Shown here in pieces: positions 1 through 52,291 of a stretch of DNA of 52,291 nucleotides. The translations under genes and the position numbers were made by a program. Position 1 is the first letter of the stretch, and each line of letters opens with the position of its first letter. The stretch is from an uncultured virus (IMG/VR IMGVR_UViG_2061766007_002057) (taxonomy: Duplodnaviria > Heunggongvirae > Uroviricota > Caudoviricetes). The stretch lies in the IMG/VR virus record IMGVR_UViG_2061766007_002057; one strand, given 5' to 3'. Under the pieces are notes generated by a model. It saw only the letters and a list, made by a program, of their open reading frames with translations, did not search any database and was not told where the DNA came from.

Positions 1-562
1 TTGGGTTTTTTGTGCAATAAGCAAGATAATTATATATTTGAGCAGAAACAAGGTCCTCAGCAAGCATTCCACCATTAGATAATGCCGTTTTGAACTCTGT
101 AGTATTTGCTTGTACTGGTCTGCCAGCTAGCTTATCATGCAAAAAAGTGTACGCGTACTCACTTGCCTTTATTATTCCAGAGTTAAATCTAACCTGTGGG
201 TTTGAGTAATTTTTTGCTTCGTACTTTTTTACGTATTCTGCTGTTTCGTCGTCTACTAATTCGATTTCTTCTCCAAGCAAAATATCTAATGCCTGTGTTC
301 CAAATGCGTAAGACAGCAATATATACAGGTCGTCATGATTGAATATTGGATTATTCCTTACTGCGCAAAACTTATTATACTCACCAAGGCTGGTACTATA
401 TTCCGCTATTTTGGAGCCTGTATCTTTTCCGTACGACCGTTTCTTTTTTTTCGCCTGTACTGCTAATTTATTTCTTTCAAAATTGTTTGATATTTTAATA
501 AAAGGCGTGGACACGCTTTTTGCAACTGTGCATAATATTGAAGGAAAAAACCAATTAAACAT
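1..562 (-). CDS. hypothetical protein, runs off the window edge (MFNWFFPSILCTVAK...)
   Basis: Translated by hand: ATG at 562 with GAGG upstream, open frame to position 1. Absent from the ORF track because no stop lies in the window. Confidence 0.75.
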   Translation of the reverse strand, partial: MFNWFFPSILCTVAKSVSTPFIKISNNFERNKLAVQAKKKKRSYGKDTGSKIAEYSTSLGEYNKFCAVRNNPIFNHDDLYILLSYAFGTQALDILLGEEIELVDDETAEYVKKYEAKNYSNPQVRFNSGIIKASEYAYTFLHDKLAGRPVQANTTEFKTALSNGGMLAEDLVSAQIYNYLAYCTKNP

Positions 563-588
563 ATAACCTCTCTGTATATACGAGCATA

Positions 589-617
589 ATCTCTCTATAT
601 ACAAGCTATGTGTTCAA
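589..617 (-). promoter_or_regulatory. conserved upstream motif TTGAACACATAGnTTGTnTAT, copy 1
   Basis: 23/29 identical to 8288-8316; both copies lie just upstream of a minus-strand start codon. Confidence 0.45.
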
Positions 618-1215
618 TTTTCTGAAATTTTAGGTATAATGAANNNNNNNNNNNNNNNNNNNNNNNNNNNNNNNNNNNNNNNNNNNNNNNNNNNNNNNNN
701 NNNNNNNNNNNNNNNNNNNNNNNNNNNNNNNNNNNNNNNNNNGGCGAGTGCCTTGTAAGCTGAGTTACATAAAATATCTATATTTTTACACCCAATATGA
801 AAGATTTTACTTAACTCTTTTGTGGAATAACCACGTAACTTGGCACAAAGTATACACATTTCTTTTGGTGTAAGTCCGTTCTGAAACATGTAACCGTAAC
901 GCAAATGTAAGAACTTGGTACGGTATTTGTCTGTAAACTGACCTTTCGTATACAAGCCAATGGCCTTANNNNNNNNNNNNNNNNNNNNNNNNNGGTAAGT
1001 ATATGACAACTACCAAATAAAAAGATCGTAGCTAATTTTGGGCTATCTAGCGAACTCGCTATATACACAAACTTGCTGTCTTTGAAAAATTCCCCTGCTT
1101 CACGGATATCTTTAAGCGCGGCGTAAATATCTTCTTTTGTAAAAACGACGATATCAGGTACGACCACGGACATATCCTTTTTAGTAAAAAATGATATGTC
1201 CGTGTACTTGCCTAA
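614..1215 (-). CDS. NarL/LuxR-type regulator with a degenerate receiver domain (start hidden in the 1216-1304 gap; ORFs 811..1320 and 614..1009 joined across a gap)
   Basis: Receiver-like PDIVVFT...SKFVYIASS, then a LuxR HTH-like LTPKEMCILCAKLRGYSTKELSKIFHIGCKNIDILCNSAYKAL. Confidence 0.6.
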
Positions 1216-1304
1216 NNNNNNNNNNNNNNNNNNNNNNNNNNNNNNNNNNNNNNNNNNNNNNNNNNNNNNNNNNNNNNNNNNNNNNNNNNNNNNNNNNNNN
1301 NNNN

Positions 1305-1856
1305 GTCGTCTTTTATCCACTCTTTTATCAACTCTATGTCTAAGTCTGTTATATACTTCTTAAACACTGTAGTTCTGAACTGGTGTGGAAGTCCTGACGA
1401 TTTTATTATATCGATTGACGCTTGTATTTTTGGCTCGTTAAACGGAACCTTTGTCAGTAAATGATACTTGTGTTTTGGCGCTTTTATGTCCATGGCTATA
1501 AAATCTACTAATTTAAGCTCAATCGCCTTTTTGATGACGTCAGGCCTATAGCCGTTAGTGTCCAATTTAATGCTGTACTCACCTATATTTCTTACCTTCT
1601 GCAAAAAATCGAGTAGGTCAGGCTGTACTGTAGGTTCTCCACCGGTTACTACTACACCTTGTAATTTTCCTTTTCTTTTCTCTAAAAACTCAAGAACTGT
1701 TTTTTCATCGGAGTTACAAGGACCCTCAAATGGAATAATGTGCTTATTGTGACACCACTCCGAGCAGTTAAAATTACAGCCGCGTGTAAAAATAACAGCT
1801 GCTAATTTTCCAGGGTAGTCTACAAACGAGCACTTTACAAAATCGTATATTTTCAT
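1305..1856 (-). CDS. nrdG: anaerobic ribonucleotide reductase activating enzyme (radical SAM); stop lies in the gap
   Basis: SFVDYPGK..AVIFTRGCNFNC, GVVVTGGEPT, KLDTNG, DFIAMDIKAP, FRTT motifs; downstream of nrdD. Confidence 0.93.
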
Positions 1857-3338
1857 TCAGTACCTCCTGCTGAAATATCACATAAATGTATTTGTTTTTG
1901 TATACGGTTTTTTACATCTGCCAAAGCTAGAATATGCTTATCGCCTTCCTTTTCACGTACGTCCCAGCACATATTGAAATAGCGCGGGTCATCATCTACT
2001 GTATTCGGTCTGTGACAATTGCCTGTAATTTGTACATAGCCGTTATACCTGCTAATAAAATTTTGGTTATTACACTTAATACACCAAAAATGCTCATCAT
2101 GAACATTAGAAACAGGTATTTTACCGTTTGTATAGGAACTCCACATACGTGTAGTCCCTTTAGTAAACGATATCTGATGTTGCAAATTCTTACCAAATCC
2201 ATGGTATCTACTATATTTCTTTGCTTGATATCCATTTAGATAAGCTATTTCTTGCAGTAGGTCTGCCTCTACTTCTTTTTGTGTGTATACAATTACATTT
2301 GTTTTACTTCCACGTGACCGATGCCCATCACTGTTTGCGTATGCGTCTAATACAACCTCAAATTGGTGCTGATTACACATAGTTAATTTTCTATCTAGCC
2401 CTTTTATATTCCAGCCATACAATTCNNNNNNNNNNTGCAGCCATCACCCTTTACAGATGCTCTGTAACTAATACAGAGCCTATTAAGCAAGTCTGAAACA
2501 TACTTCTTCTTGTGTGCACGCTTTACAGCTATTCGACACAGTGTTGTACTCTTGAACTCAATTATTGACCCATCGGCTGNNNNNNNNNNNNNNNNNNNNC
2601 GTCGCTTAAATTGACCGAGTAACTGCGTAGGATACGCCCACTAGTAATCCAATGAAAAACAGAACGCGTCGCTAATGCTGACGCCTTGATTTCCTGCAGT
2701 TGTTTTGCACTATTAAAAACAACCATTGTATGGTCAGCGGTTACTCTTATACGACTAAAGTCGTAAACGTTGCCAGTATAATTTACGTCAATAATCTCGT
2801 TAATAGTATCTTCTTCTAAAAGTCCTGTGTTCTTATTTAGCGAGTATATACGGTCTCCAGGTTTTATGTCGTTCCGCTTCTTAAACCCATCAACAGTTAA
2901 AATATCTGTGCTCATGTCTACACAGTGTCCGTGCACATTATATCGGTCACCAAACCCAGCAGACCTGACCGTACGCTCTCCTAGTAGAGAAGGATGTACG
3001 GGTTGGTGTGTGAGCAGGTATCCATCGATGTTTACACTACCAAACATCTTTATCTTAGGAAATTGCTGATAAAATTCTACCTTAGCCGGTGTGTCATGGT
3101 TCCCGAGGATTAGGTACATACGTCCATTAAGCTGCTTAATGACGTCTGCTATCTTGTTCAGGTCCGTACCTAGAGCAAAGTCTCCTAGGTGGTATACCGT
3201 ATCCTCCTCGGATTTAACAAGCCCGTTCCACTCAGCAATAAAAGCCCTGACCATATCATCCATGGTGGTGTATGGTCTACGCATAAAGCCGAGTAGCTTA
3301 TCATGAAACAAATGTGTATCAGAAACTAAGTATTTCAT
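1853..3338 (-). CDS. calcineurin-like metallophosphoesterase carrying an intein (one gene across two N-gaps)
   Basis: SDTHLFH, YHLGDFA, LGNHD, THQP motifs; NVHGH|CH is restored once the intein is removed. Confidence 0.88.
2018..2924 (-). mobile_element. intein with LAGLIDADG-type homing endonuclease
   Basis: Begins CVDMSTDILTVDGFK; block B RVTADH; ADGS and DAYANSDG endonuclease motifs; ends FISRYNGYVQITGN followed by a +1 Cys. Confidence 0.88.
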
Positions 3339-3370
3339 TTTTATTTCCTATAAGATAGTACTTCCCCTAC

Positions 3371-3399
3371 ATTTTAACATAGGGGAAGTAATTTGTCAA
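3371..3399 (-). promoter_or_regulatory. sigma70-type promoter overlapping an inverted repeat
   Basis: Minus strand TTGACA-17 bp-TAAAAT with TG extension; overlaps TACTTCCCCTA...TAGGGGAAGTA (3359-3390). Confidence 0.65.
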
Positions 3400-3402
3400 T
3401 AA

Positions 3403-3603
3403 TTATTTTTTGCCACATGAGCAAGGCTTCATGGTTTTGCGCATCGCATACTCAGCTTTTTTACCTGGGTTAAACTGCTCTACGGGACGAATAAAACCAG
3501 TTACTCTTGTGTACACTTCACACTTTTCACCTTTAACATCCGCTTTAGCTGCTTCCAAGGAGGCAATTTTATTTTGTACTGCTTTAATTTCTACTTCTGA
3601 CAT
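3403..3603 (-). CDS. nrdD: stand-alone glycyl-radical domain of a split class III ribonucleotide reductase
   Basis: CEVYTRVTGFIRPVEQFNPGKKAEY matches the NrdD C-terminal glycyl-radical motif, which the large ORF lacks; own AGGAG RBS. Confidence 0.9.
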   Translation of the reverse strand: MSEVEIKAVQNKIASLEAAKADVKGEKCEVYTRVTGFIRPVEQFNPGKKAEYAMRKTMKPCSCGKK

Positions 3604-3615
3604 ACAAGGTCTCCT

Positions 3616-3866
3616 TTATTTTTCGAATCCGAGAAGATCTTCAAACGCGATGATAACGAGTTTTTCCCCGTCAACTTCAACGTTTGCTCCGGTGTATCTC
3701 GGGTAGTACACTACGGTCCCAATGGTACAAGACTCCGGTACGGTTTNNNNNNNNNNNNNNNNNNNNNNNNNNNNNNNNNNNNNNNNNNNNNNNNNNNNNN
3801 NAGTGATGTCTTTGCTTCTGTTTCAATGGGTCTGATCAGGACCCGTTGTCCGTACGGTTGAATCAT
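3616..3866 (-). CDS. groES: co-chaperonin GroES (spans an N-gap; missing from the ORF track)
   Basis: Hand translation MIQPYGQRVLIRPIETEAKTS...GTVVYYPRYTGANVEVDGEKLVIIAFEDLLGFEK; ATGA overlap with the nrdD stop. Confidence 0.85.
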
Positions 3867-6666
3867 AATACATCTCCTTCACTTTGCTTAATGTCGAGCA
3901 ACGCTTTAAGGCGTTCCTCTTCCAAATTTATTTTATGTAACTTTTCCGTCTTACACTGCGGGCAATATTTATGCTCTCCTGCTAAATATCCATGAACTGG
4001 ACAGACGGAAAAGGTTGGTGTAATCGAAATATATGGTATTTCGTAGTTGTTGAAAATTGTCTTAACAAGCTGCTTTACTGCGTTAATGTCCGTAACACGC
4101 TCACCCAAATAAAGATGCTGAACTGACCCGCCTGTGTAAAGTGCGTTTATTGCCGACTGATTATCCATCATTTCAAAGATATCATCGGTATAGTTAACTG
4201 GTAACTGAGTGGAGTTAGTGTAGAACGGGGCAGCCCCTTCCTTTTCCACAGTTTCATTATCAGCCACGATGATGTCTGGATACTTCTTTTTGTCGATCTT
4301 TGCAAGACGGAAGCTACAATTATGTACTAAGACCCCCTGGTCACCACCAACAAAATAGTTGTGCATCCCTTCTACTTCAAGGTTGTACACAGGAGCTGTA
4401 TAAGAAAGTGCCTCAACGCTCTCTACAATGTGGTTTGCTTGCAAAATACCGAGTTTAGTTAATCGTCCCTTTACAATAGAATAAGTACATCCGTTACCAA
4501 TTGTTTTTGCAATTTCACTAAGTTTAAGTCCTTGTTCGTAGAGCCGTACAATTTCGTCTGTGTTAATGTTATGCTTATATTTGGAACACTGTTCTGGAGT
4601 ACGTGCTTTAGCCATTTCACTATAACGCTTGCGCATTTCTGGAGACTTAACCATCTCAACAAACCGTTTCAATTTCTTTGGATCAGAAGCTTTTTTACGT
4701 AATACTGCTTTTGTTGCATCACTATGGTGCATGCCATAAAAATGGTTTCTTTCACCAGTTCCAACTAAAAACGTTTCAGGACGTTCCTTATGGTTTATAC
4801 GAAGATGCATGGCTTTATGCTCGGCTTGCGTTAATACCAAAAGGTTTTCTGGTCTATTGTTGCTTTTATTAAAATCCTTATGATGAATAACGTACCCTTC
4901 TTTTAGCTCACCATTAAAGCACTCACTAACAATATGATGTTGCCATTGGCGTGAGTTATGTAATTTATAGCTAAGTTTATTATCATCTTTAAAGGTTATA
5001 TAATCAGATTTTATGCGATTACCAGCACGTAATAATCCAGCTGGAACCCACATAACCCCTTCTACTTTCTTACCGGTTTCCATATTAAATACACGAACAC
5101 CTATTGGGTGATTAGGTGTGCAGACCAAGGTTTGCCCATTAGTAAAAGTAACTTTCACTAGTTTAGCAGCCTTGCTTGTTTGCTTACAGGAAAGCATTTT
5201 ACGTAAACGAACTTTACTAGCCTCCTCATCCCAGCAATAAACGTACACATCATTTTTACCGACAAGGTCCTTTACTTGTACATTGCCTTCCAAAGTCTGC
5301 ACCTCAGTATTGCCTACTATACATGACTCAGCGGGCGACTGCTCTATATTATACTGATGCCCAGTTTCTTTTTGAAACTCAATTGCTTTTTTCTGCAAAT
5401 AGTTCATTACTTTTATAGCAAAAGTACGACCACGTTCGTCACCAATCCCATAGCCAAACATATTTAAGACACATTCATTCATACCAAGAGTAGCAATTGT
5501 GGAAAAGTGATTGGTCCAGTATTCCTTAAAACGGGCATGCGTTTTACGTAAGTAGAATTGAATGGTAGGGAACATGCCGCGTTCCGTCCAATCCTCTACA
5601 AATTTGCGCCTAATTTCCAACGCCTGCTTTGCTAAACCCAATACTTCATCAAGCTCTTTGAAGAACCCATCCTCGTCGTTCTTATGCAGATAACCTAAAC
5701 GTGGAAAGTTAATGGTGCATACTGAAACAGAGCCGGTTAATGGATTAGCACCAAACAACCCACCTTTGCGTTTTAGCTCGTCTAACCTCACCCGGAGCCT
5801 GCAGCACATACTCATTGCGTCGGCCGGGTCTAAGTCAGAAGCAATATAGTTACAGAAGTATGGTTGCCCATACNNNNNNNNNNNNNNNNNNNNNCATCAA
5901 AACGCGGATTGTTCCAGTCAAAATCCTTTGTAATGTTTACGGTAGGGATTGGGAAGGAGAAAATACGACCTTCTGCATCTCCCACATTCATAACCTCAAA
6001 GAAGCACTCATTAAATAAATCCATCTCCTTCTGAAACTCTTTGTAGGTTTTAGCCATCCGTTTCCCGCCTACTAATGCTGGCTTCTCAGCCATGTGTTTT
6101 GGCACAACAAAATCCAATGTACAATTCGAAAATGGGGTTTGCTCACCGACACGTGTTGGGACATTTAAGTTAAAAATAAACTCTTGTACTGCTTGTTTAA
6201 CTTCATCTTTACTTAAGTTATCATAATAAATAAACGGAGCCATCAATGTATCCAAGTTTGACACGGCGATAGCGCCTGCGCAGTCATTTGTTGCACTGTA
6301 AATTAAGTTAACTAATTGACCTAGCGCTGCACGTAAATGTTTAGGCGCGCTAGAACGTACTTTTCCAGGACCAGCATAGAACCCAACCTCTAATAAGTCC
6401 TCCAGGTCTAAGCCCATACAGTACCCCGACAGGGAACCGGAATCATGCAGATGGAATCTCCCATCTACGTGAGCATCTTTACATTGCTTCGGGTACACAT
6501 AATTCATCCAGTAGTATTTAGATACTTCTTCCCGGATATAATTGTTCAATCCCTGCAGTGAATATGCCATGTTTGCATTTTCATTAACACGCCAGTCTGA
6601 CTGACTAACATAGTCCTCTACTAAATTCTTTGCTACAATCTCCATTGGATTTCGTTCTTCGCTCAT
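3863..6666 (-). CDS. nrdD: anaerobic (class III) ribonucleoside-triphosphate reductase large chain, no ATP cone, intein-containing
   Basis: DWRVNENAN, HLHD, GYC, FSFPIPT, YGQPYFCNY, SMCCRL, TGSVSVCTIN, PAES, YTNST, YTGGSVQH, CPVHGY..CPQC. The two track ORFs join across the 5874-5894 gap. Confidence 0.95.
4319..5323 (-). mobile_element. 335-aa intein with HNH/NUMOD3-type endonuclease in nrdD
   Basis: PAES|CIVGNTEV start; CTPNHP block B; HHKDFNKSNNRPENL (HNH); GERNHFYGMHHS (NUMOD3-like); ends VYNLEVEGMHNYFV..VLVHN|C. Confidence 0.92.
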
Positions 6667-6678
6667 TTTATTTTCCCC

Positions 6679-7181
6679 TTATAATGATACTTTGTTTGAA
6701 ATTGATTTAACTTTATTAAATTTTTCAACTGTCTTCTGTAAATCTTGTGTTAATTTAGCTGTATTAGCCGATANNNNNNNNNNNNNNNNNNNNNNNNNNN
6801 NNNNNNNNNNNNNNNNNNNNNNNNNNNNNNNNNNNNNNNNNNNNNNNNNNNNNNNNNNNNNNNNNNNNNNNNNNNNNNNNNNNNNNNTTTGCAGCAGATA
6901 TTTTTGCCTGTACAGCACCAAGTTGCTCAGTTAATTTTGCTCTTGCAGCTTCTATCTTGTCTTTTATGTTAGATATACGCTCTTGTGCTTTCTGTAACAC
7001 CTTGGCGTTTTTCTTTTTTAATTTGTCTTTATCTTTCTCGGATTGGTTTTTATTTACAGACACACTTTTCTTTATATTTTCAGTTATTTTTTTATCTGTA
7101 TCTTCTATGANNNNNNNNNNNNNNNNNNNNNNNNNNNNNNNNNNNNAAGGTCTCATTAACAAGTTTTATCTGAACTCCCAT
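6679..7181 (-). CDS. basic coiled-coil hypothetical protein (two N-gaps)
   Basis: ATG 7181 with GGAG RBS; Lys/Ala-rich helical segments. Confidence 0.6.
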
Positions 7182-7185
7182 ACTG

Positions 7186-7603
7186 CTACTCTCCTTCGCT
7201 TAAATCTTGGTATGTTATATAACACTTACACTTTGGTTTGTAAGTTATTGAATCTTTGCGGTGGTCTTTACAAAGATGCACGTAATAAACTCTCTTAATA
7301 TGCTCGGTGCATATTACAATCGGTATAACGTCTGCCTTTGGTTTGAAACAAGGAACACTACGGCTACCAANNNNNNNNNNNNNNNNNNNNACTCAAATAC
7401 ATGTCTATCTCCGATGAAGAAAACGTAATTTGACAGGTATTTCTCGGTATAAATGAAAAACAACTGGAATAAAAAGTTACGGAAGTTTCACCGCTTGGAA
7501 GTATCCTGTACGACGTTCTCGGTTCGGTTTCCGTTTTGTTAAAAATACCTGCAGCAATAATTCCTAAGTTGTGCAGGTTTTTAAGTTTTTCCAATAGATC
7601 CAT
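7186..7603 (-). CDS. hypothetical protein (joined across a gap)
   Basis: ORF from 7603 continues after the gap in an open frame to TAG at 7186. Confidence 0.55.
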
Positions 7604-7683
7604 ACGATAATAAAAGGGGGCATAAGGTGGTATAAGATTATCGCCCCCATAACATACTACATCATTTGTGTAGTAAAAGTCAA

Positions 7684-7952
7684 CTACAGAACTACCATGT
7701 CTAAATTACAGTTTCCTTCGCTGGGATCCTGCGGGTAACAACCCGACGCGTGTATTTCGCAAATTTCACTGTAAATTGTATCAATTTCGGTCTCTGTGAG
7801 GAAATCATCAAGTTTGAGGTTATGTTGCTTACCGTTTAAGTAAGTAACCAAAACAAATGGCTTGTCTGACCGGAAATAGACCGACTGAATAANNNNNNNN
7901 NNNNNNNNNNNNNNNNNNTGCCGATCTGTACGTAAAGATTAACAAAACTCAT
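7684..7952 (-). CDS. hypothetical protein (joined across a gap)
   Basis: MSFVNLYVQIG...IQSVYFRSDKPFVLVTYLNGK; start overlaps the previous stop (TAATG). Confidence 0.6.
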
Positions 7953-8269
7953 TATCTGTCCTCCAGTTCGGCTTCATATACTGCTATTTCGTTCTTTGTC
8001 GGAGGATAATCAAGAACGAAGTCCTCTTTACGGCCGCCAAGATACTCAACGTGTAATTTATTATCATTGAATGACATTACTTTTACATAACGCTTGAGTA
8101 AAATAACGTTTNNNNNNNNNNNNNNNNNNNNNNNNNNNNNNNNNNNNNNNNNNNNNNNNNNCTCAAGCTCTGCATCAAGCTTGTTCATACCTATAAGGGT
8201 TATCAAGTTATCTAAATCCAACGGCTTCATAACCACTTCCGAGTCGTATACTATCTTATCTTTTGCCAT
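7952..8269 (-). CDS. hypothetical protein
   Basis: ORF with AAGGA RBS. Confidence 0.65.
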   Translation of the reverse strand: MAKDKIVYDSEVVMKPLDLDNLITLIGMNKLDAELEXXXXXXXXXXXXXXXXXNVILLKRYVKVMSFNDNKLHVEYLGGRKEDFVLDYPPTKNEIAVYEAELEDR

Positions 8270-8287
8270 ATAAGTACGTCCTTTTTT

Positions 8288-8316
8288 ATCCCCTCATAGA
8301 CAATCTATGTGTTCAA
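8288..8316 (-). promoter_or_regulatory. conserved upstream motif, copy 2
   Basis: Matches 589-617. Confidence 0.45.
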
Positions 8317-8317
8317 C

Positions 8318-8346
8318 TTGACATGCTATACAAATAGTAGTATAAT
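8318..8346 (+). promoter_or_regulatory. perfect sigma70 consensus promoter for the denV operon
   Basis: TTGACA-17 bp-TATAAT. Confidence 0.85.
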
Positions 8347-8364
8347 TGGTGTGAGGACGATAAA

Positions 8365-8754
8365 ATGACAAGGGTAAACGTTGTACCGGTAGATGAATTA
8401 TCCGACCAGTGGCTCATTGCAGAGTACCGGGAGCTTCCACGGTGTTTGAAAAATAGCATAAACCTGGAAAATGCCCCGAGTGCATACACTTTGGGCAAAG
8501 GACATATGAAATGGGCCCGTAAATACGGTATATACACATGTCGTCGCATGCAAGAACTTATTGACGAAATGAAGTATCGTGGGTTCAAAACCGCATACCA
8601 AGATGGCCTTATAGGTTATCTGACTTTCGGTATGATGGACTACATACCGAATAAAAAAGACATTGCCGTAAACAGGGAAAGACTAATCGCAAAGTATAAC
8701 GCAAAGCCTACGTTTTATCGCTGGACAAAGCGTAAAAAGCCGTTTTATCTGTAA
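8365..8754 (+). CDS. denV: pyrimidine dimer DNA glycosylase / endonuclease V
   Basis: MTRVNVVPVDELSDQWLIAEYRELPR, YTLGKGH, EMKYRGF, closely resembling T4 DenV. Confidence 0.92.
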   Translation: MTRVNVVPVDELSDQWLIAEYRELPRCLKNSINLENAPSAYTLGKGHMKWARKYGIYTCRRMQELIDEMKYRGFKTAYQDGLIGYLTFGMMDYIPNKKDIAVNRERLIAKYNAKPTFYRWTKRKKPFYL

Positions 8755-8763
8755 GGAGAAAGA

Positions 8764-9141
8764 ATGAACGAATTTTATTATGAAAACATGAAGTATCATG
8801 TAATTGCGTCAGACGACAGAAAGCATTTTATTCTGGTTGGACATACCCCAGAAGAAATCAAAGCATTTGCAGAAGCCCATAAACTGAACGTTACTGACAC
8901 AAAGGAAAACTACTATGGTGTTCGTCAGTCGGACACGCCTACCAACTTTTCTGTGGCCGTATCTGTATTTGTGCGTAAACTCGACCCATTCGGGGAATAC
9001 GGGTCTATGTTTCCGTATTTTTATTATACACCAACTTATGCCCTGGTTACACGTGGTGTATATGTTGGTGACGGAGGGTGTCCTTTCCACGTAATTAAAA
9101 ACGTAGACAAACTTACCCAGTTAAAGGTTCCCCATGCCTAG
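8764..9141 (+). CDS. hypothetical protein
   Basis: AGGAG RBS; operonic with denV. Confidence 0.7.
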   Translation: MNEFYYENMKYHVIASDDRKHFILVGHTPEEIKAFAEAHKLNVTDTKENYYGVRQSDTPTNFSVAVSVFVRKLDPFGEYGSMFPYFYYTPTYALVTRGVYVGDGGCPFHVIKNVDKLTQLKVPHA

Positions 9142-9664
9142 TATATCCACCCCCGAAATGAAGTACTATGTGCTGTCCTACTACCGTTTCCAGAGACAGT
9201 ACCCAATTGCAGCCACGGAAGTTGCCGTTTTCGGTAACTTCGTGGCAGACGTTCTTGCTTCCGATCTGGAAAAGGAATTTGTTGAAGTCGAAATCAAAAT
9301 ATCCGAATCCGATATGCTAAGTGACTTCCAGCACAAAAGTCAAAAGCACACTGCCTATCTGGACACCGTTATTCACAAAGAAGGAGCGCTAACTGATAAG
9401 GAACGCAAGGACATGCCAACTAAGTTTCTGTACGCCGTACCAAAGGAAATGCGTAACTTCGCCAAGGAGCTGGTAAAAGGTACTCCGTACGGACTTATGG
9501 TTGTAGACCCTACGGACGCATCCCTTTCGAGTAACTCGTTTATTAAGATTGTAAAGCACTCCGATATTATCAACCGTAAGTACCCTAAAATACTCGAACG
9601 CCGTGCTATGATGCGCATGGCGTCCGAAATAATTAATCTTTACGAATCACAACTTGATATTTAA
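9134..9664 (+). CDS. MmcB-like PD-(D/E)xK nuclease
   Basis: ADVLA...EVEIKISESD...KFLYAVP...YGL pattern. Confidence 0.65.
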   Translation: MPSISTPEMKYYVLSYYRFQRQYPIAATEVAVFGNFVADVLASDLEKEFVEVEIKISESDMLSDFQHKSQKHTAYLDTVIHKEGALTDKERKDMPTKFLYAVPKEMRNFAKELVKGTPYGLMVVDPTDASLSSNSFIKIVKHSDIINRKYPKILERRAMMRMASEIINLYESQLDI

Positions 9665-9687
9665 TATATCTTTGGTTGGTACATTAC

Positions 9688-10416
9688 CTATTCCTGCCAG
9701 GTTTGGTTTGGATTCTCGAATTTATAGTCCGTAAACTTTGTAACCTCTGCACGTAATAACTGTATGAGGTTTACTTTTTTTGTAAATACGCTTTGATCAC
9801 AACATACGAGAAATAGCAGTTTTGTATATGGGCAATGACAAATGATACGTATGTCTTCCGAATCCATAATCAAATAGCCTACGATTTTACTGTTACTAAT
9901 CATATATACTTCTTCCGGTTTGAGCGCGTCGGAATCATTACATAAACAATCGAACATGTAAAAACTGCCTACGTGTCTACTAAATAACGCAATCTCCGTG
10001 AACTTTTCACGCTGATCGAAAATGAGCATGCTTCTTATTATAAAAGAAACAACCGGGTCATATCCGTCCAACACACAACCACCAAATGCCCAATTATTCA
10101 TGATAAACTTTAACCTGAAGATAACATCAAATACCGACTTCGAATTAACACTAAACTGCCCAAGTGTGTACTGCTGCTGAGGATACCATGAGTTTGCTAT
10201 ACCGGTATCTACTATATTTTGCTGACCCATCACCTGATTGTTCTGGTCATAAACATCATACGTTCCCCAAACGTTCATTGGTGGAAACGGTGTATACCTG
10301 GCAAAGATCATGCCATCTTTAAGTAAATAACCGCTACTATCACTCCCACAGTCTAACATCTCGGTCTCTATTACAGGTGTAGACATATATTCAAAAAACC
10401 TCTTTGTATAAGACAT
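9688..10416 (-). CDS. hypothetical protein
   Basis: Long ORF; probable start MSYTKRFF directly after the upstream stop. Confidence 0.7.
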   Translation of the reverse strand: MSYTKRFFEYMSTPVIETEMLDCGSDSSGYLLKDGMIFARYTPFPPMNVWGTYDVYDQNNQVMGQQNIVDTGIANSWYPQQQYTLGQFSVNSKSVFDVIFRLKFIMNNWAFGGCVLDGYDPVVSFIIRSMLIFDQREKFTEIALFSRHVGSFYMFDCLCNDSDALKPEEVYMISNSKIVGYLIMDSEDIRIICHCPYTKLLFLVCCDQSVFTKKVNLIQLLRAEVTKFTDYKFENPNQTWQE

Positions 10417-10417
10417 A

Positions 10418-10924
10418 TTACGGTAACATAAACAATTTACTTGGTACGTCGTTGTACATAACATCCACGCTTTGCAACGGCCCACGCTTTATCCAATGCA
10501 CGTACTCCGACTTACCTTCTTTTGCAAAATAGGTTAGCATTACATGACTAGCCAACGAAACTGCCATACTGTATTTATTATTCAAACTATTTATCCCAAA
10601 CTTACCGTTTACATAAAATAATATGTAACAATCCCCTGGGTTTTGAAAGAAATAGCAGGATGAACACCCCGTTAACCAGTCCGTAACAATATAAACCTTT
10701 GCATCTACCGGTAGCTCTCTTAAATCAAGCGGTACCGGGTTATTTTTGACCATCTCAGGTATTTCCGAGCCAGGACAACGAAACACCCCAAATCTACCTG
10801 TATACTGCTGATAAAACGCCGCTGTAGGCGTTTTCTCCAGGTCTTCATACGAATCAAATCGCACTCTTCTCGGATTTATATACTGACCTGACGATATTAT
10901 AGCCTTACAAGCACGAGCACGCAT
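10418..10924 (-). CDS. hypothetical protein
   Basis: 168-aa ORF, tightly packed with neighbours. Confidence 0.65.
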   Translation of the reverse strand: MRARACKAIISSGQYINPRRVRFDSYEDLEKTPTAAFYQQYTGRFGVFRCPGSEIPEMVKNNPVPLDLRELPVDAKVYIVTDWLTGCSSCYFFQNPGDCYILFYVNGKFGINSLNNKYSMAVSLASHVMLTYFAKEGKSEYVHWIKRGPLQSVDVMYNDVPSKLFMLP

Positions 10925-10979
10925 ANNNNNNNNNNNNNNNNNNNNNNNNNNNNNNNNNNNNNNNNNNNNNNNNNNNNNN

Positions 10980-11515
10980 CCGTTGTTTTATTAAGCCACT
11001 GATTAAACGTAATTACCCTATTTGTTAGCCCCTTACTGTAATAATAAAAATACTTACTTTCTATACAGTATCTTGTATTTGCCATATTACCGGTATAAAA
11101 ATACGCTCCGGTTTCAAATATATTTAGGATTACTTCGTTTTTTTCATTATAATTTGCTTTCGCTTCCTTTGCTTCTGAAAAACAAAAACACACAAAGNNN
11201 NNNNNNNNNNNNNTCTGATTTATTCTTGTGTCTAAAAGTACATTTAACCTTTGGAAAACAATATCTGCATTTCTGTGTAATCATATCCACAAAAACAAAA
11301 ACATAATCGGTTTCTAGTGCAAAATTATTAGGTAAAATATCATGCCGGACTAATTCACCAATAAGAGCGCTTAGTAACTCTTTATCATAGCACTTATATA
11401 CTTTACCTCGTTTTCTATACGACTCCTTAATAACCCAATTAGGTATATCGCCAGGATGACTTACAAAATAGTAATCAGTGTCTCCGCCGTTATAATAGGG
11501 TTTTACATCATACAT
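10980..11515 (-). CDS. hypothetical protein(s); boundaries uncertain because of gaps
   Basis: ORF fragments 11147..11515 and 10897..11193 flank an N-gap. Confidence 0.4.
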
Positions 11516-11624
11516 ACTGTCGTTGTAATAATCTATAAAACTATCTAAGAATTCNNNNNNNNNNNNNNNNNNNNNNNNNNNNNNNNNNNNNNNNNNNNNN
11601 NNNNNNNNNNNNNNNNGTTTGTAC

Positions 11625-11666
11625 GGCCAGGACCAGGCCAGGACCAGGCCAGGACCAGGTCAGACC
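11625..11666 (+). repeat. tandem repeat (GGCCAGGACCA)x3 plus a degenerate fourth copy
   Basis: Read directly; sits where gene orientation switches from minus to plus. Confidence 0.9.
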
Positions 11667-11839
11667 TTAAATTCCCCTGGGAATTGGAAAAGTTGGAAAA
11701 ATTGGGGCGTTATTTTTAAGCGATGTGGCGCTAATTCCTGCTAGGGTTTGCGGTCGTTTTTTGCTTTTTATTTAGCAAAATATAGCAGATTTACTATATA
11801 TAGTGTAAGGGGAAAATAAAAAGCCCTTTGCACTATTTA

Positions 11840-11891
11840 ATATAGTATAGTTTATTTTGCTTTTTGCATAGCAAAATAAAAACAATATACT
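11840..11891 (+). promoter_or_regulatory. 50-bp repeated element copy A: palindrome overlapping a probable early promoter
   Basis: TTTATTTTGCT-TTTTGCAT-AGCAAAATAAA palindrome; TTGCAT-16 bp-TATACT; 11840-11889 is identical to 12101-12150. Confidence 0.6.
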
Positions 11892-11938
11892 AATGATAGT
11901 GTAAAAAGACTACACTATATAGTTAAAAGGAGAACACT

Positions 11939-12034
11939 ATGAAAAAATTTATTGAAGCGTATGGTGGAGACATACTCTTCCTAACTATGTGGAGTATCCT
12001 AATTATAGGATACTTCGGCGGATTGATGAAGTAA
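11939..12034 (+). CDS. 31-aa hydrophobic peptide
   Basis: AAGGAG RBS; MKKFIEAYGGDILFLTMWSILIIGYFGGLMK. Confidence 0.6.
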   Translation: MKKFIEAYGGDILFLTMWSILIIGYFGGLMK

Positions 12035-12100
12035 AATTACGGGGTGGGATANNNNNNNNNNGGGAAACCTTACACTATCAGTATATAGGATAATACCTAT

Positions 12101-12150
12101 ATATAGTATAGTTTATTTTGCTTTTTGCATAGCAAAATAAAAACAATATA
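12101..12150 (+). repeat. 50-bp repeated element copy B (runs into an N-gap)
   Basis: Identical to 11840-11889. Confidence 0.8.
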
Positions 12151-12593
12151 NNNNNNNNNNNNNNNNNNNNNNNNNNNNNNNNNNNNNNNNNNNNNNNNNN
12201 NNNNNNNNNNNNNNNNNNNNNNNNNNNNNNNNNNNNNNNNNNNNNNNNNNNNNNNNNNNNNNNNNNNNNNNNNNNNNNNNNNNNNNNNNNNNNNNNNNNN
12301 NNNNNNNNNNNNNNNNNNNNNNNNNNNNNNNNNNNNNNNNNNNNNNNNNNNNNNNNNNNNNNNNNNNNNNNNNNNNNNNNNNNNNNNNNNNNNNNNNNNN
12401 NNNNNNNNNNNNNNNNNNNNNNNNNNNNNNNNNNNNNNNNNNNNNNNNNNNNNNNNNNNNNNNNNNNNNNNNNNNNNNNNNNNNNNNNNNNNNNNNNNNN
12501 NNNNNNNNNNNNNNNNNNNNNNNNNNNNNNNNNNNNNNNNNNNNNNNNNNNNNNNNNNNNNNNNNNNNNNNNNNNNNNNNNNNNNNNNNNNNN

Positions 12594-13032
12594 TTGGCTG
12601 CAATTAAAAATGTTGGAAAGGGGACTTTCCACACCGTAGAATATAGCAGTTCCCCCAAGCAGAAATGCTTGGCGGAGTTTGCTCTCCGCAAGGTGAGCCG
12701 GTTTCAGGTCCAGTTCGCGGACTATGAAAACAAGTCGGCGGTCAAGGAATACCGCGCCGAGACGGGGGTTGCTGCCAACAACCCCGCAGTACAGAACGAA
12801 GTGGAAGTTGCGGGCTNNNNNNNNNNNNNNNNNNNNNNCCCTCAAATTGAGGGTACCGCTGAAAAATTGCGGGTCGCTCAGTGTAAAATATTACACCGGC
12901 GACCGCGAAATCAGCAAAGAGGAGTATGAACAAATTTACTCCTCTCGGTGTAAGTTACCGCAATCCGCCCCGTCCAAGACGGGAGTGGAGTTCAGAAGTG
13001 TTATGCTGGAAAAGATTACGGAGTTCCGCTAG
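12594..13032 (+). CDS. hypothetical protein (start in gap; two fragments joined)
   Basis: 12594..12929 and 12724..13032 frames switch at an N-gap. Confidence 0.65.
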
Positions 13033-13044
13033 TCTTTCATCTTT

Positions 13045-13074
13045 CCCGCCCGCGCTTGGAGGGGCGCGGGCGGG
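13045..13074 (+). other. 11-bp GC hairpin after a stop codon, no U-tract
   Basis: CCCGCCCGCGC/GCGCGGGCGGG. Confidence 0.7.
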
Positions 13075-13126
13075 GTACGCTTCAAGCCCTTTGCAAAGAG
13101 GGCTTAAAGGGTACTAGGAGGTACTT

Positions 13127-13291
13127 ATGATAAAAATCATTTTAGAAAGAATTTTCATTGGCTCAGTAATTTTACTGGGCTTGCTTATGTGGGCCATCTG
13201 GGTCCACCAAAACGACTTAATGGTCCAACATTGTATGGACCATATTACTGAGTGCGAAGCTCAGTATTACTCCAACCACCAAAGGGGGTGA
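13127..13291 (+). CDS. 54-aa membrane peptide
   Basis: AGGAGG RBS; MIKIILERIFIGSVILLGLLMWAIWVHQ... Confidence 0.7.
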   Translation: MIKIILERIFIGSVILLGLLMWAIWVHQNDLMVQHCMDHITECEAQYYSNHQRG

Positions 13292-13295
13292 TTGT

Positions 13296-13559
13296 ATGGC
13301 AAAAGAAATATCTTTTTCACCTACCGGCAAACGCCACGACGTAGGTATGAATTGGCAGGATTTCAATATCCTGCTTGATGGGAAAAAGAAAAGTTGTTAT
13401 GACTTCTCACTCATCAATGTTGGTGGTATCTATATCAAAGTTGATATGGATATCACTGGCCGGGTGCGCTTACGCGTACCCGACGGGTTTGCTATTGAAG
13501 CGAGCCCAATTGATACAGGCAACCCAAACCCTACTGTGTTCAGGGTTGTTCGTAAGTAG
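13296..13559 (+). CDS. hypothetical protein
   Basis: GGGGTG RBS; packed ORF. Confidence 0.7.
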   Translation: MAKEISFSPTGKRHDVGMNWQDFNILLDGKKKSCYDFSLINVGGIYIKVDMDITGRVRLRVPDGFAIEASPIDTGNPNPTVFRVVRK

Positions 13560-13658
13560 TTTTACCTCGGCGTGCACAGGTCTTTCTCCCACCTGTGCAC
13601 GCTTTCCCTAAAATTTAGAGGTGCTTCTGAGCACCTATCTTATCTTGGAGGTATGAGT

Positions 13659-14105
13659 ATGAAAAAGGTATGGGTAGTTGGAAGTACTATACTTAACGAA
13701 CTGGAGGTAATGAATATGAAAATTGAGCCGTTTATTGGAAGTGCGCTACGCAAAAAGGCGTTTGAATACACGGAACAATTTTCTGACGAAAGCGTTATTG
13801 CTTTCAAGGAGTTGTTTATGCAAAAAATGGAATGCCTGCTGGCAGACCATCAGGTCTACCCGCAGCTTCGTGCGGAACTGGCAACAATGAAAGACGACTT
13901 CTTCAATGCTGTAACTCTTACCGCCAAGAAAGGGAACGATACAATTAAGGTGTCTTTTCCAAATAAGAAGTACGCCGAGTATATGCTTGGCGTCGGCGTT
14001 CTTAACAGACGCGGTGCCTACAATGTGGCAGAGGCGCGGGACTTTCTTAATATTATCCACCCGCGTCACGAAATTGACGCGCTGATGTACTTAAATTGTA
14101 AATAG
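13659..14105 (+). CDS. hypothetical protein (alternative start at 13716)
   Basis: Two in-frame GGAGG-ATG sites. Confidence 0.65.
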   Translation: MKKVWVVGSTILNELEVMNMKIEPFIGSALRKKAFEYTEQFSDESVIAFKELFMQKMECLLADHQVYPQLRAELATMKDDFFNAVTLTAKKGNDTIKVSFPNKKYAEYMLGVGVLNRRGAYNVAEARDFLNIIHPRHEIDALMYLNCK

Positions 14106-14264
14106 TTTTGGTAGCCCCGCCGNNNNNNNNNNNNNNNNNNNNNNNNNNNNNNNNNNNNNNNGTTTCTTTTATGGACAACGAAGGTCTTGATGAGTTGAGA
14201 CGCAAGCCTGTCCAGCCGGATATGTTCCTGCTTGGTAACATTATTAAGTTTGAGGAGGAAGACA

Positions 14265-14885
14265 ATGGAGTGGGAAGACGCAATAAACGCCCTGCAAAAG
14301 TGCAGAAAATGCGGGTCAGATAATGTGTGCTATGACGAAAAATTATTCTTAGCACCTGAAAGATTTAATGGGGTGGTGCTAAAATATAAGGCGGTGTGTT
14401 TAGATTGTAATAACCACACCAAGTGGTATGAAAAAGAATCCCAAGCAACTAAGGCTTGGAACAAGGAGGCTCGTTCTATGAGTAAAGCAAAATCGTTTGA
14501 TGAATTAACTAGTCGTAACTGGTGCACCGGTCAGTACTACAAAGTCCTGCCTGGCTGCTTCTGCACCGATGGAGTCAAGGACTTCATTGAGTCCTTTGAC
14601 GCTGGCTGGGCAGTGACCGAGATGTTAATCTCACCCACACTGCTTATGTGTAAGTACGGACATTTCCCGTACATCAAGGTTGCCGACAATGATAAAGGGC
14701 AACGGATGGTTGAGTTCTACTATGGCAAAGTAGACGATATGGGTGAGGACGACAAGAACGAAAAAGCATTTAAGTCTGTTGAGGACTTATGTAAATGCTT
14801 ACCTGTTGGAACGCTTCGCTTTGAAGTTGGCTTCGGTGACCCCGAAGGCAAGACTCACATACTTGCTCTTATGAGCGAACATTAA
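14265..14885 (+). CDS. Lar (restriction-alleviation)-like zinc finger in frame with a DUF6876-like domain
   Basis: CRKCGS...VCLDC...ATKAWN, then YYK...CTDGVKDF...AGW; internal AAGGAGG-ATG at 14478. Confidence 0.55.
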   Translation: MEWEDAINALQKCRKCGSDNVCYDEKLFLAPERFNGVVLKYKAVCLDCNNHTKWYEKESQATKAWNKEARSMSKAKSFDELTSRNWCTGQYYKVLPGCFCTDGVKDFIESFDAGWAVTEMLISPTLLMCKYGHFPYIKVADNDKGQRMVEFYYGKVDDMGEDDKNEKAFKSVEDLCKCLPVGTLRFEVGFGDPEGKTHILALMSEH

Positions 14886-14904
14886 GGAGTTTAAGGAGGA
14901 AGTT

Positions 14905-15114
14905 ATGGGATACAATCCGTTATTAAACAAATGCAAATGTGGACATGACGCTATGTCTAATACCTACGGAATTCCAGGACAATTTGGAGCCGTTTATATA
15001 CGCTGCAGTAATCCAGACTGCATGCGAACTACCGCATTATATGATGCTTTGGCACCCGCAATAAATGCGTGGAATAGCGGGGCTGTTGTCGAATATCATG
15101 TAAAAGAAAAATAA
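14905..15114 (+). CDS. Lar-family zinc finger protein
   Basis: CKCG...YIRCSNPDC...AINAWN. Confidence 0.6.
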   Translation: MGYNPLLNKCKCGHDAMSNTYGIPGQFGAVYIRCSNPDCMRTTALYDALAPAINAWNSGAVVEYHVKEK

Positions 15115-15130
15115 TATAAAGGAGGTTTGT

Positions 15131-15394
15131 ATGGCACAATTAAACAAAGAACTCTATAAGGAGTTCATTATTTGTTACTTGGAGAATGTTATAAAACTTC
15201 TCAAAACAAAAAAGGACGCAGCGGAAAAGGAGTTTGCTACGTTCTCCCAAAAGGGTACCTTTAATTATGACAAGGCAACTAAAGCGCAGTTGCAAGCGTT
15301 CGGTTGTAGTGAGCGGATTGAAGAGTTAAAAATCATGCTCCAAAGTCTAAACGAAGATGTAATAGAAAAATTCTATAGTCGTATGGGTAATTAG
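15131..15394 (+). CDS. hypothetical protein
   Basis: AAGGAGG RBS. Confidence 0.75.
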   Translation: MAQLNKELYKEFIICYLENVIKLLKTKKDAAEKEFATFSQKGTFNYDKATKAQLQAFGCSERIEELKIMLQSLNEDVIEKFYSRMGN

Positions 15395-15402
15395 GAGGTG
15401 CT

Positions 15403-15909
15403 ATGCATAATGTGCATTTAGTTGTGTGCAATGCTGGCAGCGTTAACGAAGGTGTCAGCATTGTAACGGACGCCCTCAATGAGGGTATGATGTCCAACTC
15501 CGGCTCCGACTGGTACGGAGTTATCGGTGCTGTTAATCTCGATACCTTTGAGTTCGAGATGATGGGCAACGACCGATATAGTAGTATTAAACTGACGCGG
15601 TCTGGCGTAGTTGAGTTGCTAGACGCGTTGTTTAATGTAAAGTCAAATCAAAAGGCTCTTGATGAGTTGGTGGATAACTTACAAGAGTACTTGGATAATA
15701 AAGAGTTCGGACGTCTTCAGTACCACGCTGAAAGGGCTGACAGGTTGGCGCAAGCAATTGATGTTGCTACGCGCAACGAGATAACCCCAGAGGCCTTGAT
15801 AACCAACAAAAACATTGAGGTTGGCTGGGGTAACATAACCAACTTTGGTCTGACCAGACTGACCACTGACAGATGTAATATCTTGGTGGTGTTAGATGTT
15901 CATAGTTAG
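15403..15909 (+). CDS. hypothetical protein (probable paralog of 15913..16461)
   Basis: RBS; shares VNLDTFEF/INVKTGEF and VVLDVHS/LVVDVQD. Confidence 0.75.
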   Translation: MHNVHLVVCNAGSVNEGVSIVTDALNEGMMSNSGSDWYGVIGAVNLDTFEFEMMGNDRYSSIKLTRSGVVELLDALFNVKSNQKALDELVDNLQEYLDNKEFGRLQYHAERADRLAQAIDVATRNEITPEALITNKNIEVGWGNITNFGLTRLTTDRCNILVVLDVHS

Positions 15910-15912
15910 GAG

Positions 15913-16461
15913 GTGACTATGGGTGGATATATGGTGTTGAAAGGCTGGTTCAAAAATCCTTCCGAGGCTGTTGACTGCTTGTTCAATTGGTCGGAACGGA
16001 TTAAAACGGACTATATGGCTGAGTATTGCTATATTCGTCCGCTTGTTTATATCAATGTTAAGACAGGTGAGTTTGAGAAGTACAGCCAAAAAGGTGAGTC
16101 TGACTTATCTCACTTCTGCACCGTCGATGGTATAAACAAGTACTTCAATGAGCGGTACGGAACGAACGCTATTCGTGCTGCGTTCAAACGGATGCGTGAG
16201 CTGATGGCAAAAGGTCAGTACGACTTCGCCGATACGAGAGAAATAAAAGCCCTTGGTGAGTTAATTGGCAAGGGCGGAAACTTCCTCGCACAAGACATAG
16301 ATGTTCGTGAGCACGAGTACAACGAGTGGTGTCTCGATGGTACTTGGCATGATATCCGAGACAGCATTGTTAACATCAGTGAGGCTTTTGCTGACGAGAT
16401 TGACGGCAGTTATGCCGACAACGACCACCTGCACTTACTTGTAGTTGATGTACAAGATTAA
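15913..16461 (+). CDS. hypothetical protein
   Basis: AGGAGG RBS. Confidence 0.75.
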   Translation: MTMGGYMVLKGWFKNPSEAVDCLFNWSERIKTDYMAEYCYIRPLVYINVKTGEFEKYSQKGESDLSHFCTVDGINKYFNERYGTNAIRAAFKRMRELMAKGQYDFADTREIKALGELIGKGGNFLAQDIDVREHEYNEWCLDGTWHDIRDSIVNISEAFADEIDGSYADNDHLHLLVVDVQD

Positions 16462-16478
16462 GTATAATAGGAGGTGCT

Positions 16479-16895
16479 ATGACAGACAAAGAACAACAAG
16501 AAGTACTTAAAGAAGTGCTTCGCAGTGTAGGCAGAACGGACCTAATTAAACAAGTAGGTCGTGTTCCTGACTACGAAATCATAGACGAGATAAAAGATTT
16601 ACTTCCGCCGGAGCAACGGAAGCACGCCTATGAATATGTTGAAGCAGCGAAGGGTCGTAATAAGACGCGTGACCTTATAAAATATGTAAAGAGTTGTACC
16701 AAACCATCTATGCCTGACCAGTCCTTAATGATGGCTATGATGAAAGGGATACACCCTGCTACATATGCACATAACAAAACGCTTACTTTGACCGATAAAC
16801 TTAAGCTGCCTGTATGGGAATGCATCTATGCCCTTAACATAAAGGAGGATAAAAATGATAATAAAACCCGTAGACGTTCTCACAAAACAGATTGA
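16479..16895 (+). CDS. hypothetical protein
   Basis: AGGAGG RBS. Confidence 0.7.
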   Translation: MTDKEQQEVLKEVLRSVGRTDLIKQVGRVPDYEIIDEIKDLLPPEQRKHAYEYVEAAKGRNKTRDLIKYVKSCTKPSMPDQSLMMAMMKGIHPATYAHNKTLTLTDKLKLPVWECIYALNIKEDKNDNKTRRRSHKTD

Positions 16896-17259
16896 GAATT
16901 TTGGAAAGAAGTCCCCGAGATTGATTGATACTCTCGGGTTTATTAGTGAAAATGGGAGCCATCTGAATTTACAGATGGCTCACGTTCTTACTACGCTTAA
17001 CTACATACAGAAATGTAAAGCGACTAGTAAGGACAAAGTACGGGCGTATGAGTCAATACTGCAAGAGTTGGTTAATGTCTGTACTGACCTGTCCACTCTC
17101 GGAATGTTTTCGTCGAGCATGTTGATGTCTACCGTCACACACTTGGACGAAGCCTTAGAGATGTACAAGAGAAGTGACGCAGAGTCGTTCCAACACTTTG
17201 TGTGTGAACGCAGAGCCCGCTACCAACGTGGAGGTAAAAATAATGAAAACAATGACTAA
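16855..17259 (+). CDS. hypothetical protein
   Basis: AAGGAGG RBS. Confidence 0.7.
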   Translation: MIIKPVDVLTKQIENFGKKSPRLIDTLGFISENGSHLNLQMAHVLTTLNYIQKCKATSKDKVRAYESILQELVNVCTDLSTLGMFSSSMLMSTVTHLDEALEMYKRSDAESFQHFVCERRARYQRGGKNNENND

Positions 17260-17719
17260 CAAACAAAAGAAGTATGTGACGAAGGGAGCTGGGAAAGTAA
17301 TTTCTTTCTCGGCTAAAAGTAAAAATGAAGTTGACATGCTCGCATTCAAGAAGTTCCTTGAAGGTGCGCACAACATTATCAACAAGGAAATTGTTCATGT
17401 CGGCAATGAGTTACTGTTCTCCGGTGAGCCTGAGAAATACTACAAACTGAAGGTGTGCAAACGCATCCATACCAACGCGAAAAAGAATAATATTCGTGTT
17501 CCGGCTTGGGTTGCTAAGTATGCAGCACAAGGCCCATACAACGCAGTACGCAACCCGCTCAGACGCAGAGAGCAGAACGCAAGATATGCCGCCAAAAAGA
17601 AAGCAGCAATGCTTGCGACGACTACGAAGGTTGAAACGGTCAAGACAAAGAAGGTATCCTTCTTTACTCGTCTTGGCTTGGCAATGAAAGTCTTGTTTGG
17701 AGGTGATGCTAATGCTTAA
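17243..17719 (+). CDS. basic hypothetical protein
   Basis: GGAGG RBS before ATG 17243. Confidence 0.7.
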   Translation: MKTMTNKQKKYVTKGAGKVISFSAKSKNEVDMLAFKKFLEGAHNIINKEIVHVGNELLFSGEPEKYYKLKVCKRIHTNAKKNNIRVPAWVAKYAAQGPYNAVRNPLRRREQNARYAAKKKAAMLATTTKVETVKTKKVSFFTRLGLAMKVLFGGDANA

Positions 17720-18098
17720 TCTGTTCAAAGACAAAAATGAAGTTATCCGCCGTGCAATGGAGTTAACCAAGCAACGCGCCAGAATTGAGAAAGAGTTGAA
17801 AGTACTCAATTCCCAAGTGCTTACTTCTATGCGCGACCAGAAGCAAACCCGTGTTACGATTGATGGTCTTGGTTCGGTATCAATTCGTACCACCACAAAG
17901 AAAGTACTCAATAGCGACAAGCTGAGTGATATGCTTTCAAAGGACCCCGTGTTCTTTAAGGAGTATGTATCCTCTCTTTCCTCGCCCAAACAGAGTGCAC
18001 TTGAGAAGTACATCGGTACACCTCAGTACACCAAGTTGGTACAGAGTACAGAGAAGTCTGAATCCGTCGTGTTCAATCTGGACAAAGACGCAGAGTAG
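17712..18098 (+). CDS. hypothetical coiled-coil protein
   Basis: GGAGG RBS. Confidence 0.7.
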   Translation: MLNLFKDKNEVIRRAMELTKQRARIEKELKVLNSQVLTSMRDQKQTRVTIDGLGSVSIRTTTKKVLNSDKLSDMLSKDPVFFKEYVSSLSSPKQSALEKYIGTPQYTKLVQSTEKSESVVFNLDKDAE

Positions 18099-18112
18099 TT
18101 TAGTTGACCAAC

Positions 18113-18136
18113 GCCCCCAGACGAAAGTCTGGGGGC
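18113..18136 (+). other. perfect 10-bp hairpin with GAAA tetraloop
   Basis: GCCCCCAGAC-GAAA-GTCTGGGGGC. Confidence 0.75.
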
Positions 18137-18166
18137 AACAAATAAAAAATAAAGGAGAAAATAACT

Positions 18167-19456
18167 ATGGCTAAAAGCAATGCAGCTCAATTCAAAATCG
18201 ACAACGCAGTATTAAATCAGAACGAAGTTAGTTTGTTCCTGGACTCGGTAATCCGTCAAGATGGACACCCGATGCCCGTATGCTTATGCGGTAACCCTGG
18301 TATTGGTAAATCGCAAATCATTCAAGGCATCTGTGCCAAGTACGGTATTTCCTATGAAGCTGGTACATACCACGAAGTTCGTGCTTCCTTACTCGTTGAC
18401 TCGTCTGATGTGACTGGCTTGCCTGTGGTACAAAAGTTGGTGGGTCATAAGAAAGATGGTGAGTTAACAGAGTATGGGCATGTGACTAAGTACTCTATCC
18501 CTGATATGCTTCCTCTTGTAAAGTATGACGCAGACGGAAACGAAATCGTGGATACTCGTAAGCATGTTCTGTTCTTTGATGAAATTAACAGAAGTGCTGA
18601 CCCGTCAATTATGAATGCAATTTTCCAATTGACGACAGAGTTTCGTATCGGCGTACACAAGTTAGTACCCAATTGTATAATTCTCTTGGCTATCAACCCA
18701 GAGAATACGGGCTACGCAGTTAATGAAATGTGTCCGGCGCTGGTTAACAGAATCAACTTCCAGTACATGACTGCAGAAGTTCAGCCGTGGCTTGAGTATG
18801 CTCGTAGCAAGGGAGTTAATAAGACGATTATTGACTTCATTGATGCTAACCCAGATGAGCTTGCTCATGACGGTATCGTAACCTTGGAAGGTCAGGACAA
18901 ACGGTTCCCTACACCTCGTGCTTGGTTCAATGTGGACCGCTTGTTAAAGTCCTTGCACCTGTCGTATAACACTACCAGCAAGGCAGCGTTAAGTATCAAG
19001 TTAATTGCTGGTATCGTAGGTTGGGGAGCAGCTACGAAGTTTGTAGCGTTTGCTCGTACCGCAGTAGATGACAGACCGTTAACCGGCAAGGAAGTCTTGA
19101 AGTCCTACGCACTAGCCAAGGACATGCAAGACAAAGTAACCGCACTCAATGATATGGGTATGCGGTTGTACGATACCACCAAGACTACAACGACACTTAA
19201 CTCCTTGAAAGATGAGTTCAAGGCGCGTGGTACGAAAATCAAACCGGCAGAGTTAAAGAACATGCTCGCCTTCTTGAAAGACATTGCACCAGAGAATGCT
19301 CTGTCCTTCCAAGACTACCTGTTGAAAGAGGTAGACAAAGAGTTTAGTTCTTGGTTCTTTAACCAAGTGTTCGGTGACCCCGAATTACAGAAATGCTGGG
19401 AGTCGTTACAGAATGGTGTGAGCGATGCTGGTGTAGGTACTAATGACTTGCTGTAA
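18167..19456 (+). CDS. MoxR-like AAA+ ATPase
   Basis: Walker A GNPGIGKS, Walker B LFFDEINR, AINP, ALVNR, FPTPRAW. Confidence 0.9.
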   Translation: MAKSNAAQFKIDNAVLNQNEVSLFLDSVIRQDGHPMPVCLCGNPGIGKSQIIQGICAKYGISYEAGTYHEVRASLLVDSSDVTGLPVVQKLVGHKKDGELTEYGHVTKYSIPDMLPLVKYDADGNEIVDTRKHVLFFDEINRSADPSIMNAIFQLTTEFRIGVHKLVPNCIILLAINPENTGYAVNEMCPALVNRINFQYMTAEVQPWLEYARSKGVNKTIIDFIDANPDELAHDGIVTLEGQDKRFPTPRAWFNVDRLLKSLHLSYNTTSKAALSIKLIAGIVGWGAATKFVAFARTAVDDRPLTGKEVLKSYALAKDMQDKVTALNDMGMRLYDTTKTTTTLNSLKDEFKARGTKIKPAELKNMLAFLKDIAPENALSFQDYLLKEVDKEFSSWFFNQVFGDPELQKCWESLQNGVSDAGVGTNDLL

Positions 19457-19513
19457 GTTCTGACGGGCGTGGTGATGAGCCACGCCCATACTTTATATAC
19501 CTAAGGAGGTAAT

Positions 19514-21019
19514 ATGGAACAAGATATTAAAGAGCTTGCCAAACAAGCAGACAGTAGACTTAACAAGATTATCCTTGGCTTCTATGCGAAGCAAGAGTTC
19601 TGGACAATCCTTGCCAGTCAGTTCAAACGTGTTCCAGTTCGTGGTAAAGAGATACCGAAAGTGTTCACGCATATCACTGAGAAAGGCATTGAGTTGTTAT
19701 ACAATGTTGACTTCGTTCTGAAAGCAACGGATGCACAGTTAAGATACCATGTCCTACATGAGTGTCTGCACTTGATTTATAGACACGCATATAGGTTTGC
19801 GGTAAGCATGAATGTAGTAGATGTAGCAACTACAAAGAAAAAGGTTCCGACTACTGACCAGCCGGTTATGCCTTGTAAGTCATCTGATCTTGCTGCTGAC
19901 TTGATTGTTAACAGAGACTTATGCGAAATCTTGTCTCAGCATTCAGTAGACGAAGCAAAAGGTTTGCTGTGCAAGGACCTTAAGGCTCTTGGATATGAGG
20001 ATTATGATGGTGGTTATTATTACGGAGACCATAAATGCTTGCGTGATAAAGATTCAGAATCCTTAGAGCAAGAAATAATTGACTGCTATACAGAAGTGAT
20101 ACAGCCAAAAGGTGGTGGCATGTCAATGGCTTCCCAAGGTGGTGGCGGTCAAGGTGAAGGCGAAGGCGAAGGTCAAGGTGGTGGTGGCGACCAAGGCGAC
20201 CAAGACAACCAGAACGGCGGCGGTGAAGGTAAAGGTGATGGCGACGGCAATGGAAATGGCGGAGGCAGTCAGTCCAAAGTCAAAGGTAAAGAAGTTCACA
20301 GTCACCAAGCAGTAGATGTAAAGAATCCTTTACAGAAGCAATTAGGGCAGCACTTTGTAGAGGAAATGATTAAGAACGCAGTCAAGCAATCCGGCGGCAC
20401 TGGTCAAGGTAACATGCCGGCTGGTTTGAAAGATGAGCTTGAAGCGCTATGTAATCCACCTAAGAAAGACTGGCGTGCCTTGCTAGCAAATTATGTTAAT
20501 GCTAGTATTCCTGCTCAGTCAACAAAGACTTGGGCTAACTTGAACAGACGCTTTCCTTATCTGCTCAAAGGTAAAAAGAAACGCCGTGTACCTTTAATCG
20601 GATTGGTACAAGATACTTCCGGTTCAGTAAGTGATGCAGCAATAAGAGCCTTCTATCGTGAGATAGATAGTATCCGTAAGATTACAAAGACGGATATTGA
20701 ATTGGTACAGTGTGACGCAGATATTAGTGACACGCGTATCATCTCTTATAAAGAGAGACTTACTTGGGATGTCAATGGTCGGGGTGGTACAGAGTTCTTA
20801 CCGGCGTTGAAGTACTTTGACAAAGCAAAGAGACGGCCGGACGTGGTCGTGTTCTTTACAGACTTGGAAGTATGCGATAGCGATGTTCCCGATGAGCCTA
20901 GAGCGTACAATATTATCTGGGTGTCTGTAAACGAAAGACAAGCAGACCACTTCCGTGAGCTCGGTAAGTACGGAACATTTATCTACTTGGAAGTAGATGA
21001 CGCAGACGAAGGAGTGTGA
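19514..21019 (+). CDS. HExxH metallopeptidase-like plus VWA-domain protein (DUF2201-type MoxR partner)
   Basis: HECLH, Gly-rich linker, DTSGS MIDAS motif, GRGGTEF, FFTD. Confidence 0.88.
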   Translation: MEQDIKELAKQADSRLNKIILGFYAKQEFWTILASQFKRVPVRGKEIPKVFTHITEKGIELLYNVDFVLKATDAQLRYHVLHECLHLIYRHAYRFAVSMNVVDVATTKKKVPTTDQPVMPCKSSDLAADLIVNRDLCEILSQHSVDEAKGLLCKDLKALGYEDYDGGYYYGDHKCLRDKDSESLEQEIIDCYTEVIQPKGGGMSMASQGGGGQGEGEGEGQGGGGDQGDQDNQNGGGEGKGDGDGNGNGGGSQSKVKGKEVHSHQAVDVKNPLQKQLGQHFVEEMIKNAVKQSGGTGQGNMPAGLKDELEALCNPPKKDWRALLANYVNASIPAQSTKTWANLNRRFPYLLKGKKKRRVPLIGLVQDTSGSVSDAAIRAFYREIDSIRKITKTDIELVQCDADISDTRIISYKERLTWDVNGRGGTEFLPALKYFDKAKRRPDVVVFFTDLEVCDSDVPDEPRAYNIIWVSVNERQADHFRELGKYGTFIYLEVDDADEGV

Positions 21020-21020
21020 T

Positions 21021-21359
21021 ATGGAACGACCAGAATGGGACGGGCGAGAGGAAACGAAGTGGCATACACTTCTCGCCTGCCTCGTCTGGATATTCAATGT
21101 AAGGGTTGCATATGCCAGACGAGTATATGTAGAGATTGTACAGTTGTTATACTGTTCGCGGATAGTACATGTCGGTATTGAGAACGGACATGTATGTATT
21201 GTAGTGACTGACTTACTCACTATGATGTCCGCCTGTATCACTATCTATTGCACGGGTAAGATTCATATACCTTACTCGTATGCAGAACCTAGGGGTATTA
21301 AACAATGGAGGTTTGAGAATGAACTTCAAAGAATTAAAAGAGCGTATGAAAATATGTAA
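21021..21359 (+). CDS. hypothetical protein
   Basis: AAGGAG RBS. Confidence 0.55.
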   Translation: MERPEWDGREETKWHTLLACLVWIFNVRVAYARRVYVEIVQLLYCSRIVHVGIENGHVCIVVTDLLTMMSACITIYCTGKIHIPYSYAEPRGIKQWRFENELQRIKRAYENM

Positions 21360-21729
21360 AGCTTTCGCGGCTGCAAGTATCCGCCGCTGGTTCGCACCGC
21401 GTACTTATGTACTTGCTTACTCGTATAGAGATAATAGTAAAGAATTACATGTGGACGCGAAGTTGGTTCGTGCGGTTGTACCTAGCGCCAGAGATTGTAT
21501 TGCATTTTTACAACGCGACTTGGGTGGTGAGTGTACAGACCTAAGGGTACTCAGTTTTACGGAAGCACCTGCTTGTTTGTTTAATGGTTTATGCATTGAT
21601 GCAGCCGAGAAGTTGGTAGATAAGGCTGACGATATAGCAAACACTATTAAAGAGCAGCATGACACAAAGGTCGTTTCCGAACCCGTTGAGGCTGAGGATG
21701 ACGACGATGTGTCCGATATGTTTAGATAG
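21319..21729 (+). CDS. hypothetical protein
   Basis: GGAGG RBS; acidic tail. Confidence 0.7.
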   Translation: MNFKELKERMKICKAFAAASIRRWFAPRTYVLAYSYRDNSKELHVDAKLVRAVVPSARDCIAFLQRDLGGECTDLRVLSFTEAPACLFNGLCIDAAEKLVDKADDIANTIKEQHDTKVVSEPVEAEDDDDVSDMFR

Positions 21730-21738
21730 GAGGTGATT

Positions 21739-22170
21739 ATGTGGGACAAATACAGAGCGTGTAAGAACCTCGGTATTCCTTATCGTATCATTGACATGGA
21801 CGATAATGTAGGCGGTTACTCACAATTGAAAGACCGCTTCATACATATCAATAAGTCATGGGCAGATAAGGACAGAGTGTGGATACACGAGATAGCCCAC
21901 ACGCTGTTGCACTTCCAAAAATTTGAGTCTGCCGCTGGTGGTAACTCAGAGAAAAATGCAATGGCAGAGTTGGAGGCTGACACAGTCGCTTACATTACAG
22001 CGAAGGTGTTAGGTAAAGAGGATAGACAGGACTACCTCAAGTATGTTAAAATGTTCATGAGCAGACTTCCTGTTTATGAGCAGTCTGGCAGCGTCCTTGA
22101 TAATCGTATGCCGGAATTATTAAAACTTGTAAAAATTATATTAAATGCCGGAGGGTATATATATGGCTAA
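21739..22170 (+). CDS. ImmA/IrrE- or ArdC-like zinc metallopeptidase domain protein
   Basis: HEIAHTLLH...ELEADTVA...Y. Confidence 0.75.
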   Translation: MWDKYRACKNLGIPYRIIDMDDNVGGYSQLKDRFIHINKSWADKDRVWIHEIAHTLLHFQKFESAAGGNSEKNAMAELEADTVAYITAKVLGKEDRQDYLKYVKMFMSRLPVYEQSGSVLDNRMPELLKLVKIILNAGGYIYG

Positions 22171-22975
22171 TGTTGATACTAAAAATTGCAGTGAATCTAT
22201 GTTGAACGGGATGAGCAACTTCATCACGACGGAGCAATGGCGTTCCTTAATCAATGACCGCATTGACTATACACCGAATGCGACCAACGACAAGTTGTTA
22301 TCTAAGGACTTCATAATCAAGCATAAGAACTTCTTAATGTTGTCCTCGCTTCCGTTGTACTGTCTCATTGCGTGGGACAAGTGCAACCTTGATGTAGACT
22401 TCTTGAAACGGTTCCTTCATTACATTGACTTCTCTGAAGGAAATGATATCTTGTTGGACTTCAAGGAGTTCACGGGTAACTCGTCCGGATTCTATGATAC
22501 ATACAAAGGGTTGTGTGATATGACCGACACTGCCCTTATCCATGCAGGTGAAGTTAAGCCGTTCAGTATGGAGGAATTGGATAAGCGTCCGCTCCATTAC
22601 AACGGACAGCACTGGATTGCTTCCTTGAATAAGATGGACAAGGTTGACATCAAGTTCTTAGAGAAGTATATACACATGGTCAACTTCATGGCCGTGTTAA
22701 ATAACCCTCACTTGACCGAAGCGAAACGCAAAGATATTCGTGACTACTTCGGTGTGAAGGTTAAAGACCGCAACACTTGGATACTTCCCTGTGGTGCTTC
22801 CGTCACTGACACAAGTTGGAGAGAGATGACGGGCGGTCTCCCGTACTTAAAGAATAAGAACCGCTTCGCATACAGAGATGATGAGGAAGCAATCAAGACG
22901 ATTGTAGCGAAGTTCCCTCGTGCCTTTGAGGATTGTTTATCCGGCGGCAACGAGTTGGTAATGGTTGATAAATAA
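22163..22975 (+). CDS. hypothetical protein
   Basis: GGAGG RBS; 270 aa. Confidence 0.75.
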   Translation: MANVDTKNCSESMLNGMSNFITTEQWRSLINDRIDYTPNATNDKLLSKDFIIKHKNFLMLSSLPLYCLIAWDKCNLDVDFLKRFLHYIDFSEGNDILLDFKEFTGNSSGFYDTYKGLCDMTDTALIHAGEVKPFSMEELDKRPLHYNGQHWIASLNKMDKVDIKFLEKYIHMVNFMAVLNNPHLTEAKRKDIRDYFGVKVKDRNTWILPCGASVTDTSWREMTGGLPYLKNKNRFAYRDDEEAIKTIVAKFPRAFEDCLSGGNELVMVDK

Positions 22976-23049
22976 ACCATCTACCACATAGGCATACTAA
23001 AATCCCCTGCGTCCTGGCGGCGCGGGGGATTTACTTATGGAGGGTAAAT

Positions 23050-23703
23050 ATGAAAAAGCAGATTATCAAGAAAGAACCAACGATAGTAAATATATTGCGT
23101 GAGGCTGCCAAGTATGTTAGTGGGCTTCAAAAGTACGAACTGCTTCGTCTAGCCGAGATTGAAAGTATTATCCCGGCAAAGCGTATGGAACCGCATATTG
23201 GGTGCGAGGATAATGCACAAGACCACGCAATATTGGTGAAACGATATAGAGAAATAGGTGATTTACGCTTAAAAGGTTTTTACGAGTTGTTATCTTGGGG
23301 ATACAGTGCCGGCGGTGATGGACTTAACCAAGCTTGTTTTTCTGGTGCATATGTAATTGAAACCCAGAAAAGTTATATATATGTAACTGACCCAGATACA
23401 AAAAACACGCGGTATATAACAGCATATAAACCGCGTATTATGTACTATCGTCGTAGTTACTTAAATACGAACTTTAAGAGCGGTACGCTTGTGTCGTATA
23501 CCAAACTCAAAAAGGGATTAAAGACTTTAGTTACTGGCTCTGTTAACTGCAGTTCATTAAACTTGGAGCCGTTGAGTTGGGTTAAAAAGTATTACACAAG
23601 CACAAAGACGGTAGACTCTTATACGGGTGCCAGACTTGTGGATGATGTGAAAGATGTTACATTACTGACACTCAAAGACAAAGCAATTATCTTTCATTAC
23701 TAA
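23050..23703 (+). CDS. hypothetical protein (paralog of 23714..24295)
   Basis: Shared PTxxNILR, YxLxRxAE, KPRI, VSYxxLKK. Confidence 0.75.
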   Translation: MKKQIIKKEPTIVNILREAAKYVSGLQKYELLRLAEIESIIPAKRMEPHIGCEDNAQDHAILVKRYREIGDLRLKGFYELLSWGYSAGGDGLNQACFSGAYVIETQKSYIYVTDPDTKNTRYITAYKPRIMYYRRSYLNTNFKSGTLVSYTKLKKGLKTLVTGSVNCSSLNLEPLSWVKKYYTSTKTVDSYTGARLVDDVKDVTLLTLKDKAIIFHY

Positions 23704-23713
23704 GGAGGTAGTT

Positions 23714-24295
23714 ATGAGAAATAAAATAGAGAAAGTAAAACCTACGATGGAAAATATACTTCGTATTGGTGCCAGGATTACGAAGGACCCGCTTATAAAA
23801 TATGCGTTATATCGGGCTGCTGAACAGGCTGCAGTGCTTGGTATTGACCCTAACCCTTGGGGATACCGTAATAAAAATATGAAAGGTGCTGGGGACCCTG
23901 AGGCTTACCAATGTGCTCATATTGAGAACAGACGTATAAAGATGCCGGAAATAGGTAAGGATATTATGATTGTCTGTAATACGCAGTACCCAGAGAAAAC
24001 TCAATGGGGGTATAGGTCGTATAGATTCCGTATCATTAAGCCGCGTATTATATTAATTCCGCATGGTGGATGGCATCGTGGCGGAGAGAGTGTTGTATCT
24101 TACCCGCAATTAAAGAAGTATATCCTGACCACTTGCGTCAAACAGGTTGATGTCAAAGAAAAGAAATATAAGTATAATGACTACTACGGTCATCCGTGTA
24201 CGGCTTCTCAATATAACGTCGTAAGATATATTAACGACGCAAGTAGTATTCCGGAAAATATGAGTGAGGACGATATAATTATAGACATGTGGTAA
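23714..24295 (+). CDS. hypothetical protein
   Basis: AAGGAGG RBS; paralogous to the upstream gene. Confidence 0.75.
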   Translation: MRNKIEKVKPTMENILRIGARITKDPLIKYALYRAAEQAAVLGIDPNPWGYRNKNMKGAGDPEAYQCAHIENRRIKMPEIGKDIMIVCNTQYPEKTQWGYRSYRFRIIKPRIILIPHGGWHRGGESVVSYPQLKKYILTTCVKQVDVKEKKYKYNDYYGHPCTASQYNVVRYINDASSIPENMSEDDIIIDMW

Positions 24296-24305
24296 GGAGG
24301 TACAT

Positions 24306-24608
24306 ATGTATTACACTTCACAACTTATGTATTGGCTTCGGGCAATTAAGGCTGTGTTTCCAGATACATATAAAACAATTCCCGTGGAAGCACGTGTATT
24401 GTTTAGTCAAACCGATATGGCTTGTGGCTCAGTAGAAATAGGGGAAAATACCGGATATGAATTTCTACCTGGACATGACTACTTAGTGCTAAAGTTTGTC
24501 GCGGTGAATGAAATCGGTAATCCAGTTTCAGCTTACCCAAAGCATAAAGGTTTTGACCTAAGCGTGTTGCAAAAATGTTTTGTAGCTAAAATTAAGTGTC
24601 GTCGTTAG
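24306..24608 (+). CDS. hypothetical protein
   Basis: AAGGAGG RBS. Confidence 0.7.
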   Translation: MYYTSQLMYWLRAIKAVFPDTYKTIPVEARVLFSQTDMACGSVEIGENTGYEFLPGHDYLVLKFVAVNEIGNPVSAYPKHKGFDLSVLQKCFVAKIKCRR

Positions 24609-24617
24609 ACGGTGACT

Positions 24618-24646
24618 TGACAACGGGCTCCAAAATATGTACCCTA
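24618..24646 (+). promoter_or_regulatory. sigma70-like promoter preceding the structured non-coding locus
   Basis: TTGACA-17 bp-TACCCT. Confidence 0.5.
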
Positions 24647-24650
24647 AACG

Positions 24651-24909
24651 TAGTGAAGGGTTGAGGGTAACCGAAACCTGAGCGAGGCTTCAGGGTGCCA
24701 GGGCACAGCCCGTTGGCCCGGCCGGGTCCGGCCAAGCCTAGGTCTGTCCGAACTTAAATTATATAAAATAATAATATTAAGTTCTAGGCTATAGGTAAGC
24801 CCGCAGCGTCCCGAAGGGCTTTAGAGCGAGGACTTACCTCAAGGGAATCCCGACGGTCGTAAGCGATAGCGTGTCGGGTTCCCTTCACTAACGACCGTTT
24901 CGTTTTTTT
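24651..24909 (+). ncRNA. candidate ~255-nt structured RNA or ssDNA element
   Basis: Closing stem TAGTGAAGGG/CCCTTCACTA, several internal stems, and a weak hairpin plus T-run at the 3' end; no family recognised. Confidence 0.45.
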
Positions 24910-25004
24910 GGGGGAATTATGTCCAAATTTTGGACCACTCCAAACTGGCCCGGTCTGAACCCGCTGTTGTGTATACGCTATCGCTTACTACCATACACAA
25001 CAGC
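24841..25004. other. pair of oppositely oriented hairpins with a shared 18-nt loop GGT(C/A)GTAAGCGATAGCGT
   Basis: Loop 24855-24872 (+) and loop 24975-24992 (-) are 17/18 identical, on unrelated 12-13 bp stems. Confidence 0.85.
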
Positions 25005-25170
25005 ATAGAAGCATTAAACGTACAAAACAGCCGTAGTTTAATGCTTTTAGATACTCTACATATTTACGTTTCACTTAAACAACTTAACAACAACGACAAC
25101 GACTTACCATAGGCTATGGTAAGGCAGGAAATACACACCATTTCGCGGCCGCCCGCCGCGCGGAGGTACT

Positions 25171-25794
25171 ATGCGACATAAAATAAAAGAAGTAGATGAT
25201 ACTCTTTGTATTCCTACGGCCAGCTTGTTAGAGTTCTATCATAACTATGCTACAAGTAAAAATCAAAGACAAATTCTTTTCTCGGTTATTCGTAAACTTA
25301 GAGAAGCCTGCCTTAAGGGCAGGGTTATGCGCTGGGATATGCAACTGCAGTTAATCAAACAGAAAGAAACACAAGTAATTAGAGTGTACAACATAGTCGA
25401 TGGTAAGGTAAGTATAAATATCTTTACCAATGAGCCTGGCAAGGGAAAACTTTCTTTCCAAGGTATAGAGTGGCTTGTCCCGTTTAATCCTATTGAGGAC
25501 AGAGTTGGTGCCGCTTTTATCTCATGTACAGGAAGTCTGGTAAAATCAAGAAGCCTTATGCGTCAATGGTTTACTCCGACATTTTCTTACACGCCTATAA
25601 CAATTTGTTCTCAAAAATACAGAGATGGGTTCTTTATTCTTAACACTTGTTTTTTACAGAAAATATCGGCACACCTACTTAGACACTATACTTACTTCGC
25701 CGGTATAAAGAAAATCAAACTAATTTCAAAAGGAGGGAAATATGTCAAAACTAAAGTCAAACATAAAAGTGGATTACAAAAGACGGACCGTTAA
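25171..25794 (+). CDS. hypothetical protein
   Basis: GGAGG RBS. Confidence 0.7.
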   Translation: MRHKIKEVDDTLCIPTASLLEFYHNYATSKNQRQILFSVIRKLREACLKGRVMRWDMQLQLIKQKETQVIRVYNIVDGKVSINIFTNEPGKGKLSFQGIEWLVPFNPIEDRVGAAFISCTGSLVKSRSLMRQWFTPTFSYTPITICSQKYRDGFFILNTCFLQKISAHLLRHYTYFAGIKKIKLISKGGKYVKTKVKHKSGLQKTDR

Positions 25795-26362
25795 GTTTCC
25801 ACCACTTGTATTAAGATATCTTACCGCATGGTCTCACGAGAGCGGTTACGATTACCAGTACGAATGGTCTGACTGGCGGTTTCTCTCTTATTGTACCAAA
25901 CAGTTAGAGCTAGCCCGTTATATGCTTAACCAAGCACTTGCTATTGGGGAGTGTCGTATGTATGAATACGTCTGCGGCAATAGGTATAACGTGTTTACAG
26001 AGCCTGACTTAAGTCATGAGAAAGCTCGTGTTTATGTACTGTATGAGATGCAACCATTTGCCTTACTGTTAGTTGTAGGTTGTGGGTCCCACTTCTTAGA
26101 AGTAGTAGAAAGTGACGGAAGGTACAGCAAGAGCCACACCTTTGGATATTACCGTCGTAGAAAAGGTAGACGTATTGACTCCTTTTCTGGTTGGTCAAGG
26201 CAGGTAAAACTTCCAAACGGTGTTGTGTCTGCCTTTCCAGATGCATTGGGTAAAAAGGAAGCCGCACCAATAGAATCAAACTGTTACACAATAGTAAAAA
26301 TAAGTAGTTATATACCAAAAGAAATGGAGGTAGTACAAAATGACAAAGAAAATATTCAGTAA
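25742..26362 (+). CDS. hypothetical protein
   Basis: AAGGAGG RBS. Confidence 0.7.
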   Translation: MSKLKSNIKVDYKRRTVKFPPLVLRYLTAWSHESGYDYQYEWSDWRFLSYCTKQLELARYMLNQALAIGECRMYEYVCGNRYNVFTEPDLSHEKARVYVLYEMQPFALLLVVGCGSHFLEVVESDGRYSKSHTFGYYRRRKGRRIDSFSGWSRQVKLPNGVVSAFPDALGKKEAAPIESNCYTIVKISSYIPKEMEVVQNDKENIQ

Positions 26363-26939
26363 AGGAAATCGTAAATTACCGGCAGATATTGCTATCTTTA
26401 ATCTGCCTCACATGGTTACCTGCCCGGGAGCGACAGCAGAGTGTAAGAAGTATTGCTACGCCAAAAAAGCTGAGGCACTATACAAGGACTCTCTGCCTTT
26501 CCGCTACCGTAACTGGGAACTGGCTAAGAGTGATAAGTTTGTAGATGAAGCCGTGGCTTCCCTTTCCCGTATGCGTAGATTAAGAGCTGTCAGGATCCAT
26601 GAGTCAGGTGACTTCTTTAACCAGAAGTATCTTGACAAGTGGGTAGAGATTGCAAAGAAGTTCCCAGATGTTATCTTTACAGCATACACTAAAAGTCTAC
26701 ATCTGGACTTCAAGAAAGCGAAGCGTCTTAAGAACTTCGTGATCTTTGCCAGTATGGACCCGACGACATCGGAGACCATGAAACGAGGTTGTAAAAAGAA
26801 CCGGCTTACAAGTAAAGCAATCGTCATTGATAAGAAAGCTCCGGCCCCAAAGAACTACTTTCTTTGCCCGGGATCTTGTAAGTCTTGCACACATTGCTAC
26901 ACGCCGAAAGCCGGAAGCGTAGCATTTCATAAACACTAA
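26340..26939 (+). CDS. GP88-family (radical-SAM-like, Cys-rich) phage protein
   Basis: FNLP..TCPGAT..CKKYCYA, RIHESGDF, YTK, C-terminal CPGSCKSCTHC. Confidence 0.8.
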   Translation: MTKKIFSKGNRKLPADIAIFNLPHMVTCPGATAECKKYCYAKKAEALYKDSLPFRYRNWELAKSDKFVDEAVASLSRMRRLRAVRIHESGDFFNQKYLDKWVEIAKKFPDVIFTAYTKSLHLDFKKAKRLKNFVIFASMDPTTSETMKRGCKKNRLTSKAIVIDKKAPAPKNYFLCPGSCKSCTHCYTPKAGSVAFHKH

Positions 26940-26949
26940 GGAGGGTAAA

Positions 26950-27141
26950 ATGTCTGAACTAATCGGTAAAAAAATTCGTATAATAAATATGGACGGTGAG
27001 CCGTCCTATTCAGGACGGACAGGCGTTGTGCAATACATTGACGACGCCGGACAATTACATGGGACATGGGGCGGCCTTGCGGTCGTCCCATCCGTGGATA
27101 CATTTGAGGTTGTAGAGGAGGTAAATTATGGCAAGGAATAA
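26950..27141 (+). CDS. DUF4314-like protein
   Basis: GVVQYIDDAGQLHGTWGGLAV..D.F. Confidence 0.75.
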   Translation: MSELIGKKIRIINMDGEPSYSGRTGVVQYIDDAGQLHGTWGGLAVVPSVDTFEVVEEVNYGKE

Positions 27142-27391
27142 AATATTTCAGTCGATAGACAAATGTAAAGACCGTGTTGGCACGGAAATACACGCAGGGG
27201 ATAAAGTTGTACATATCTATACCAGCAGATACGGAAGCCCTGACTTTGTTAAGGCAACCATATTAAAGATGGGTATATTTGTAGACCGGACGACGGGAGA
27301 GGCACTCTCTCCCGTGCGTCTATTTGTAGATAAGAAAGGCGGTGTACAATCTTATGTGTATGCCAACTCTGTAATAGCCATAAAACAATAA
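27128..27391 (+). CDS. hypothetical protein
   Basis: GGAGG RBS; DRVGTEIHAGDKV. Confidence 0.7.
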   Translation: MARNKIFQSIDKCKDRVGTEIHAGDKVVHIYTSRYGSPDFVKATILKMGIFVDRTTGEALSPVRLFVDKKGGVQSYVYANSVIAIKQ

Positions 27392-27402
27392 GGAGAATAA
27401 CT

Positions 27403-27976
27403 ATGAAATGGGATAGAACTTTAATCAAGGCTGGAACTTTTAAGGACAAAAGATATCTGACTTACTTTACAAAGGTGCTTAGTAAACTCAGACACTTGCA
27501 AGGCATAGACTCCTACGGGGTTAAATGTGGAGCAACGCTGTTTAATATATTTACAGAAGCCCTTATGAAAGATGCGGTCAAACTCAAACGCTGTCATTAT
27601 CGTACTCTGCCGGCACTTAAGGTATATGTCCATACGGTACCTCCTGGTACCGACTACTCTTATTGCCGGGACTATGAAATAGCCTATATAGTACCGAAGC
27701 ATGACCTGATTGTCATTGAGGACCTGTCATGCGGTATCCGTGGTTCATACTATAATGGTAAATGGCAGCCGTGTCTGGCAGCGGCGGTANNNNNNNNNNN
27801 NNNNNACTTCTAATGCGGAAATTGATACAATTTGTAGAGCTGCGGCAAATGCCGATGCTGGTCTCGGACGTATTACTCCCACGGATATTTTCAATATCTT
27901 AATGACAAAGGGAACGCACAGCACACTGGAGGATTTCCATGATACCGTTAATGAGAAGCAAAAGGTTGTATCCTAA
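27403..27976 (+). CDS. hypothetical protein (joined across a gap)
   Basis: AAGGAG RBS; frame switch at the 27790 gap. Confidence 0.6.
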
Positions 27977-28664
27977 TACACCGGCCTACACTATATTCCA
28001 AAGGAGTTTTAGTGAGGACTTTAGCGACCTAAGAGGTAACGGCGTCATGTACAAGGAAAGGGATGTTAGCAACTTGTGCCGCAATGACGCCACCACCTAC
28101 TGCGGGAAACTATGGCATGAACTATACAGAGCCTCAAAGTTTCTGCCTGCGCTACTAAGAATGGCTCTGCGTATGCACCTGGATGCAACGCCCGGCGTAG
28201 TATTTAATGCGTACTCCAATAACTGGAACGTTCTTACCCGCTGGGCGATTGTATATGTGCCAAATCATATACGAATGAACGGTACCCGTTTCCAGTTCTG
28301 CGACCCTCCACTAACAATCACCTATTACTACATGCCTAATGATGGGATGATTATCTTTATGTTTGTTTTCAAGAAAGACAGCTCAGGACAAGGGCCTTGT
28401 ATTGAGCAATACTATGCCTGGAACGGAAAACATATGCACAGGGTGAGTAACTACGGAATATACTACCTTCTGGAGGGGCTGCATACCCTTGGTGGAGATG
28501 AGGAACGCCAGGACAGATTCTTTTCCGCCTTCTGCAAATTGCATGAGAGCCAGCTAAATTCCCCTGCTTTACCTACAGATTTGGGAAATTTACCTCGTCT
28601 TGAAAAGGTGACTCCTGTCGCTGCGTATTTTGAGGAGTTTCCTAAAATTAGGAGGCTGCTATGA
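27951..28664 (+). CDS. hypothetical protein (possible paralog of 28661..29374)
   Basis: Shared ATT...LDAxxGVxF. Confidence 0.65.
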   Translation: MRSKRLYPNTPAYTIFQRSFSEDFSDLRGNGVMYKERDVSNLCRNDATTYCGKLWHELYRASKFLPALLRMALRMHLDATPGVVFNAYSNNWNVLTRWAIVYVPNHIRMNGTRFQFCDPPLTITYYYMPNDGMIIFMFVFKKDSSGQGPCIEQYYAWNGKHMHRVSNYGIYYLLEGLHTLGGDEERQDRFFSAFCKLHESQLNSPALPTDLGNLPRLEKVTPVAAYFEEFPKIRRLL

Positions 28665-29374
28665 AAATAACCAGACTATCCGCTGCAGACCAACGGGAGC
28701 TCAATGNNNNNNNNNNNNNNNNNNATCCCGGCGGGTACATGAACACCTTGGCAACCACATGTATTGAACCGCTGCGTAAACTTTGCTCCCGCATTAACAA
28801 GGTACATATAAATATCGGCCAGTTCCTGGTCCGGTCATACCTGGATGCCTTGCATGGGGTTATCTTTATGCGTACCCATGGCCACATGGTTGGTGCCCCT
28901 GTTCTGGCTTATGATATTGACAGCAGCGGTAAAATAGATACGAGAGACACTGATGTTTGTGTCGGGTATTTTGTAACCAAGAAGTTTGGGGCGTTTCCCT
29001 GTATTGGATTCTCGGCTGACAATGTCCTGTCCAGCGGTTTGCCTGCTGTATACTTACTTGGCTACATGTCAGGCAGCAAGTTTACTATATCGTTCTTTTC
29101 CTACAAGGATATTGAGTACCTTAAGTATGTAGATTATCACAGTACTGTGCAGCACTTTACAGGTGTATTGACAGCTACGGGTAATTATGGTAACATACCT
29201 GATGCACACTATTGCTGCCCGAAAGGACTCAACCATCTTTGGCCAAAACCAGCGTTTATTTTGCCAGAAATAAAAGAAAAGGTTGATGCAGCCGTAGGAC
29301 TAGGAGGTTCCTATGAACAAGAAAGTAACGATATACCGGATTTGCTCTGTCCAATTACCAAAACTATGGATTAA
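28661..29374 (+). CDS. hypothetical protein
   Basis: AGGAGG RBS; ATGA overlap. Confidence 0.7.
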   Translation: MKITRLSAADQRELNXXXXXXXPGGYMNTLATTCIEPLRKLCSRINKVHINIGQFLVRSYLDALHGVIFMRTHGHMVGAPVLAYDIDSSGKIDTRDTDVCVGYFVTKKFGAFPCIGFSADNVLSSGLPAVYLLGYMSGSKFTISFFSYKDIEYLKYVDYHSTVQHFTGVLTATGNYGNIPDAHYCCPKGLNHLWPKPAFILPEIKEKVDAAVGLGGSYEQESNDIPDLLCPITKTMD

Positions 29375-29756
29375 CTCCCTGGGTGAGGTGGAAACTACGG
29401 CCCATCGTTTTATTGGGAAGTATCTTTCTTCTACTCTCGGTCTCACTGCTTGCTCGATATATCACCTGACAAACCACTGTTTTGGTAACGGTCGGCTACT
29501 CCGGTCAAGTATGGGCCCGGTCCACGAGGATGAGATCCACACCACCCTACCGGATAATATCTTTATCAGGTACCGATATTATCTGTCAGAGAACTTTATG
29601 TATATCTCTGCCTTTTTACCTACAAAGAGCAGAACCAGAAGGTTCTTTGCTGCGGACAATATGCTTTATGAAACATCCCCATGGGCAGACAGGGACGCCA
29701 CAGAAACCATTTCCAGGCTAATGACTATAGCAAAACAGTTAAGGGGGAAGAAATGA
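29313..29756 (+). CDS. hypothetical protein
   Basis: AGGAGG RBS. Confidence 0.65.
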   Translation: MNKKVTIYRICSVQLPKLWINSLGEVETTAHRFIGKYLSSTLGLTACSIYHLTNHCFGNGRLLRSSMGPVHEDEIHTTLPDNIFIRYRYYLSENFMYISAFLPTKSRTRRFFAADNMLYETSPWADRDATETISRLMTIAKQLRGKK

Positions 29757-30325
29757 GTATTCTTTTCAAACTACTTTTCACCCTGCACATACTTTCCGGC
29801 CAGGACTATATGACCATGCTGGAGTACCTAAATCTTTTTCTCCCCAGTGTTACTATATATAACCAAGGGGATAAACTCAAGATCTATAACTCCCATATTG
29901 TAAAACCGTCCATCACAATAGAAGCCTGTACTGACGTTGATGGGGATACAAGTGTCCATAGTTATACAATGGGCCATATCTATGCCTTTTCATTGGAGTA
30001 TGTGGCAGACTCAAGGGTCCTGGAGTACTCTATACTATACGGATCACCGGATAGCAGCGGCAGTGCCAGGGGCGTTATCATTGATCTGGAAAATAAGCTT
30101 GTCCAAACCCTATATAGACAAGAAACAGGGGAACAATCCACCAGTACCGTTATAGCCGGAATTCTGTACCATAAAGCCCTTAAATCGGAGCTTTGGCTAA
30201 GAAAGCAGCTAAACGGCCCTATGGGAACTTTTACCCTAGATACGGCCAGTCTTATATGGGACAAGGATAAAAGTCGCGTGAGCAAGATCCTGGACCCATC
30301 TGCGTTGATTTGTCAGCCCGTATAA
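29753..30325 (+). CDS. hypothetical protein (family with 30614, 31188, 31672, 32438)
   Basis: MSILFKLLFTLHILSGQDY; ATGA overlap. Confidence 0.65.
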   Translation: MSILFKLLFTLHILSGQDYMTMLEYLNLFLPSVTIYNQGDKLKIYNSHIVKPSITIEACTDVDGDTSVHSYTMGHIYAFSLEYVADSRVLEYSILYGSPDSSGSARGVIIDLENKLVQTLYRQETGEQSTSTVIAGILYHKALKSELWLRKQLNGPMGTFTLDTASLIWDKDKSRVSKILDPSALICQPV

Positions 30326-30394
30326 CTACCTCCAACTAATACGGGACCATGCCAGGGCCGGAACAACCCTCCTCCGGTCCTGGCCGATTTATAA

Positions 30395-30572
30395 GGCCAG
30401 GAGTCTGTACAAGTCAGGACCAACTACTATTAGGCCAGTAGTCTGTCTTTTTTTCAGTAGTGGTACTATTATTAGGCCAGAACTCTGTCCTGGCCGAGCC
30501 AGGCCCTATACATACGGCCAGAAGTCTGTCTTTTTATTACGTACACACATAGGACCAGGCCAGTATTCTGTC
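30395..30572 (+). repeat. five phased copies of GGCCAGnAnTCTGT(C)
   Basis: Starts at 30395, 30433, 30475, 30516, 30558 (periods 38, 42, 41, 42). Confidence 0.85.
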
Positions 30573-30613
30573 CTGGCTCGGTCATACCTTTCTTATTTTA
30601 CGGAGGTCTTTTT

Positions 30614-31081
30614 ATGAAGAACCCAGAGACTTTACTATTAAATTATGCACATATTTTATCCTGTTGTACATTGGGAAGATATCTATCCCTGTCTGACTTT
30701 GTATCTTGTATTGGGTCTGAACTTTTCTGTGCAGGTAATTTTAATATAGTTTACAAGAGCGCACCTACATATACAGTATATACAGTTACGACATTTAAAA
30801 AGGACATACACATATACTCCGACCCCAATGTTTTATCTGTACGAATCAGGCGTGGGATACTAACACCCAAAGACGTATTTATGTATCTGGGATATAATAG
30901 CATCAGATATGACTACTATTGGTTTGATCTGGCATTGAAGTATAAGAAACCCCTATATGATTTACTTACGGGTATAGTTAATGGGTCCGAGGCTATTATT
31001 CCCATACCCATGCCGATCTTTAATAGCCAGGTATGGCCGGAGCAGGGTGCAAAAGTTATAGTGCTCGGTCAGATTGTGTAA
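30614..31081 (+). CDS. hypothetical protein, clear paralog of 31672..32139
   Basis: LLLxY..L.CC.LGRY...SDF, IYS...SV, PLY.LL, PMPIFN shared. Confidence 0.8.
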   Translation: MKNPETLLLNYAHILSCCTLGRYLSLSDFVSCIGSELFCAGNFNIVYKSAPTYTVYTVTTFKKDIHIYSDPNVLSVRIRRGILTPKDVFMYLGYNSIRYDYYWFDLALKYKKPLYDLLTGIVNGSEAIIPIPMPIFNSQVWPEQGAKVIVLGQIV

Positions 31082-31187
31082 AGGCCAGGCCGGAACTCAA
31101 AAAATTAAGGCTAATTTTTGTGTTTTACCCTGAGAGCTTTTTACATTTTATCCTTATATTTTAAGGAAAATAGGAGAACCACATTTT

Positions 31188-31601
31188 ATGGAAAATTGGA
31201 AAAAATCCGCGATTCGTTTATACTATTTAGCACACTGCATGTCCAGCCGGGAGTATGTACCCTATGATACTTTCCTGGAGCTTGCCGGGGACAGGATTGA
31301 TGTGTCTAGGTACGATAAGAGTGAAATATACGGCCAGTCCTTTTGTATTACGGACAGGACCGCAAACCAGGTCAAGGTTATACTGTATAGGAGGAAGGTA
31401 GAGGTCTGTGGCTTCACCCCGTATCATGATAAACTGGGGAACTTCTACCCTATATGGAGCTTTGATGCGTATGCAGACCTGGCAGCCTTGCACTGCAAAG
31501 AGCCCTTTTCCAGGATAATATTCAAAATAGGGGAAGATGTTTTCAACTTATTGGACAAAAATGTCAAGACAAGAAGTGTCATTTACCTATCTAAAAAATA
31601 A
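31188..31601 (+). CDS. hypothetical protein
   Basis: AGGAG upstream; weak N-terminal similarity to flanking paralogs. Confidence 0.7.
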   Translation: MENWKKSAIRLYYLAHCMSSREYVPYDTFLELAGDRIDVSRYDKSEIYGQSFCITDRTANQVKVILYRRKVEVCGFTPYHDKLGNFYPIWSFDAYADLAALHCKEPFSRIIFKIGEDVFNLLDKNVKTRSVIYLSKK

Positions 31602-31671
31602 TGTGTTTTACCCCTATGACTTTTGACATTTTATGCTTAAAATATAAGGATAATTTGGGGGAGGACTTTTT

Positions 31672-32139
31672 ATGAAAAATAATGAGATTTTACTGCTAAA
31701 ATATGTATATGCCCTAACTTGTTGTGCATTGGGAAGATATATAGCTATGTCAGATTTCATAGAGGCAATGGGACTAGGGCTTATCTGTACAAGCGACTTT
31801 GCAGAATCTATAGGATTTAAGAATACAACACTCACCTATTGTATAACAAATTCCTATAGAACTGTCTATATATACTCTACCATGGATTCTATATCTGTCC
31901 AGGTCCGGCCAGGCGCAATTCTTTGTAATGATTCTTATATAGGTATGGGAAAAGATAAAACCGCTAACTCCTATTGGAATACTATAGCAAGTAAGTATAC
32001 ACAACCACTATATACTCTACTCTTAAATACTATTACTATGGATGTCCCTATCCTTTCCTTACCTATGCCTATCTTTAATAAGAAGTGTGAGTTTAGGGAA
32101 GAGAAGTATATAGGCCTGGCCAGGCCATACCACTTGTAA
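31672..32139 (+). CDS. hypothetical protein, paralog of 30614..31081
   Basis: GGAGG RBS; shared motifs. Confidence 0.8.
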   Translation: MKNNEILLLKYVYALTCCALGRYIAMSDFIEAMGLGLICTSDFAESIGFKNTTLTYCITNSYRTVYIYSTMDSISVQVRPGAILCNDSYIGMGKDKTANSYWNTIASKYTQPLYTLLLNTITMDVPILSLPMPIFNKKCEFREEKYIGLARPYHL

Positions 32140-32437
32140 GAGTGGTATGGNNNNNNNNNNNNNNNNNNNNNNNNNNNNNNNNNNNNNNNNNNNNNNNNNN
32201 NNNNNNNNNNNNNNNNNNNNNNNNNNNNNNNNNNNNNNNNNNNNNNNNNNNNNNNNNNNNNNNNNNNNNNNNNNNNNNNNNNNNNNNNNNNNNNNNNNNN
32301 NNNNNNNNNNNNNNNNNNNNNNNNNNNNNNNNNNNNNNNNNNNNNNNNNNNNNNNNNNNNNNNNNNNNNNNNNNNNNNNNNNNNNNNNNNNNNNNTATAT
32401 TTGTTATAAGATTTTAATATACAAGGGGGAAATAAAT

Positions 32438-33450
32438 ATGTCTTGTTTGGATAATAAAGAAATTAAGAAACTTATTGTTAAATTGTTATATAGTGCTTTT
32501 AATATATCGGGTAATGATGAGTTAAGATATGCTCCATTATCCTATATGGTTGATTTAGATGATAATGTTGCATTTCTTAGGGGTCCTTATTTAGATATTG
32601 CATNNNNNNNNNNNNNNNNNNNNNNNNNNNNAATGGGTTTATTATTGAAAGTTCTTTGTACTATACAAAAGTGTTTATATATTCAAATAAATATAGTGTA
32701 ATGCCTAACATTGTTAGAGTGATTGCCCATGTTAAATATGATGAGAACTTGAAATTGAGATTTCATAACCCAAAGTTTGAGTTGTTTAGGGAGCCGTTTA
32801 TTAAAAACNNNNNNNNNNNNNNNNNNNCAAAGAATCGTATGGTAGGACCAATAAGGAACTTGACAAACAAAACGCAAAGGAGTATTTTGGGTATGGAATT
32901 AACAAAAACAAATCTGGGAAAGCAGATGAAAAAGCAAATTAAGAACGAAGTTTTAAGTATGACCCATGCAGTTTTTGATGGTATGAAAGAAAAAGTCAAA
33001 GGTACGCAGAGATTAAAGAAAGCAGACCGTATTAAGATAGGGTCAATACTTTACAAAATGTTCTATACCGTACGTAACCTTGCCATGAGTTGTGAAAGGT
33101 GCGGCAGTATGGAAATGCGGCCTTTTCAATACGGCGCAGTTGAAATATGGAAAAACAAAGACGGAGCTATAACGGTATCTTGTTATGATTTTAACTTTGC
33201 GATAGGTAAAGGTGTAAGGGAAATAGATTACACTTTGAACACTACGGAAGATCATAGGGGTTATAGTGTAGTTGCTTCATACAATAAACTGTACGCTTCG
33301 GCATATAACCACCATATCATACATAAAGCAGTANNNNNNNNNNNNNNNNNNNNNNNNNNNNNNNNNNNNNNNNTTATTAAAGCCGATAAAGACAAGACGA
33401 TGCTACCTATGGGAAGAACTTACGGGGATATATGGAGAACAGCAGATTAA
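32438..33450 (+). CDS. one or two hypothetical proteins interrupted by three gaps
   Basis: AGGGGG RBS at ATG 32438; open frames between gaps. Confidence 0.5.
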
Positions 33451-33869
33451 ATAAAGAAGTTACTACTTTGCTTATACAGATAATGAGTGTTGTGCAAATG
33501 CTTATGGATGTTTTACGGAATAGCAGTACTGTTAAACCAATTCCGTTAAAGTCGAGTTTNNNNNNNNNNNNNNNNNNNNNNNNNNNNNNNNNNNNNNNNN
33601 NNNNNNNNNNNNNNNNNNNNNNNNNNNNNNNNNNNNNNNNNNNNNNNNNNNNNNNNNNNNNNNNNNNNNNNNNNNNNNNNNNNNNNNNNNNNNNNNNNNG
33701 GTAAGAACGACAAAAATATAGTATATGAAGTAGCAAGAAAAATAGTACTGCGTAAGGCAAGAAAGATACGCAAACTACTCGGCACACTTGACCCGCTTGA
33801 GGAAAAATATATTGATTTTTCTTATGCAGACGAGTGTTGCTTTTTACATTAGAAACAAGGGGATAATAT

Positions 33870-34324
33870 ATGAAAAACAATACAATAACTAAAACTAATA
33901 TAGTGAAACATATTATTAAGATCATTAAGTATGTTTGCACTTTTCATAACCTAAATACAAGAAGAAATGCTAAAAAGTATAATGGGACAGATACTATTAT
34001 ACAAGTACAAAACTCAGGGGATCTTTGGATAAGAGATGATTGGTACGGGGATGCCGAAATAGATGATGGTAATGGCAATAAAGAGTTACCTATCATCATA
34101 ACAAATAATAAATTGCGTATTGAGTTTGTAAGGGATGAAGTTGTGTTTAAGTTGTTTTACGGTAACGGCAAACCCGTCCTTACAGAACGTATATCAAGGG
34201 TGGATGTTGCTTATTTTAATAAAGCCCTTGTAAAGATAACTGCAAAGCATATAGTAAACGAAGTTAACAAGTTATATACAAACATAACAAAAAACTACAA
34301 AGATCCTACAAAGAAAATAGGGGA
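33870..34324 (+). CDS. hypothetical protein, 3' end in a large gap
   Basis: AGGGG RBS; open for about 150 codons. Confidence 0.6.
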
Positions 34325-35624
34325 NNNNNNNNNNNNNNNNNNNNNNNNNNNNNNNNNNNNNNNNNNNNNNNNNNNNNNNNNNNNNNNNNNNNNNNNNNNN
34401 NNNNNNNNNNNNNNNNNNNNNNNNNNNNNNNNNNNNNNNNNNNNNNNNNNNNNNNNNNNNNNNNNNNNNNNNNNNNNNNNNNNNNNNNNNNNNNNNNNNN
34501 NNNNNNNNNNNNNNNNNNNNNNNNNNNNNNNNNNNNNNNNNNNNNNNNNNNNNNNNNNNNNNNNNNNNNNNNNNNNNNNNNNNNNNNNNNNNNNNNNNNN
34601 NNNNNNNNNNNNNNNNNNNNNNNNNNNNNNNNNNNNNNNNNNNNNNNNNNNNNNNNNNNNNNNNNNNNNNNNNNNNNNNNNNNNNNNNNNNNNNNNNNNN
34701 NNNNNNNNNNNNNNNNNNNNNNNNNNNNNNNNNNNNNNNNNNNNNNNNNNNNNNNNNNNNNNNNNNNNNNNNNNNNNNNNNNNNNNNNNNNNNNNNNNNN
34801 NNNNNNNNNNNNNNNNNNNNNNNNNNNNNNNNNNNNNNNNNNNNNNNNNNNNNNNNNNNNNNNNNNNNNNNNNNNNNNNNNNNNNNNNNNNNNNNNNNNN
34901 NNNNNNNNNNNNNNNNNNNNNNNNNNNNNNNNNNNNNNNNNNNNNNNNNNNNNNNNNNNNNNNNNNNNNNNNNNNNNNNNNNNNNNNNNNNNNNNNNNNN
35001 NNNNNNNNNNNNNNNNNNNNNNNNNNNNNNNNNNNNNNNNNNNNNNNNNNNNNNNNNNNNNNNNNNNNNNNNNNNNNNNNNNNNNNNNNNNNNNNNNNNN
35101 NNNNNNNNNNNNNNNNNNNNNNNNNNNNNNNNNNNNNNNNNNNNNNNNNNNNNNNNNNNNNNNNNNNNNNNNNNNNNNNNNNNNNNNNNNNNNNNNNNNN
35201 NNNNNNNNNNNNNNNNNNNNNNNNNNNNNNNNNNNNNNNNNNNNNNNNNNNNNNNNNNNNNNNNNNNNAGGAATATTTGAAGAAAAACTACAAGGGCAGT
35301 ATACCGAGTGGGTTTTTTTGCTATACGTATGCAATACACAAAATACTGTTTCCTTTGTTTGGAACAATTGGGTTTCTTATTAAACGTATTGAGGGAGTGA
35401 ACGACAGCGGAAACTTGTATGGCATAATACCCTTGGAANNNNNNNNNNNNNNNNNGTGACTTATTCTAAAGACAATACACTCGTTGTCCAAAAAGTGAAA
35501 CTTGCCGTTGATTTACTGCCTGGAACGTTTACACTTGACAATCTTCCGTTAAGACATTTACTACAAATACTTATGTCGTTAAGAAAATATGTTAAGTCTT
35601 CGATAAAACAGGAGCTGAAAGTAT

Positions 35625-36077
35625 ATGGAGATAATAAACTACACTGGCGCACTCTTAAAATTGATAGAGGACGTCAAGGGTCGGTTAAATAATTTCTGGC
35701 TCGGAGTGGACGATAATATGTTACGAGAGCAGGACTTCATGGAGTACGTCTTNNNNNNNNNNNNNNNNNNNNNNNNNNNNNNNNNNNNNNNNNNNNNNNT
35801 AACAAGAGATTTTTACATTGTACTGCCAAAGAATACAAAAAGATTTTCAAAATACCGAAATGTTCGTGTTTACGTTTCAACCGGGTTTGCTTCGTGTAAC
35901 TCACTAAAGGAAGTTATTAACTTCAACGGGCATCATAATACACTTGTAGTTATTGATGAGAACGGAGTAAAAGAGATTTTTGATAAGTTGAGCAGATACG
36001 AACTTGGGCTTGTTTACTTGGACTTATTGAGGTCGCTTACTTACTTATTGCTTGGAGGTTTTTATGAAAGTAAATGA
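35625..36077 (+). CDS. hypothetical protein (paralog of 36557..37051)
   Basis: IVLPKNTKRFSKY/IELPANSKHLSQY and DLLRSLTY/DIIRSLYY shared. Confidence 0.7.
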   Translation: MEIINYTGALLKLIEDVKGRLNNFWLGVDDNMLREQDFMEYVXXXXXXXXXXXXXXXXXTRDFYIVLPKNTKRFSKYRNVRVYVSTGFASCNSLKEVINFNGHHNTLVVIDENGVKEIFDKLSRYELGLVYLDLLRSLTYLLLGGFYESK

Positions 36078-36537
36078 AGCATTGCACATTATAGGCATTG
36101 AGTTGCTTTCGTTTGATATTGACCTAAAGTATAATAAAAGCAGAAAACCGTCGGAGAGGACACATACAAGAACGTTTCCGATTGATGACTTATTTCGGTT
36201 TGTGTATTATACTTTGGTTGCATATTGTAATAAGAAACTAAAGATTCCTTCACGTCGGGATATTGCACTTGATTCATCTCATTTCTGCATTAACCTTATT
36301 GACGGAAAGAATAAATATACAATATGGTTTGCCTGTGGGGTGACAACGGAGTACCTTGGTATTATGTTGGATAATAAACCATGGTATTTGTTAAAAGACT
36401 CTACTATGTTGGTCGTTGTAAGGAAGGTTGTTAAAATGCTTAGTAGACTACGAACGGATAAAAAACATACCAAAGTGTATAGAAAGGGAAGTACCGTTTG
36501 GTTGAAAAGTATTGACTCGGAAAAAACAATTAGTTAA
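36064..36537 (+). CDS. hypothetical protein
   Basis: GGAGG RBS. Confidence 0.7.
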   Translation: MKVNEALHIIGIELLSFDIDLKYNKSRKPSERTHTRTFPIDDLFRFVYYTLVAYCNKKLKIPSRRDIALDSSHFCINLIDGKNKYTIWFACGVTTEYLGIMLDNKPWYLLKDSTMLVVVRKVVKMLSRLRTDKKHTKVYRKGSTVWLKSIDSEKTIS

Positions 36538-36556
36538 AATATAACGGGAGGTAGCT

Positions 36557-37051
36557 ATGGAAAATTCGATTTACGCGATAGGTGATTACATCACCACCAT
36601 TATCTTATATATAACAAACCTAATAAACTATCAGCAACTCATTGAGAGTAATTACAATACCGAGGGTGAACAGACCATACTCAATGAGAAAAACTTCAGT
36701 TGGATAACGTCAAACTATAATGTTATCTGGTCAGAGCTTGGTGTACGGTTGGAAAGGGTACCCGGACTGGTCAGTATTGAGTTGCCGGCCAACTCAAAAC
36801 ACCTGTCGCAGTATACGAAGTATGAAATAATTAACACNNNNNNNNNNNNNNNNNNNNNAGGTGCTGACGGTGACATGTACTCGGTAAATATAGGGTATGA
36901 AAGCAGCCTTGTAATTGTCAAACTATACAACGATAATAACGAGGGTACAGACATATCGGAAGTATCTGATAAAGAAGCAGTTTATTTTATGCGGGATATT
37001 ATACGGTCGCTGTACTATGCTTTATTCTACATGAACGGATTGGGCAGATAG
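36557..37051 (+). CDS. hypothetical protein
   Basis: GGAGG RBS. Confidence 0.7.
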   Translation: MENSIYAIGDYITTIILYITNLINYQQLIESNYNTEGEQTILNEKNFSWITSNYNVIWSELGVRLERVPGLVSIELPANSKHLSQYTKYEIINXXXXXXXXGADGDMYSVNIGYESSLVIVKLYNDNNEGTDISEVSDKEAVYFMRDIIRSLYYALFYMNGLGR

Positions 37052-37052
37052 T

Positions 37053-37331
37053 ATGCGACTTATTGTAACCTTGGTTCCTGAGCTTGGCTTGATTGTTAGA
37101 AAAGAGTTTAATGATTTGCAAAAAGCAATTGACTTTTTTCTACAAGGCACAAGAAAAGTAAAGCGCAAAAAGTTATGGGGAGTAAGGATACAATTGATAT
37201 ATGATGACGGATCGGCCTGGCNNNNNNNNNNNNNNNNNNNNNNNNNNNNNNNNNNGGGGTTGGATGATTTACCTAAAGTAAATTTGTTAAAACTATCAAA
37301 AAAGAAAAAAACGCACCGAAAACAAACGTGA
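37053..37331 (+). CDS. hypothetical protein
   Basis: Packed ORF with a gap. Confidence 0.55.
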   Translation: MRLIVTLVPELGLIVRKEFNDLQKAIDFFLQGTRKVKRKKLWGVRIQLIYDDGSAWXXXXXXXXXXXXGLDDLPKVNLLKLSKKKKTHRKQT

Positions 37332-37377
37332 TTCAGGTGTCAATTTATAGGACTTTATTAGTGGATTGGAGGTAAGT

Positions 37378-37593
37378 ATGGGATTTTTAGCATTTATCGG
37401 CTTTATTTTTATTTTGTTACTCGGATTCTTTGCTTGTTATTGTGTAATTCAGTTTGTGTGTAACCCAACACCGGGAAACAATGCTTACTGCAGAGTAACA
37501 AACCGCGCAAAACGCGAGCTGGAGCAAAAAATGTACGGCTATATGCAAGGNNNNNNNNNNNNNNNNNNNNNNNNNNNNGCTTATAGGGGTTAG
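37378..37593 (+). CDS. small membrane protein
   Basis: GGAGG RBS; N-terminal hydrophobic helix. Confidence 0.65.
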   Translation: MGFLAFIGFIFILLLGFFACYCVIQFVCNPTPGNNAYCRVTNRAKRELEQKMYGYMQXXXXXXXXXXAYRG

Positions 37594-37602
37594 GAGTAAA
37601 TT

Positions 37603-38137
37603 ATGAGCGACAAAGAAATATCAAACATAATTAAGATTGTATTGCTTGGATTTTTTGCGTTTTGTGTACTTGCTATTTCGTTACACAGACCATGCAAAAG
37701 CTCAGTTAATAAAATCGAAATGGTACACAGACCGCAAGCAATCATGCCNNNNNNNNNNNNNNNNNNNNNNNNNNNNNNNNNNNNNNNNNNNNNNGTATTC
37801 CCCGGAAGGAGACGGTTTTAGTGTGGCAAAAATAAAGGGGGTTAAAATAACCGCTTATAATAATTTGCCTGATCAAACCAACAGTCAACCAAATATAGGA
37901 GCAAGTAACCGTAAAGTGTTTGAGGGGTCAATAGCCCTGTCAAGGGATATACTTGCAACTAACAGCGTAAGATACGGCGACCTTGCTTGTGTATTAAAGA
38001 CAAACANNNNNNNNNNNNNNNNNNNNNNNNNNNNNNNNNNCGAGTCAGGCTGGCGCGCAGACATATTTATGTACGATAAAAAAGAAGCAGTAAAGGTCAA
38101 TTTCAAGTCGGACCTTTTAATCATTAAACAATTATAA
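37603..38137 (+). CDS. membrane-anchored 3D-domain (lytic transglycosylase-like) protein, joined across gaps
   Basis: N-terminal TM segment; ITAYN...GAS...IALSRD...YGD...RADIFM. Confidence 0.7.
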
Positions 38138-38156
38138 ACATCACTGGGAGAACACT

Positions 38157-38693
38157 ATGAAAAACAAAAATGAATTCAATAAAGTAGTAGAAGAACTTAA
38201 TGTTTTGGCTGACAAGTATGAATTGGTAGAAAAAAAGGACACCGCCACGATGACCGTTTCGTTATTCAAAAACTGCGACGCTGTCGATTTACTTAATCTA
38301 AATGACTATGATGGTATGTACCGTAGATTAAAGTTTTTTGGTCTTGATAAAAAAGATAAAATAACAATGATTAGGTGGGAAACACTTGACTTATATGAGT
38401 ACTACGACTCTACCTCAAAAAGCATTGACGACGACTATGAAGAGGAGCATGGGACTTATTACGCAATGCACCCAGATGAGTACGGAAGAGAGAGTGAACA
38501 CATGTCCATTGTTACTACACCAAATGCAGTACTACTGTTTGAGCCGGAGGGTGAATTCGGTTTCTACTTATTAAACAACGGAACTACAGGGTTTATTTAT
38601 TATAATACACCAAATAATAAAAAAGAACAAGATAAGAAATATANNNNNNNNNNNNNNNNNNNNNNNNNNTGTTGCTATGTTAAAAGCTGGTAA
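38157..38693 (+). CDS. hypothetical protein
   Basis: GGAG RBS. Confidence 0.65.
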   Translation: MKNKNEFNKVVEELNVLADKYELVEKKDTATMTVSLFKNCDAVDLLNLNDYDGMYRRLKFFGLDKKDKITMIRWETLDLYEYYDSTSKSIDDDYEEEHGTYYAMHPDEYGRESEHMSIVTTPNAVLLFEPEGEFGFYLLNNGTTGFIYYNTPNNKKEQDKKYXXXXXXXXXCCYVKSW

Positions 38694-38761
38694 GTTTGAT
38701 AAAATAAAGGATCAGTCGTATTGTAGTATAGACTACGTATCTAAATAAAGGAGGTTATGCT

Positions 38762-39667
38762 ATGCGTGTTGTAGACTTAGTTGGTCAAATTAAAATGAAA
38801 TGTATGATTTACGGGCAGATAATACACTGCCTAAAGACGGGAAGTGTTTTTCCGCACTCGATTCTTATTGCTTCTGCCGGGTCAGGTAAAAGTACTTTTG
38901 CAAATGCCATTGCAGATGAAATCGGAGGAAGAACAATACAGGCATTTGGTCCGTCATTACAAACGGAATCAGATATAGCAAATATATTCTTTGATTCAAA
39001 AGGAGTGTGCAGTCTAAAACAAGGTGACGTAGTGTTTATAGATGAAATACATGCTATACCCATGAAAGCGGCAGAGCACCTATATACACTCATGGAAAAT
39101 TTCAGCTTTGTACGAAACGGACAAAAGTTAAGTATACCGAGATTTACACTTTTAGCCGGAACGACAGAGCCACACATGATGCCAAAGCCGTTGCGTGATA
39201 GGTTTATACATACCTTTGTGCTTGAGCCATATACAACGGCGGATATAGCTGAGTTTGTTAAAAAGGACGAACATGTAAAAATAAACTCGACTACACTGTA
39301 TGAAAAATTGGGTAGACTTTGCAGATTTAATCCTAGATTATTAAAATCTTTTAGGGTTAAAATGTCGGTGTATGCGTCTGTTATAAATAAGCAGTCCTTT
39401 GACGACGCAGATTGGCCTGGGTTTCTTTCATTTATAGGATATACAAACTTAGGACTAACGTCGTTGGAAGATAAATACATGCGTATACTTAGTTCGTACG
39501 ACAAGGCGTCATTAAATACAATGGCAAACCTTCTAAGTCTTAAGCCTACAATGGTTGCTTCTATAATTGAGCCGTCGTTGTTATCTGCCGGACTAATTGA
39601 GCTGGCTGTAGGCGGTAGAAAGTTAACGGAAGAAGGAAGACGTCACTATGGACAAAGGGGTATTTGA
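38762..39667 (+). CDS. ruvB: RuvB-like Holliday junction branch-migration ATPase
   Basis: VGQ, AGSGKST, GPSL, GDVVFIDEIH, LY..MENF, FTL.AGTT, PLRDRF, PR, IIEP.L..GLI, GR. Confidence 0.85.
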   Translation: MRVVDLVGQIKMKCMIYGQIIHCLKTGSVFPHSILIASAGSGKSTFANAIADEIGGRTIQAFGPSLQTESDIANIFFDSKGVCSLKQGDVVFIDEIHAIPMKAAEHLYTLMENFSFVRNGQKLSIPRFTLLAGTTEPHMMPKPLRDRFIHTFVLEPYTTADIAEFVKKDEHVKINSTTLYEKLGRLCRFNPRLLKSFRVKMSVYASVINKQSFDDADWPGFLSFIGYTNLGLTSLEDKYMRILSSYDKASLNTMANLLSLKPTMVASIIEPSLLSAGLIELAVGGRKLTEEGRRHYGQRGI

Positions 39668-39669
39668 GT

Positions 39670-40059
39670 ATGACTAAACGGAAATACGTAAGTACAACAA
39701 AACAACTTCTTAAAAACCTTGTTGACCTTGATACAGACAAGCCGGTATATATTGTTCATAGGGATTACAAGCGCTTCTTCACAAATGAGAAGTGTGACGA
39801 ATGCAACGGTACAGGTAAGTTTAAGCACGGTACAAAAACTTATACTTGTAATAATTGTGATGGAATCGGAAAACTAAGTGACGTTCGTCATGTTTTTCTT
39901 GCCACGAGGTACTCTTCTGGTGGATATCCAGAGATATCATTACAGTACAACGAAGTACAGCTGGCAATGTATCATGAGGTACGAGGTTTCTTTAACAGTG
40001 AAAATGAAGCACAGAAACTTGCAGGTAGATTAAACAGCCTAGATGAAGAACACAGTTGA
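39670..40059 (+). CDS. protein with a DnaJ-type CxxCxGxG zinc finger
   Basis: CDECNGTG and CNNCDGIG. Confidence 0.7.
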   Translation: MTKRKYVSTTKQLLKNLVDLDTDKPVYIVHRDYKRFFTNEKCDECNGTGKFKHGTKTYTCNNCDGIGKLSDVRHVFLATRYSSGGYPEISLQYNEVQLAMYHEVRGFFNSENEAQKLAGRLNSLDEEHS

Positions 40060-40150
40060 ACCGATTATAGGACTTACAAAAATTGCTAAGTTATTTACGT
40101 TGCCTGTAAAACAGCGTATATCATTTTATTCGAACAAAGGAGATAATAAC

Positions 40151-40612
40151 ATGTTTAGTAAATTTATATCGCAAGCGAAGGGTCTTATGGAGAAAGCACA
40201 AGACCTAGTTAAAATGGTATCCTACAAGAACGGAACCAGGGACACTACTTACGTCCTTTATTGTGACATGGTGTTGCGTGATTCGGTTGATAAACTTGCC
40301 GAGTCTTTAATGCTGGTAAATATAAACCTAGACCAGTGTATCAATAATTCGTCTATAAAAAATACATGCTTCTCTATGCCTCAAAAAAATGTACCATTGA
40401 TTTTATGGCTGGATAACGGACTTGTTGTAGAAGGGTCATTTAATACTGATGAAAACGATAAGGCTTACTTTGAGTTTAACACTGGCTGGCTACCAAGACA
40501 CTCATGCAATACGCTTAATATGAAGAAAGTAAAATCGTCAGAAAGGGTAAAGGTATTAAAATGGGCGTATCTTANNNNNNNNNNNNNNNNNNAAAATGGG
40601 AGGAAAAACTAA
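40151..40612 (+). CDS. hypothetical protein
   Basis: AAGGAG RBS before ATG 40151. Confidence 0.65.
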   Translation: MFSKFISQAKGLMEKAQDLVKMVSYKNGTRDTTYVLYCDMVLRDSVDKLAESLMLVNINLDQCINNSSIKNTCFSMPQKNVPLILWLDNGLVVEGSFNTDENDKAYFEFNTGWLPRHSCNTLNMKKVKSSERVKVLKWAYLXXXXXXXNGRKN

Positions 40613-40894
40613 ATGGATATTCTAGTAACAAATAACGGTGTTTGTGTACTACAAAGAAACGATATTGTACTTGCCTTTACGGAAAGTTACGACGAGGCTT
40701 TGGAGGCTCAAAAAGAATTTGTAAACGACGGACCTGACCCGTATAATATACAGTACGAGATCTGGTTCAATACCAAAGACGAACGAATAGAGTTTGACCA
40801 GCAACTCGATATGTTCTTGGGCGAATATAAGAGTAGTTTTATACTTAAAGAATCCGATGAGTCAATAATTTTATTCGGATTCTGTATACTATAG
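40613..40894 (+). CDS. acidic hypothetical protein
   Basis: GGAGG RBS. Confidence 0.65.
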   Translation: MDILVTNNGVCVLQRNDIVLAFTESYDEALEAQKEFVNDGPDPYNIQYEIWFNTKDERIEFDQQLDMFLGEYKSSFILKESDESIILFGFCIL

Positions 40895-40985
40895 GAGACC
40901 AAATGTACGCAGTATTGGCAATCATAGCTCTTGTAGCAATTGAAGCTATATGGCATATGTGTAGTTTATTTTGGGGAGAAAAAGA

Positions 40986-41303
40986 ATGAAGAAAACAATA
41001 TATAAACGGATACCACTTGACTTGGACATGTGGATAAGTACACCGCAGCAAATTGCTGCCAAGTATCTTGGAGAAGATATACTTAAGACACATCATATCA
41101 TAGCAGTTACAAAACTTTACGGATTTCCCGAGAACTCGGAATTTGCTCACACGTATAATAATCACGAGGCGGGCACCCTAGATGACATGTTTAATTACCT
41201 AGTAGAAGAGTCCGGGTCTGAGAAGTGTGCACGTTGCGCAATGAAACATGTAAAAGAATATCCGGCTATTGCCATGGAGGAAATTGACGATGCCCAGAGT
41301 TAA
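40986..41303 (+). CDS. hypothetical protein
   Basis: GGAG RBS. Confidence 0.6.
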   Translation: MKKTIYKRIPLDLDMWISTPQQIAAKYLGEDILKTHHIIAVTKLYGFPENSEFAHTYNNHEAGTLDDMFNYLVEESGSEKCARCAMKHVKEYPAIAMEEIDDAQS

Positions 41304-41605
41304 AAAAATTGCAGATACACAAACAATACAGGTAAGCTGCGACCTTATTAGCAATAAAGAATTTACGGACATNNNNNNNNNNTGACAAGGACGTCAATAC
41401 AACTTTACAATTAGACGGAAAAACAATTTCGCTATTGGATTTCGTTATGTACGTGGAGGATATTGCACAGCGTGTAAAACCTATACTTCCAAGCATTGAG
41501 CAAGAAATACTTAAAATGTTCTTGGAAGTCATGAGCAAGCATGCACTTGTTGTAGGCAGAGAAATACAGTCGTTACTGCTAAGCAACCAACAAGAAAATA
41601 AGTAA
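41290..41605 (+). CDS. hypothetical protein (joined across a gap; not in the ORF track)
   Basis: GGAGG RBS; MPRVKKIADTQ...LLLSNQQENK. Confidence 0.6.
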
Positions 41606-41614
41606 GGAGGTAGT

Positions 41615-41965
41615 ATGAAGTATACACCATATAGGTTCATTACGTCTGTTATGGCACACCTTGGGGTGTCTATAAATAAAAAACTTATCAAAGGATATTT
41701 GCAATTATCAAAAATACTTTTGGATAAGTTGCGTTCTTTGGGATTTGACGACGACGATATATTACAGATGGTTAGCTATACGTGTAATGATATGTCGAAG
41801 AACGGAATGCCAAGAGACTTTAGGTACTTTGGAGCTATTATGCAACGGTTTATAATTGCATACAGCAACAAAGATTCAAATACAAACTCACAAGAACTTA
41901 GTTACAGTGAGTGGATAAAAGAAGAAGTTGAGCGTTTAAGAGAGCAAAATTTGACAAAAAAATAA
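41615..41965 (+). CDS. hypothetical protein
   Basis: AAGGAGG RBS. Confidence 0.7.
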   Translation: MKYTPYRFITSVMAHLGVSINKKLIKGYLQLSKILLDKLRSLGFDDDDILQMVSYTCNDMSKNGMPRDFRYFGAIMQRFIIAYSNKDSNTNSQELSYSEWIKEEVERLREQNLTKK

Positions 41966-41979
41966 AAGTGTGTTATAAT
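41951..41979 (+). promoter_or_regulatory. perfect sigma70 promoter with extended -10
   Basis: TTGACA-17 bp-(TGn)TATAAT. Confidence 0.85.
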
Positions 41980-42035
41980 GTTCCTGAGGTGGTAGACACG
42001 GCTGAAGTATCCAGGAGATACTGTCAGTGGTATAA

Positions 42036-42401
42036 ATGCCAAAGAAAAGGATAAGCGAAACATTTACAAGCGATCTTAGACACAATTATACGGTGGTTTC
42101 ACTCGATGCTTTGCGAGACGACATTGAGGAGCATAANNNNNNNNNNNNNNNNNNNNNNNNNGTTTGGGATACATTACGAGAGATATATGAAATATATGAT
42201 GAGCATTATATCATAATGTATTTAATGTATTACCTAGGTATGTCATTTCGAAAAGCTGCAAACATTTTAGAGAGGGGACCTTCATTTGTGTTTCTGTATG
42301 CTAACACAGCAATACAGGCAGTTAAAGACAAGCTACAGGTACAAAATGATTGTAAGATAGAAGATGATTTTGAAGAACGAGAATCTGAGGAGTTACCTTG
42401 A
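42036..42401 (+). CDS. small sigma region-4-like HTH protein
   Basis: YYLGMSFRKAANILERGPSFV...AIQAVK pattern. Confidence 0.45.
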   Translation: MPKKRISETFTSDLRHNYTVVSLDALRDDIEEHXXXXXXXXXVWDTLREIYEIYDEHYIIMYLMYYLGMSFRKAANILERGPSFVFLYANTAIQAVKDKLQVQNDCKIEDDFEERESEELP

Positions 42402-43046
42402 CTTAAAGGGTTTTACAACGGATGACTTATTCAATGCGCATGCAGTTATAATGGACGACGATAAGTTTGTTTTATCAGACAGTGGGGAGTCCTGGCTTGA
42501 CGAGCAGGTAGCATTTGATGAAGAAAACGAAACCGCTGTAACAGCAAAAAATATATTAGAAAAGAAACAGGGTCAATATATACACGATTCNNNNNNNNNN
42601 NNNNNNNNNNNNNNNNNNNNNNNNNNNNNNNNNNNNNNNNNNNNNNNNNNNNNNNNNNNNNNNNNNNNNNNNNNNNNNNNNNNNNNNNNNNNNNNNNNNN
42701 NNNNNNNNGTTGTTTTGCAGCAGCGTCGAAAAAGAATTCTATTATTTTAACAGAAGGAGTATACGACACTATTGCTTTACAAAAATACGGATTTGTAAAT
42801 TCTGGTGCACTGCTCGGCACAAACTTATCTAATCTTCAATTTTTTCAGCTATTTTCGATAGTTGATAATATTGCTTTATGTTTAGATAACGACTCCGCCG
42901 GCAAAGAAGCAGTAAAAAAGATATACAATAACTATAAGAACAGTGTTACGTTCTACACAGTCGATATAGATAAAGACCCAGATGAGTTCTTAAAAGAACA
43001 TGGGCGAGATGAGTTTAAGAAAAGGATACGGAAAATAGATGCTTAG
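42364..43046 (+). CDS. dnaG: DnaG-type TOPRIM primase (joined across a gap; 3' half missing from the ORF track)
   Basis: Hand translation IILTEGVYDTIAL..GF..SGALLGT...LCLDNDSAGKEA...KDPDEFL. Confidence 0.85.
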
Positions 43047-43833
43047 CGACGACATAAGAAAGAAAATCGCCTCGTGCGATTACACAATGAACAGTGGACG
43101 GTATCAAACACGAGATGGTAAGATATACTCTCGTGTTACGTCTATTCTTAGCATGATTAGATTTGACGACGGGATCTTAGATAAGTGGCGAAAGAAGATG
43201 ACGATAAACGATTTTTGTAAACGTATAGATATGCAAGGCGTTTACAAAGGAAATAAAGTGTTTAATGAGTTCAGTAAGTCACTTTCAGCTGCTGACGACT
43301 ATACGTTTGCCTCAGCTGCGTTCGGAACAAAAGTCCATAACTGGATCGAATCTTACATGAACACAGGTGTTTTCCAGATTCTTTCCACAGACGAATACGC
43401 AAGTGTTGGTATTTGTTCAGAGTCTGTTAAAAAGTTTTTAATTGAGAATAATATAAGCCCTTCCTCAGTTGAGATTGTAAAACCTGAGCTGTTTGTTTAT
43501 TCTCAAAAGTACGGATATGCCGGGTCTGCTGACTTCGTTTGTGGTCGCGGCGACAGTTATTATTTGTTTGATTGGAAAACAAGTAACAGGTACAGAGTTA
43601 ACTATGCGCTTCAGCTTTCCGCGTATGCACATGCAATTGAAGAACTGTACGGCATACACATAAAGAAAGCAACATGCGTAGTATTTAATAAAGAAATTGT
43701 TGGATATGAAAAGCATACGCTTAGCGACGAAGAACTTAAGTACTATTTTGAGTTATTCAAGACGTGTTTAGTGTTGCATAATTTTATTAAAGGATATCCG
43801 GTTCCAGCCATGGAAATCGGATTTAAGGAGTAA
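43039..43833 (+). CDS. PD-(D/E)xK exonuclease (RecB/Cas4-like phage family)
   Basis: SRVTSIL, GTKVH, YAGSADF, FDWKTS, QLSAY. Confidence 0.85.
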   Translation: MLSDDIRKKIASCDYTMNSGRYQTRDGKIYSRVTSILSMIRFDDGILDKWRKKMTINDFCKRIDMQGVYKGNKVFNEFSKSLSAADDYTFASAAFGTKVHNWIESYMNTGVFQILSTDEYASVGICSESVKKFLIENNISPSSVEIVKPELFVYSQKYGYAGSADFVCGRGDSYYLFDWKTSNRYRVNYALQLSAYAHAIEELYGIHIKKATCVVFNKEIVGYEKHTLSDEELKYYFELFKTCLVLHNFIKGYPVPAMEIGFKE

Positions 43834-43835
43834 TA

Positions 43836-44237
43836 ATGTTTGGAAGAAAAAATAAATACATTGTATTTTATGCAGAAGAAATAAACGGCTTTACAAAGGG
43901 AGAGATACTAACCAAAATTAAAGACAGTGAAGNNNNNNNNNNNNNNNNNNNNNNTTATGGAAAAGATTTTGTTGTTAGGTTAGAGGACGCAGTAGGTCCT
44001 TTTGAGTTCTTACAAGCTGTTGGCGTAATGCACGCATTAAATGTTAAGTGTGATGAAATACTTAAACTGCAAGAAGAAATTAAAAACCTTACCGCAAAAG
44101 TAGATAACATAGCATTGTCTCAGGCAACGCTATTAGCAGCAGTAAAATTGATTACAGAAAACAAACATGGAAAATCCAAAACTCACAATTGTGAATGCTC
44201 CGGACAATGCTCTGGAAATTGTAAACAGGGCCGCTAG
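43836..44237 (+). CDS. hypothetical protein with a Cys-rich tail
   Basis: AAGGAG RBS. Confidence 0.6.
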   Translation: MFGRKNKYIVFYAEEINGFTKGEILTKIKDSEXXXXXXXXYGKDFVVRLEDAVGPFEFLQAVGVMHALNVKCDEILKLQEEIKNLTAKVDNIALSQATLLAAVKLITENKHGKSKTHNCECSGQCSGNCKQGR

Positions 44238-44793
44238 AACTTGTTACCGCAGTCACGATAAAAGCAAGCCAGAAACAATGGAATCTTTTATCAAAGGCAT
44301 AATCAAGTCTGGGCACCATAGTGTACTGGAACATATATCTATAAACTTTGAGTTGCAAAACATATCAAGAGCCTGTGCCACACAAATTTTACGGCACAGA
44401 CTCGCGTCGTATTCTTGTGAGTCTATGCGTTACGTTGATATGTGCGATCTTGATTATGTAACGCCAGCTGGAATAGAGGCAAACGCAGAGGCACTAGCAG
44501 AGTTTAATAATGCAGTTAAGACAGCAGCAAATGCTTATAAGAAATTACTTTCATTAGGAGTAAAGAAAGAAGACGCACGCGCATGCCTTCCTATTGCAAC
44601 ATGCACACGAATGTTTTTTACTTTCAACCTAAGAGAAATACTTCATTTCTTAAACGAACGTATGTCTGCTCGTGCACAACGGGAGATTAGATTGGTTGCA
44701 TTAAACATGTATTGTTTAGTAAAATCAATATATCCGTGGTTGCTAGAAGGATTGGAAGATAAATACTTATCCGTAAAGGAAATTACTAGATGA
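44167..44793 (+). CDS. thyX: FAD-dependent thymidylate synthase
   Basis: AARTCY, GHHSVLEH, ISR, QILRHRLASYSCESMRY, KEDAR..LP, NLRE, AQREIR. Confidence 0.95.
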   Translation: MENPKLTIVNAPDNALEIVNRAARTCYRSHDKSKPETMESFIKGIIKSGHHSVLEHISINFELQNISRACATQILRHRLASYSCESMRYVDMCDLDYVTPAGIEANAEALAEFNNAVKTAANAYKKLLSLGVKKEDARACLPIATCTRMFFTFNLREILHFLNERMSARAQREIRLVALNMYCLVKSIYPWLLEGLEDKYLSVKEITR

Positions 44794-45416
44794 AAATAGT
44801 TGCTTTTTCTGACTCACATTGGAGACTAGACAAACTGGAAATACCGCCTGGAGACGTGTTGGTATTTGCCGGTGACTGGTCACAATCAAACGGAAGTATT
44901 ATGGACGCTATAAAGTTTGCAGCCTTTGTAAAAAAGGTTCCTTGTAAGCATAAAATAATTATTGCCGGCAACCACGACTTCTGTGCACAATCAGAATCTT
45001 CGATAGTTAAGCAAGTATTTTCAGAAGCTGGTGCGATATATCTTCAAGATAACGGTTGTGAAATAGGTAGAATAAAATTCTATGGTACGCCTTGGTGTCC
45101 AGAGTTTATGAACTGGGCTTTTATGAAGCCTGACTATGATTTGACGTACGTTTTCAAGAAGATACCTACAGACACAGACGTACTTATTACGCACACCCCA
45201 CCTTACGGTATATTAGACAAAATAGAAAATAGAGAAAGCGTCGGGTCTCATGCTCTAGAGGAAACTTTAAGAAGGGTAAAACCGGCAATACACATATTTG
45301 GTCATATACATAACGGGTATGGACATGAGTACAGTGATCACACAATTTACTATAATGTATCTGTATGTGATGATGACTATAATTTGATTAACAAACCCAC
45401 TATAATTGAGGTATAA
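44790..45416 (+). CDS. metallophosphoesterase (MPPED/239FB-like)
   Basis: SDSH, AGD, AGNHD, THTPP, FGHIH. Confidence 0.9.
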   Translation: MKIVAFSDSHWRLDKLEIPPGDVLVFAGDWSQSNGSIMDAIKFAAFVKKVPCKHKIIIAGNHDFCAQSESSIVKQVFSEAGAIYLQDNGCEIGRIKFYGTPWCPEFMNWAFMKPDYDLTYVFKKIPTDTDVLITHTPPYGILDKIENRESVGSHALEETLRRVKPAIHIFGHIHNGYGHEYSDHTIYYNVSVCDDDYNLINKPTIIEV

Positions 45417-45422
45417 CTTAGT

Positions 45423-47081
45423 ATGAAACGCATAATTAAATTCGGAAAAGAAGCAAGAGAAAAATTATTAGAAGGGGTTGAATTATCAACCAAAGCAATT
45501 AGACCTACGTTAGGTCCTCGTGGGGCGTCTGCAATTATTTGCACAGGAACGCACCCATTTCCGTTATTAGCAGACGATGGAGCGATTGTAGCAAAATGTA
45601 TGCAGTCACAAGACCCGTCTGTAAATGCAGGCTGCTCAATCATTAAAGAGGTAGCTACGCAGACTGACTCTGNNNNNNNNNNNNNNNNNNNNNNNNNNNN
45701 TCTCGCAGCAATCAACAATGGTGTATCTAAAAGAAACCTTAAGAAAGGTATTATTGACGGTCTCAATATGGCTAAAACGTATATTGAGTCAATTACCAAG
45801 AAAATAGAAACAGAAGAGCAGCTAAAAAATGTAGCGTTTATTTCGTCTAATGATAAAGACGTAGCAGAGATCGTAGGGTCCGCTGTTTATTCCGTTGGTA
45901 AGTATGGCGTAGTTCAGGTAGAAGAAGGAACAATGCAAGAGACTAAAGTTCTTCGTGCAAATGGTATTAAGTTTGAACGTGGATTTGTTGACCGCTTACT
46001 TACAACAGACCCAGTGCGTGGTTATTTTGAGACGAAGAAGTGTCGTGTTCTTGTATTAGACCATGAACTTGATAATGCAGCAGAGGCAATTAAAATCCTT
46101 GAGCTTGCAATTACTAAAGGTGTGCCGATTCTTATTATTTGTAACGGATGTAGAAATGATGCAGCGTTGGCGTATCTCCGTACTAATAAACAACAATATG
46201 GTCTTAAGATTTGTTTAGTAAAAGCTCCCGGTCATGGTGATCTTAAGGTACAGTACTTGCAGGATATTGCAGCTGCTACAGGTGCAACTGTTATCGGTGA
46301 CACAACAGGTATTGCGCTAGATAAACTTCAAGCTGACAAAAACAAATCCGGGTATAACGCGGATGATTTCCTTGCTCTTCTCGGTGAAGGTGATGTTGTA
46401 GTTACCCAGCGTGACACAACCATTGTTGTAGATAAGAAAACCGAAGCAGTGGAACAGGTAATAGCAACCTTGAAAGAAACGCTTGATACTGCGGAGTTAT
46501 CTGAATATGACCGTAATATTTTACAAGATAGATTAGCTAACTTGACAAGTGGTATTGCTTTAATTAGCGTTGGCGGATCTTCTGATACTGAGATTGCTGC
46601 GAAGAAAGTAAAGATTGATGATGCAAAGAGCGCAACAATGTCCGCAAATAAATACGGATATGTGCTCGGAGGCGGATCAGCTTATTTGTGGGCATCTAGA
46701 AAGATTAGCGATTACGTTAAGGGCAAAGATGAAGCAGATAATCGGGCTGGAGAATTACAAGGTATGCAGATTGTAGCAAATGCTCTTGAACAGGTTACAA
46801 TGCAACTTGTTACTAACTCCGGAGAGGACGCTAAAACGGTTGTATATGAGATTGAAGAAAGAATGCTGAAAGAAGAGACCCCTACAGTAGGTTACGACGC
46901 TTTATCGAATAAGATTGTAGATATGTACGAAGCCGGAATTATTGATTCAGCTAAAGTAGTGACCAATTCTCTTGAGAAAGCAGCATCTATTGCATCTACA
47001 GTAATTATGGCAGAAACTCTTATTACTGAAGAAGCAGAAGAGTCTGACAAAATTAATTATGCGTTAGCACATAGACAATAA
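45423..47081 (+). CDS. groEL: divergent chaperonin GroEL
   Basis: TLGPRG, DG..VAK, VKAPGHGD, L.DIA..TGA, LQDRLA.L.SG, IDDA..AT, GGG, AGIID.AKV; no GGM tail. Confidence 0.93.
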   Translation: MKRIIKFGKEAREKLLEGVELSTKAIRPTLGPRGASAIICTGTHPFPLLADDGAIVAKCMQSQDPSVNAGCSIIKEVATQTDSXXXXXXXXXXLAAINNGVSKRNLKKGIIDGLNMAKTYIESITKKIETEEQLKNVAFISSNDKDVAEIVGSAVYSVGKYGVVQVEEGTMQETKVLRANGIKFERGFVDRLLTTDPVRGYFETKKCRVLVLDHELDNAAEAIKILELAITKGVPILIICNGCRNDAALAYLRTNKQQYGLKICLVKAPGHGDLKVQYLQDIAAATGATVIGDTTGIALDKLQADKNKSGYNADDFLALLGEGDVVVTQRDTTIVVDKKTEAVEQVIATLKETLDTAELSEYDRNILQDRLANLTSGIALISVGGSSDTEIAAKKVKIDDAKSATMSANKYGYVLGGGSAYLWASRKISDYVKGKDEADNRAGELQGMQIVANALEQVTMQLVTNSGEDAKTVVYEIEERMLKEETPTVGYDALSNKIVDMYEAGIIDSAKVVTNSLEKAASIASTVIMAETLITEEAEESDKINYALAHRQ

Positions 47082-47082
47082 A

Positions 47083-48202
47083 ATGCGTGTAGAGGCTGCA
47101 GTCATATCTGACATACAACTTGCTAAGGACTATCCGTTTGNNNNNNNNNNNNNNNNNNNNNNNNNNNNNNNNNNNNNNNNNNNNNNNNNNNNNNNNNNNN
47201 NNNNNNNNNNNNNNNNNNNNNNNNNNNNNNNNNNNNNNNNNNNNNNNNNNNNNNNNNNNNNNNNNNNNNNNNNNNNNNNNNNNNNNNNNNNNNNNNNNNN
47301 NNNNNNNNNNNNNNNNNNNNNNNNNNNNNNNNNNNNNNNNNNNNNNNNNNNNNNNNNNNNNNNNNNNNNNNNNNNNNNNNNNNNNNNNNNNNNNNNNNNN
47401 NNNNNNNNNNNNNNNNNNNNNNNNNNNNNNNNNNNNNNNNNNNNNNNNNNNNNNNNNNNNNNNNNNNNNNNNNNNNNNNNNNNNNNNNNNNNNNNNNNNN
47501 NNNNNNNNNNNNNNNNNNNNNNNNNNNNNNNNNNNNNNNNNNNNNNNNNNNNNNNNNNNNNNNNNNNNNNNNNNNNNNNNNNNNNNNNNNNNNNNNNNNN
47601 NNNNNNNNNNNNNNNNNAACGAAAGCGTTGTATTATATGAAGAGTATATACCAGGAAGAAACTTCTATGTTGTTATAGACAGACGCAAAGCTCACCATAT
47701 GGCAGTAGGAGACGACCACAACATTTTTATAACAGCGCCTGAGTTTTCAAAATATACATTTTTGTGCCAAACAAAACGAAACACAAAAGGCAACTTATAT
47801 GTTAAGTCGATAGTAAGCACTGGATTAGATAAAGACATAACCAATTACTTACGTCGCAACACAAAGTTCAGTAAGCTAATAATTGAATTTCGTTTGAAGA
47901 GCACAGCGTTTGGTGGGAATAAAAAAGAGTTAATTCCAAAGCGCAATTTACTTATAGTAACAGACGTATACGTAAATGATTTTCCATTTGGTAAATTTCT
48001 TTCCGTAAATGAGAGGAATTATTTCGCAAAGAATCTTGAGTTACTTACACCAAAATTAGTAAAATACGATGAGTTCTCATTTGATACAGCAGTACAATTG
48101 GGAAAAGAAAATGGAATTGTAGTTAGATCAGAAGACGGTAAAAAGCGCGGTGTGTTTCACACATACAAAGATAGGCTACGACGAAAACATATATTACATT
48201 GA
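47083..48202 (+). CDS. possible degenerate Rnl2/DRB0094-like RNA ligase homolog (large internal gap)
   Basis: Motif order YEEYIPGRN, IIEF, IVTDV, FL...E....LELLTP.L, ENGIVVR follows nucleotidyltransferase motifs I, III, IIIa, IV, with catalytic residues replaced. Confidence 0.4.
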
Positions 48203-48227
48203 TTTTTTTCAAACTTTGTTATATAAT
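48199..48227 (+). promoter_or_regulatory. sigma70-type promoter
   Basis: TTGATT-17 bp-TATAAT. Confidence 0.6.
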
Positions 48228-48244
48228 TAATATAAGGATATTAA

Positions 48245-48361
48245 ATGGGACGGAAATTACTTCCTAAAACTAGATGTAAAAGGTGTGCTCGTTACAATAA
48301 ATGTTACATAGCACTTAGCTACATTTTCCCATTAGTATGTGAGGAGTTTACAAAAGATTAG
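48245..48361 (+). CDS. 38-aa Cys-rich peptide
   Basis: AAGGA RBS; CKRC..C..C. Confidence 0.5.
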   Translation: MGRKLLPKTRCKRCARYNKCYIALSYIFPLVCEEFTKD

Positions 48362-48362
48362 T

Positions 48363-48800
48363 ATGCTTAAACAAGGATTAATAAAACTTCCAGATAATTT
48401 CTNNNNNNNNNNNNNNNNNNNNNNNNNNNNNNNNNNNNNNNTATCATTACAGGTTTTGACTTTGGTCCTGGACTTAGTCTTGTTCAAACAGTTCCTGAGT
48501 TAATAAAAGAGCAAACCTGCATATCTTACTCTGATAAAAACAGAGCACTTGTGAATTTGTATTATCCAATAATTAAAACCGCAATAGCTGAAGAATTTAT
48601 CCATGCTAAGATCATAAGTTTCTTAAACAACGCAGTAGGTAACGAGGAGAATCCGAATTACNNNNNNNNNNNNNNNNNNNGATAATAAAAACTTAAAGCT
48701 TTGTGGATTATATACAGGAGAATCGGGTCAAGGAAAATGGGTATCAACAGAGGCGTTAAATGGGATAGCTACATATCTGTCAGTCCCGGTATATACGAAT
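48363..48800 (+). CDS. hypothetical protein interrupted by gaps; end uncertain
   Basis: GAGGAG upstream; MLKQGLIKLPDNF... Confidence 0.4.
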
Positions 48801-50140
48801 GAAGAAAAAGACGAAACAGGAAAAAGCGGAACAGAAACCAACAATAACTAAAACTGTTTTTCGACGAGATGTATACATAGATAAGACNNNNNNNNNNNNN
48901 NNNNNNNNNNNNNNNNNNNNNNNNNNNNNNNNNNNNNNNNNNNNNNNNNNNNNAAACGGTGCAAAGGTTGTTCTTCTGTGGATGCGTGGGGTTTACAAGG
49001 GTGATCACTTCAACGAAAGAGACCTAAACTATATCCGCCCATACTTAGCATCACAGTACNNNNNNNNNNNNNNNNNNNNNNNNNNNNNNNNNATGCTTCA
49101 CCCTGCTCAAAAATTTCCTACTACAGGGTTACAACAATATGCTCAATCCAATGATTCTATTATATGTGCTTCTACTAAACAGGCGTTAACAGTGGTTGCT
49201 CGTCCTGTAGGCCGTATACCACATACAATACACACAACAGGAACTGTGTCCGTTCCTCGTTATTCTAANNNNNNNNNNNNNNNNNNNNNNAGGATAATAC
49301 CTTGGGTGCGCTTGTTATTGAAACAACAGGAATCAAGGGTTTTTTTATTAGACAAGTGCAATGGATTGGGAACTGTTTTGTTGACTTAGGTATAAGGTAT
49401 ACAGCAACTACACACTCAAAGGCAGAAACAGAGGCAATGATATTCGGAGATATACACCTTGGGGATGAAGACCCGGTTGCGTTAGAAACGTCTCTTGAAC
49501 AGGTAAATTATCTAAAACCAAAAAATATTTTTCTTCATGACCTGGCGTCAAATAATTCTATAAATTATCACGATGCCGCAGATACAATAAAACAGGCTAC
49601 CGCATCAGGAATAAATGTTTCGTTAGAAAAAGAATGGGGGTACGTAAAGGAGAAGTTAATAGATATACGCAACTCAGTTCCTCAGTCAACTAAGATTTAT
49701 GTTGTTCCGTCTAATCACGACGACTTTATTCACAAGTGGTTGAAAGACGGAACATTTACNNNNNNNNNNNNNNNNNNNNNNNNNNNNNNNNNNNNNNNNN
49801 NNNNNNNNNNNNNNNNNNNCTAAATGTTCAAGGCGTAACTTTTATAAATAAAGATGCAAGTATAAAAGTAGAGGGATGGGAATGCGCACAACACGGACAC
49901 CTAGGAAACAATGGAGCACGCGGTTCAATAAAATCGTTTGCTGTATCTTACGATAAAGCTTTTATAGGGCATTCCCACACGCCAGGTATAAACGGAAATA
50001 TTTGGCAGGTTGGAACTTTAAGTAAGTTCAGACTGTCTTATACGCAAGGTCCGTCATCGTGGCTACATGCAAATGGTGTTATTTNNNNNNNNNNNNNNNN
50101 NNNGTTGATTTTTATAGGAGATAAATGGCATGCCAGCTAA
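48799..50140 (+). CDS. large calcineurin-like phosphoesterase of large phages (three track ORFs joined across gaps)
   Basis: HTTG.VS.P.Y, GALVIE, FGDIHLG, FLHD, SNHD, QHGH.G.NGARGS, IGHSHTP, Y..GPSSW. Confidence 0.8.
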
Positions 50141-50660
50141 ACCAATTCAATTTTTTGATGCAGAAGTTTTACACAAACCTACACGCAAAGTAGAGTTCCC
50201 ATTAACCGACGAACTAAAACAGTTAGTAGCAGACTTAAAAGATACGCTTGACGAACGCCCACATGCTACTGGAGTGGCGGCTCCACAGATTGGGGTAGAC
50301 GTATCTATGTTTGTTTATAAAATTGGTAATTATATAAAACCTACTGTTATGATAAATCCAGAGATTGTAAAGGCAAGAGATCTGGAAGAGTCAGGAGACC
50401 TTGAGATGTGTTTGTCTTATCCTGGTCGTATATATGTTGTGCCTAGATATAAGAATATTTCTGTTTATTTTCAGGACGTAGACGGAGAATCTTATGTTCT
50501 TAAGTACAGAAATTTTGAGGCGCGTGTTATTCAACACGAGACAGACCATTTGTCAGGACTTACAATTGAAGACCGTGGAATACTGGTTGATGAAGAAACA
50601 ACAGCTATGCTTTTAGGAATGATAGAAGAGGAGGAAGGAAACGATGGCGAGGAGAAGTAA
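50130..50660 (+). CDS. def: peptide deformylase
   Basis: GVAAPQIG, INPEI, E(M)CLS, ARVIQHETDHL.G. Confidence 0.92.
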   Translation: MPAKPIQFFDAEVLHKPTRKVEFPLTDELKQLVADLKDTLDERPHATGVAAPQIGVDVSMFVYKIGNYIKPTVMINPEIVKARDLEESGDLEMCLSYPGRIYVVPRYKNISVYFQDVDGESYVLKYRNFEARVIQHETDHLSGLTIEDRGILVDEETTAMLLGMIEEEEGNDGEEK

Positions 50661-51000
50661 ACGCACTAGCGTTAACAGAGGTACACTTCGCAAGATGGCA
50701 TGCACAGGATGTGGAAGACACGCCCGCTATGTTGATAGCGAAGTTACCGCCAGATTCTGTAATAACTGTTTCACGCGCACAGGTAATTATTTGCGTTATG
50801 AAAAAGGGCTTGAGCTTATAAAACCTTTGGAAGGTATAAGAGTTAAAGATATTGTTCTTGGCGCTGACGGAAAAAAGTACATTATTACGGGTCGTGAGGA
50901 CGTGTCAGGTGAGGACAAATATTATTACTGTAAAGAGGTTGGCACTAAGGACACAGTTGTTTTAGGTGATTATTTTTTTGTAAGAAAATGTGAGGAGTAA
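50644..51000 (+). CDS. zinc-finger hypothetical protein
   Basis: CTGC...CNNC; RBS. Confidence 0.65.
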   Translation: MARRSKRTSVNRGTLRKMACTGCGRHARYVDSEVTARFCNNCFTRTGNYLRYEKGLELIKPLEGIRVKDIVLGADGKKYIITGREDVSGEDKYYYCKEVGTKDTVVLGDYFFVRKCEE

Positions 51001-51001
51001 T

Positions 51002-51899
51002 ATGAGCAACGAAAAAAACGCGGCACTTACAGTGTATGCACAAAACAGATACGTATACAATACCGACGATATAGCTATGTTAAAAGTTATTGCGTCTGCA
51101 GGAAATGGCCCAGTAAACACGTTCAAAAAGGGGCAAAGAATTGATAGTGATTCGCAAACTATTTTTGCTAAAAAAGCAGAATTAGCATTGGGCTTTAAGA
51201 ACGAAGGCGAATCTATTTCAGCAGGTTATCCGGAGATTACAGTTAATAGAACTGGTGGTACAATTCAACTTACGTTTGGTGATATGGCAATGAGTACCAT
51301 GGCTAAACGAGACCCTCTTGGTCTTGAGAAAATTGCAGCTCCGACTAAAATGACGTTCAGACCGCATGCAGTTAAATATGAAATCTCTAAGGATGACTTT
51401 GCAAAACTTGGCAATGCACTTCAAACTATGTACACACCGAACTCAATCTATAGGGTAGTTAATAATACAGGACGTGGATATGAGCTTGGTGATATTACCA
51501 ACGATTATCTTTATAGCATGATGAACTGCACTCCGTTAAGAGATGGAAGTGCTACTGTTAAAGAGAAAGCCATTTCTTTGTACAAATTGGACAATGGTTT
51601 TGGTATTAAACTTGGTAAGAGTACAATGATAGTTGTTACACTTGCGGAGCCATTATACANNNNNNNNNNNNNNNNNNNNNNNNNNNNNNNNNNNGCCTGA
51701 GACAAACTCATGGTCTACATTTCCAACGCATATTAAACAAAGTACTGGTTACGATGCAAACACTAAAGACTTTATGTATGAGGTTTGTGACGTAAACGGG
51801 AATAATATCTGTGTACCAGAGAGACAGGTTTTTGAGTCAGCTGTTNNNNNNNNNNNNNNNNNNNNNNNNNNNNNNNNNNNNNNNNNNNAATGGAGTTAA
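51002..51899 (+). CDS. hypothetical protein (joined across gaps; end uncertain)
   Basis: GAGGAG RBS; long ORF. Confidence 0.6.
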
Positions 51900-51937
51900 G
51901 TTGAGTCATTTTTAGACTTGACAAATTGTAAAAAATT

Positions 51938-52207
51938 ATGTTTAATAATGTTAAGTTGATGTTTTTTCATGCTCCTTGGTGTGGTCAGTGTAAAGCCTTT
52001 GCTCCGACGGTGGAAGAAGTTGTTAAAGAAACTGGAGTTGAGTTTGTAGATGTTGATTTGAATAAGGCTGAGAACATAGACTTATGTAACGAGGAAGGCG
52101 TACTTAATCTCCCTGTTGTAATTATTACAAATGGGGAACACAAAGAACGCATTGACGGGTTTGTTTCAAAAGAAAAAGTACTTGACAAACTCAATACTTT
52201 TAAGTAA
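51938..52207 (+). CDS. trxA: thioredoxin
   Basis: FHAPWCGQCK, VD, LP, RIDG. Confidence 0.88.
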   Translation: MFNNVKLMFFHAPWCGQCKAFAPTVEEVVKETGVEFVDVDLNKAENIDLCNEEGVLNLPVVIITNGEHKERIDGFVSKEKVLDKLNTFK

Positions 52208-52291
52208 GATAGAAGTATAGAAAAGTTTTGTGACTAGATGAGACTTCCCCCTCATCTACCTCCAAGACAAGAGCATAGCATAACGACGGGG

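What the first reader, a model, noticed from the sequence alone, without database searches (positions are those of the whole stretch)
24618..24909. Promoter, ~255-nt multi-stem element and T-run: candidate novel ncRNA or ssDNA promoter with alternative folds
Seen: TTGACA-17-TACCCT, then a unit closed by TAGTGAAGGG (24651-24660) with CCCTTCACTA (24881-24890) and by TTGAGGGTAA with TTACCTCAA. Inner stems include TTGGCC/GGCCAA, AGCCTA/TAGGCT, GAACTTAA/TTAAGTTC around an all-AT loop, and AGGTAAGCC/GGACTTACCT. It ends in AACGA-CCGTT-TCGTT plus Ts. Some pairings are mutually exclusive: ACGGTCGT (24853-24860) can pair with ACGACCGT (24891-24898) and disrupt the 3' hairpin. The promoter spacer CAACGGGCT is complementary to AGCCCGTTG (24707-24715), and TACCCT to AGGGTA/AGGGTG, as in folded single-stranded promoters (Frpo, ssoA). 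Inference: a structured RNA (possibly a replication primer or attenuator) or an ssDNA promoter.
Basis: partly seen in the sequence, partly recalled or inferred. Interest (0 to 1): 0.7.

Follow-up and report, generated by a model that had tools for sequence, protein, structure and literature searches.

The report
Folded phage RNA with matching loops
A rumen phage has a 560-base gene-free stretch that probably makes a highly folded regulatory RNA whose exposed loop matches a loop just downstream, which suggests an untested RNA-on-RNA switch for the next genes.

Summary
TTGACA starts at 24617. The 266-nt unit folds better than all 200 shuffles (z -3.96), but the minus strand folds as well. It matches no Rfam family and holds no tRNA. 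No relative was found beyond strains about 94-99% identical in ruminant-gut metagenomes.

The element is the first module of a 562-nt gene-free, heavily folded gap (24609-25170) between two plus-strand gene blocks of a large uncultured phage. The 18-nt loop of hairpin A (24855-24872) is 17/18 complementary to the 18-nt loop of hairpin B (24975-24992). The two stems are unrelated.

Hairpin B lies in a 29-codon ORF with a phage-typical ribosome site. That ORF's stop codon opens a terminator-like hairpin C. A C-rich linker and a hairpin that covers the ribosome site of gene 25171 follow.

In a strain about 5% divergent, all 5 indels over 1.6 kb fall in this gap, and two of them remove both partners of one predicted base pair.

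Best reading (about 0.4): a plus-strand regulatory RNA or leader acting by loop-loop pairing, designed like P1 c4 and P4 CI but not a member of that family. There are no transcript data and no real covariation. The ssDNA-promoter idea is not supported.

The parts
24617..24645 (+). Promoter-like site TTGACA-17-TACCCT. It starts 9 nt after the stop codon (24606-24608) of the upstream gene.
   Evidence: One search finds the pattern. One search does not list it, because the second hexamer matches 3 of 6. Three better TTGACA/TATAAT-type sites stand before other genes of the window (8318+, 41951+, 3371-). The stretch 24626-24668 shows no difference in the roughly 5% divergent X6 contig.
24651..24890 (+). 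5' multi-helix domain closed by P1 (24651-56 with 24885-90, extendable to 10 bp).
   Evidence: (I6). Pair probabilities for the outer 6 bp are 0.65-0.96. The inner 4 bp compete with P2 and hairpin A.
24658..24679 (+). P2 hairpin GGGUU-GA-GG-[GUAA]-CC-GA-AACCU, with a GNRA-type loop and GA/GA internal loop.
   Evidence: -8.2 kcal/mol. Strain variants A24675G and T24679C, shared by X6 and X8, keep the pairing (U-A to U.G, G.U to G-C). X6 lacks one A of the GUAA loop.
24736..24790 (+). Hairpin with a 19-nt all-A/U loop. It contains the 27-nt pure A/T run 24754-24780.
   Evidence: I17; -14.4 kcal/mol; longest A/T run of the window, next 17 nt.
24841..24885 (+). Hairpin A, with stems 24841-54 and 24873-85. 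Its 18-nt loop 24855-24872 is complementary to the loop of hairpin B.
   Evidence: (I1, I13), (-22.9 kcal/mol). One search gives inner-stem probabilities of 0.96-1.0. One search gives 4.6 kcal/mol to open the loop.
24863..24909 (+). 3' end region. It holds a weak hairpin 24890-24904 (-1.9 kcal/mol) or an alternative hairpin 24863-76 with 24892-24903 (-11.5 kcal/mol, exclusive with hairpin A), then T7 at 24903-24909.
   Evidence: Enforcing the alternative hairpin costs 9 kcal/mol overall (-94.2 against -103.2).
24910..25008 (+). GGGGG-4 nt-ATG, then a 29-codon ORF (ATG 24919, TAG 25006-25008).
   Evidence: Direct reading. One search shows that phage genes here carry GGAGG 4-8 nt before ATG. No indel in X6 falls inside it. 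C24950T changes Pro to Leu.
24963..25004 (+). Hairpin B, with a 12-bp perfect stem. Its 18-nt loop 24975-24992 is 17/18 complementary to the loop of hairpin A.
   Evidence: (I1, I5), (loop fully unpaired; -14.9 kcal/mol; 0.8 kcal/mol to open the loop; duplex -26.9 kcal/mol).
25006..25052 (+). Hairpin C, a terminator-like stem ending in UUUU. Its first three bases are the stop codon of the 29-codon ORF.
   Evidence: I2; -15.4 kcal/mol. X6 lacks both 25022 and 25034, which are predicted partners of one A-U pair.
25050..25102 (+). Unstructured C-rich, G-poor linker (13 C, 4 G in 53 nt).
   Evidence: C minus G is 13 in 60 nt, which is the top 0.9% of the window. It is unpaired.
25103..25123 (.). 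Perfect 10+1+10 palindrome CTTACCATAG-G-CTATGGTAAG. It could be an RNA hairpin or a protein-binding site.
   Evidence: I8; -8.4 kcal/mol.
25137..25170 (+). GC-rich hairpin that pairs the GGAGG (25162-25166) of gene 25171.
   Evidence: -14.7 kcal/mol. X6 has TG inserted behind 25161, in the predicted bulge.
25171..25794 (+). First gene after the leader, 207 aa, no known family.
   Evidence: Searches give no family. One search finds only itself and one variant at 86% identity. Searches give no usable model or look-alike.

Best explanation
The element is the first module of a plus-strand regulatory RNA region, 24617-25170, at an operon boundary of a large rumen phage.

Transcription is proposed to start about 24651, at the foot of the closing helix P1. 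This lies 6 nt after TTGACA-17-TACCCT. The RNA folds into a roughly 240-nt multi-helix domain and meets a T7 run at 24903-24909. Molecules that stop there form an RNA of about 255 nt. Molecules that read through carry the second module:
- a 29-codon ORF with a phage-type ribosome site
- hairpin B inside that ORF
- terminator-like hairpin C, which begins at the ORF's stop codon
- a C-rich linker
- a hairpin that covers the ribosome site of gene 25171

The key contact is loop-loop (kissing) pairing between the 18-nt loop of hairpin A (24855-24872) and the 18-nt loop of hairpin B (24975-24992). It could form between a terminated RNA and a read-through leader, or within one read-through molecule. 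I propose that this pairing hinders ribosomes on the short ORF or changes the leader's fold. Hairpin C, and perhaps Rho on the C-rich linker, would then stop transcription, so that less expression reaches gene 25171 and the genes after it.

In design this is like c4 of phage P1 and CI of P4, where regulator and target lie in tandem in one leader.

Shown here:
- the anatomy
- the folding outlier
- the uniqueness of the loop match
- the placement of the strain indels

Inferred:
- that the RNA is made
- its ends
- that the loops meet
- the direction of the effect
For: 1. Folding. The unit 24645-24910 has z -3.96 and the second module 24908-25185 has z -4.32. In each case 0 of 200 shuffles fold as well.

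2. The strongest inverted repeat of 24560-25200 is I1, 24855-24872 with 24975-24992, 17 of 18. Each arm is exactly the loop of its own hairpin, and the two stems are unrelated.

3. Uniqueness. The 18-mer with up to 3 mismatches occurs only at these two places in 52 kb. The expected count is 0.03, and 0 of 100 shuffles gave 2 matches. Among 15,723 24-nt windows of both strands, hairpin B's loop is the best partner of loop A apart from its own antisense. It scores -28.8 kcal/mol, against -22.0 for the next and a mean of -6.7 with sd 2.8.

4. Energetics. The duplex is worth -26.9 kcal/mol, and opening the two loops costs 4.6 and 0.8 kcal/mol.

5. Strand and ends. All neighbouring genes are on the plus strand. 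TTGACA lies 9 nt after the upstream stop codon. P1 begins 6 nt after the second hexamer and ends 12 nt before the T7 run.

6. The gap is non-coding and its folds look constrained. In a 39-kb contig of run X6 (87 substitutions over 1601 nt), all 5 indel events lie in the 562-nt gap and none lies in the 1,039 nt of flanking ORFs. Their places are the GUAA loop (24669), both partners of one predicted A-U pair of hairpin C (25022 and 25034), a linker (25134) and a bulge (25161). About 34% of the region is predicted unpaired.

7. Two substitutions shared by X6 and X8 in helix P2 keep it paired through wobble pairs that work only on the plus strand.

8. No sigma-70-like site was listed between 24908 and 25170. 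Gene 25171 may therefore depend on read-through.
Against: - No RNA data exist. No listed run holding the stretch is on record as RNA.
- No relative beyond about 94% identity was found, so there is no true covariation test.
- 51 rows of strain differences were not shown. These include all X6 substitutions after 24680 except 24950. I therefore do not know whether the two loops vary.
- The minus strand folds as well as the plus strand.
- The second promoter hexamer is poor, and the scan tool did not call it.
- The hairpin before the T run is very weak (-1.9 kcal/mol). The stronger alternative has probability about 0 at equilibrium.
- Two closed 18-nt loops cannot pair over all 17 bp without partial unwinding of the stems.
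- The target loop lies 56 nt inside the short ORF, not on a ribosome site as in c4.
- X6 deletes one base of the GNRA-type loop of P2.
- The paired deletion in hairpin C could also arise by template switching in a DNA quasi-palindrome.
Confidence: 0.4

Rival explanations
1. Purely cis-acting leader or attenuator. The P1-closed 240-nt domain senses a ligand or protein. It decides between hairpin A plus P1 (weak stop, read-through) and the alternative hairpin 24863-76 with 24892-24903 plus T7 (termination). The loop A to loop B match is only a tertiary contact of the full-length leader, or is irrelevant.
For: - The layout is promoter, then a closed multi-helix domain, then mutually exclusive 3' hairpins, then T7, then genes on the same strand.
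- The alternative hairpin is worth -11.5 kcal/mol, against -1.9 for the small one.
- The direct repeat GAGCGAGG (24680 and 24824) offers two partners for AAGCCCGC.
- No separate promoter was listed for gene 25171.
Against: - No Rfam riboswitch, T-box or leader model matches, even at E up to 10.
- No conserved family was found in any collection, unlike known riboswitch classes.
- The alternative terminator costs 9 kcal/mol and has probability about 0.
- This reading leaves the unique 17/18 loop-loop match unexplained.
Confidence: 0.2
2. A stable structured RNA or 3'-UTR structure with a different job. It could be a 3' end and stability element of the upstream operon, or an sRNA with targets elsewhere in the unseen part of the genome or in the host. 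The downstream hairpins would be unrelated terminator and ribosome-site structures.
For: - The element follows directly on the stop codon of gene 24306-24608.
- Only 52 kb of a larger genome was seen, with 3,948 N.
- Another operon boundary at 30.3-30.6 kb is also packed with GC-rich hairpins and T runs.
- The exact loop-B 18-mer occurs in an alpha/beta-hydrolase gene of six gut or rumen Clostridia loci.
Against: - The best partner of loop A in the window is hairpin B, 102 nt away, and it is presented in a loop.
- The hydrolase hits are one gene family among 17 hits, where I estimate about 35 by chance, and the complementarity does not extend beyond the 18-mer.
Confidence: 0.12
3. Replication origin with a transcript-primed start, either as a promoter plus DNA-unwinding element (as described for T4 oriF, recalled) or as a ColE1-like primer RNA. 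The 27-nt pure A/T run would be the unwinding element.
For: - The longest A/T run of the window lies about 110 nt after a promoter-like site, inside GC-rich DNA.
- About 520 nt of folded RNA is reminiscent of ColE1 RNA II.
Against: - No iterons were found in 24560-25200.
- There is no lasting switch of GC skew there.
- No replication gene was recognised next to it.
- The A/T run is framed by a perfect 8-bp inverted repeat nested in further helices, as expected for an RNA hairpin loop.
- The indel pattern tracks RNA-type helices far from the A/T run.
Confidence: 0.07
4. No dedicated function. The region would be a GC-rich non-coding spacer whose helices are by-products of palindromic repeats common in this phage's intergenic DNA.
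For: - GGCCAGG/CCTGGCC-type palindromes recur in other gaps (11625-11663, 30340-30590).
- Both strands fold equally.
- In a GC-corrected 200-nt scan, 24701-24900 ranks only 15th of 521 windows.
Against: - The z-scores against shuffles are -4 for both modules.
- Nested long-range closure coincides with the promoter-like site and the T run.
- The 17/18 loop-loop match is unique in the window.
- Indels are confined to predicted unpaired places or remove a whole pair.
Confidence: 0.1
5. DNA inversion switch. The 18-bp inverted repeats 24855-72 and 24975-92 would be recombination sites that flip the 102-bp segment carrying the T run and the start of the short ORF.
For: - The repeats are 17/18 inverted and flank a short segment that holds a terminator-like signal.
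- Short invertible regulatory segments are known in gut bacteria (recalled).
Against: - No recombinase was found among the 77 ORFs scanned against Pfam.
- Contigs from three runs that cross one or both repeats (X3, X6, X8) are colinear with the window, and no joint was reported in the 4 runs laid.
- Each arm is enclosed by its own unrelated stem. That has no role in recombination, and inversion would destroy it.
Confidence: 0.04
6. Single-stranded-DNA promoter of the Frpo or ssoA kind.
For: The promoter spacer CAACGGGCT is complementary to AGCCCGTTG 24707-15 (I10).
Against: - The window is a large phage with no relaxase or rolling-circle Rep found among 77 ORFs.
- A 9-nt match is at chance level.
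- Strain X6 carries G24625T inside the spacer.
- The hexamers lie outside the closed unit.
Confidence: 0.02

Closest known systems
c4 antisense RNA of phages P1 and P7 (immI operon c4-icd-ant; Rfam RF01695) and CI RNA of satellite phage P4
   Same: Regulator and target are encoded in tandem on the same strand, in the leader of the operon they control. Short complementary stretches are displayed in hairpin loops. I read passages of PMC8198154 on the c4-icd-ant1/2 operon and the C4 binding site. The details on loops, processing and P4 are recalled.
   Different: - No match to the Rfam C4 model.
- This RNA would be about 255 nt with its own promoter-like site and T run, not a processed RNA of about 70-77 nt.
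- It has one 18-nt match inside a short ORF, not two short matches over a ribosome site.
- The downstream genes are not icd or ant.
Kissing-loop antisense control of plasmids (ColE1 RNA I/RNA II, R1 CopA/CopT; recalled)
   Same: Recognition starts between hairpin loops. There is a long folded leader or primer-like RNA.
   Different: In those systems the two RNAs come from opposite strands of the same DNA, so whole hairpins are complementary. Here both partners are on one strand, 102 nt apart, and only the loops match.
OxyS sRNA with fhlA mRNA loop-loop complex (E. coli; recalled)
   Same: A trans pairing between hairpin loops of an sRNA and of an mRNA, one site of which lies inside the coding region.
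   Different: OxyS uses two loops of 7-9 nt, and its target is encoded far away. Here there is one 18-nt match to a neighbouring leader.
Riboswitch and leader attenuators with terminator/antiterminator platforms
   Same: The order is promoter, P1-closed multi-helix domain, mutually exclusive 3' hairpins, U run, then genes.
   Different: There is no match to any Rfam class, no conserved family, and no hint of a ligand. The terminator alternative is thermodynamically disfavoured.

Membership tests
P1/P7 C4 antisense RNA (Rfam RF01695) and P4 CI RNA | Sequence and structure match the family covariance model | tested here: not met
   No Rfam match at gathering score in the whole window. No C4 match at E up to 10 in 24400-25300.
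P1/P7 C4 antisense RNA (Rfam RF01695) and P4 CI RNA | Regulator and its target sites lie in tandem on one strand in the leader of the regulated operon | tested here: met
   Loop A 24855-72 and loop B 24975-92 are both on the plus strand, between the promoter-like site at 24617 and gene 25171.
P1/P7 C4 antisense RNA (Rfam RF01695) and P4 CI RNA | The target covers the ribosome site of the first gene (c4), or pairing causes early termination in the leader (CI) | tested here: inconclusive
   The target loop lies 56 nt inside a 29-codon ORF, not on a ribosome site. A terminator-like hairpin C starts at that ORF's stop codon. No functional test was possible.
P1/P7 C4 antisense RNA (Rfam RF01695) and P4 CI RNA | The operon encodes icd/ant-type anti-repressor functions, and the RNA is cut out of the leader by RNase P | tested here: not met
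   The downstream proteins match no Pfam or PHROG family of that kind. Processing cannot be tested with these tools.
Known riboswitch, T-box or leader classes (Rfam) | Match to a curated aptamer or leader model | tested here: not met
   The only hits were tsr25 (E 0.73) and IRES_IGF2 (E 1.7), both far below gathering score.
Known riboswitch, T-box or leader classes (Rfam) | Alternative terminator and antiterminator folds overlapping the closing helix | tested here: inconclusive
   Mutually exclusive hairpins exist. The terminator form is 9 kcal/mol worse, and nothing shows a switch.
Single-stranded-DNA promoters (Frpo of F, ssoA of rolling-circle plasmids) | The host element has a single-stranded DNA stage (conjugative transfer or rolling-circle replication) | tested here: not met
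   The gene content is that of a large phage (NrdD with intein, ThyX, GroEL-like, RuvB-like, deformylase). No relaxase or Rep was found among 77 ORFs scanned.
Single-stranded-DNA promoters (Frpo of F, ssoA of rolling-circle plasmids) | The -35 and -10 hexamers are rebuilt as duplex inside the folded single strand | tested here: not met
   In the folds the hexamers (24617-45) lie outside the closed unit. The only support is a 9-nt match at chance level, which G24625T breaks in strain X6 unless an unseen change compensates.
Intrinsic (factor-independent) terminator | A stable GC-rich hairpin directly followed by a U run | tested here: inconclusive
   The T7 run is present at 24903-09. The adjacent hairpin is only -1.9 kcal/mol with 2 G-C pairs and was not listed by the scan. 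An alternative hairpin of -11.5 kcal/mol abuts the run.
Invertible DNA switch (inverton) | Inverted repeats plus a recombinase, with both orientations present in populations | tested here: not met
   The repeats are present. No recombinase was found among 77 ORFs. Only one orientation appears in the contigs and no joints were reported in 4 runs. Contigs can hide minority forms.

The most novel reading that the evidence does not exclude
The 560-nt gap encodes a new class of two-module phage RNA switch. A large sensor-like RNA domain of about 240 nt, found in no catalogued family, would use an 18-nt kissing loop to control a cascade in front of a block of phage genes. The cascade consists of a leader peptide, a terminator and a masked ribosome site. 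This would couple sRNA-type pairing with attenuation in one locus.
Probability: 0.15. Interest if true: 0.7.

Novelty: new variant of a known kind. Interest (0 to 1): 0.45.

Why it matters
Few regulatory RNAs are known from large uncultured phages, and rumen phages are almost unstudied at the RNA level. If the loop-loop contact is real, this locus is a compact, testable example of RNA-on-RNA control at a phage operon boundary. It also carries a large folded domain of unknown purpose. Together with similar designs noted elsewhere in this scan (unchecked leads), it would suggest that leader-targeting loop RNAs are a common phage strategy beyond P1 and P4. If the contact is not real, the locus is only a well-folded intergenic spacer in one phage lineage.

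Tried and rejected
**Known families**
- Rfam at gathering score on the whole window gave 0 hits. Rfam at E up to 10 on 24400-25300 gave two chance-level hits.
- ARAGORN found 0 tRNA or tmRNA genes.

**Relatives**
- GenBank phages by DNA gave no match.
- The downstream protein gave no match in phages.
- The two flanking proteins have only themselves and one 86% variant among 5.8 billion clusters.
- IMG/VR gave nothing with the downstream protein, three DNA patterns and two further neighbour proteins.
- One upstream protein gave only 20-56-residue matches.
- The GP88-like neighbour has 38 IMG/VR relatives. The best one (L001, 62% identity) lies on a contig that starts about 1.26 kb before it. 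That 66-kb record has no element.
- JGI metagenome contigs gave no relative with the protein (156 pattern matches, none confirmed) and no match with a 25-mer that is invariant among strains.
- GTDB genome contigs with the 18-mer gave 17 single hits and no second copy nearby.
- The stretch 24300-25800 was searched against 401 + 401 genomes of two Clostridia orders. No homologue of the element was found in those searched.
- blastn and nhmmer of the gap against all 71 fetched loci returned only the seeded 18-mers.

**RNA evidence**
- No RNA holder was listed among the 17 runs.

**Function of the downstream gene**
- The AlphaFold model had pLDDT 36 and is unusable.
- The ESM Atlas gave no usable hit.

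**Strand choice**
- Counting G.U pairs did not decide the strand.

**Scripts and other look-ups**
Smaller scans replaced them.
- No whole genome is held for the window.
- Earlier-findings look-ups by place and by sequence returned nothing.

**Ideas considered and dropped**
- Type I toxin-antitoxin: the 29-aa peptide is not hydrophobic, and the two partners are not convergent or overlapping.
- Retron, CRISPR or transposon guide RNA: no RT, Cas or TnpB-type protein was found among the 77 ORFs scanned.
- Hammerhead or other small ribozymes: no Rfam hit.
- MITE-like insertion: the 12/14 inverted repeat 24629-42 with 24921-34 has no flanking duplication, and the element is present in all strains seen.
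Full report
**Setting**

The window is a gapped scaffold with 51 N runs and 3,948 N, at 40% G+C. It comes from a large uncultured phage. Its genes include:
- an anaerobic ribonucleotide reductase split by an intein with an HNH domain, and a radical-SAM activase-like gene
- ThyX
- a GroEL-like chaperonin
- a RuvB-like ATPase
- peptide deformylase
- an AAA_5 ATPase next to a DUF2201/VWA protein

The closest GenBank phages share only about 32-34% protein identity in GroEL.

Near-identical DNA is held by 17 public runs from 9 studies. Most are labelled bovine or goat gut metagenomes. Two of the runs may be the source of the window.

Genes from 13.5 kb onward are on the plus strand. They carry GGAGG 4-8 nt before ATG. 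TTGACA/TATAAT-type sites stand before several genes. This points to a host that uses Shine-Dalgarno sites and sigma-A-type promoters (inference).

**Observation**

TTGACA-17-TACCCT is at 24617-24645, and the T run is 24903-24909. As RNA, 24645-24910 folds to -103.2 kcal/mol with z -3.96, and 0 of 200 shuffles fold as well.

Five qualifications apply:
- The minus strand folds equally well (z -4.52), and G.U counts do not settle the strand.
- The promoter scan does not list the site, because TACCCT matches only 3 of 6.
- The AACGA/TCGTT hairpin is worth only -1.9 kcal/mol.
- The 9-nt spacer complementarity is about what chance gives (my estimate).
- In a cruder GC-corrected scan of 521 windows, 24701-24900 ranks 15th. 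Several higher ranks border N runs.

The all-A/T loop is a true outlier. The 27-nt A/T run 24754-24780 is the longest in the window, and the next longest is 17 nt.

**Not a known family, and no distant relatives**

Rfam gave nothing at gathering score and only two chance-level hits at E up to 10. There are no tRNA or tmRNA genes.

Every route to relatives failed beyond strain level:
- GenBank phages
- the 5.8-billion protein collection for both flanking proteins
- IMG/VR
- JGI metagenome contigs
- GTDB contigs
- 802 genomes of two Clostridia orders
- all 71 fetched loci

The GP88-like neighbour has 38 IMG/VR relatives. The only close one sits on a contig that begins about 1.26 kb before it and lacks the element.

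The element lies in a 562-nt gap, 24609-25170, between two ORFan genes. The second half of the gap, 24908-25185, is as strongly folded as the first (z -4.32, 0 of 200 shuffles).

The strongest inverted repeat of the region joins the two halves. It pairs 24855-24872 with 24975-24992 at 17 of 18 positions (I1). Each arm is precisely the 18-nt loop of its own hairpin:
- hairpin A, 24841-24885, -22.9 kcal/mol
- hairpin B, 24963-25004, a 12-bp perfect stem, -14.9 kcal/mol

The two stems are unrelated. A duplicated palindrome therefore does not explain the match.

The match is unique in the window. The 18-mer with up to 3 mismatches occurs only at these two places in 52 kb, against 0.03 expected, and 0 of 100 shuffles gave two matches. 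Of 15,723 24-nt windows on both strands, hairpin B's loop is the best partner of loop A apart from its own antisense. It scores -28.8 kcal/mol, against -22.0 for the next and a mean of -6.7 with sd 2.8.

The loop duplex is worth -26.9 kcal/mol, and opening the loops costs 4.6 and 0.8 kcal/mol.

**Anatomy of the second module**

Directly after the T run comes GGGGG, then 4 nt, then ATG at 24919. A 29-codon ORF follows and ends at TAG 25006-25008. The spacing to the ATG is the same as for gene 25171, which has GGAGG-4 nt-ATG.

The remaining parts, in order, are:
- Hairpin B lies inside this ORF.
- The stop codon forms the first three bases of hairpin C (25006-25049, -15.4 kcal/mol), whose 3' arm ends in UUUU.
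- A C-rich, G-poor unpaired linker follows (13 C and 4 G in 53 nt, top 0.9% of the window for C minus G).
- A perfect 21-bp palindrome follows (25103-25123).
- A GC-rich hairpin pairs the GGAGG of gene 25171.

No sigma-70-like site was listed between 24908 and 25170.

**Alternative 3' folds**

Enforcing it costs 7 kcal/mol (-96.2 against -103.2).

A better hairpin, 24863-76 with 24892-24903 (-11.5 kcal/mol), abuts the T run. It excludes hairpin A, costs 9 kcal/mol overall, and has probability about 0 at equilibrium.

As drawn, then, termination at 24909 should be leaky (inference). Read-through molecules would carry loop A and loop B together.

**Strain evidence**

A 39-kb contig of run X6 covers 24000-25600 with 87 substitutions and 5 indel events. 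All 5 indels lie in the 562-nt gap, and none lies in the 1,039 nt of flanking ORFs. This confirms that the gap is non-coding. It also frameshifts the mechanical 60-aa ORF 24930-25112, while no indel falls in the 29-codon ORF.

With the folds, the indels fall as follows:
- 24669 lies in the GUAA loop of P2.
- 25022 and 25034 are the two partners of one predicted A-U pair inside hairpin C, so a whole base pair is removed.
- 25134 lies in the linker.
- The TG insertion behind 25161 lies in a bulge.

About 34% of the region is predicted unpaired. I estimate about 1% for two of five random indels hitting partners of one pair.

X6 and X8 share three substitutions in the element:
- A24675G turns U-A into U.G in P2.
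- T24679C turns G.U into G-C in P2.
- G24680A lies at a position that is unpaired in the MFE fold.

These wobble pairs work only on the plus strand. The same changes would break the CCUGA/UCAGG hairpin (24677-81 with 24690-94), since no shared change at 24691 or 24692 was listed.

The important limit is that the table showed 40 rows and hid 51. By my reading the hidden rows include all X6-only substitutions after 24680. I cannot say whether the loops or the other helices vary.

**Mechanism proposed**

A plus-strand RNA starts near 24651 and folds into the P1-closed domain. It then either ends at the T7 run, giving an RNA of about 255 nt, or reads through.

Loop A pairs with loop B, in trans or within a read-through molecule. 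Pairing inside the short ORF would impede ribosomes or remodel the leader. Hairpin C, and perhaps Rho on the C-rich linker, would then stop transcription. The masked ribosome site of gene 25171 would stay closed.

Free translation of the short ORF up to the foot of hairpin C would do the opposite.

Only the anatomy, the statistics and the indel pattern are shown. Transcription, the RNA ends, the contact and the direction of the effect are inferred. I put about 0.4 on loop-loop regulation of the downstream genes, and much less on the detailed cascade.

**Rivals**

- A purely cis-acting sensor or attenuator (0.2) fits the layout, but it has no family support and leaves the loop match unexplained.
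- A stable RNA or 3'-UTR with other targets (0.12) cannot be excluded from 52 kb of a larger genome.
- An origin with a promoter and unwinding element (0.07) would use the A/T run, but there are no iterons, no skew switch and no replication genes nearby.
- An inversion switch (0.04) lacks a recombinase and a second orientation.
- The ssDNA-promoter idea (0.02) fails both features tested.
- No dedicated function (0.1).

**Comparison with known systems**

The design is closest to c4 of P1/P7 and CI of P4, where regulator and target lie in tandem in one leader. I read passages of PMC8198154. The finer points are recalled.

The element is not a member of that family. There is no Rfam C4 match. Its size, ends, number and place of target sites, and downstream genes all differ.

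Other entries of this scan describe phage RNAs whose loops match leader loops. I did not check them, and I use them only as context.

**Verdict**

This is a real, unusually folded, non-coding region with a striking and statistically unique loop-loop match. It is probably a regulatory RNA of a known general kind in a new form. It is unproven for lack of transcripts and of diverged relatives.

Noticed in passing
window 30340-30590: A second structured operon boundary. It holds five copies of GGCCAGnAnTCTGTC at spacings of 38-42 nt (5 matches against 0.52 expected). Two of them run into T runs (30448, 30531), just before gene 30614. They may be tandem terminators or protein-binding repeats.
   Followed up: partly
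window 11625-11663: A tandem repeat GGCCAGGACCA x3.5 sits next to an N run in the divergent region between the minus-strand and plus-strand gene blocks. It has the same GGCCAGG flavour as the repeats at 30.4 kb and as the GC-rich centre of the element.
   Followed up: no
L041, L049, L051, L052, L055, L056 (GTDB contigs); window 24975-24992: The exact 18-nt loop-B sequence occurs in the sense strand of one orthologous alpha/beta-hydrolase gene (396 aa, Pfam Abhydrolase_6) in six loci of gut or rumen Clostridia MAGs. Loop A would be 17/18 antisense to that mRNA. This is one gene family among 17 hits, where I estimate about 35 by chance, and the match does not extend. It is probably coincidence.
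   Followed up: partly
window 25194-25219; L065 1501-1526, L066: The 5' part of gene 25171 shares 26 of 26 (and 27 of 28) identical bases, in the same reading frame (DDTLCIPT), with a glutamine synthetase type III gene (Pfam GSIII_N) in 2 of 401 genomes of one Clostridia order (E 8e-6 per genome). No CRISPR repeats lie around it. It may be a short patch of host-derived sequence and a hint to the host.
   Followed up: partly
window 3863-6666 (minus strand): The anaerobic ribonucleotide reductase NrdD is in two ORFs (278 aa and 650 aa). The larger one carries an intein with an HNH_3 domain. An N run lies at 5874-5894, near the junction.
   Followed up: no
window 31119-31171 and 31602-31654; 30595-30699 and 31653-31757: Repeated leader and gene-start segments (79% and 73% identity) stand in front of paralogous small genes (30614, 31188, 31672). 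This looks like a small cassette array with a shared upstream region.
   Followed up: no
window 25103-25123: A perfect 10+1+10 palindrome CTTACCATAG-G-CTATGGTAAG lies about 50 nt before gene 25171. It could be an operator for a DNA-binding protein rather than an RNA hairpin.
   Followed up: no
window, whole: The window has 51 N runs (3,948 bases). Several mechanical ORFs run across them (for example 12078-12845, 32147-32701, 34272-35339, 47120-48202) and should not be read as genes.
   Followed up: partly

Follow-up and report, generated by a model that had tools for sequence, protein, structure and literature searches.

What role do two facing hairpins play in the genome of an uncultured large phage? 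The question arises in a 562-nt non-coding gap (24609-25170) that holds both hairpins and is flanked by + strand genes; the window, as we call the whole 52,291-nt stretch of DNA analysed, carries all its genes from ~13.5 kb onward on this strand. The phage has a large genome with NrdD, ThyA, GroEL and RuvB-like genes, and the functions of the neighbouring genes in these rumen phages are almost all unassigned. A first-pass annotation had described two facing hairpins with unrelated stems and equal 18-nt loops that are 17/18 alike, and all of these features were found where it had placed them.

24606-24608, + strand: stop codon of the upstream 100-aa ORF, bordering the gap on its 5' side
24841-24885, + strand: hairpin 1, 5' arm 24841-24854 and 3' arm 24873-24885, 13 Watson-Crick pairs, U24848 bulged
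24855-24872, + strand: loop of hairpin 1, 18 nt, GGTCGTAAGCGATAGCGT
24963-25004, + strand: hairpin 2, 12 perfect pairs between 24963-24974 and 24993-25004
24975-24992: loop of hairpin 2, 18 nt, minus-strand reading GGTAGTAAGCGATAGCGT
25171, + strand: ATG of the downstream 207-aa ORF, bordering the gap on its 3' side

The annotation had taken the pair mainly for an origin and had offered an RNA loop-pairing switch as the alternative. In our analysis the hairpins are more readily taken for a folding switch in an RNA not yet described than for a signal that starts replication; the alternative thus fits better, and the main inference is without support.

The two loops constitute an inverted repeat (I1) of 18 nt with a 17/18 match and 102 nt in between. 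The boundaries of the repeat coincide exactly with those of both loops, and the stems have no sequence in common. In dinucleotide-preserving shuffles of the 562-nt gap, an 18-nt inverted repeat arose by chance with a 16/18 match in 3/1000 cases and with a 17/18 match in 0/1000. Folded as RNA, hairpin 1 reached -22.9 kcal/mol (z -4.0) and hairpin 2 reached -14.9 kcal/mol (z -4.2), and the gap as a whole folded far more stably than shuffled sequences (z -5.2). No copy of the degenerate 18-mer with 0-2 mismatches was detected elsewhere in the window, and the sole copy with 3 mismatches, a 15/18 near-copy of loop 1, lies inside a gene (20866-20883). The first stem bases of hairpin 2, GCTGTT, also occur in a hairpin (14156-14184) of L115, one of the relatives described below. 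On inspection by eye, only loop 2 has a YUNR U-turn motif (one CUUA); about one per 18 nt is expected by chance.

We rejected a 29-codon ORF (24919-25008) that lies behind the G-run and spans hairpin 2 as a conserved coding gene because the corresponding frames in relatives are 2-3 codons long or unrelated and because 2/2 strain variants in it are nonsynonymous. Between strains that are 96% alike, the gap carries four single-base deletions and one 2-base insertion. A tRNA/tmRNA scan of the window returned no hits. Rfam searches of 24300-25500 at E up to 10 yielded three matches of 15-17 bits, far under the thresholds, and searches of L115, L116 and L118 at the gathering score gave none.

Four metagenomic relatives (L115, L116, L118 and L122), which with the window make up a small group of cattle-gut phages, have syntenic gaps of 660-1500 nt. 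A promoter-like block and a central G-run-plus-hairpin module are common to the gaps of all four, and L115, L116 and L118 additionally have the 5' hairpin domain, the A/U-rich terminal hairpin and the AAC tract. The architecture of the gap is therefore partially conserved, and its other elements in the window, all on the + strand, are as follows.

24617..24645, + strand: promoter-like block TTGACA-N17-TACCCT, immediately 3' of the stop of the upstream 100-aa ORF
24646..24716, + strand: conserved 5' domain, comprising AAACGTAGTGA, a hairpin at 24658-24679, GAGCGAGGCTT and the hairpin GGGC-ACA-GCCC at 24701-24711
24750..24784, + strand: A+T-rich hairpin GAACTTAA ... TTAAGTTC, matched in position by A+T-rich segments of L115, L116 and L118
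24793..24839, + strand: hairpin with the tip CCCGAAGGG (24810-24818), which holds CCGAAGG
24885..24909, + strand: TCACTAACGACCGT followed by the run TTTCGTTTTTTT, including one AACGAC motif
24903..24945, + strand: central conserved module (T-run, G-run, hairpin GTCC-loop-GGAC, CCA), alignable in five genomes
25006..25053, + strand: terminator-like A/U-rich hairpin of 14 pairs with a 16-nt loop, then TTTT (inverted repeat I5)
25078..25101, + strand: AAC-repeat tract AACAAC TT AACAAC AACGAC AACGAC, with similar tracts in the same place in L115, L116 and L118
25103-25123, + strand: 10-pair hairpin (inverted repeat I11)
~25141-25160, + strand: G+C-rich hairpin ahead of the 207-aa ORF
25162-25167, + strand: GGAGGT, upstream of the ATG at 25171

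The promoter-like block takes the form TTGAC(T)/TTGATT-N17-TACCAT/TACCCT in L115, L116, L118 and L122, and its exact pattern occurs once in the window. A consensus promoter scan called the block at 9/12 in L116 and L118, and called it neither in L115 nor in the window, where the -10 hexamer TACCCT scores only 3/6. A covariance model built on the 5' domain (R1) recognised the window, L115, L116 and L118 with scores of 90-108 bits; for L122 the score was 21.6 bits (E 0.096). The hairpin at 24701-24711 covaries among the relatives (GGGC/GCCC, GUGC/GCAC and UUUGC/GCAAA), as does the 4-pair stem of the central module (GUCC/GGAC, GCCC/GGGC and GCCU/AGGC). L115, L116 and L118 share one identical 18-nt core of the module. 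Tips of the C-GAA-G type, like that at 24810-24818, are also present in L118 (CCCGAAGGG), L116 (CCCGAATGGG) and L115 (GGGCGAAGCCC). The terminal hairpin (25006-25053) folded at -15.4 kcal/mol with one G.U pair on the + strand, and hairpins like it, with AACGAC in the loop, are found in L115, L116 and L118. A terminator scan of the hairpin region called no + strand terminator; it passed over 25006-25053 because the loop is longer than 8 nt. In all relatives, the downstream gene likewise has a Shine-Dalgarno sequence and a G+C-rich hairpin in front of it.

Several further pairings were considered. Positions 24885-98 can pair with 24853-66, which take in the 5' part of loop 1 and the two stem bases before it (repeat I9, 12/14); this pairing abuts the T-run, where an attenuator of the intrinsic-terminator type would have its G+C-rich hairpin, but when enforced it gave only -13.7 kcal/mol versus -22.9 for hairpin 1. 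A role of hairpin 1 as an anti-terminator of the T-run seemed unlikely: pairing with loop 2 would make no terminator, and the conserved module includes the T-run. A helix between 24621-29, in the promoter spacer, and 24707-15 seemed compensated between the window and L116 and was rejected because neither L115 nor L118 can form it and the variant G24625T of sequencing run X6 disrupts it. Pairing of the 5' arm of hairpin 2 with the loop of the terminal hairpin (I15, 10/11) was also discarded as a conserved alternative, being largely lost in X6.

Strain variation was assessed by comparing contigs from four runs (X3, X6, X7 and X8) with the window, bearing in mind that contigs may drop rare forms. 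One 39-kb contig of X6 covers 24560-25230 and differs from the window by 24 substitutions and 5 indel events. Since none of these changes falls within 24741-24940 or 24951-25021, hairpins 1 and 2 and their loops are unchanged in X6. With 25 of the events in the 562-nt gap, the 87 nt that make up both hairpins should have received ~3.9, and 0 were seen (Poisson P ~0.02). Hairpin 1 is identical in X3, X6 and X8 and hairpin 2 in X3, X6 and X7, while the gap outside them varies by ~4% between strains. The X6 variants also retain the hairpin at 24658-24679: U24679C converts G.U to G-C, A24675G converts U-A to U.G, and a deletion at 24669 lies in the loop. The G.U pairs that keep this hairpin exist on the + strand only. 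In the terminal hairpin, 4/4 X6 changes (a deletion at 25022, changes at 25025 and 25030, and a deletion at 25034) fall in the loop. As a separate observation, G.T-tolerant hairpins on one strand are equally consistent with single-stranded DNA and with RNA.

A + strand RNA fits these data better, since the neighbouring genes, the promoter-like block and the terminator-like hairpin all lie on the + strand. Hairpins 1 and 2 would then be parts of a highly structured non-coding RNA of ~400 nt, predicted to extend from the promoter-like block (24617-24645) to the A/U-rich hairpin with its T-run (25006-25053), either as a separate RNA or as a long leader of the gene at 25171. On one such RNA, the complementary 18-nt loops, displayed on stable stems, would make first contact as a kissing pair; since a pure kiss cannot accommodate all 18 bases, strand exchange would go on to lengthen this contact to a long-range helix of ~20 bp (17/18 pairs plus G.U and U-A). 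In the simulations described in PMC10798244, kissing hairpins seldom exceed 6-8 bp, so the full 18-nt complementarity is easier to explain with an extended duplex. The loop-loop duplex was calculated at -26.9 kcal/mol. In the fragment 24836-25010, the long helix gave -59.8 versus -52.0 kcal/mol for the enforced two-hairpin register, a comparison that understates the two-hairpin state; in the transcript 24646-25060, the two-hairpin fold was the minimum, at -156.9 versus -154.0 kcal/mol for the long helix. The long-range helix would close the central module (24903-24945) at its tip and, since the two folds lie within ~3 kcal/mol of each other, the loop pair would serve to switch between conformations, or would form a double-stranded stem for processing around the module. 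If the stretch is transcribed and the loops do pair, the target of the switch would presumably be read-through, processing or translation of the downstream gene. We tentatively favour this sequence of events, a kiss followed by extension on one + strand RNA, while rating its chances as slightly short of even. The weak -10 hexamer, an A/U-rich terminal hairpin that the scan did not call as a terminator, and the lack of the 18-mer in the relatives count against it. The kissing-loop alternative of the first-pass annotation thus gains from the + strand context, the hairpin kept by G.U pairs, the nearly equal folds, and the flanks and motifs that recur in relatives.

Neither the 18-mer nor the exact two-hairpin arrangement is present in L115, L116, L118 or L122, and no compensatory change in loops 1 and 2 was seen among the relatives compared. 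A related 22-nt loop, however, is carried by unrelated stems in L116, on the + strand upstream of the module, and in L122, on the - strand downstream, a placement that matches the geometry of the window loops; within the DNA compared, each of these relatives has one orientation of it. Recurrence of this loop in unrelated stems and on opposite strands upholds the earlier proposal of selection on structure plus loop. Ungapped complementarity of the flanks of the central module reached 17/18 in the window (0/500 shuffles) and 13/14 in L115 (0/500), was marginal in L116 (12/14, 35/500 shuffles), where a duplicated hairpin may explain it trivially, and was not above shuffles in L118 and L122. Gapped duplexes gave z-scores of -2.9 to -4.4 in 4/4 genomes tested. 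Short motifs, tested after being noticed, were in excess in four gaps: GTCGTT (6 seen versus 0.6 expected) and its complement AACGAC (10 versus 0.7) on the + strand, and AACAAC (12 versus 0.9). GTCGTT and AACGAC are repeatedly placed in hairpin loops, and L122, the most distant relative, instead has GGTTGTT and AACAACC, changed on both sides.

GenBank phages contained no DNA match and no match to the 207-aa neighbour, only distant GP88 homologues. In IMG/VR, no relatives were found via the 207-aa protein, a 501-aa protein, the 18-mer loop, the central motif or the 22-nt loop, and an ATPase alignment gave only relatives of 22-33% identity. ATPase relatives at 87-40% do occur in other assemblies, most of them Logan or ENA contigs. 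The 14-mer loop core occurs at at least 114 IMG/VR loci, none with the extended loop among the matches listed; at one of these loci, a 12-pair stem surrounds the core. The paired-loop pattern had no match in JGI metagenomes. The central motif had 17 matches in species genomes (11 in Streptomyces), which were taken as chance, with no relative identified among them; the one match read in its context, in a Lachnospiraceae MAG, falls in a coding-looking stretch.

The relatives raise a broader idea, which we regard as possible but on balance doubtful: the gaps may encode an undescribed family of large modular RNAs (~0.4 to >1 kb) in large phages of the cattle and goat gut. Such RNAs would combine a conserved promoter-proximal block and a G-run-hairpin core with changing hairpins that meet via the loop motifs GYYGUU/AACRRC, carried as cassettes in either orientation in unrelated stems. 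In the window, one such contact would have grown into an 18-nt strand-exchange switch that opens and closes the core.

A replication origin, the main inference of the first-pass annotation, appears unlikely. Each unwound strand would fold a hairpin with the same loop, from which a primase or polymerase would start both ways; in a variant, the origin would be transcription-primed, with the promoter followed by an A+T-rich unwinding element, in the manner of the R-loop origins of T4 and ColE1. The near-identical loop on opposite strands in unrelated stems is consistent with such a signal, as are the L116 and L122 loops with their window-like geometry, the large non-coding region with its A+T-rich segment (24750-24784) and short repeated motifs in both orientations, and DNA hairpin energies of -9.9 to -13.9 kcal/mol. 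On the other hand, extrusion of a cruciform from duplex DNA is strongly disfavoured when the loops are 18 nt long, G.U pairs in the region's other hairpins exist on the + strand only, and the shared 22-nt loop has one orientation per relative. The minimum of cumulative GC skew lies near 10-12 kb, and from there the curve climbs steadily past 24.8 kb without a turn. Each loop contains GCGATAGC, a stable DNA mini-hairpin motif of the GCGNNAGC type, and CCGAAGG occupies the neighbouring hairpin tip; such motifs are known from priming sites, and PMC13037366 places them in N4 promoters, ssiA and the G4 origin, but they are so short that chance matches are likely.

The specific parallels drawn for an origin were weakened on inspection. 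The hexamer TAGCGT, read earlier as CS-6 of ssoA single-strand origins, is indeed present in both loops, at 24867-24872 (+) and 24975-24980 (-), but carries little weight because it is not enriched in the window (11 seen versus 21 expected). In ssoA, CS-6 lies in a terminal loop and has a companion element, RSB (PMC4598088); the window shares TAGCGT within a hairpin loop, and differs in its lack of a Rep/dso plasmid context and in having short hairpins instead of one long imperfect palindrome. RSB, in the one version tested (that of pSELNU1 given in PMC4598088), had no window match at up to 3 mismatches. In RSF1010, ssiA and ssiB are described as two highly similar 40-nt repeats on complementary strands, in which nt 7-27 form the hairpin and the six bases at the 5' end are bound by RepB' (PMC8567376). 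The window likewise has two hairpin-forming signals close together on complementary strands, but only the 18-nt loops match, and neither a RepB'-like primase nor an iteron-binding initiator was found among the window ORFs scanned. No primase or rolling-circle Rep family was detected among 65 ORFs (PHROGs) or 50 ORFs (Pfam) of the window; the range proposed as a primase gene (42364-43046) contains 8 in-frame stops, and the ORF at 42364-42750 within it matched no PHROG or Pfam family. With no RSB, no Rep or primase among the ORFs scanned, no turn in GC skew at 24.8 kb and the 18-mer in no relative, the bidirectional priming origin fails to find support.

It is decidedly unlikely that the loops meet in trans, on two RNAs. 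The upstream RNA would end after hairpin 1 at the T-run (24899-24909), and a small RNA starting from or after the module would carry hairpin 2 and the terminal hairpin, the two acting as regulator and target or sponge. The T-run starts 13 nt after hairpin 1 and is directly preceded by a weak 5-pair hairpin, but it is an element of the conserved module, not of a conserved terminator, and in the relatives no hairpin consistently sits right in front of it. In build, hairpin 2 together with the terminal hairpin resembles a small RNA and shows a weak architectural match to tsr25 (16 bits, far under threshold); the promoter scan, however, found no + strand promoter-like site between the hairpins. 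The single loop orientation in L116 and in L122, as if the partner were encoded elsewhere, and the near-copy of loop 1 in the gene at 20866-20883 would also suit this arrangement.

A recent functionless accident is more improbable still as an account of the repeat. A template switch or small inverted duplication would have copied one loop into the other hairpin, with the match not yet decayed, in keeping with a single mismatch between the copies and an 18-mer confined to the window lineage. Against this, the limits of the repeat are precisely those of the two loops, whose lengths are equal; the hairpins are invariant while the remaining gap varies; related loops recur in unrelated stems in L116 and L122; and L115 also has complementary flanks. 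Least of all would we expect a double-stranded-DNA site, an asymmetric 18-bp repeat inverted at 120 bp centre to centre for a DNA-looping regulator or for a recombinase inverting the 102-bp segment: such a repeat around a short segment, kept among strains, has the right form, but contigs of four runs (which can drop rare forms) contain no joint or inverted form, the ORFs scanned with PHROGs and Pfam included no recombinase family, a duplex site would not explain why each copy exactly occupies the loop of a perfect palindrome of its own, neither hairpin would survive an inversion, and relatives without the repeat still conserve the enclosed module.

The loop-pairing RNA would mark a structured RNA family without an Rfam match in large uncultured rumen phages, for which the comparison set (the window, its four relatives and the strain variants) supplies concrete helices and motif pairs; if the single-stranded-DNA reading were true, the locus would instead indicate where replication begins in a group of phages with no known start site. 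Among known systems, the P4 CI RNA (seqB versus seqA and seqC) and the P1/P7 c4 RNA are antisense phage regulators encoded on the same strand as their targets, with pairing after processing. The window resembles them in having a putative regulator and its complementary target in one orientation on one predicted phage transcript, and differs in having no sequence or Rfam match to them; P4 CI and P1 c4 may be the closest analogues for the two-RNA arrangement. RNase III processing stalks flank rRNAs, and sites in T7 early mRNA are likewise cut by RNase III. As in the rRNA stalks, distant flanks in the window could form a ~20-bp helix around a conserved RNA, the flanks varying and the enclosed part being kept; unlike in the stalks, this helix competes with two local hairpins. 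A stalk-like helix is seen in the window and L115, is marginal in L116 and is not seen in L118 or L122.

The loops also resemble those of CopA/CopT of R1 and RNA I/RNA II of ColE1, which likewise have complementary sequences in the loops of stable hairpins. In CopA/CopT, a loop-loop kiss comes first and an extended complex follows as the stems give way (PMC10798244). Since the partners in these plasmid systems come from opposite strands of the same DNA, their stems and loops are both complementary, and the loops are 6-7 nt long, whereas the window has its two 18-nt loops on one strand, at a distance of 120 nt and on unrelated stems. If the proposed pairing is true, the window would offer a natural long-range loop-loop contact between two same-strand hairpins that can be converted into a long helix, with the kinetic design of plasmid antisense control built into a single phage RNA.

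The two hairpins lie in a noncoding gap of the window, in a region where the open reading frames (ORFs) are on the + strand throughout from ~13.5 kb onward:

ending at 24608, + strand: upstream ORF, 100 aa
24609-25170: gap holding the hairpins, 562 nt
24841-24854 paired with 24873-24885, + strand: hairpin 1, 13 Watson-Crick pairs with U24848 bulged
24963-24974 paired with 24993-25004, + strand: hairpin 2, 12 perfect pairs
starting at 25171, + strand: downstream ORF, 207 aa, preceded by GGAGGT

The first-pass annotation had described two hairpins with matching loops on opposite strands, and our check of the stems and of the 17/18 loop match confirmed both. Loop 1 is GGTCGTAAGCGATAGCGT (18 nt), and loop 2, ACGCTATCGCTTACTACC, is its reverse complement bar one base. 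Folded as RNA, hairpin 1 gave -22.9 kcal/mol (z -4.0) and hairpin 2 gave -14.9 kcal/mol (z -4.2); the DNA folds of both, on either strand, gave -9.9 to -13.9 kcal/mol. Dinucleotide shuffling of the surrounding 562 nt (1000 shuffles) never produced a 17/18 inverted repeat, reaching 16/18 at best, in three shuffles, and no further copies of the 18-mer were found in the window at ≤2 mismatches. The window's one 3-mismatch site (0.05 expected at that threshold) is a 15/18 near-copy of loop 1, GGAAGTATGCGATAGCGA, at 20866-20883 on the + strand inside a 501-aa VWA-like gene. Complementary to loop 2, this site could be either chance or a second target. On both strands the gap as a whole had a much more stable fold than its shuffles (z -5.2 on +, -5.0 on -); it had no match in Rfam, and no tRNA was found by scanning.

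The window belongs to a large phage, and public runs containing the stretch carry bovine or goat gut metagenome labels (18 rows from 10 studies, two possibly the source). Most of its ORFs have no family assignment; those identified encode endonuclease V, a RuvB-like protein, a PD-(D/E)XK nuclease, ThyA, GroEL, peptide deformylase, GP88, an IrrE-like peptidase, a MoxR-like ATPase alongside its VWA partner, and NrdD, which is split and contains an HNH insert. NrdD (anaerobic ribonucleotide reductase; 3863-6666, - strand) is split over ORFs of 278 and 650 aa, and the HNH endonuclease domain mid-way in the larger one suggests an intein or intron insertion. A 208-aa ORF (44167-44793) matches the thymidylate synthase profile in its middle part only (positions 384-586 of 866), and this gene may be split or fused differently. 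At 32000-36000 there is a sharp low-G+C island (0.18-0.25 vs ~0.4 around it) with a 529-aa ORF that matched neither PHROG nor Pfam.

Strain contigs from four sequencing runs were compared over 24560-25230. A 39-kb contig from run X6, which covers the whole interval, showed 24 listed substitutions and five indel events (four 1-nt deletions and one 2-nt insertion), all of the indels within the gap, which argues against coding. Segments 24741-24940 and 24951-25021 had no differences, and both hairpins and the core (the central conserved module of the gap) were invariant; across the 87 nt of the two hairpins, ~3.9 events were expected by our own arithmetic and none was seen. In the terminal hairpin, an A/U-rich hairpin at 25006-25053, each of the four X6 changes fell in the loop, and a 5′ hairpin (24658-24679) was kept despite three changes (G.U to G-C, U-A to U.G, and a 1-nt loop deletion). 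The wobble pairs of this 5′ hairpin, and one in the terminal hairpin, exist on the + strand only. A 29-codon ORF (24919-25008), which lies behind a G-run (GGGGG, 4 nt, ATG), runs across hairpin 2 and has its stop at the opening bases of the terminal hairpin; relatives do not conserve it, and each of the two strain variants inside it is nonsynonymous.

No close relatives were found among GenBank phages or in IMG/VR. Metagenome homologues of the ATPase encoded at 18167-19456 shared 87-40% identity with it, and an alignment of 23 of them led to 39 metagenome loci, four of which have a syntenic noncoding gap; the sequence of one further locus, L117, ends before this region. The four are as follows:

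L116: ATPase identity 87%, gap at ~16760-17436
L115: ATPase identity 86%, gap at ~13735-14401
L118: ATPase identity 62%, gap at ~17270-18056
L122: ATPase identity 50%, gap at 11744-13252

The proteins flanking the gap vary between the window and these loci: the 207-aa protein had no tblastn match in any of them, and GP88, further downstream, is retained in all but L122. In this small comparison set (five genomes and a few strains), the gaps share a series of elements. Right after the upstream stop codon comes a promoter-like block, TTGAC(A/T)-N17-TACC(A/C)T (TTGATT in L115), which a promoter scan called in L116 and L118 (9/12) and not in L115 or the window (-10 only 3/6). It is followed by a 5′ domain of two hairpins whose stems differ between genomes yet remain paired; a covariance model of block and domain scored 90-108 bits in four genomes and 21.6 bits (E 0.096) in L122. 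Also common are an A+T-rich segment, a hairpin with a C-GAA-G tip, and the core, which consists of a T-run, a G-run, a 4-pair hairpin with a covarying stem (GUCC/GGAC, GCCC/GGGC, GCCU/AGGC), and CCA. A long A/U-rich hairpin followed by T's is likewise shared, as are AAC-repeat tracts, a G+C-rich hairpin, and a Shine-Dalgarno sequence for the next gene. Good minus-strand promoter-like sites (10/12) occur in the A+T-rich segment of L115 (13863-13835) and L116 (16922-16893), directed back at the 5′ domain; in the window, no such site was called. Downstream of its core, L122, the most distant of the four relatives, has a tandem array (12470-13250) of at least 11 hairpin units, each comprising a perfect stem and loop of its own flanked by conserved sequences (~TGC(A/T)TTTGC ... 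CATAA(A)TT); the palindromic nature of its variable parts sets it apart from CRISPR arrays.

Conservation of the loop in related phages, a check proposed in the first-pass annotation, was not observed: the 18-mer is absent from L115, L116, L118, and L122, and was found neither in IMG/VR nor, as a pair, in JGI metagenomes. In an unrelated IMG/VR viral contig (L094), a 14-nt loop core sits inside a 12-pair stem with G.U pairs, probably by chance among >114 matches. At the equivalent positions on either side of the core, the relatives carry different hairpins, whose loops measure 3-26 nt. Ungapped complementarity between the core flanks was 17/18 in the window and 13/14 in L115 (0/500 shuffles as good in each) and 12/14 in L116 (35/500), and was not above shuffles in L118 and L122; gapped duplex energies, computed for four genomes, gave z -2.9 to -4.4. 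In L116, the two flanks resemble duplicates of a single hairpin, so that their complementarity is trivial. On the + strand of four gaps, GTCGTT was seen 6 times (0.6 expected) and AACGAC 10 times (0.7 expected), often in hairpin loops, the motifs having been noticed first and tested afterwards. In L116, UCGUCGUU belongs to the loop that precedes the core and AACGACGA to the loop of the terminal hairpin; in the window, loop 1 opens with GGTCGT and ACGACC comes after hairpin 1. L122 lacks both motifs; it has a single GGTTGTT upstream and three copies of AACAACC downstream, a change affecting both sides. Furthermore, the 22-nt loop of an L116 hairpin (16928-16979), GCGGAGTGGTCGTTTACGGAGC, is 21/22 identical to the loop of an L122 hairpin (12338-12376) on the opposite strand with an unrelated stem, lying before the core in L116 and after it in L122, as hairpins 1 and 2 do in the window. 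No opposite copy was present in either locus at ≤6 edits. GGTCGT and AGCGT are common to window loop 1 and the L116 loop (~60% by our own count); sequence alignment places them differently. The 22-nt loop also contains two GGAG (or CUCC) motifs.

Comparative and thermodynamic evidence points, tentatively, to loop-loop pairing within one + strand RNA as the likeliest mechanism. The duplex of loops 1 and 2 was calculated at -26.9 kcal/mol. For the 175-nt fragment 24836-25010, the minimum-energy fold was a long-range helix (-59.8 kcal/mol), extended by pairing of 24873-79 with 24957-64; the two hairpins gave -52.0 kcal/mol under an enforced pairing register that understates this state. For the putative transcript 24646-25060, the minimum belonged to the two-hairpin fold (-156.9 vs -154.0 for the long-helix fold). 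A kiss between intact hairpins is beyond scoring by nested-structure programs; simulations described in PMC10798244 indicate that such kisses rarely exceed 6-8 bp, and complementarity over all 18 nt suggests that an extended helix forms at some point. The RNA would begin a few bases past 24645 and extend at least to the terminal hairpin. Hairpin 1 would fold during synthesis; once hairpin 2 was made, the loops would meet and strand exchange could yield a ~20-bp helix closing the conserved core. With energies this close, the two folds could act as a switch, or the helix could be a double-stranded processing stem enclosing the core. We infer that a switch might control how a core RNA is processed, whether the terminal hairpin is read through, or how the AAC-rich leader and the Shine-Dalgarno sequence are used by the 207-aa gene.

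A single-stranded-DNA signal at a replication origin, the main first-pass proposal, appears unlikely. In favour of a single-stranded-DNA role, the loop shared by L116 and L122 lies on opposite strands, and the wobble pairs confined to one strand suit single-stranded DNA no less than RNA. Transcription-primed origins have an A+T-rich segment behind a promoter, resembling that behind the promoter-like block. The loops hold GCGATAGC and a neighbouring tip contains CCGAAGG, motifs belonging to a class of stable DNA mini-hairpins known from the G4 origin, ssiA, and N4 promoters (PMC13037366). However, the claimed likeness to ssoA CS-6 found no support: TAGCGT is below expectation in the window (11 vs 21), and RSB, the partner of CS-6, is absent in the one version searched for, at ≤3 mismatches. 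Nor did that to RSF1010, whose ssi sites, as described, are two highly similar 40-nt repeats with a dedicated primase, whereas the stems here differ and no primase or Rep was found among the scanned window ORFs. Cumulative GC skew has its minimum at ~10-12 kb, at the gene-orientation flip, and rises steadily through 24.8 kb. The other rivals, likewise judged unlikely, are a pair of RNAs that act in trans; a duplex site for a protein, or an inverton, with no inverted form or joint seen in the contigs of the four runs; and an accidental copy.

Loop-loop pairing on one RNA is alike in logic to kissing-loop antisense control, but departs from the latter in its defining feature, opposite-strand transcription. 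The logic would also be that of same-strand regulators of phages, for example the P4 CI RNA. No sequence or Rfam match linked the element to either kind of system. From sequence and modelled folds, we suggest that, within an RNA-like element absent from Rfam, the two hairpins may make a known sort of RNA-RNA contact in a new form.
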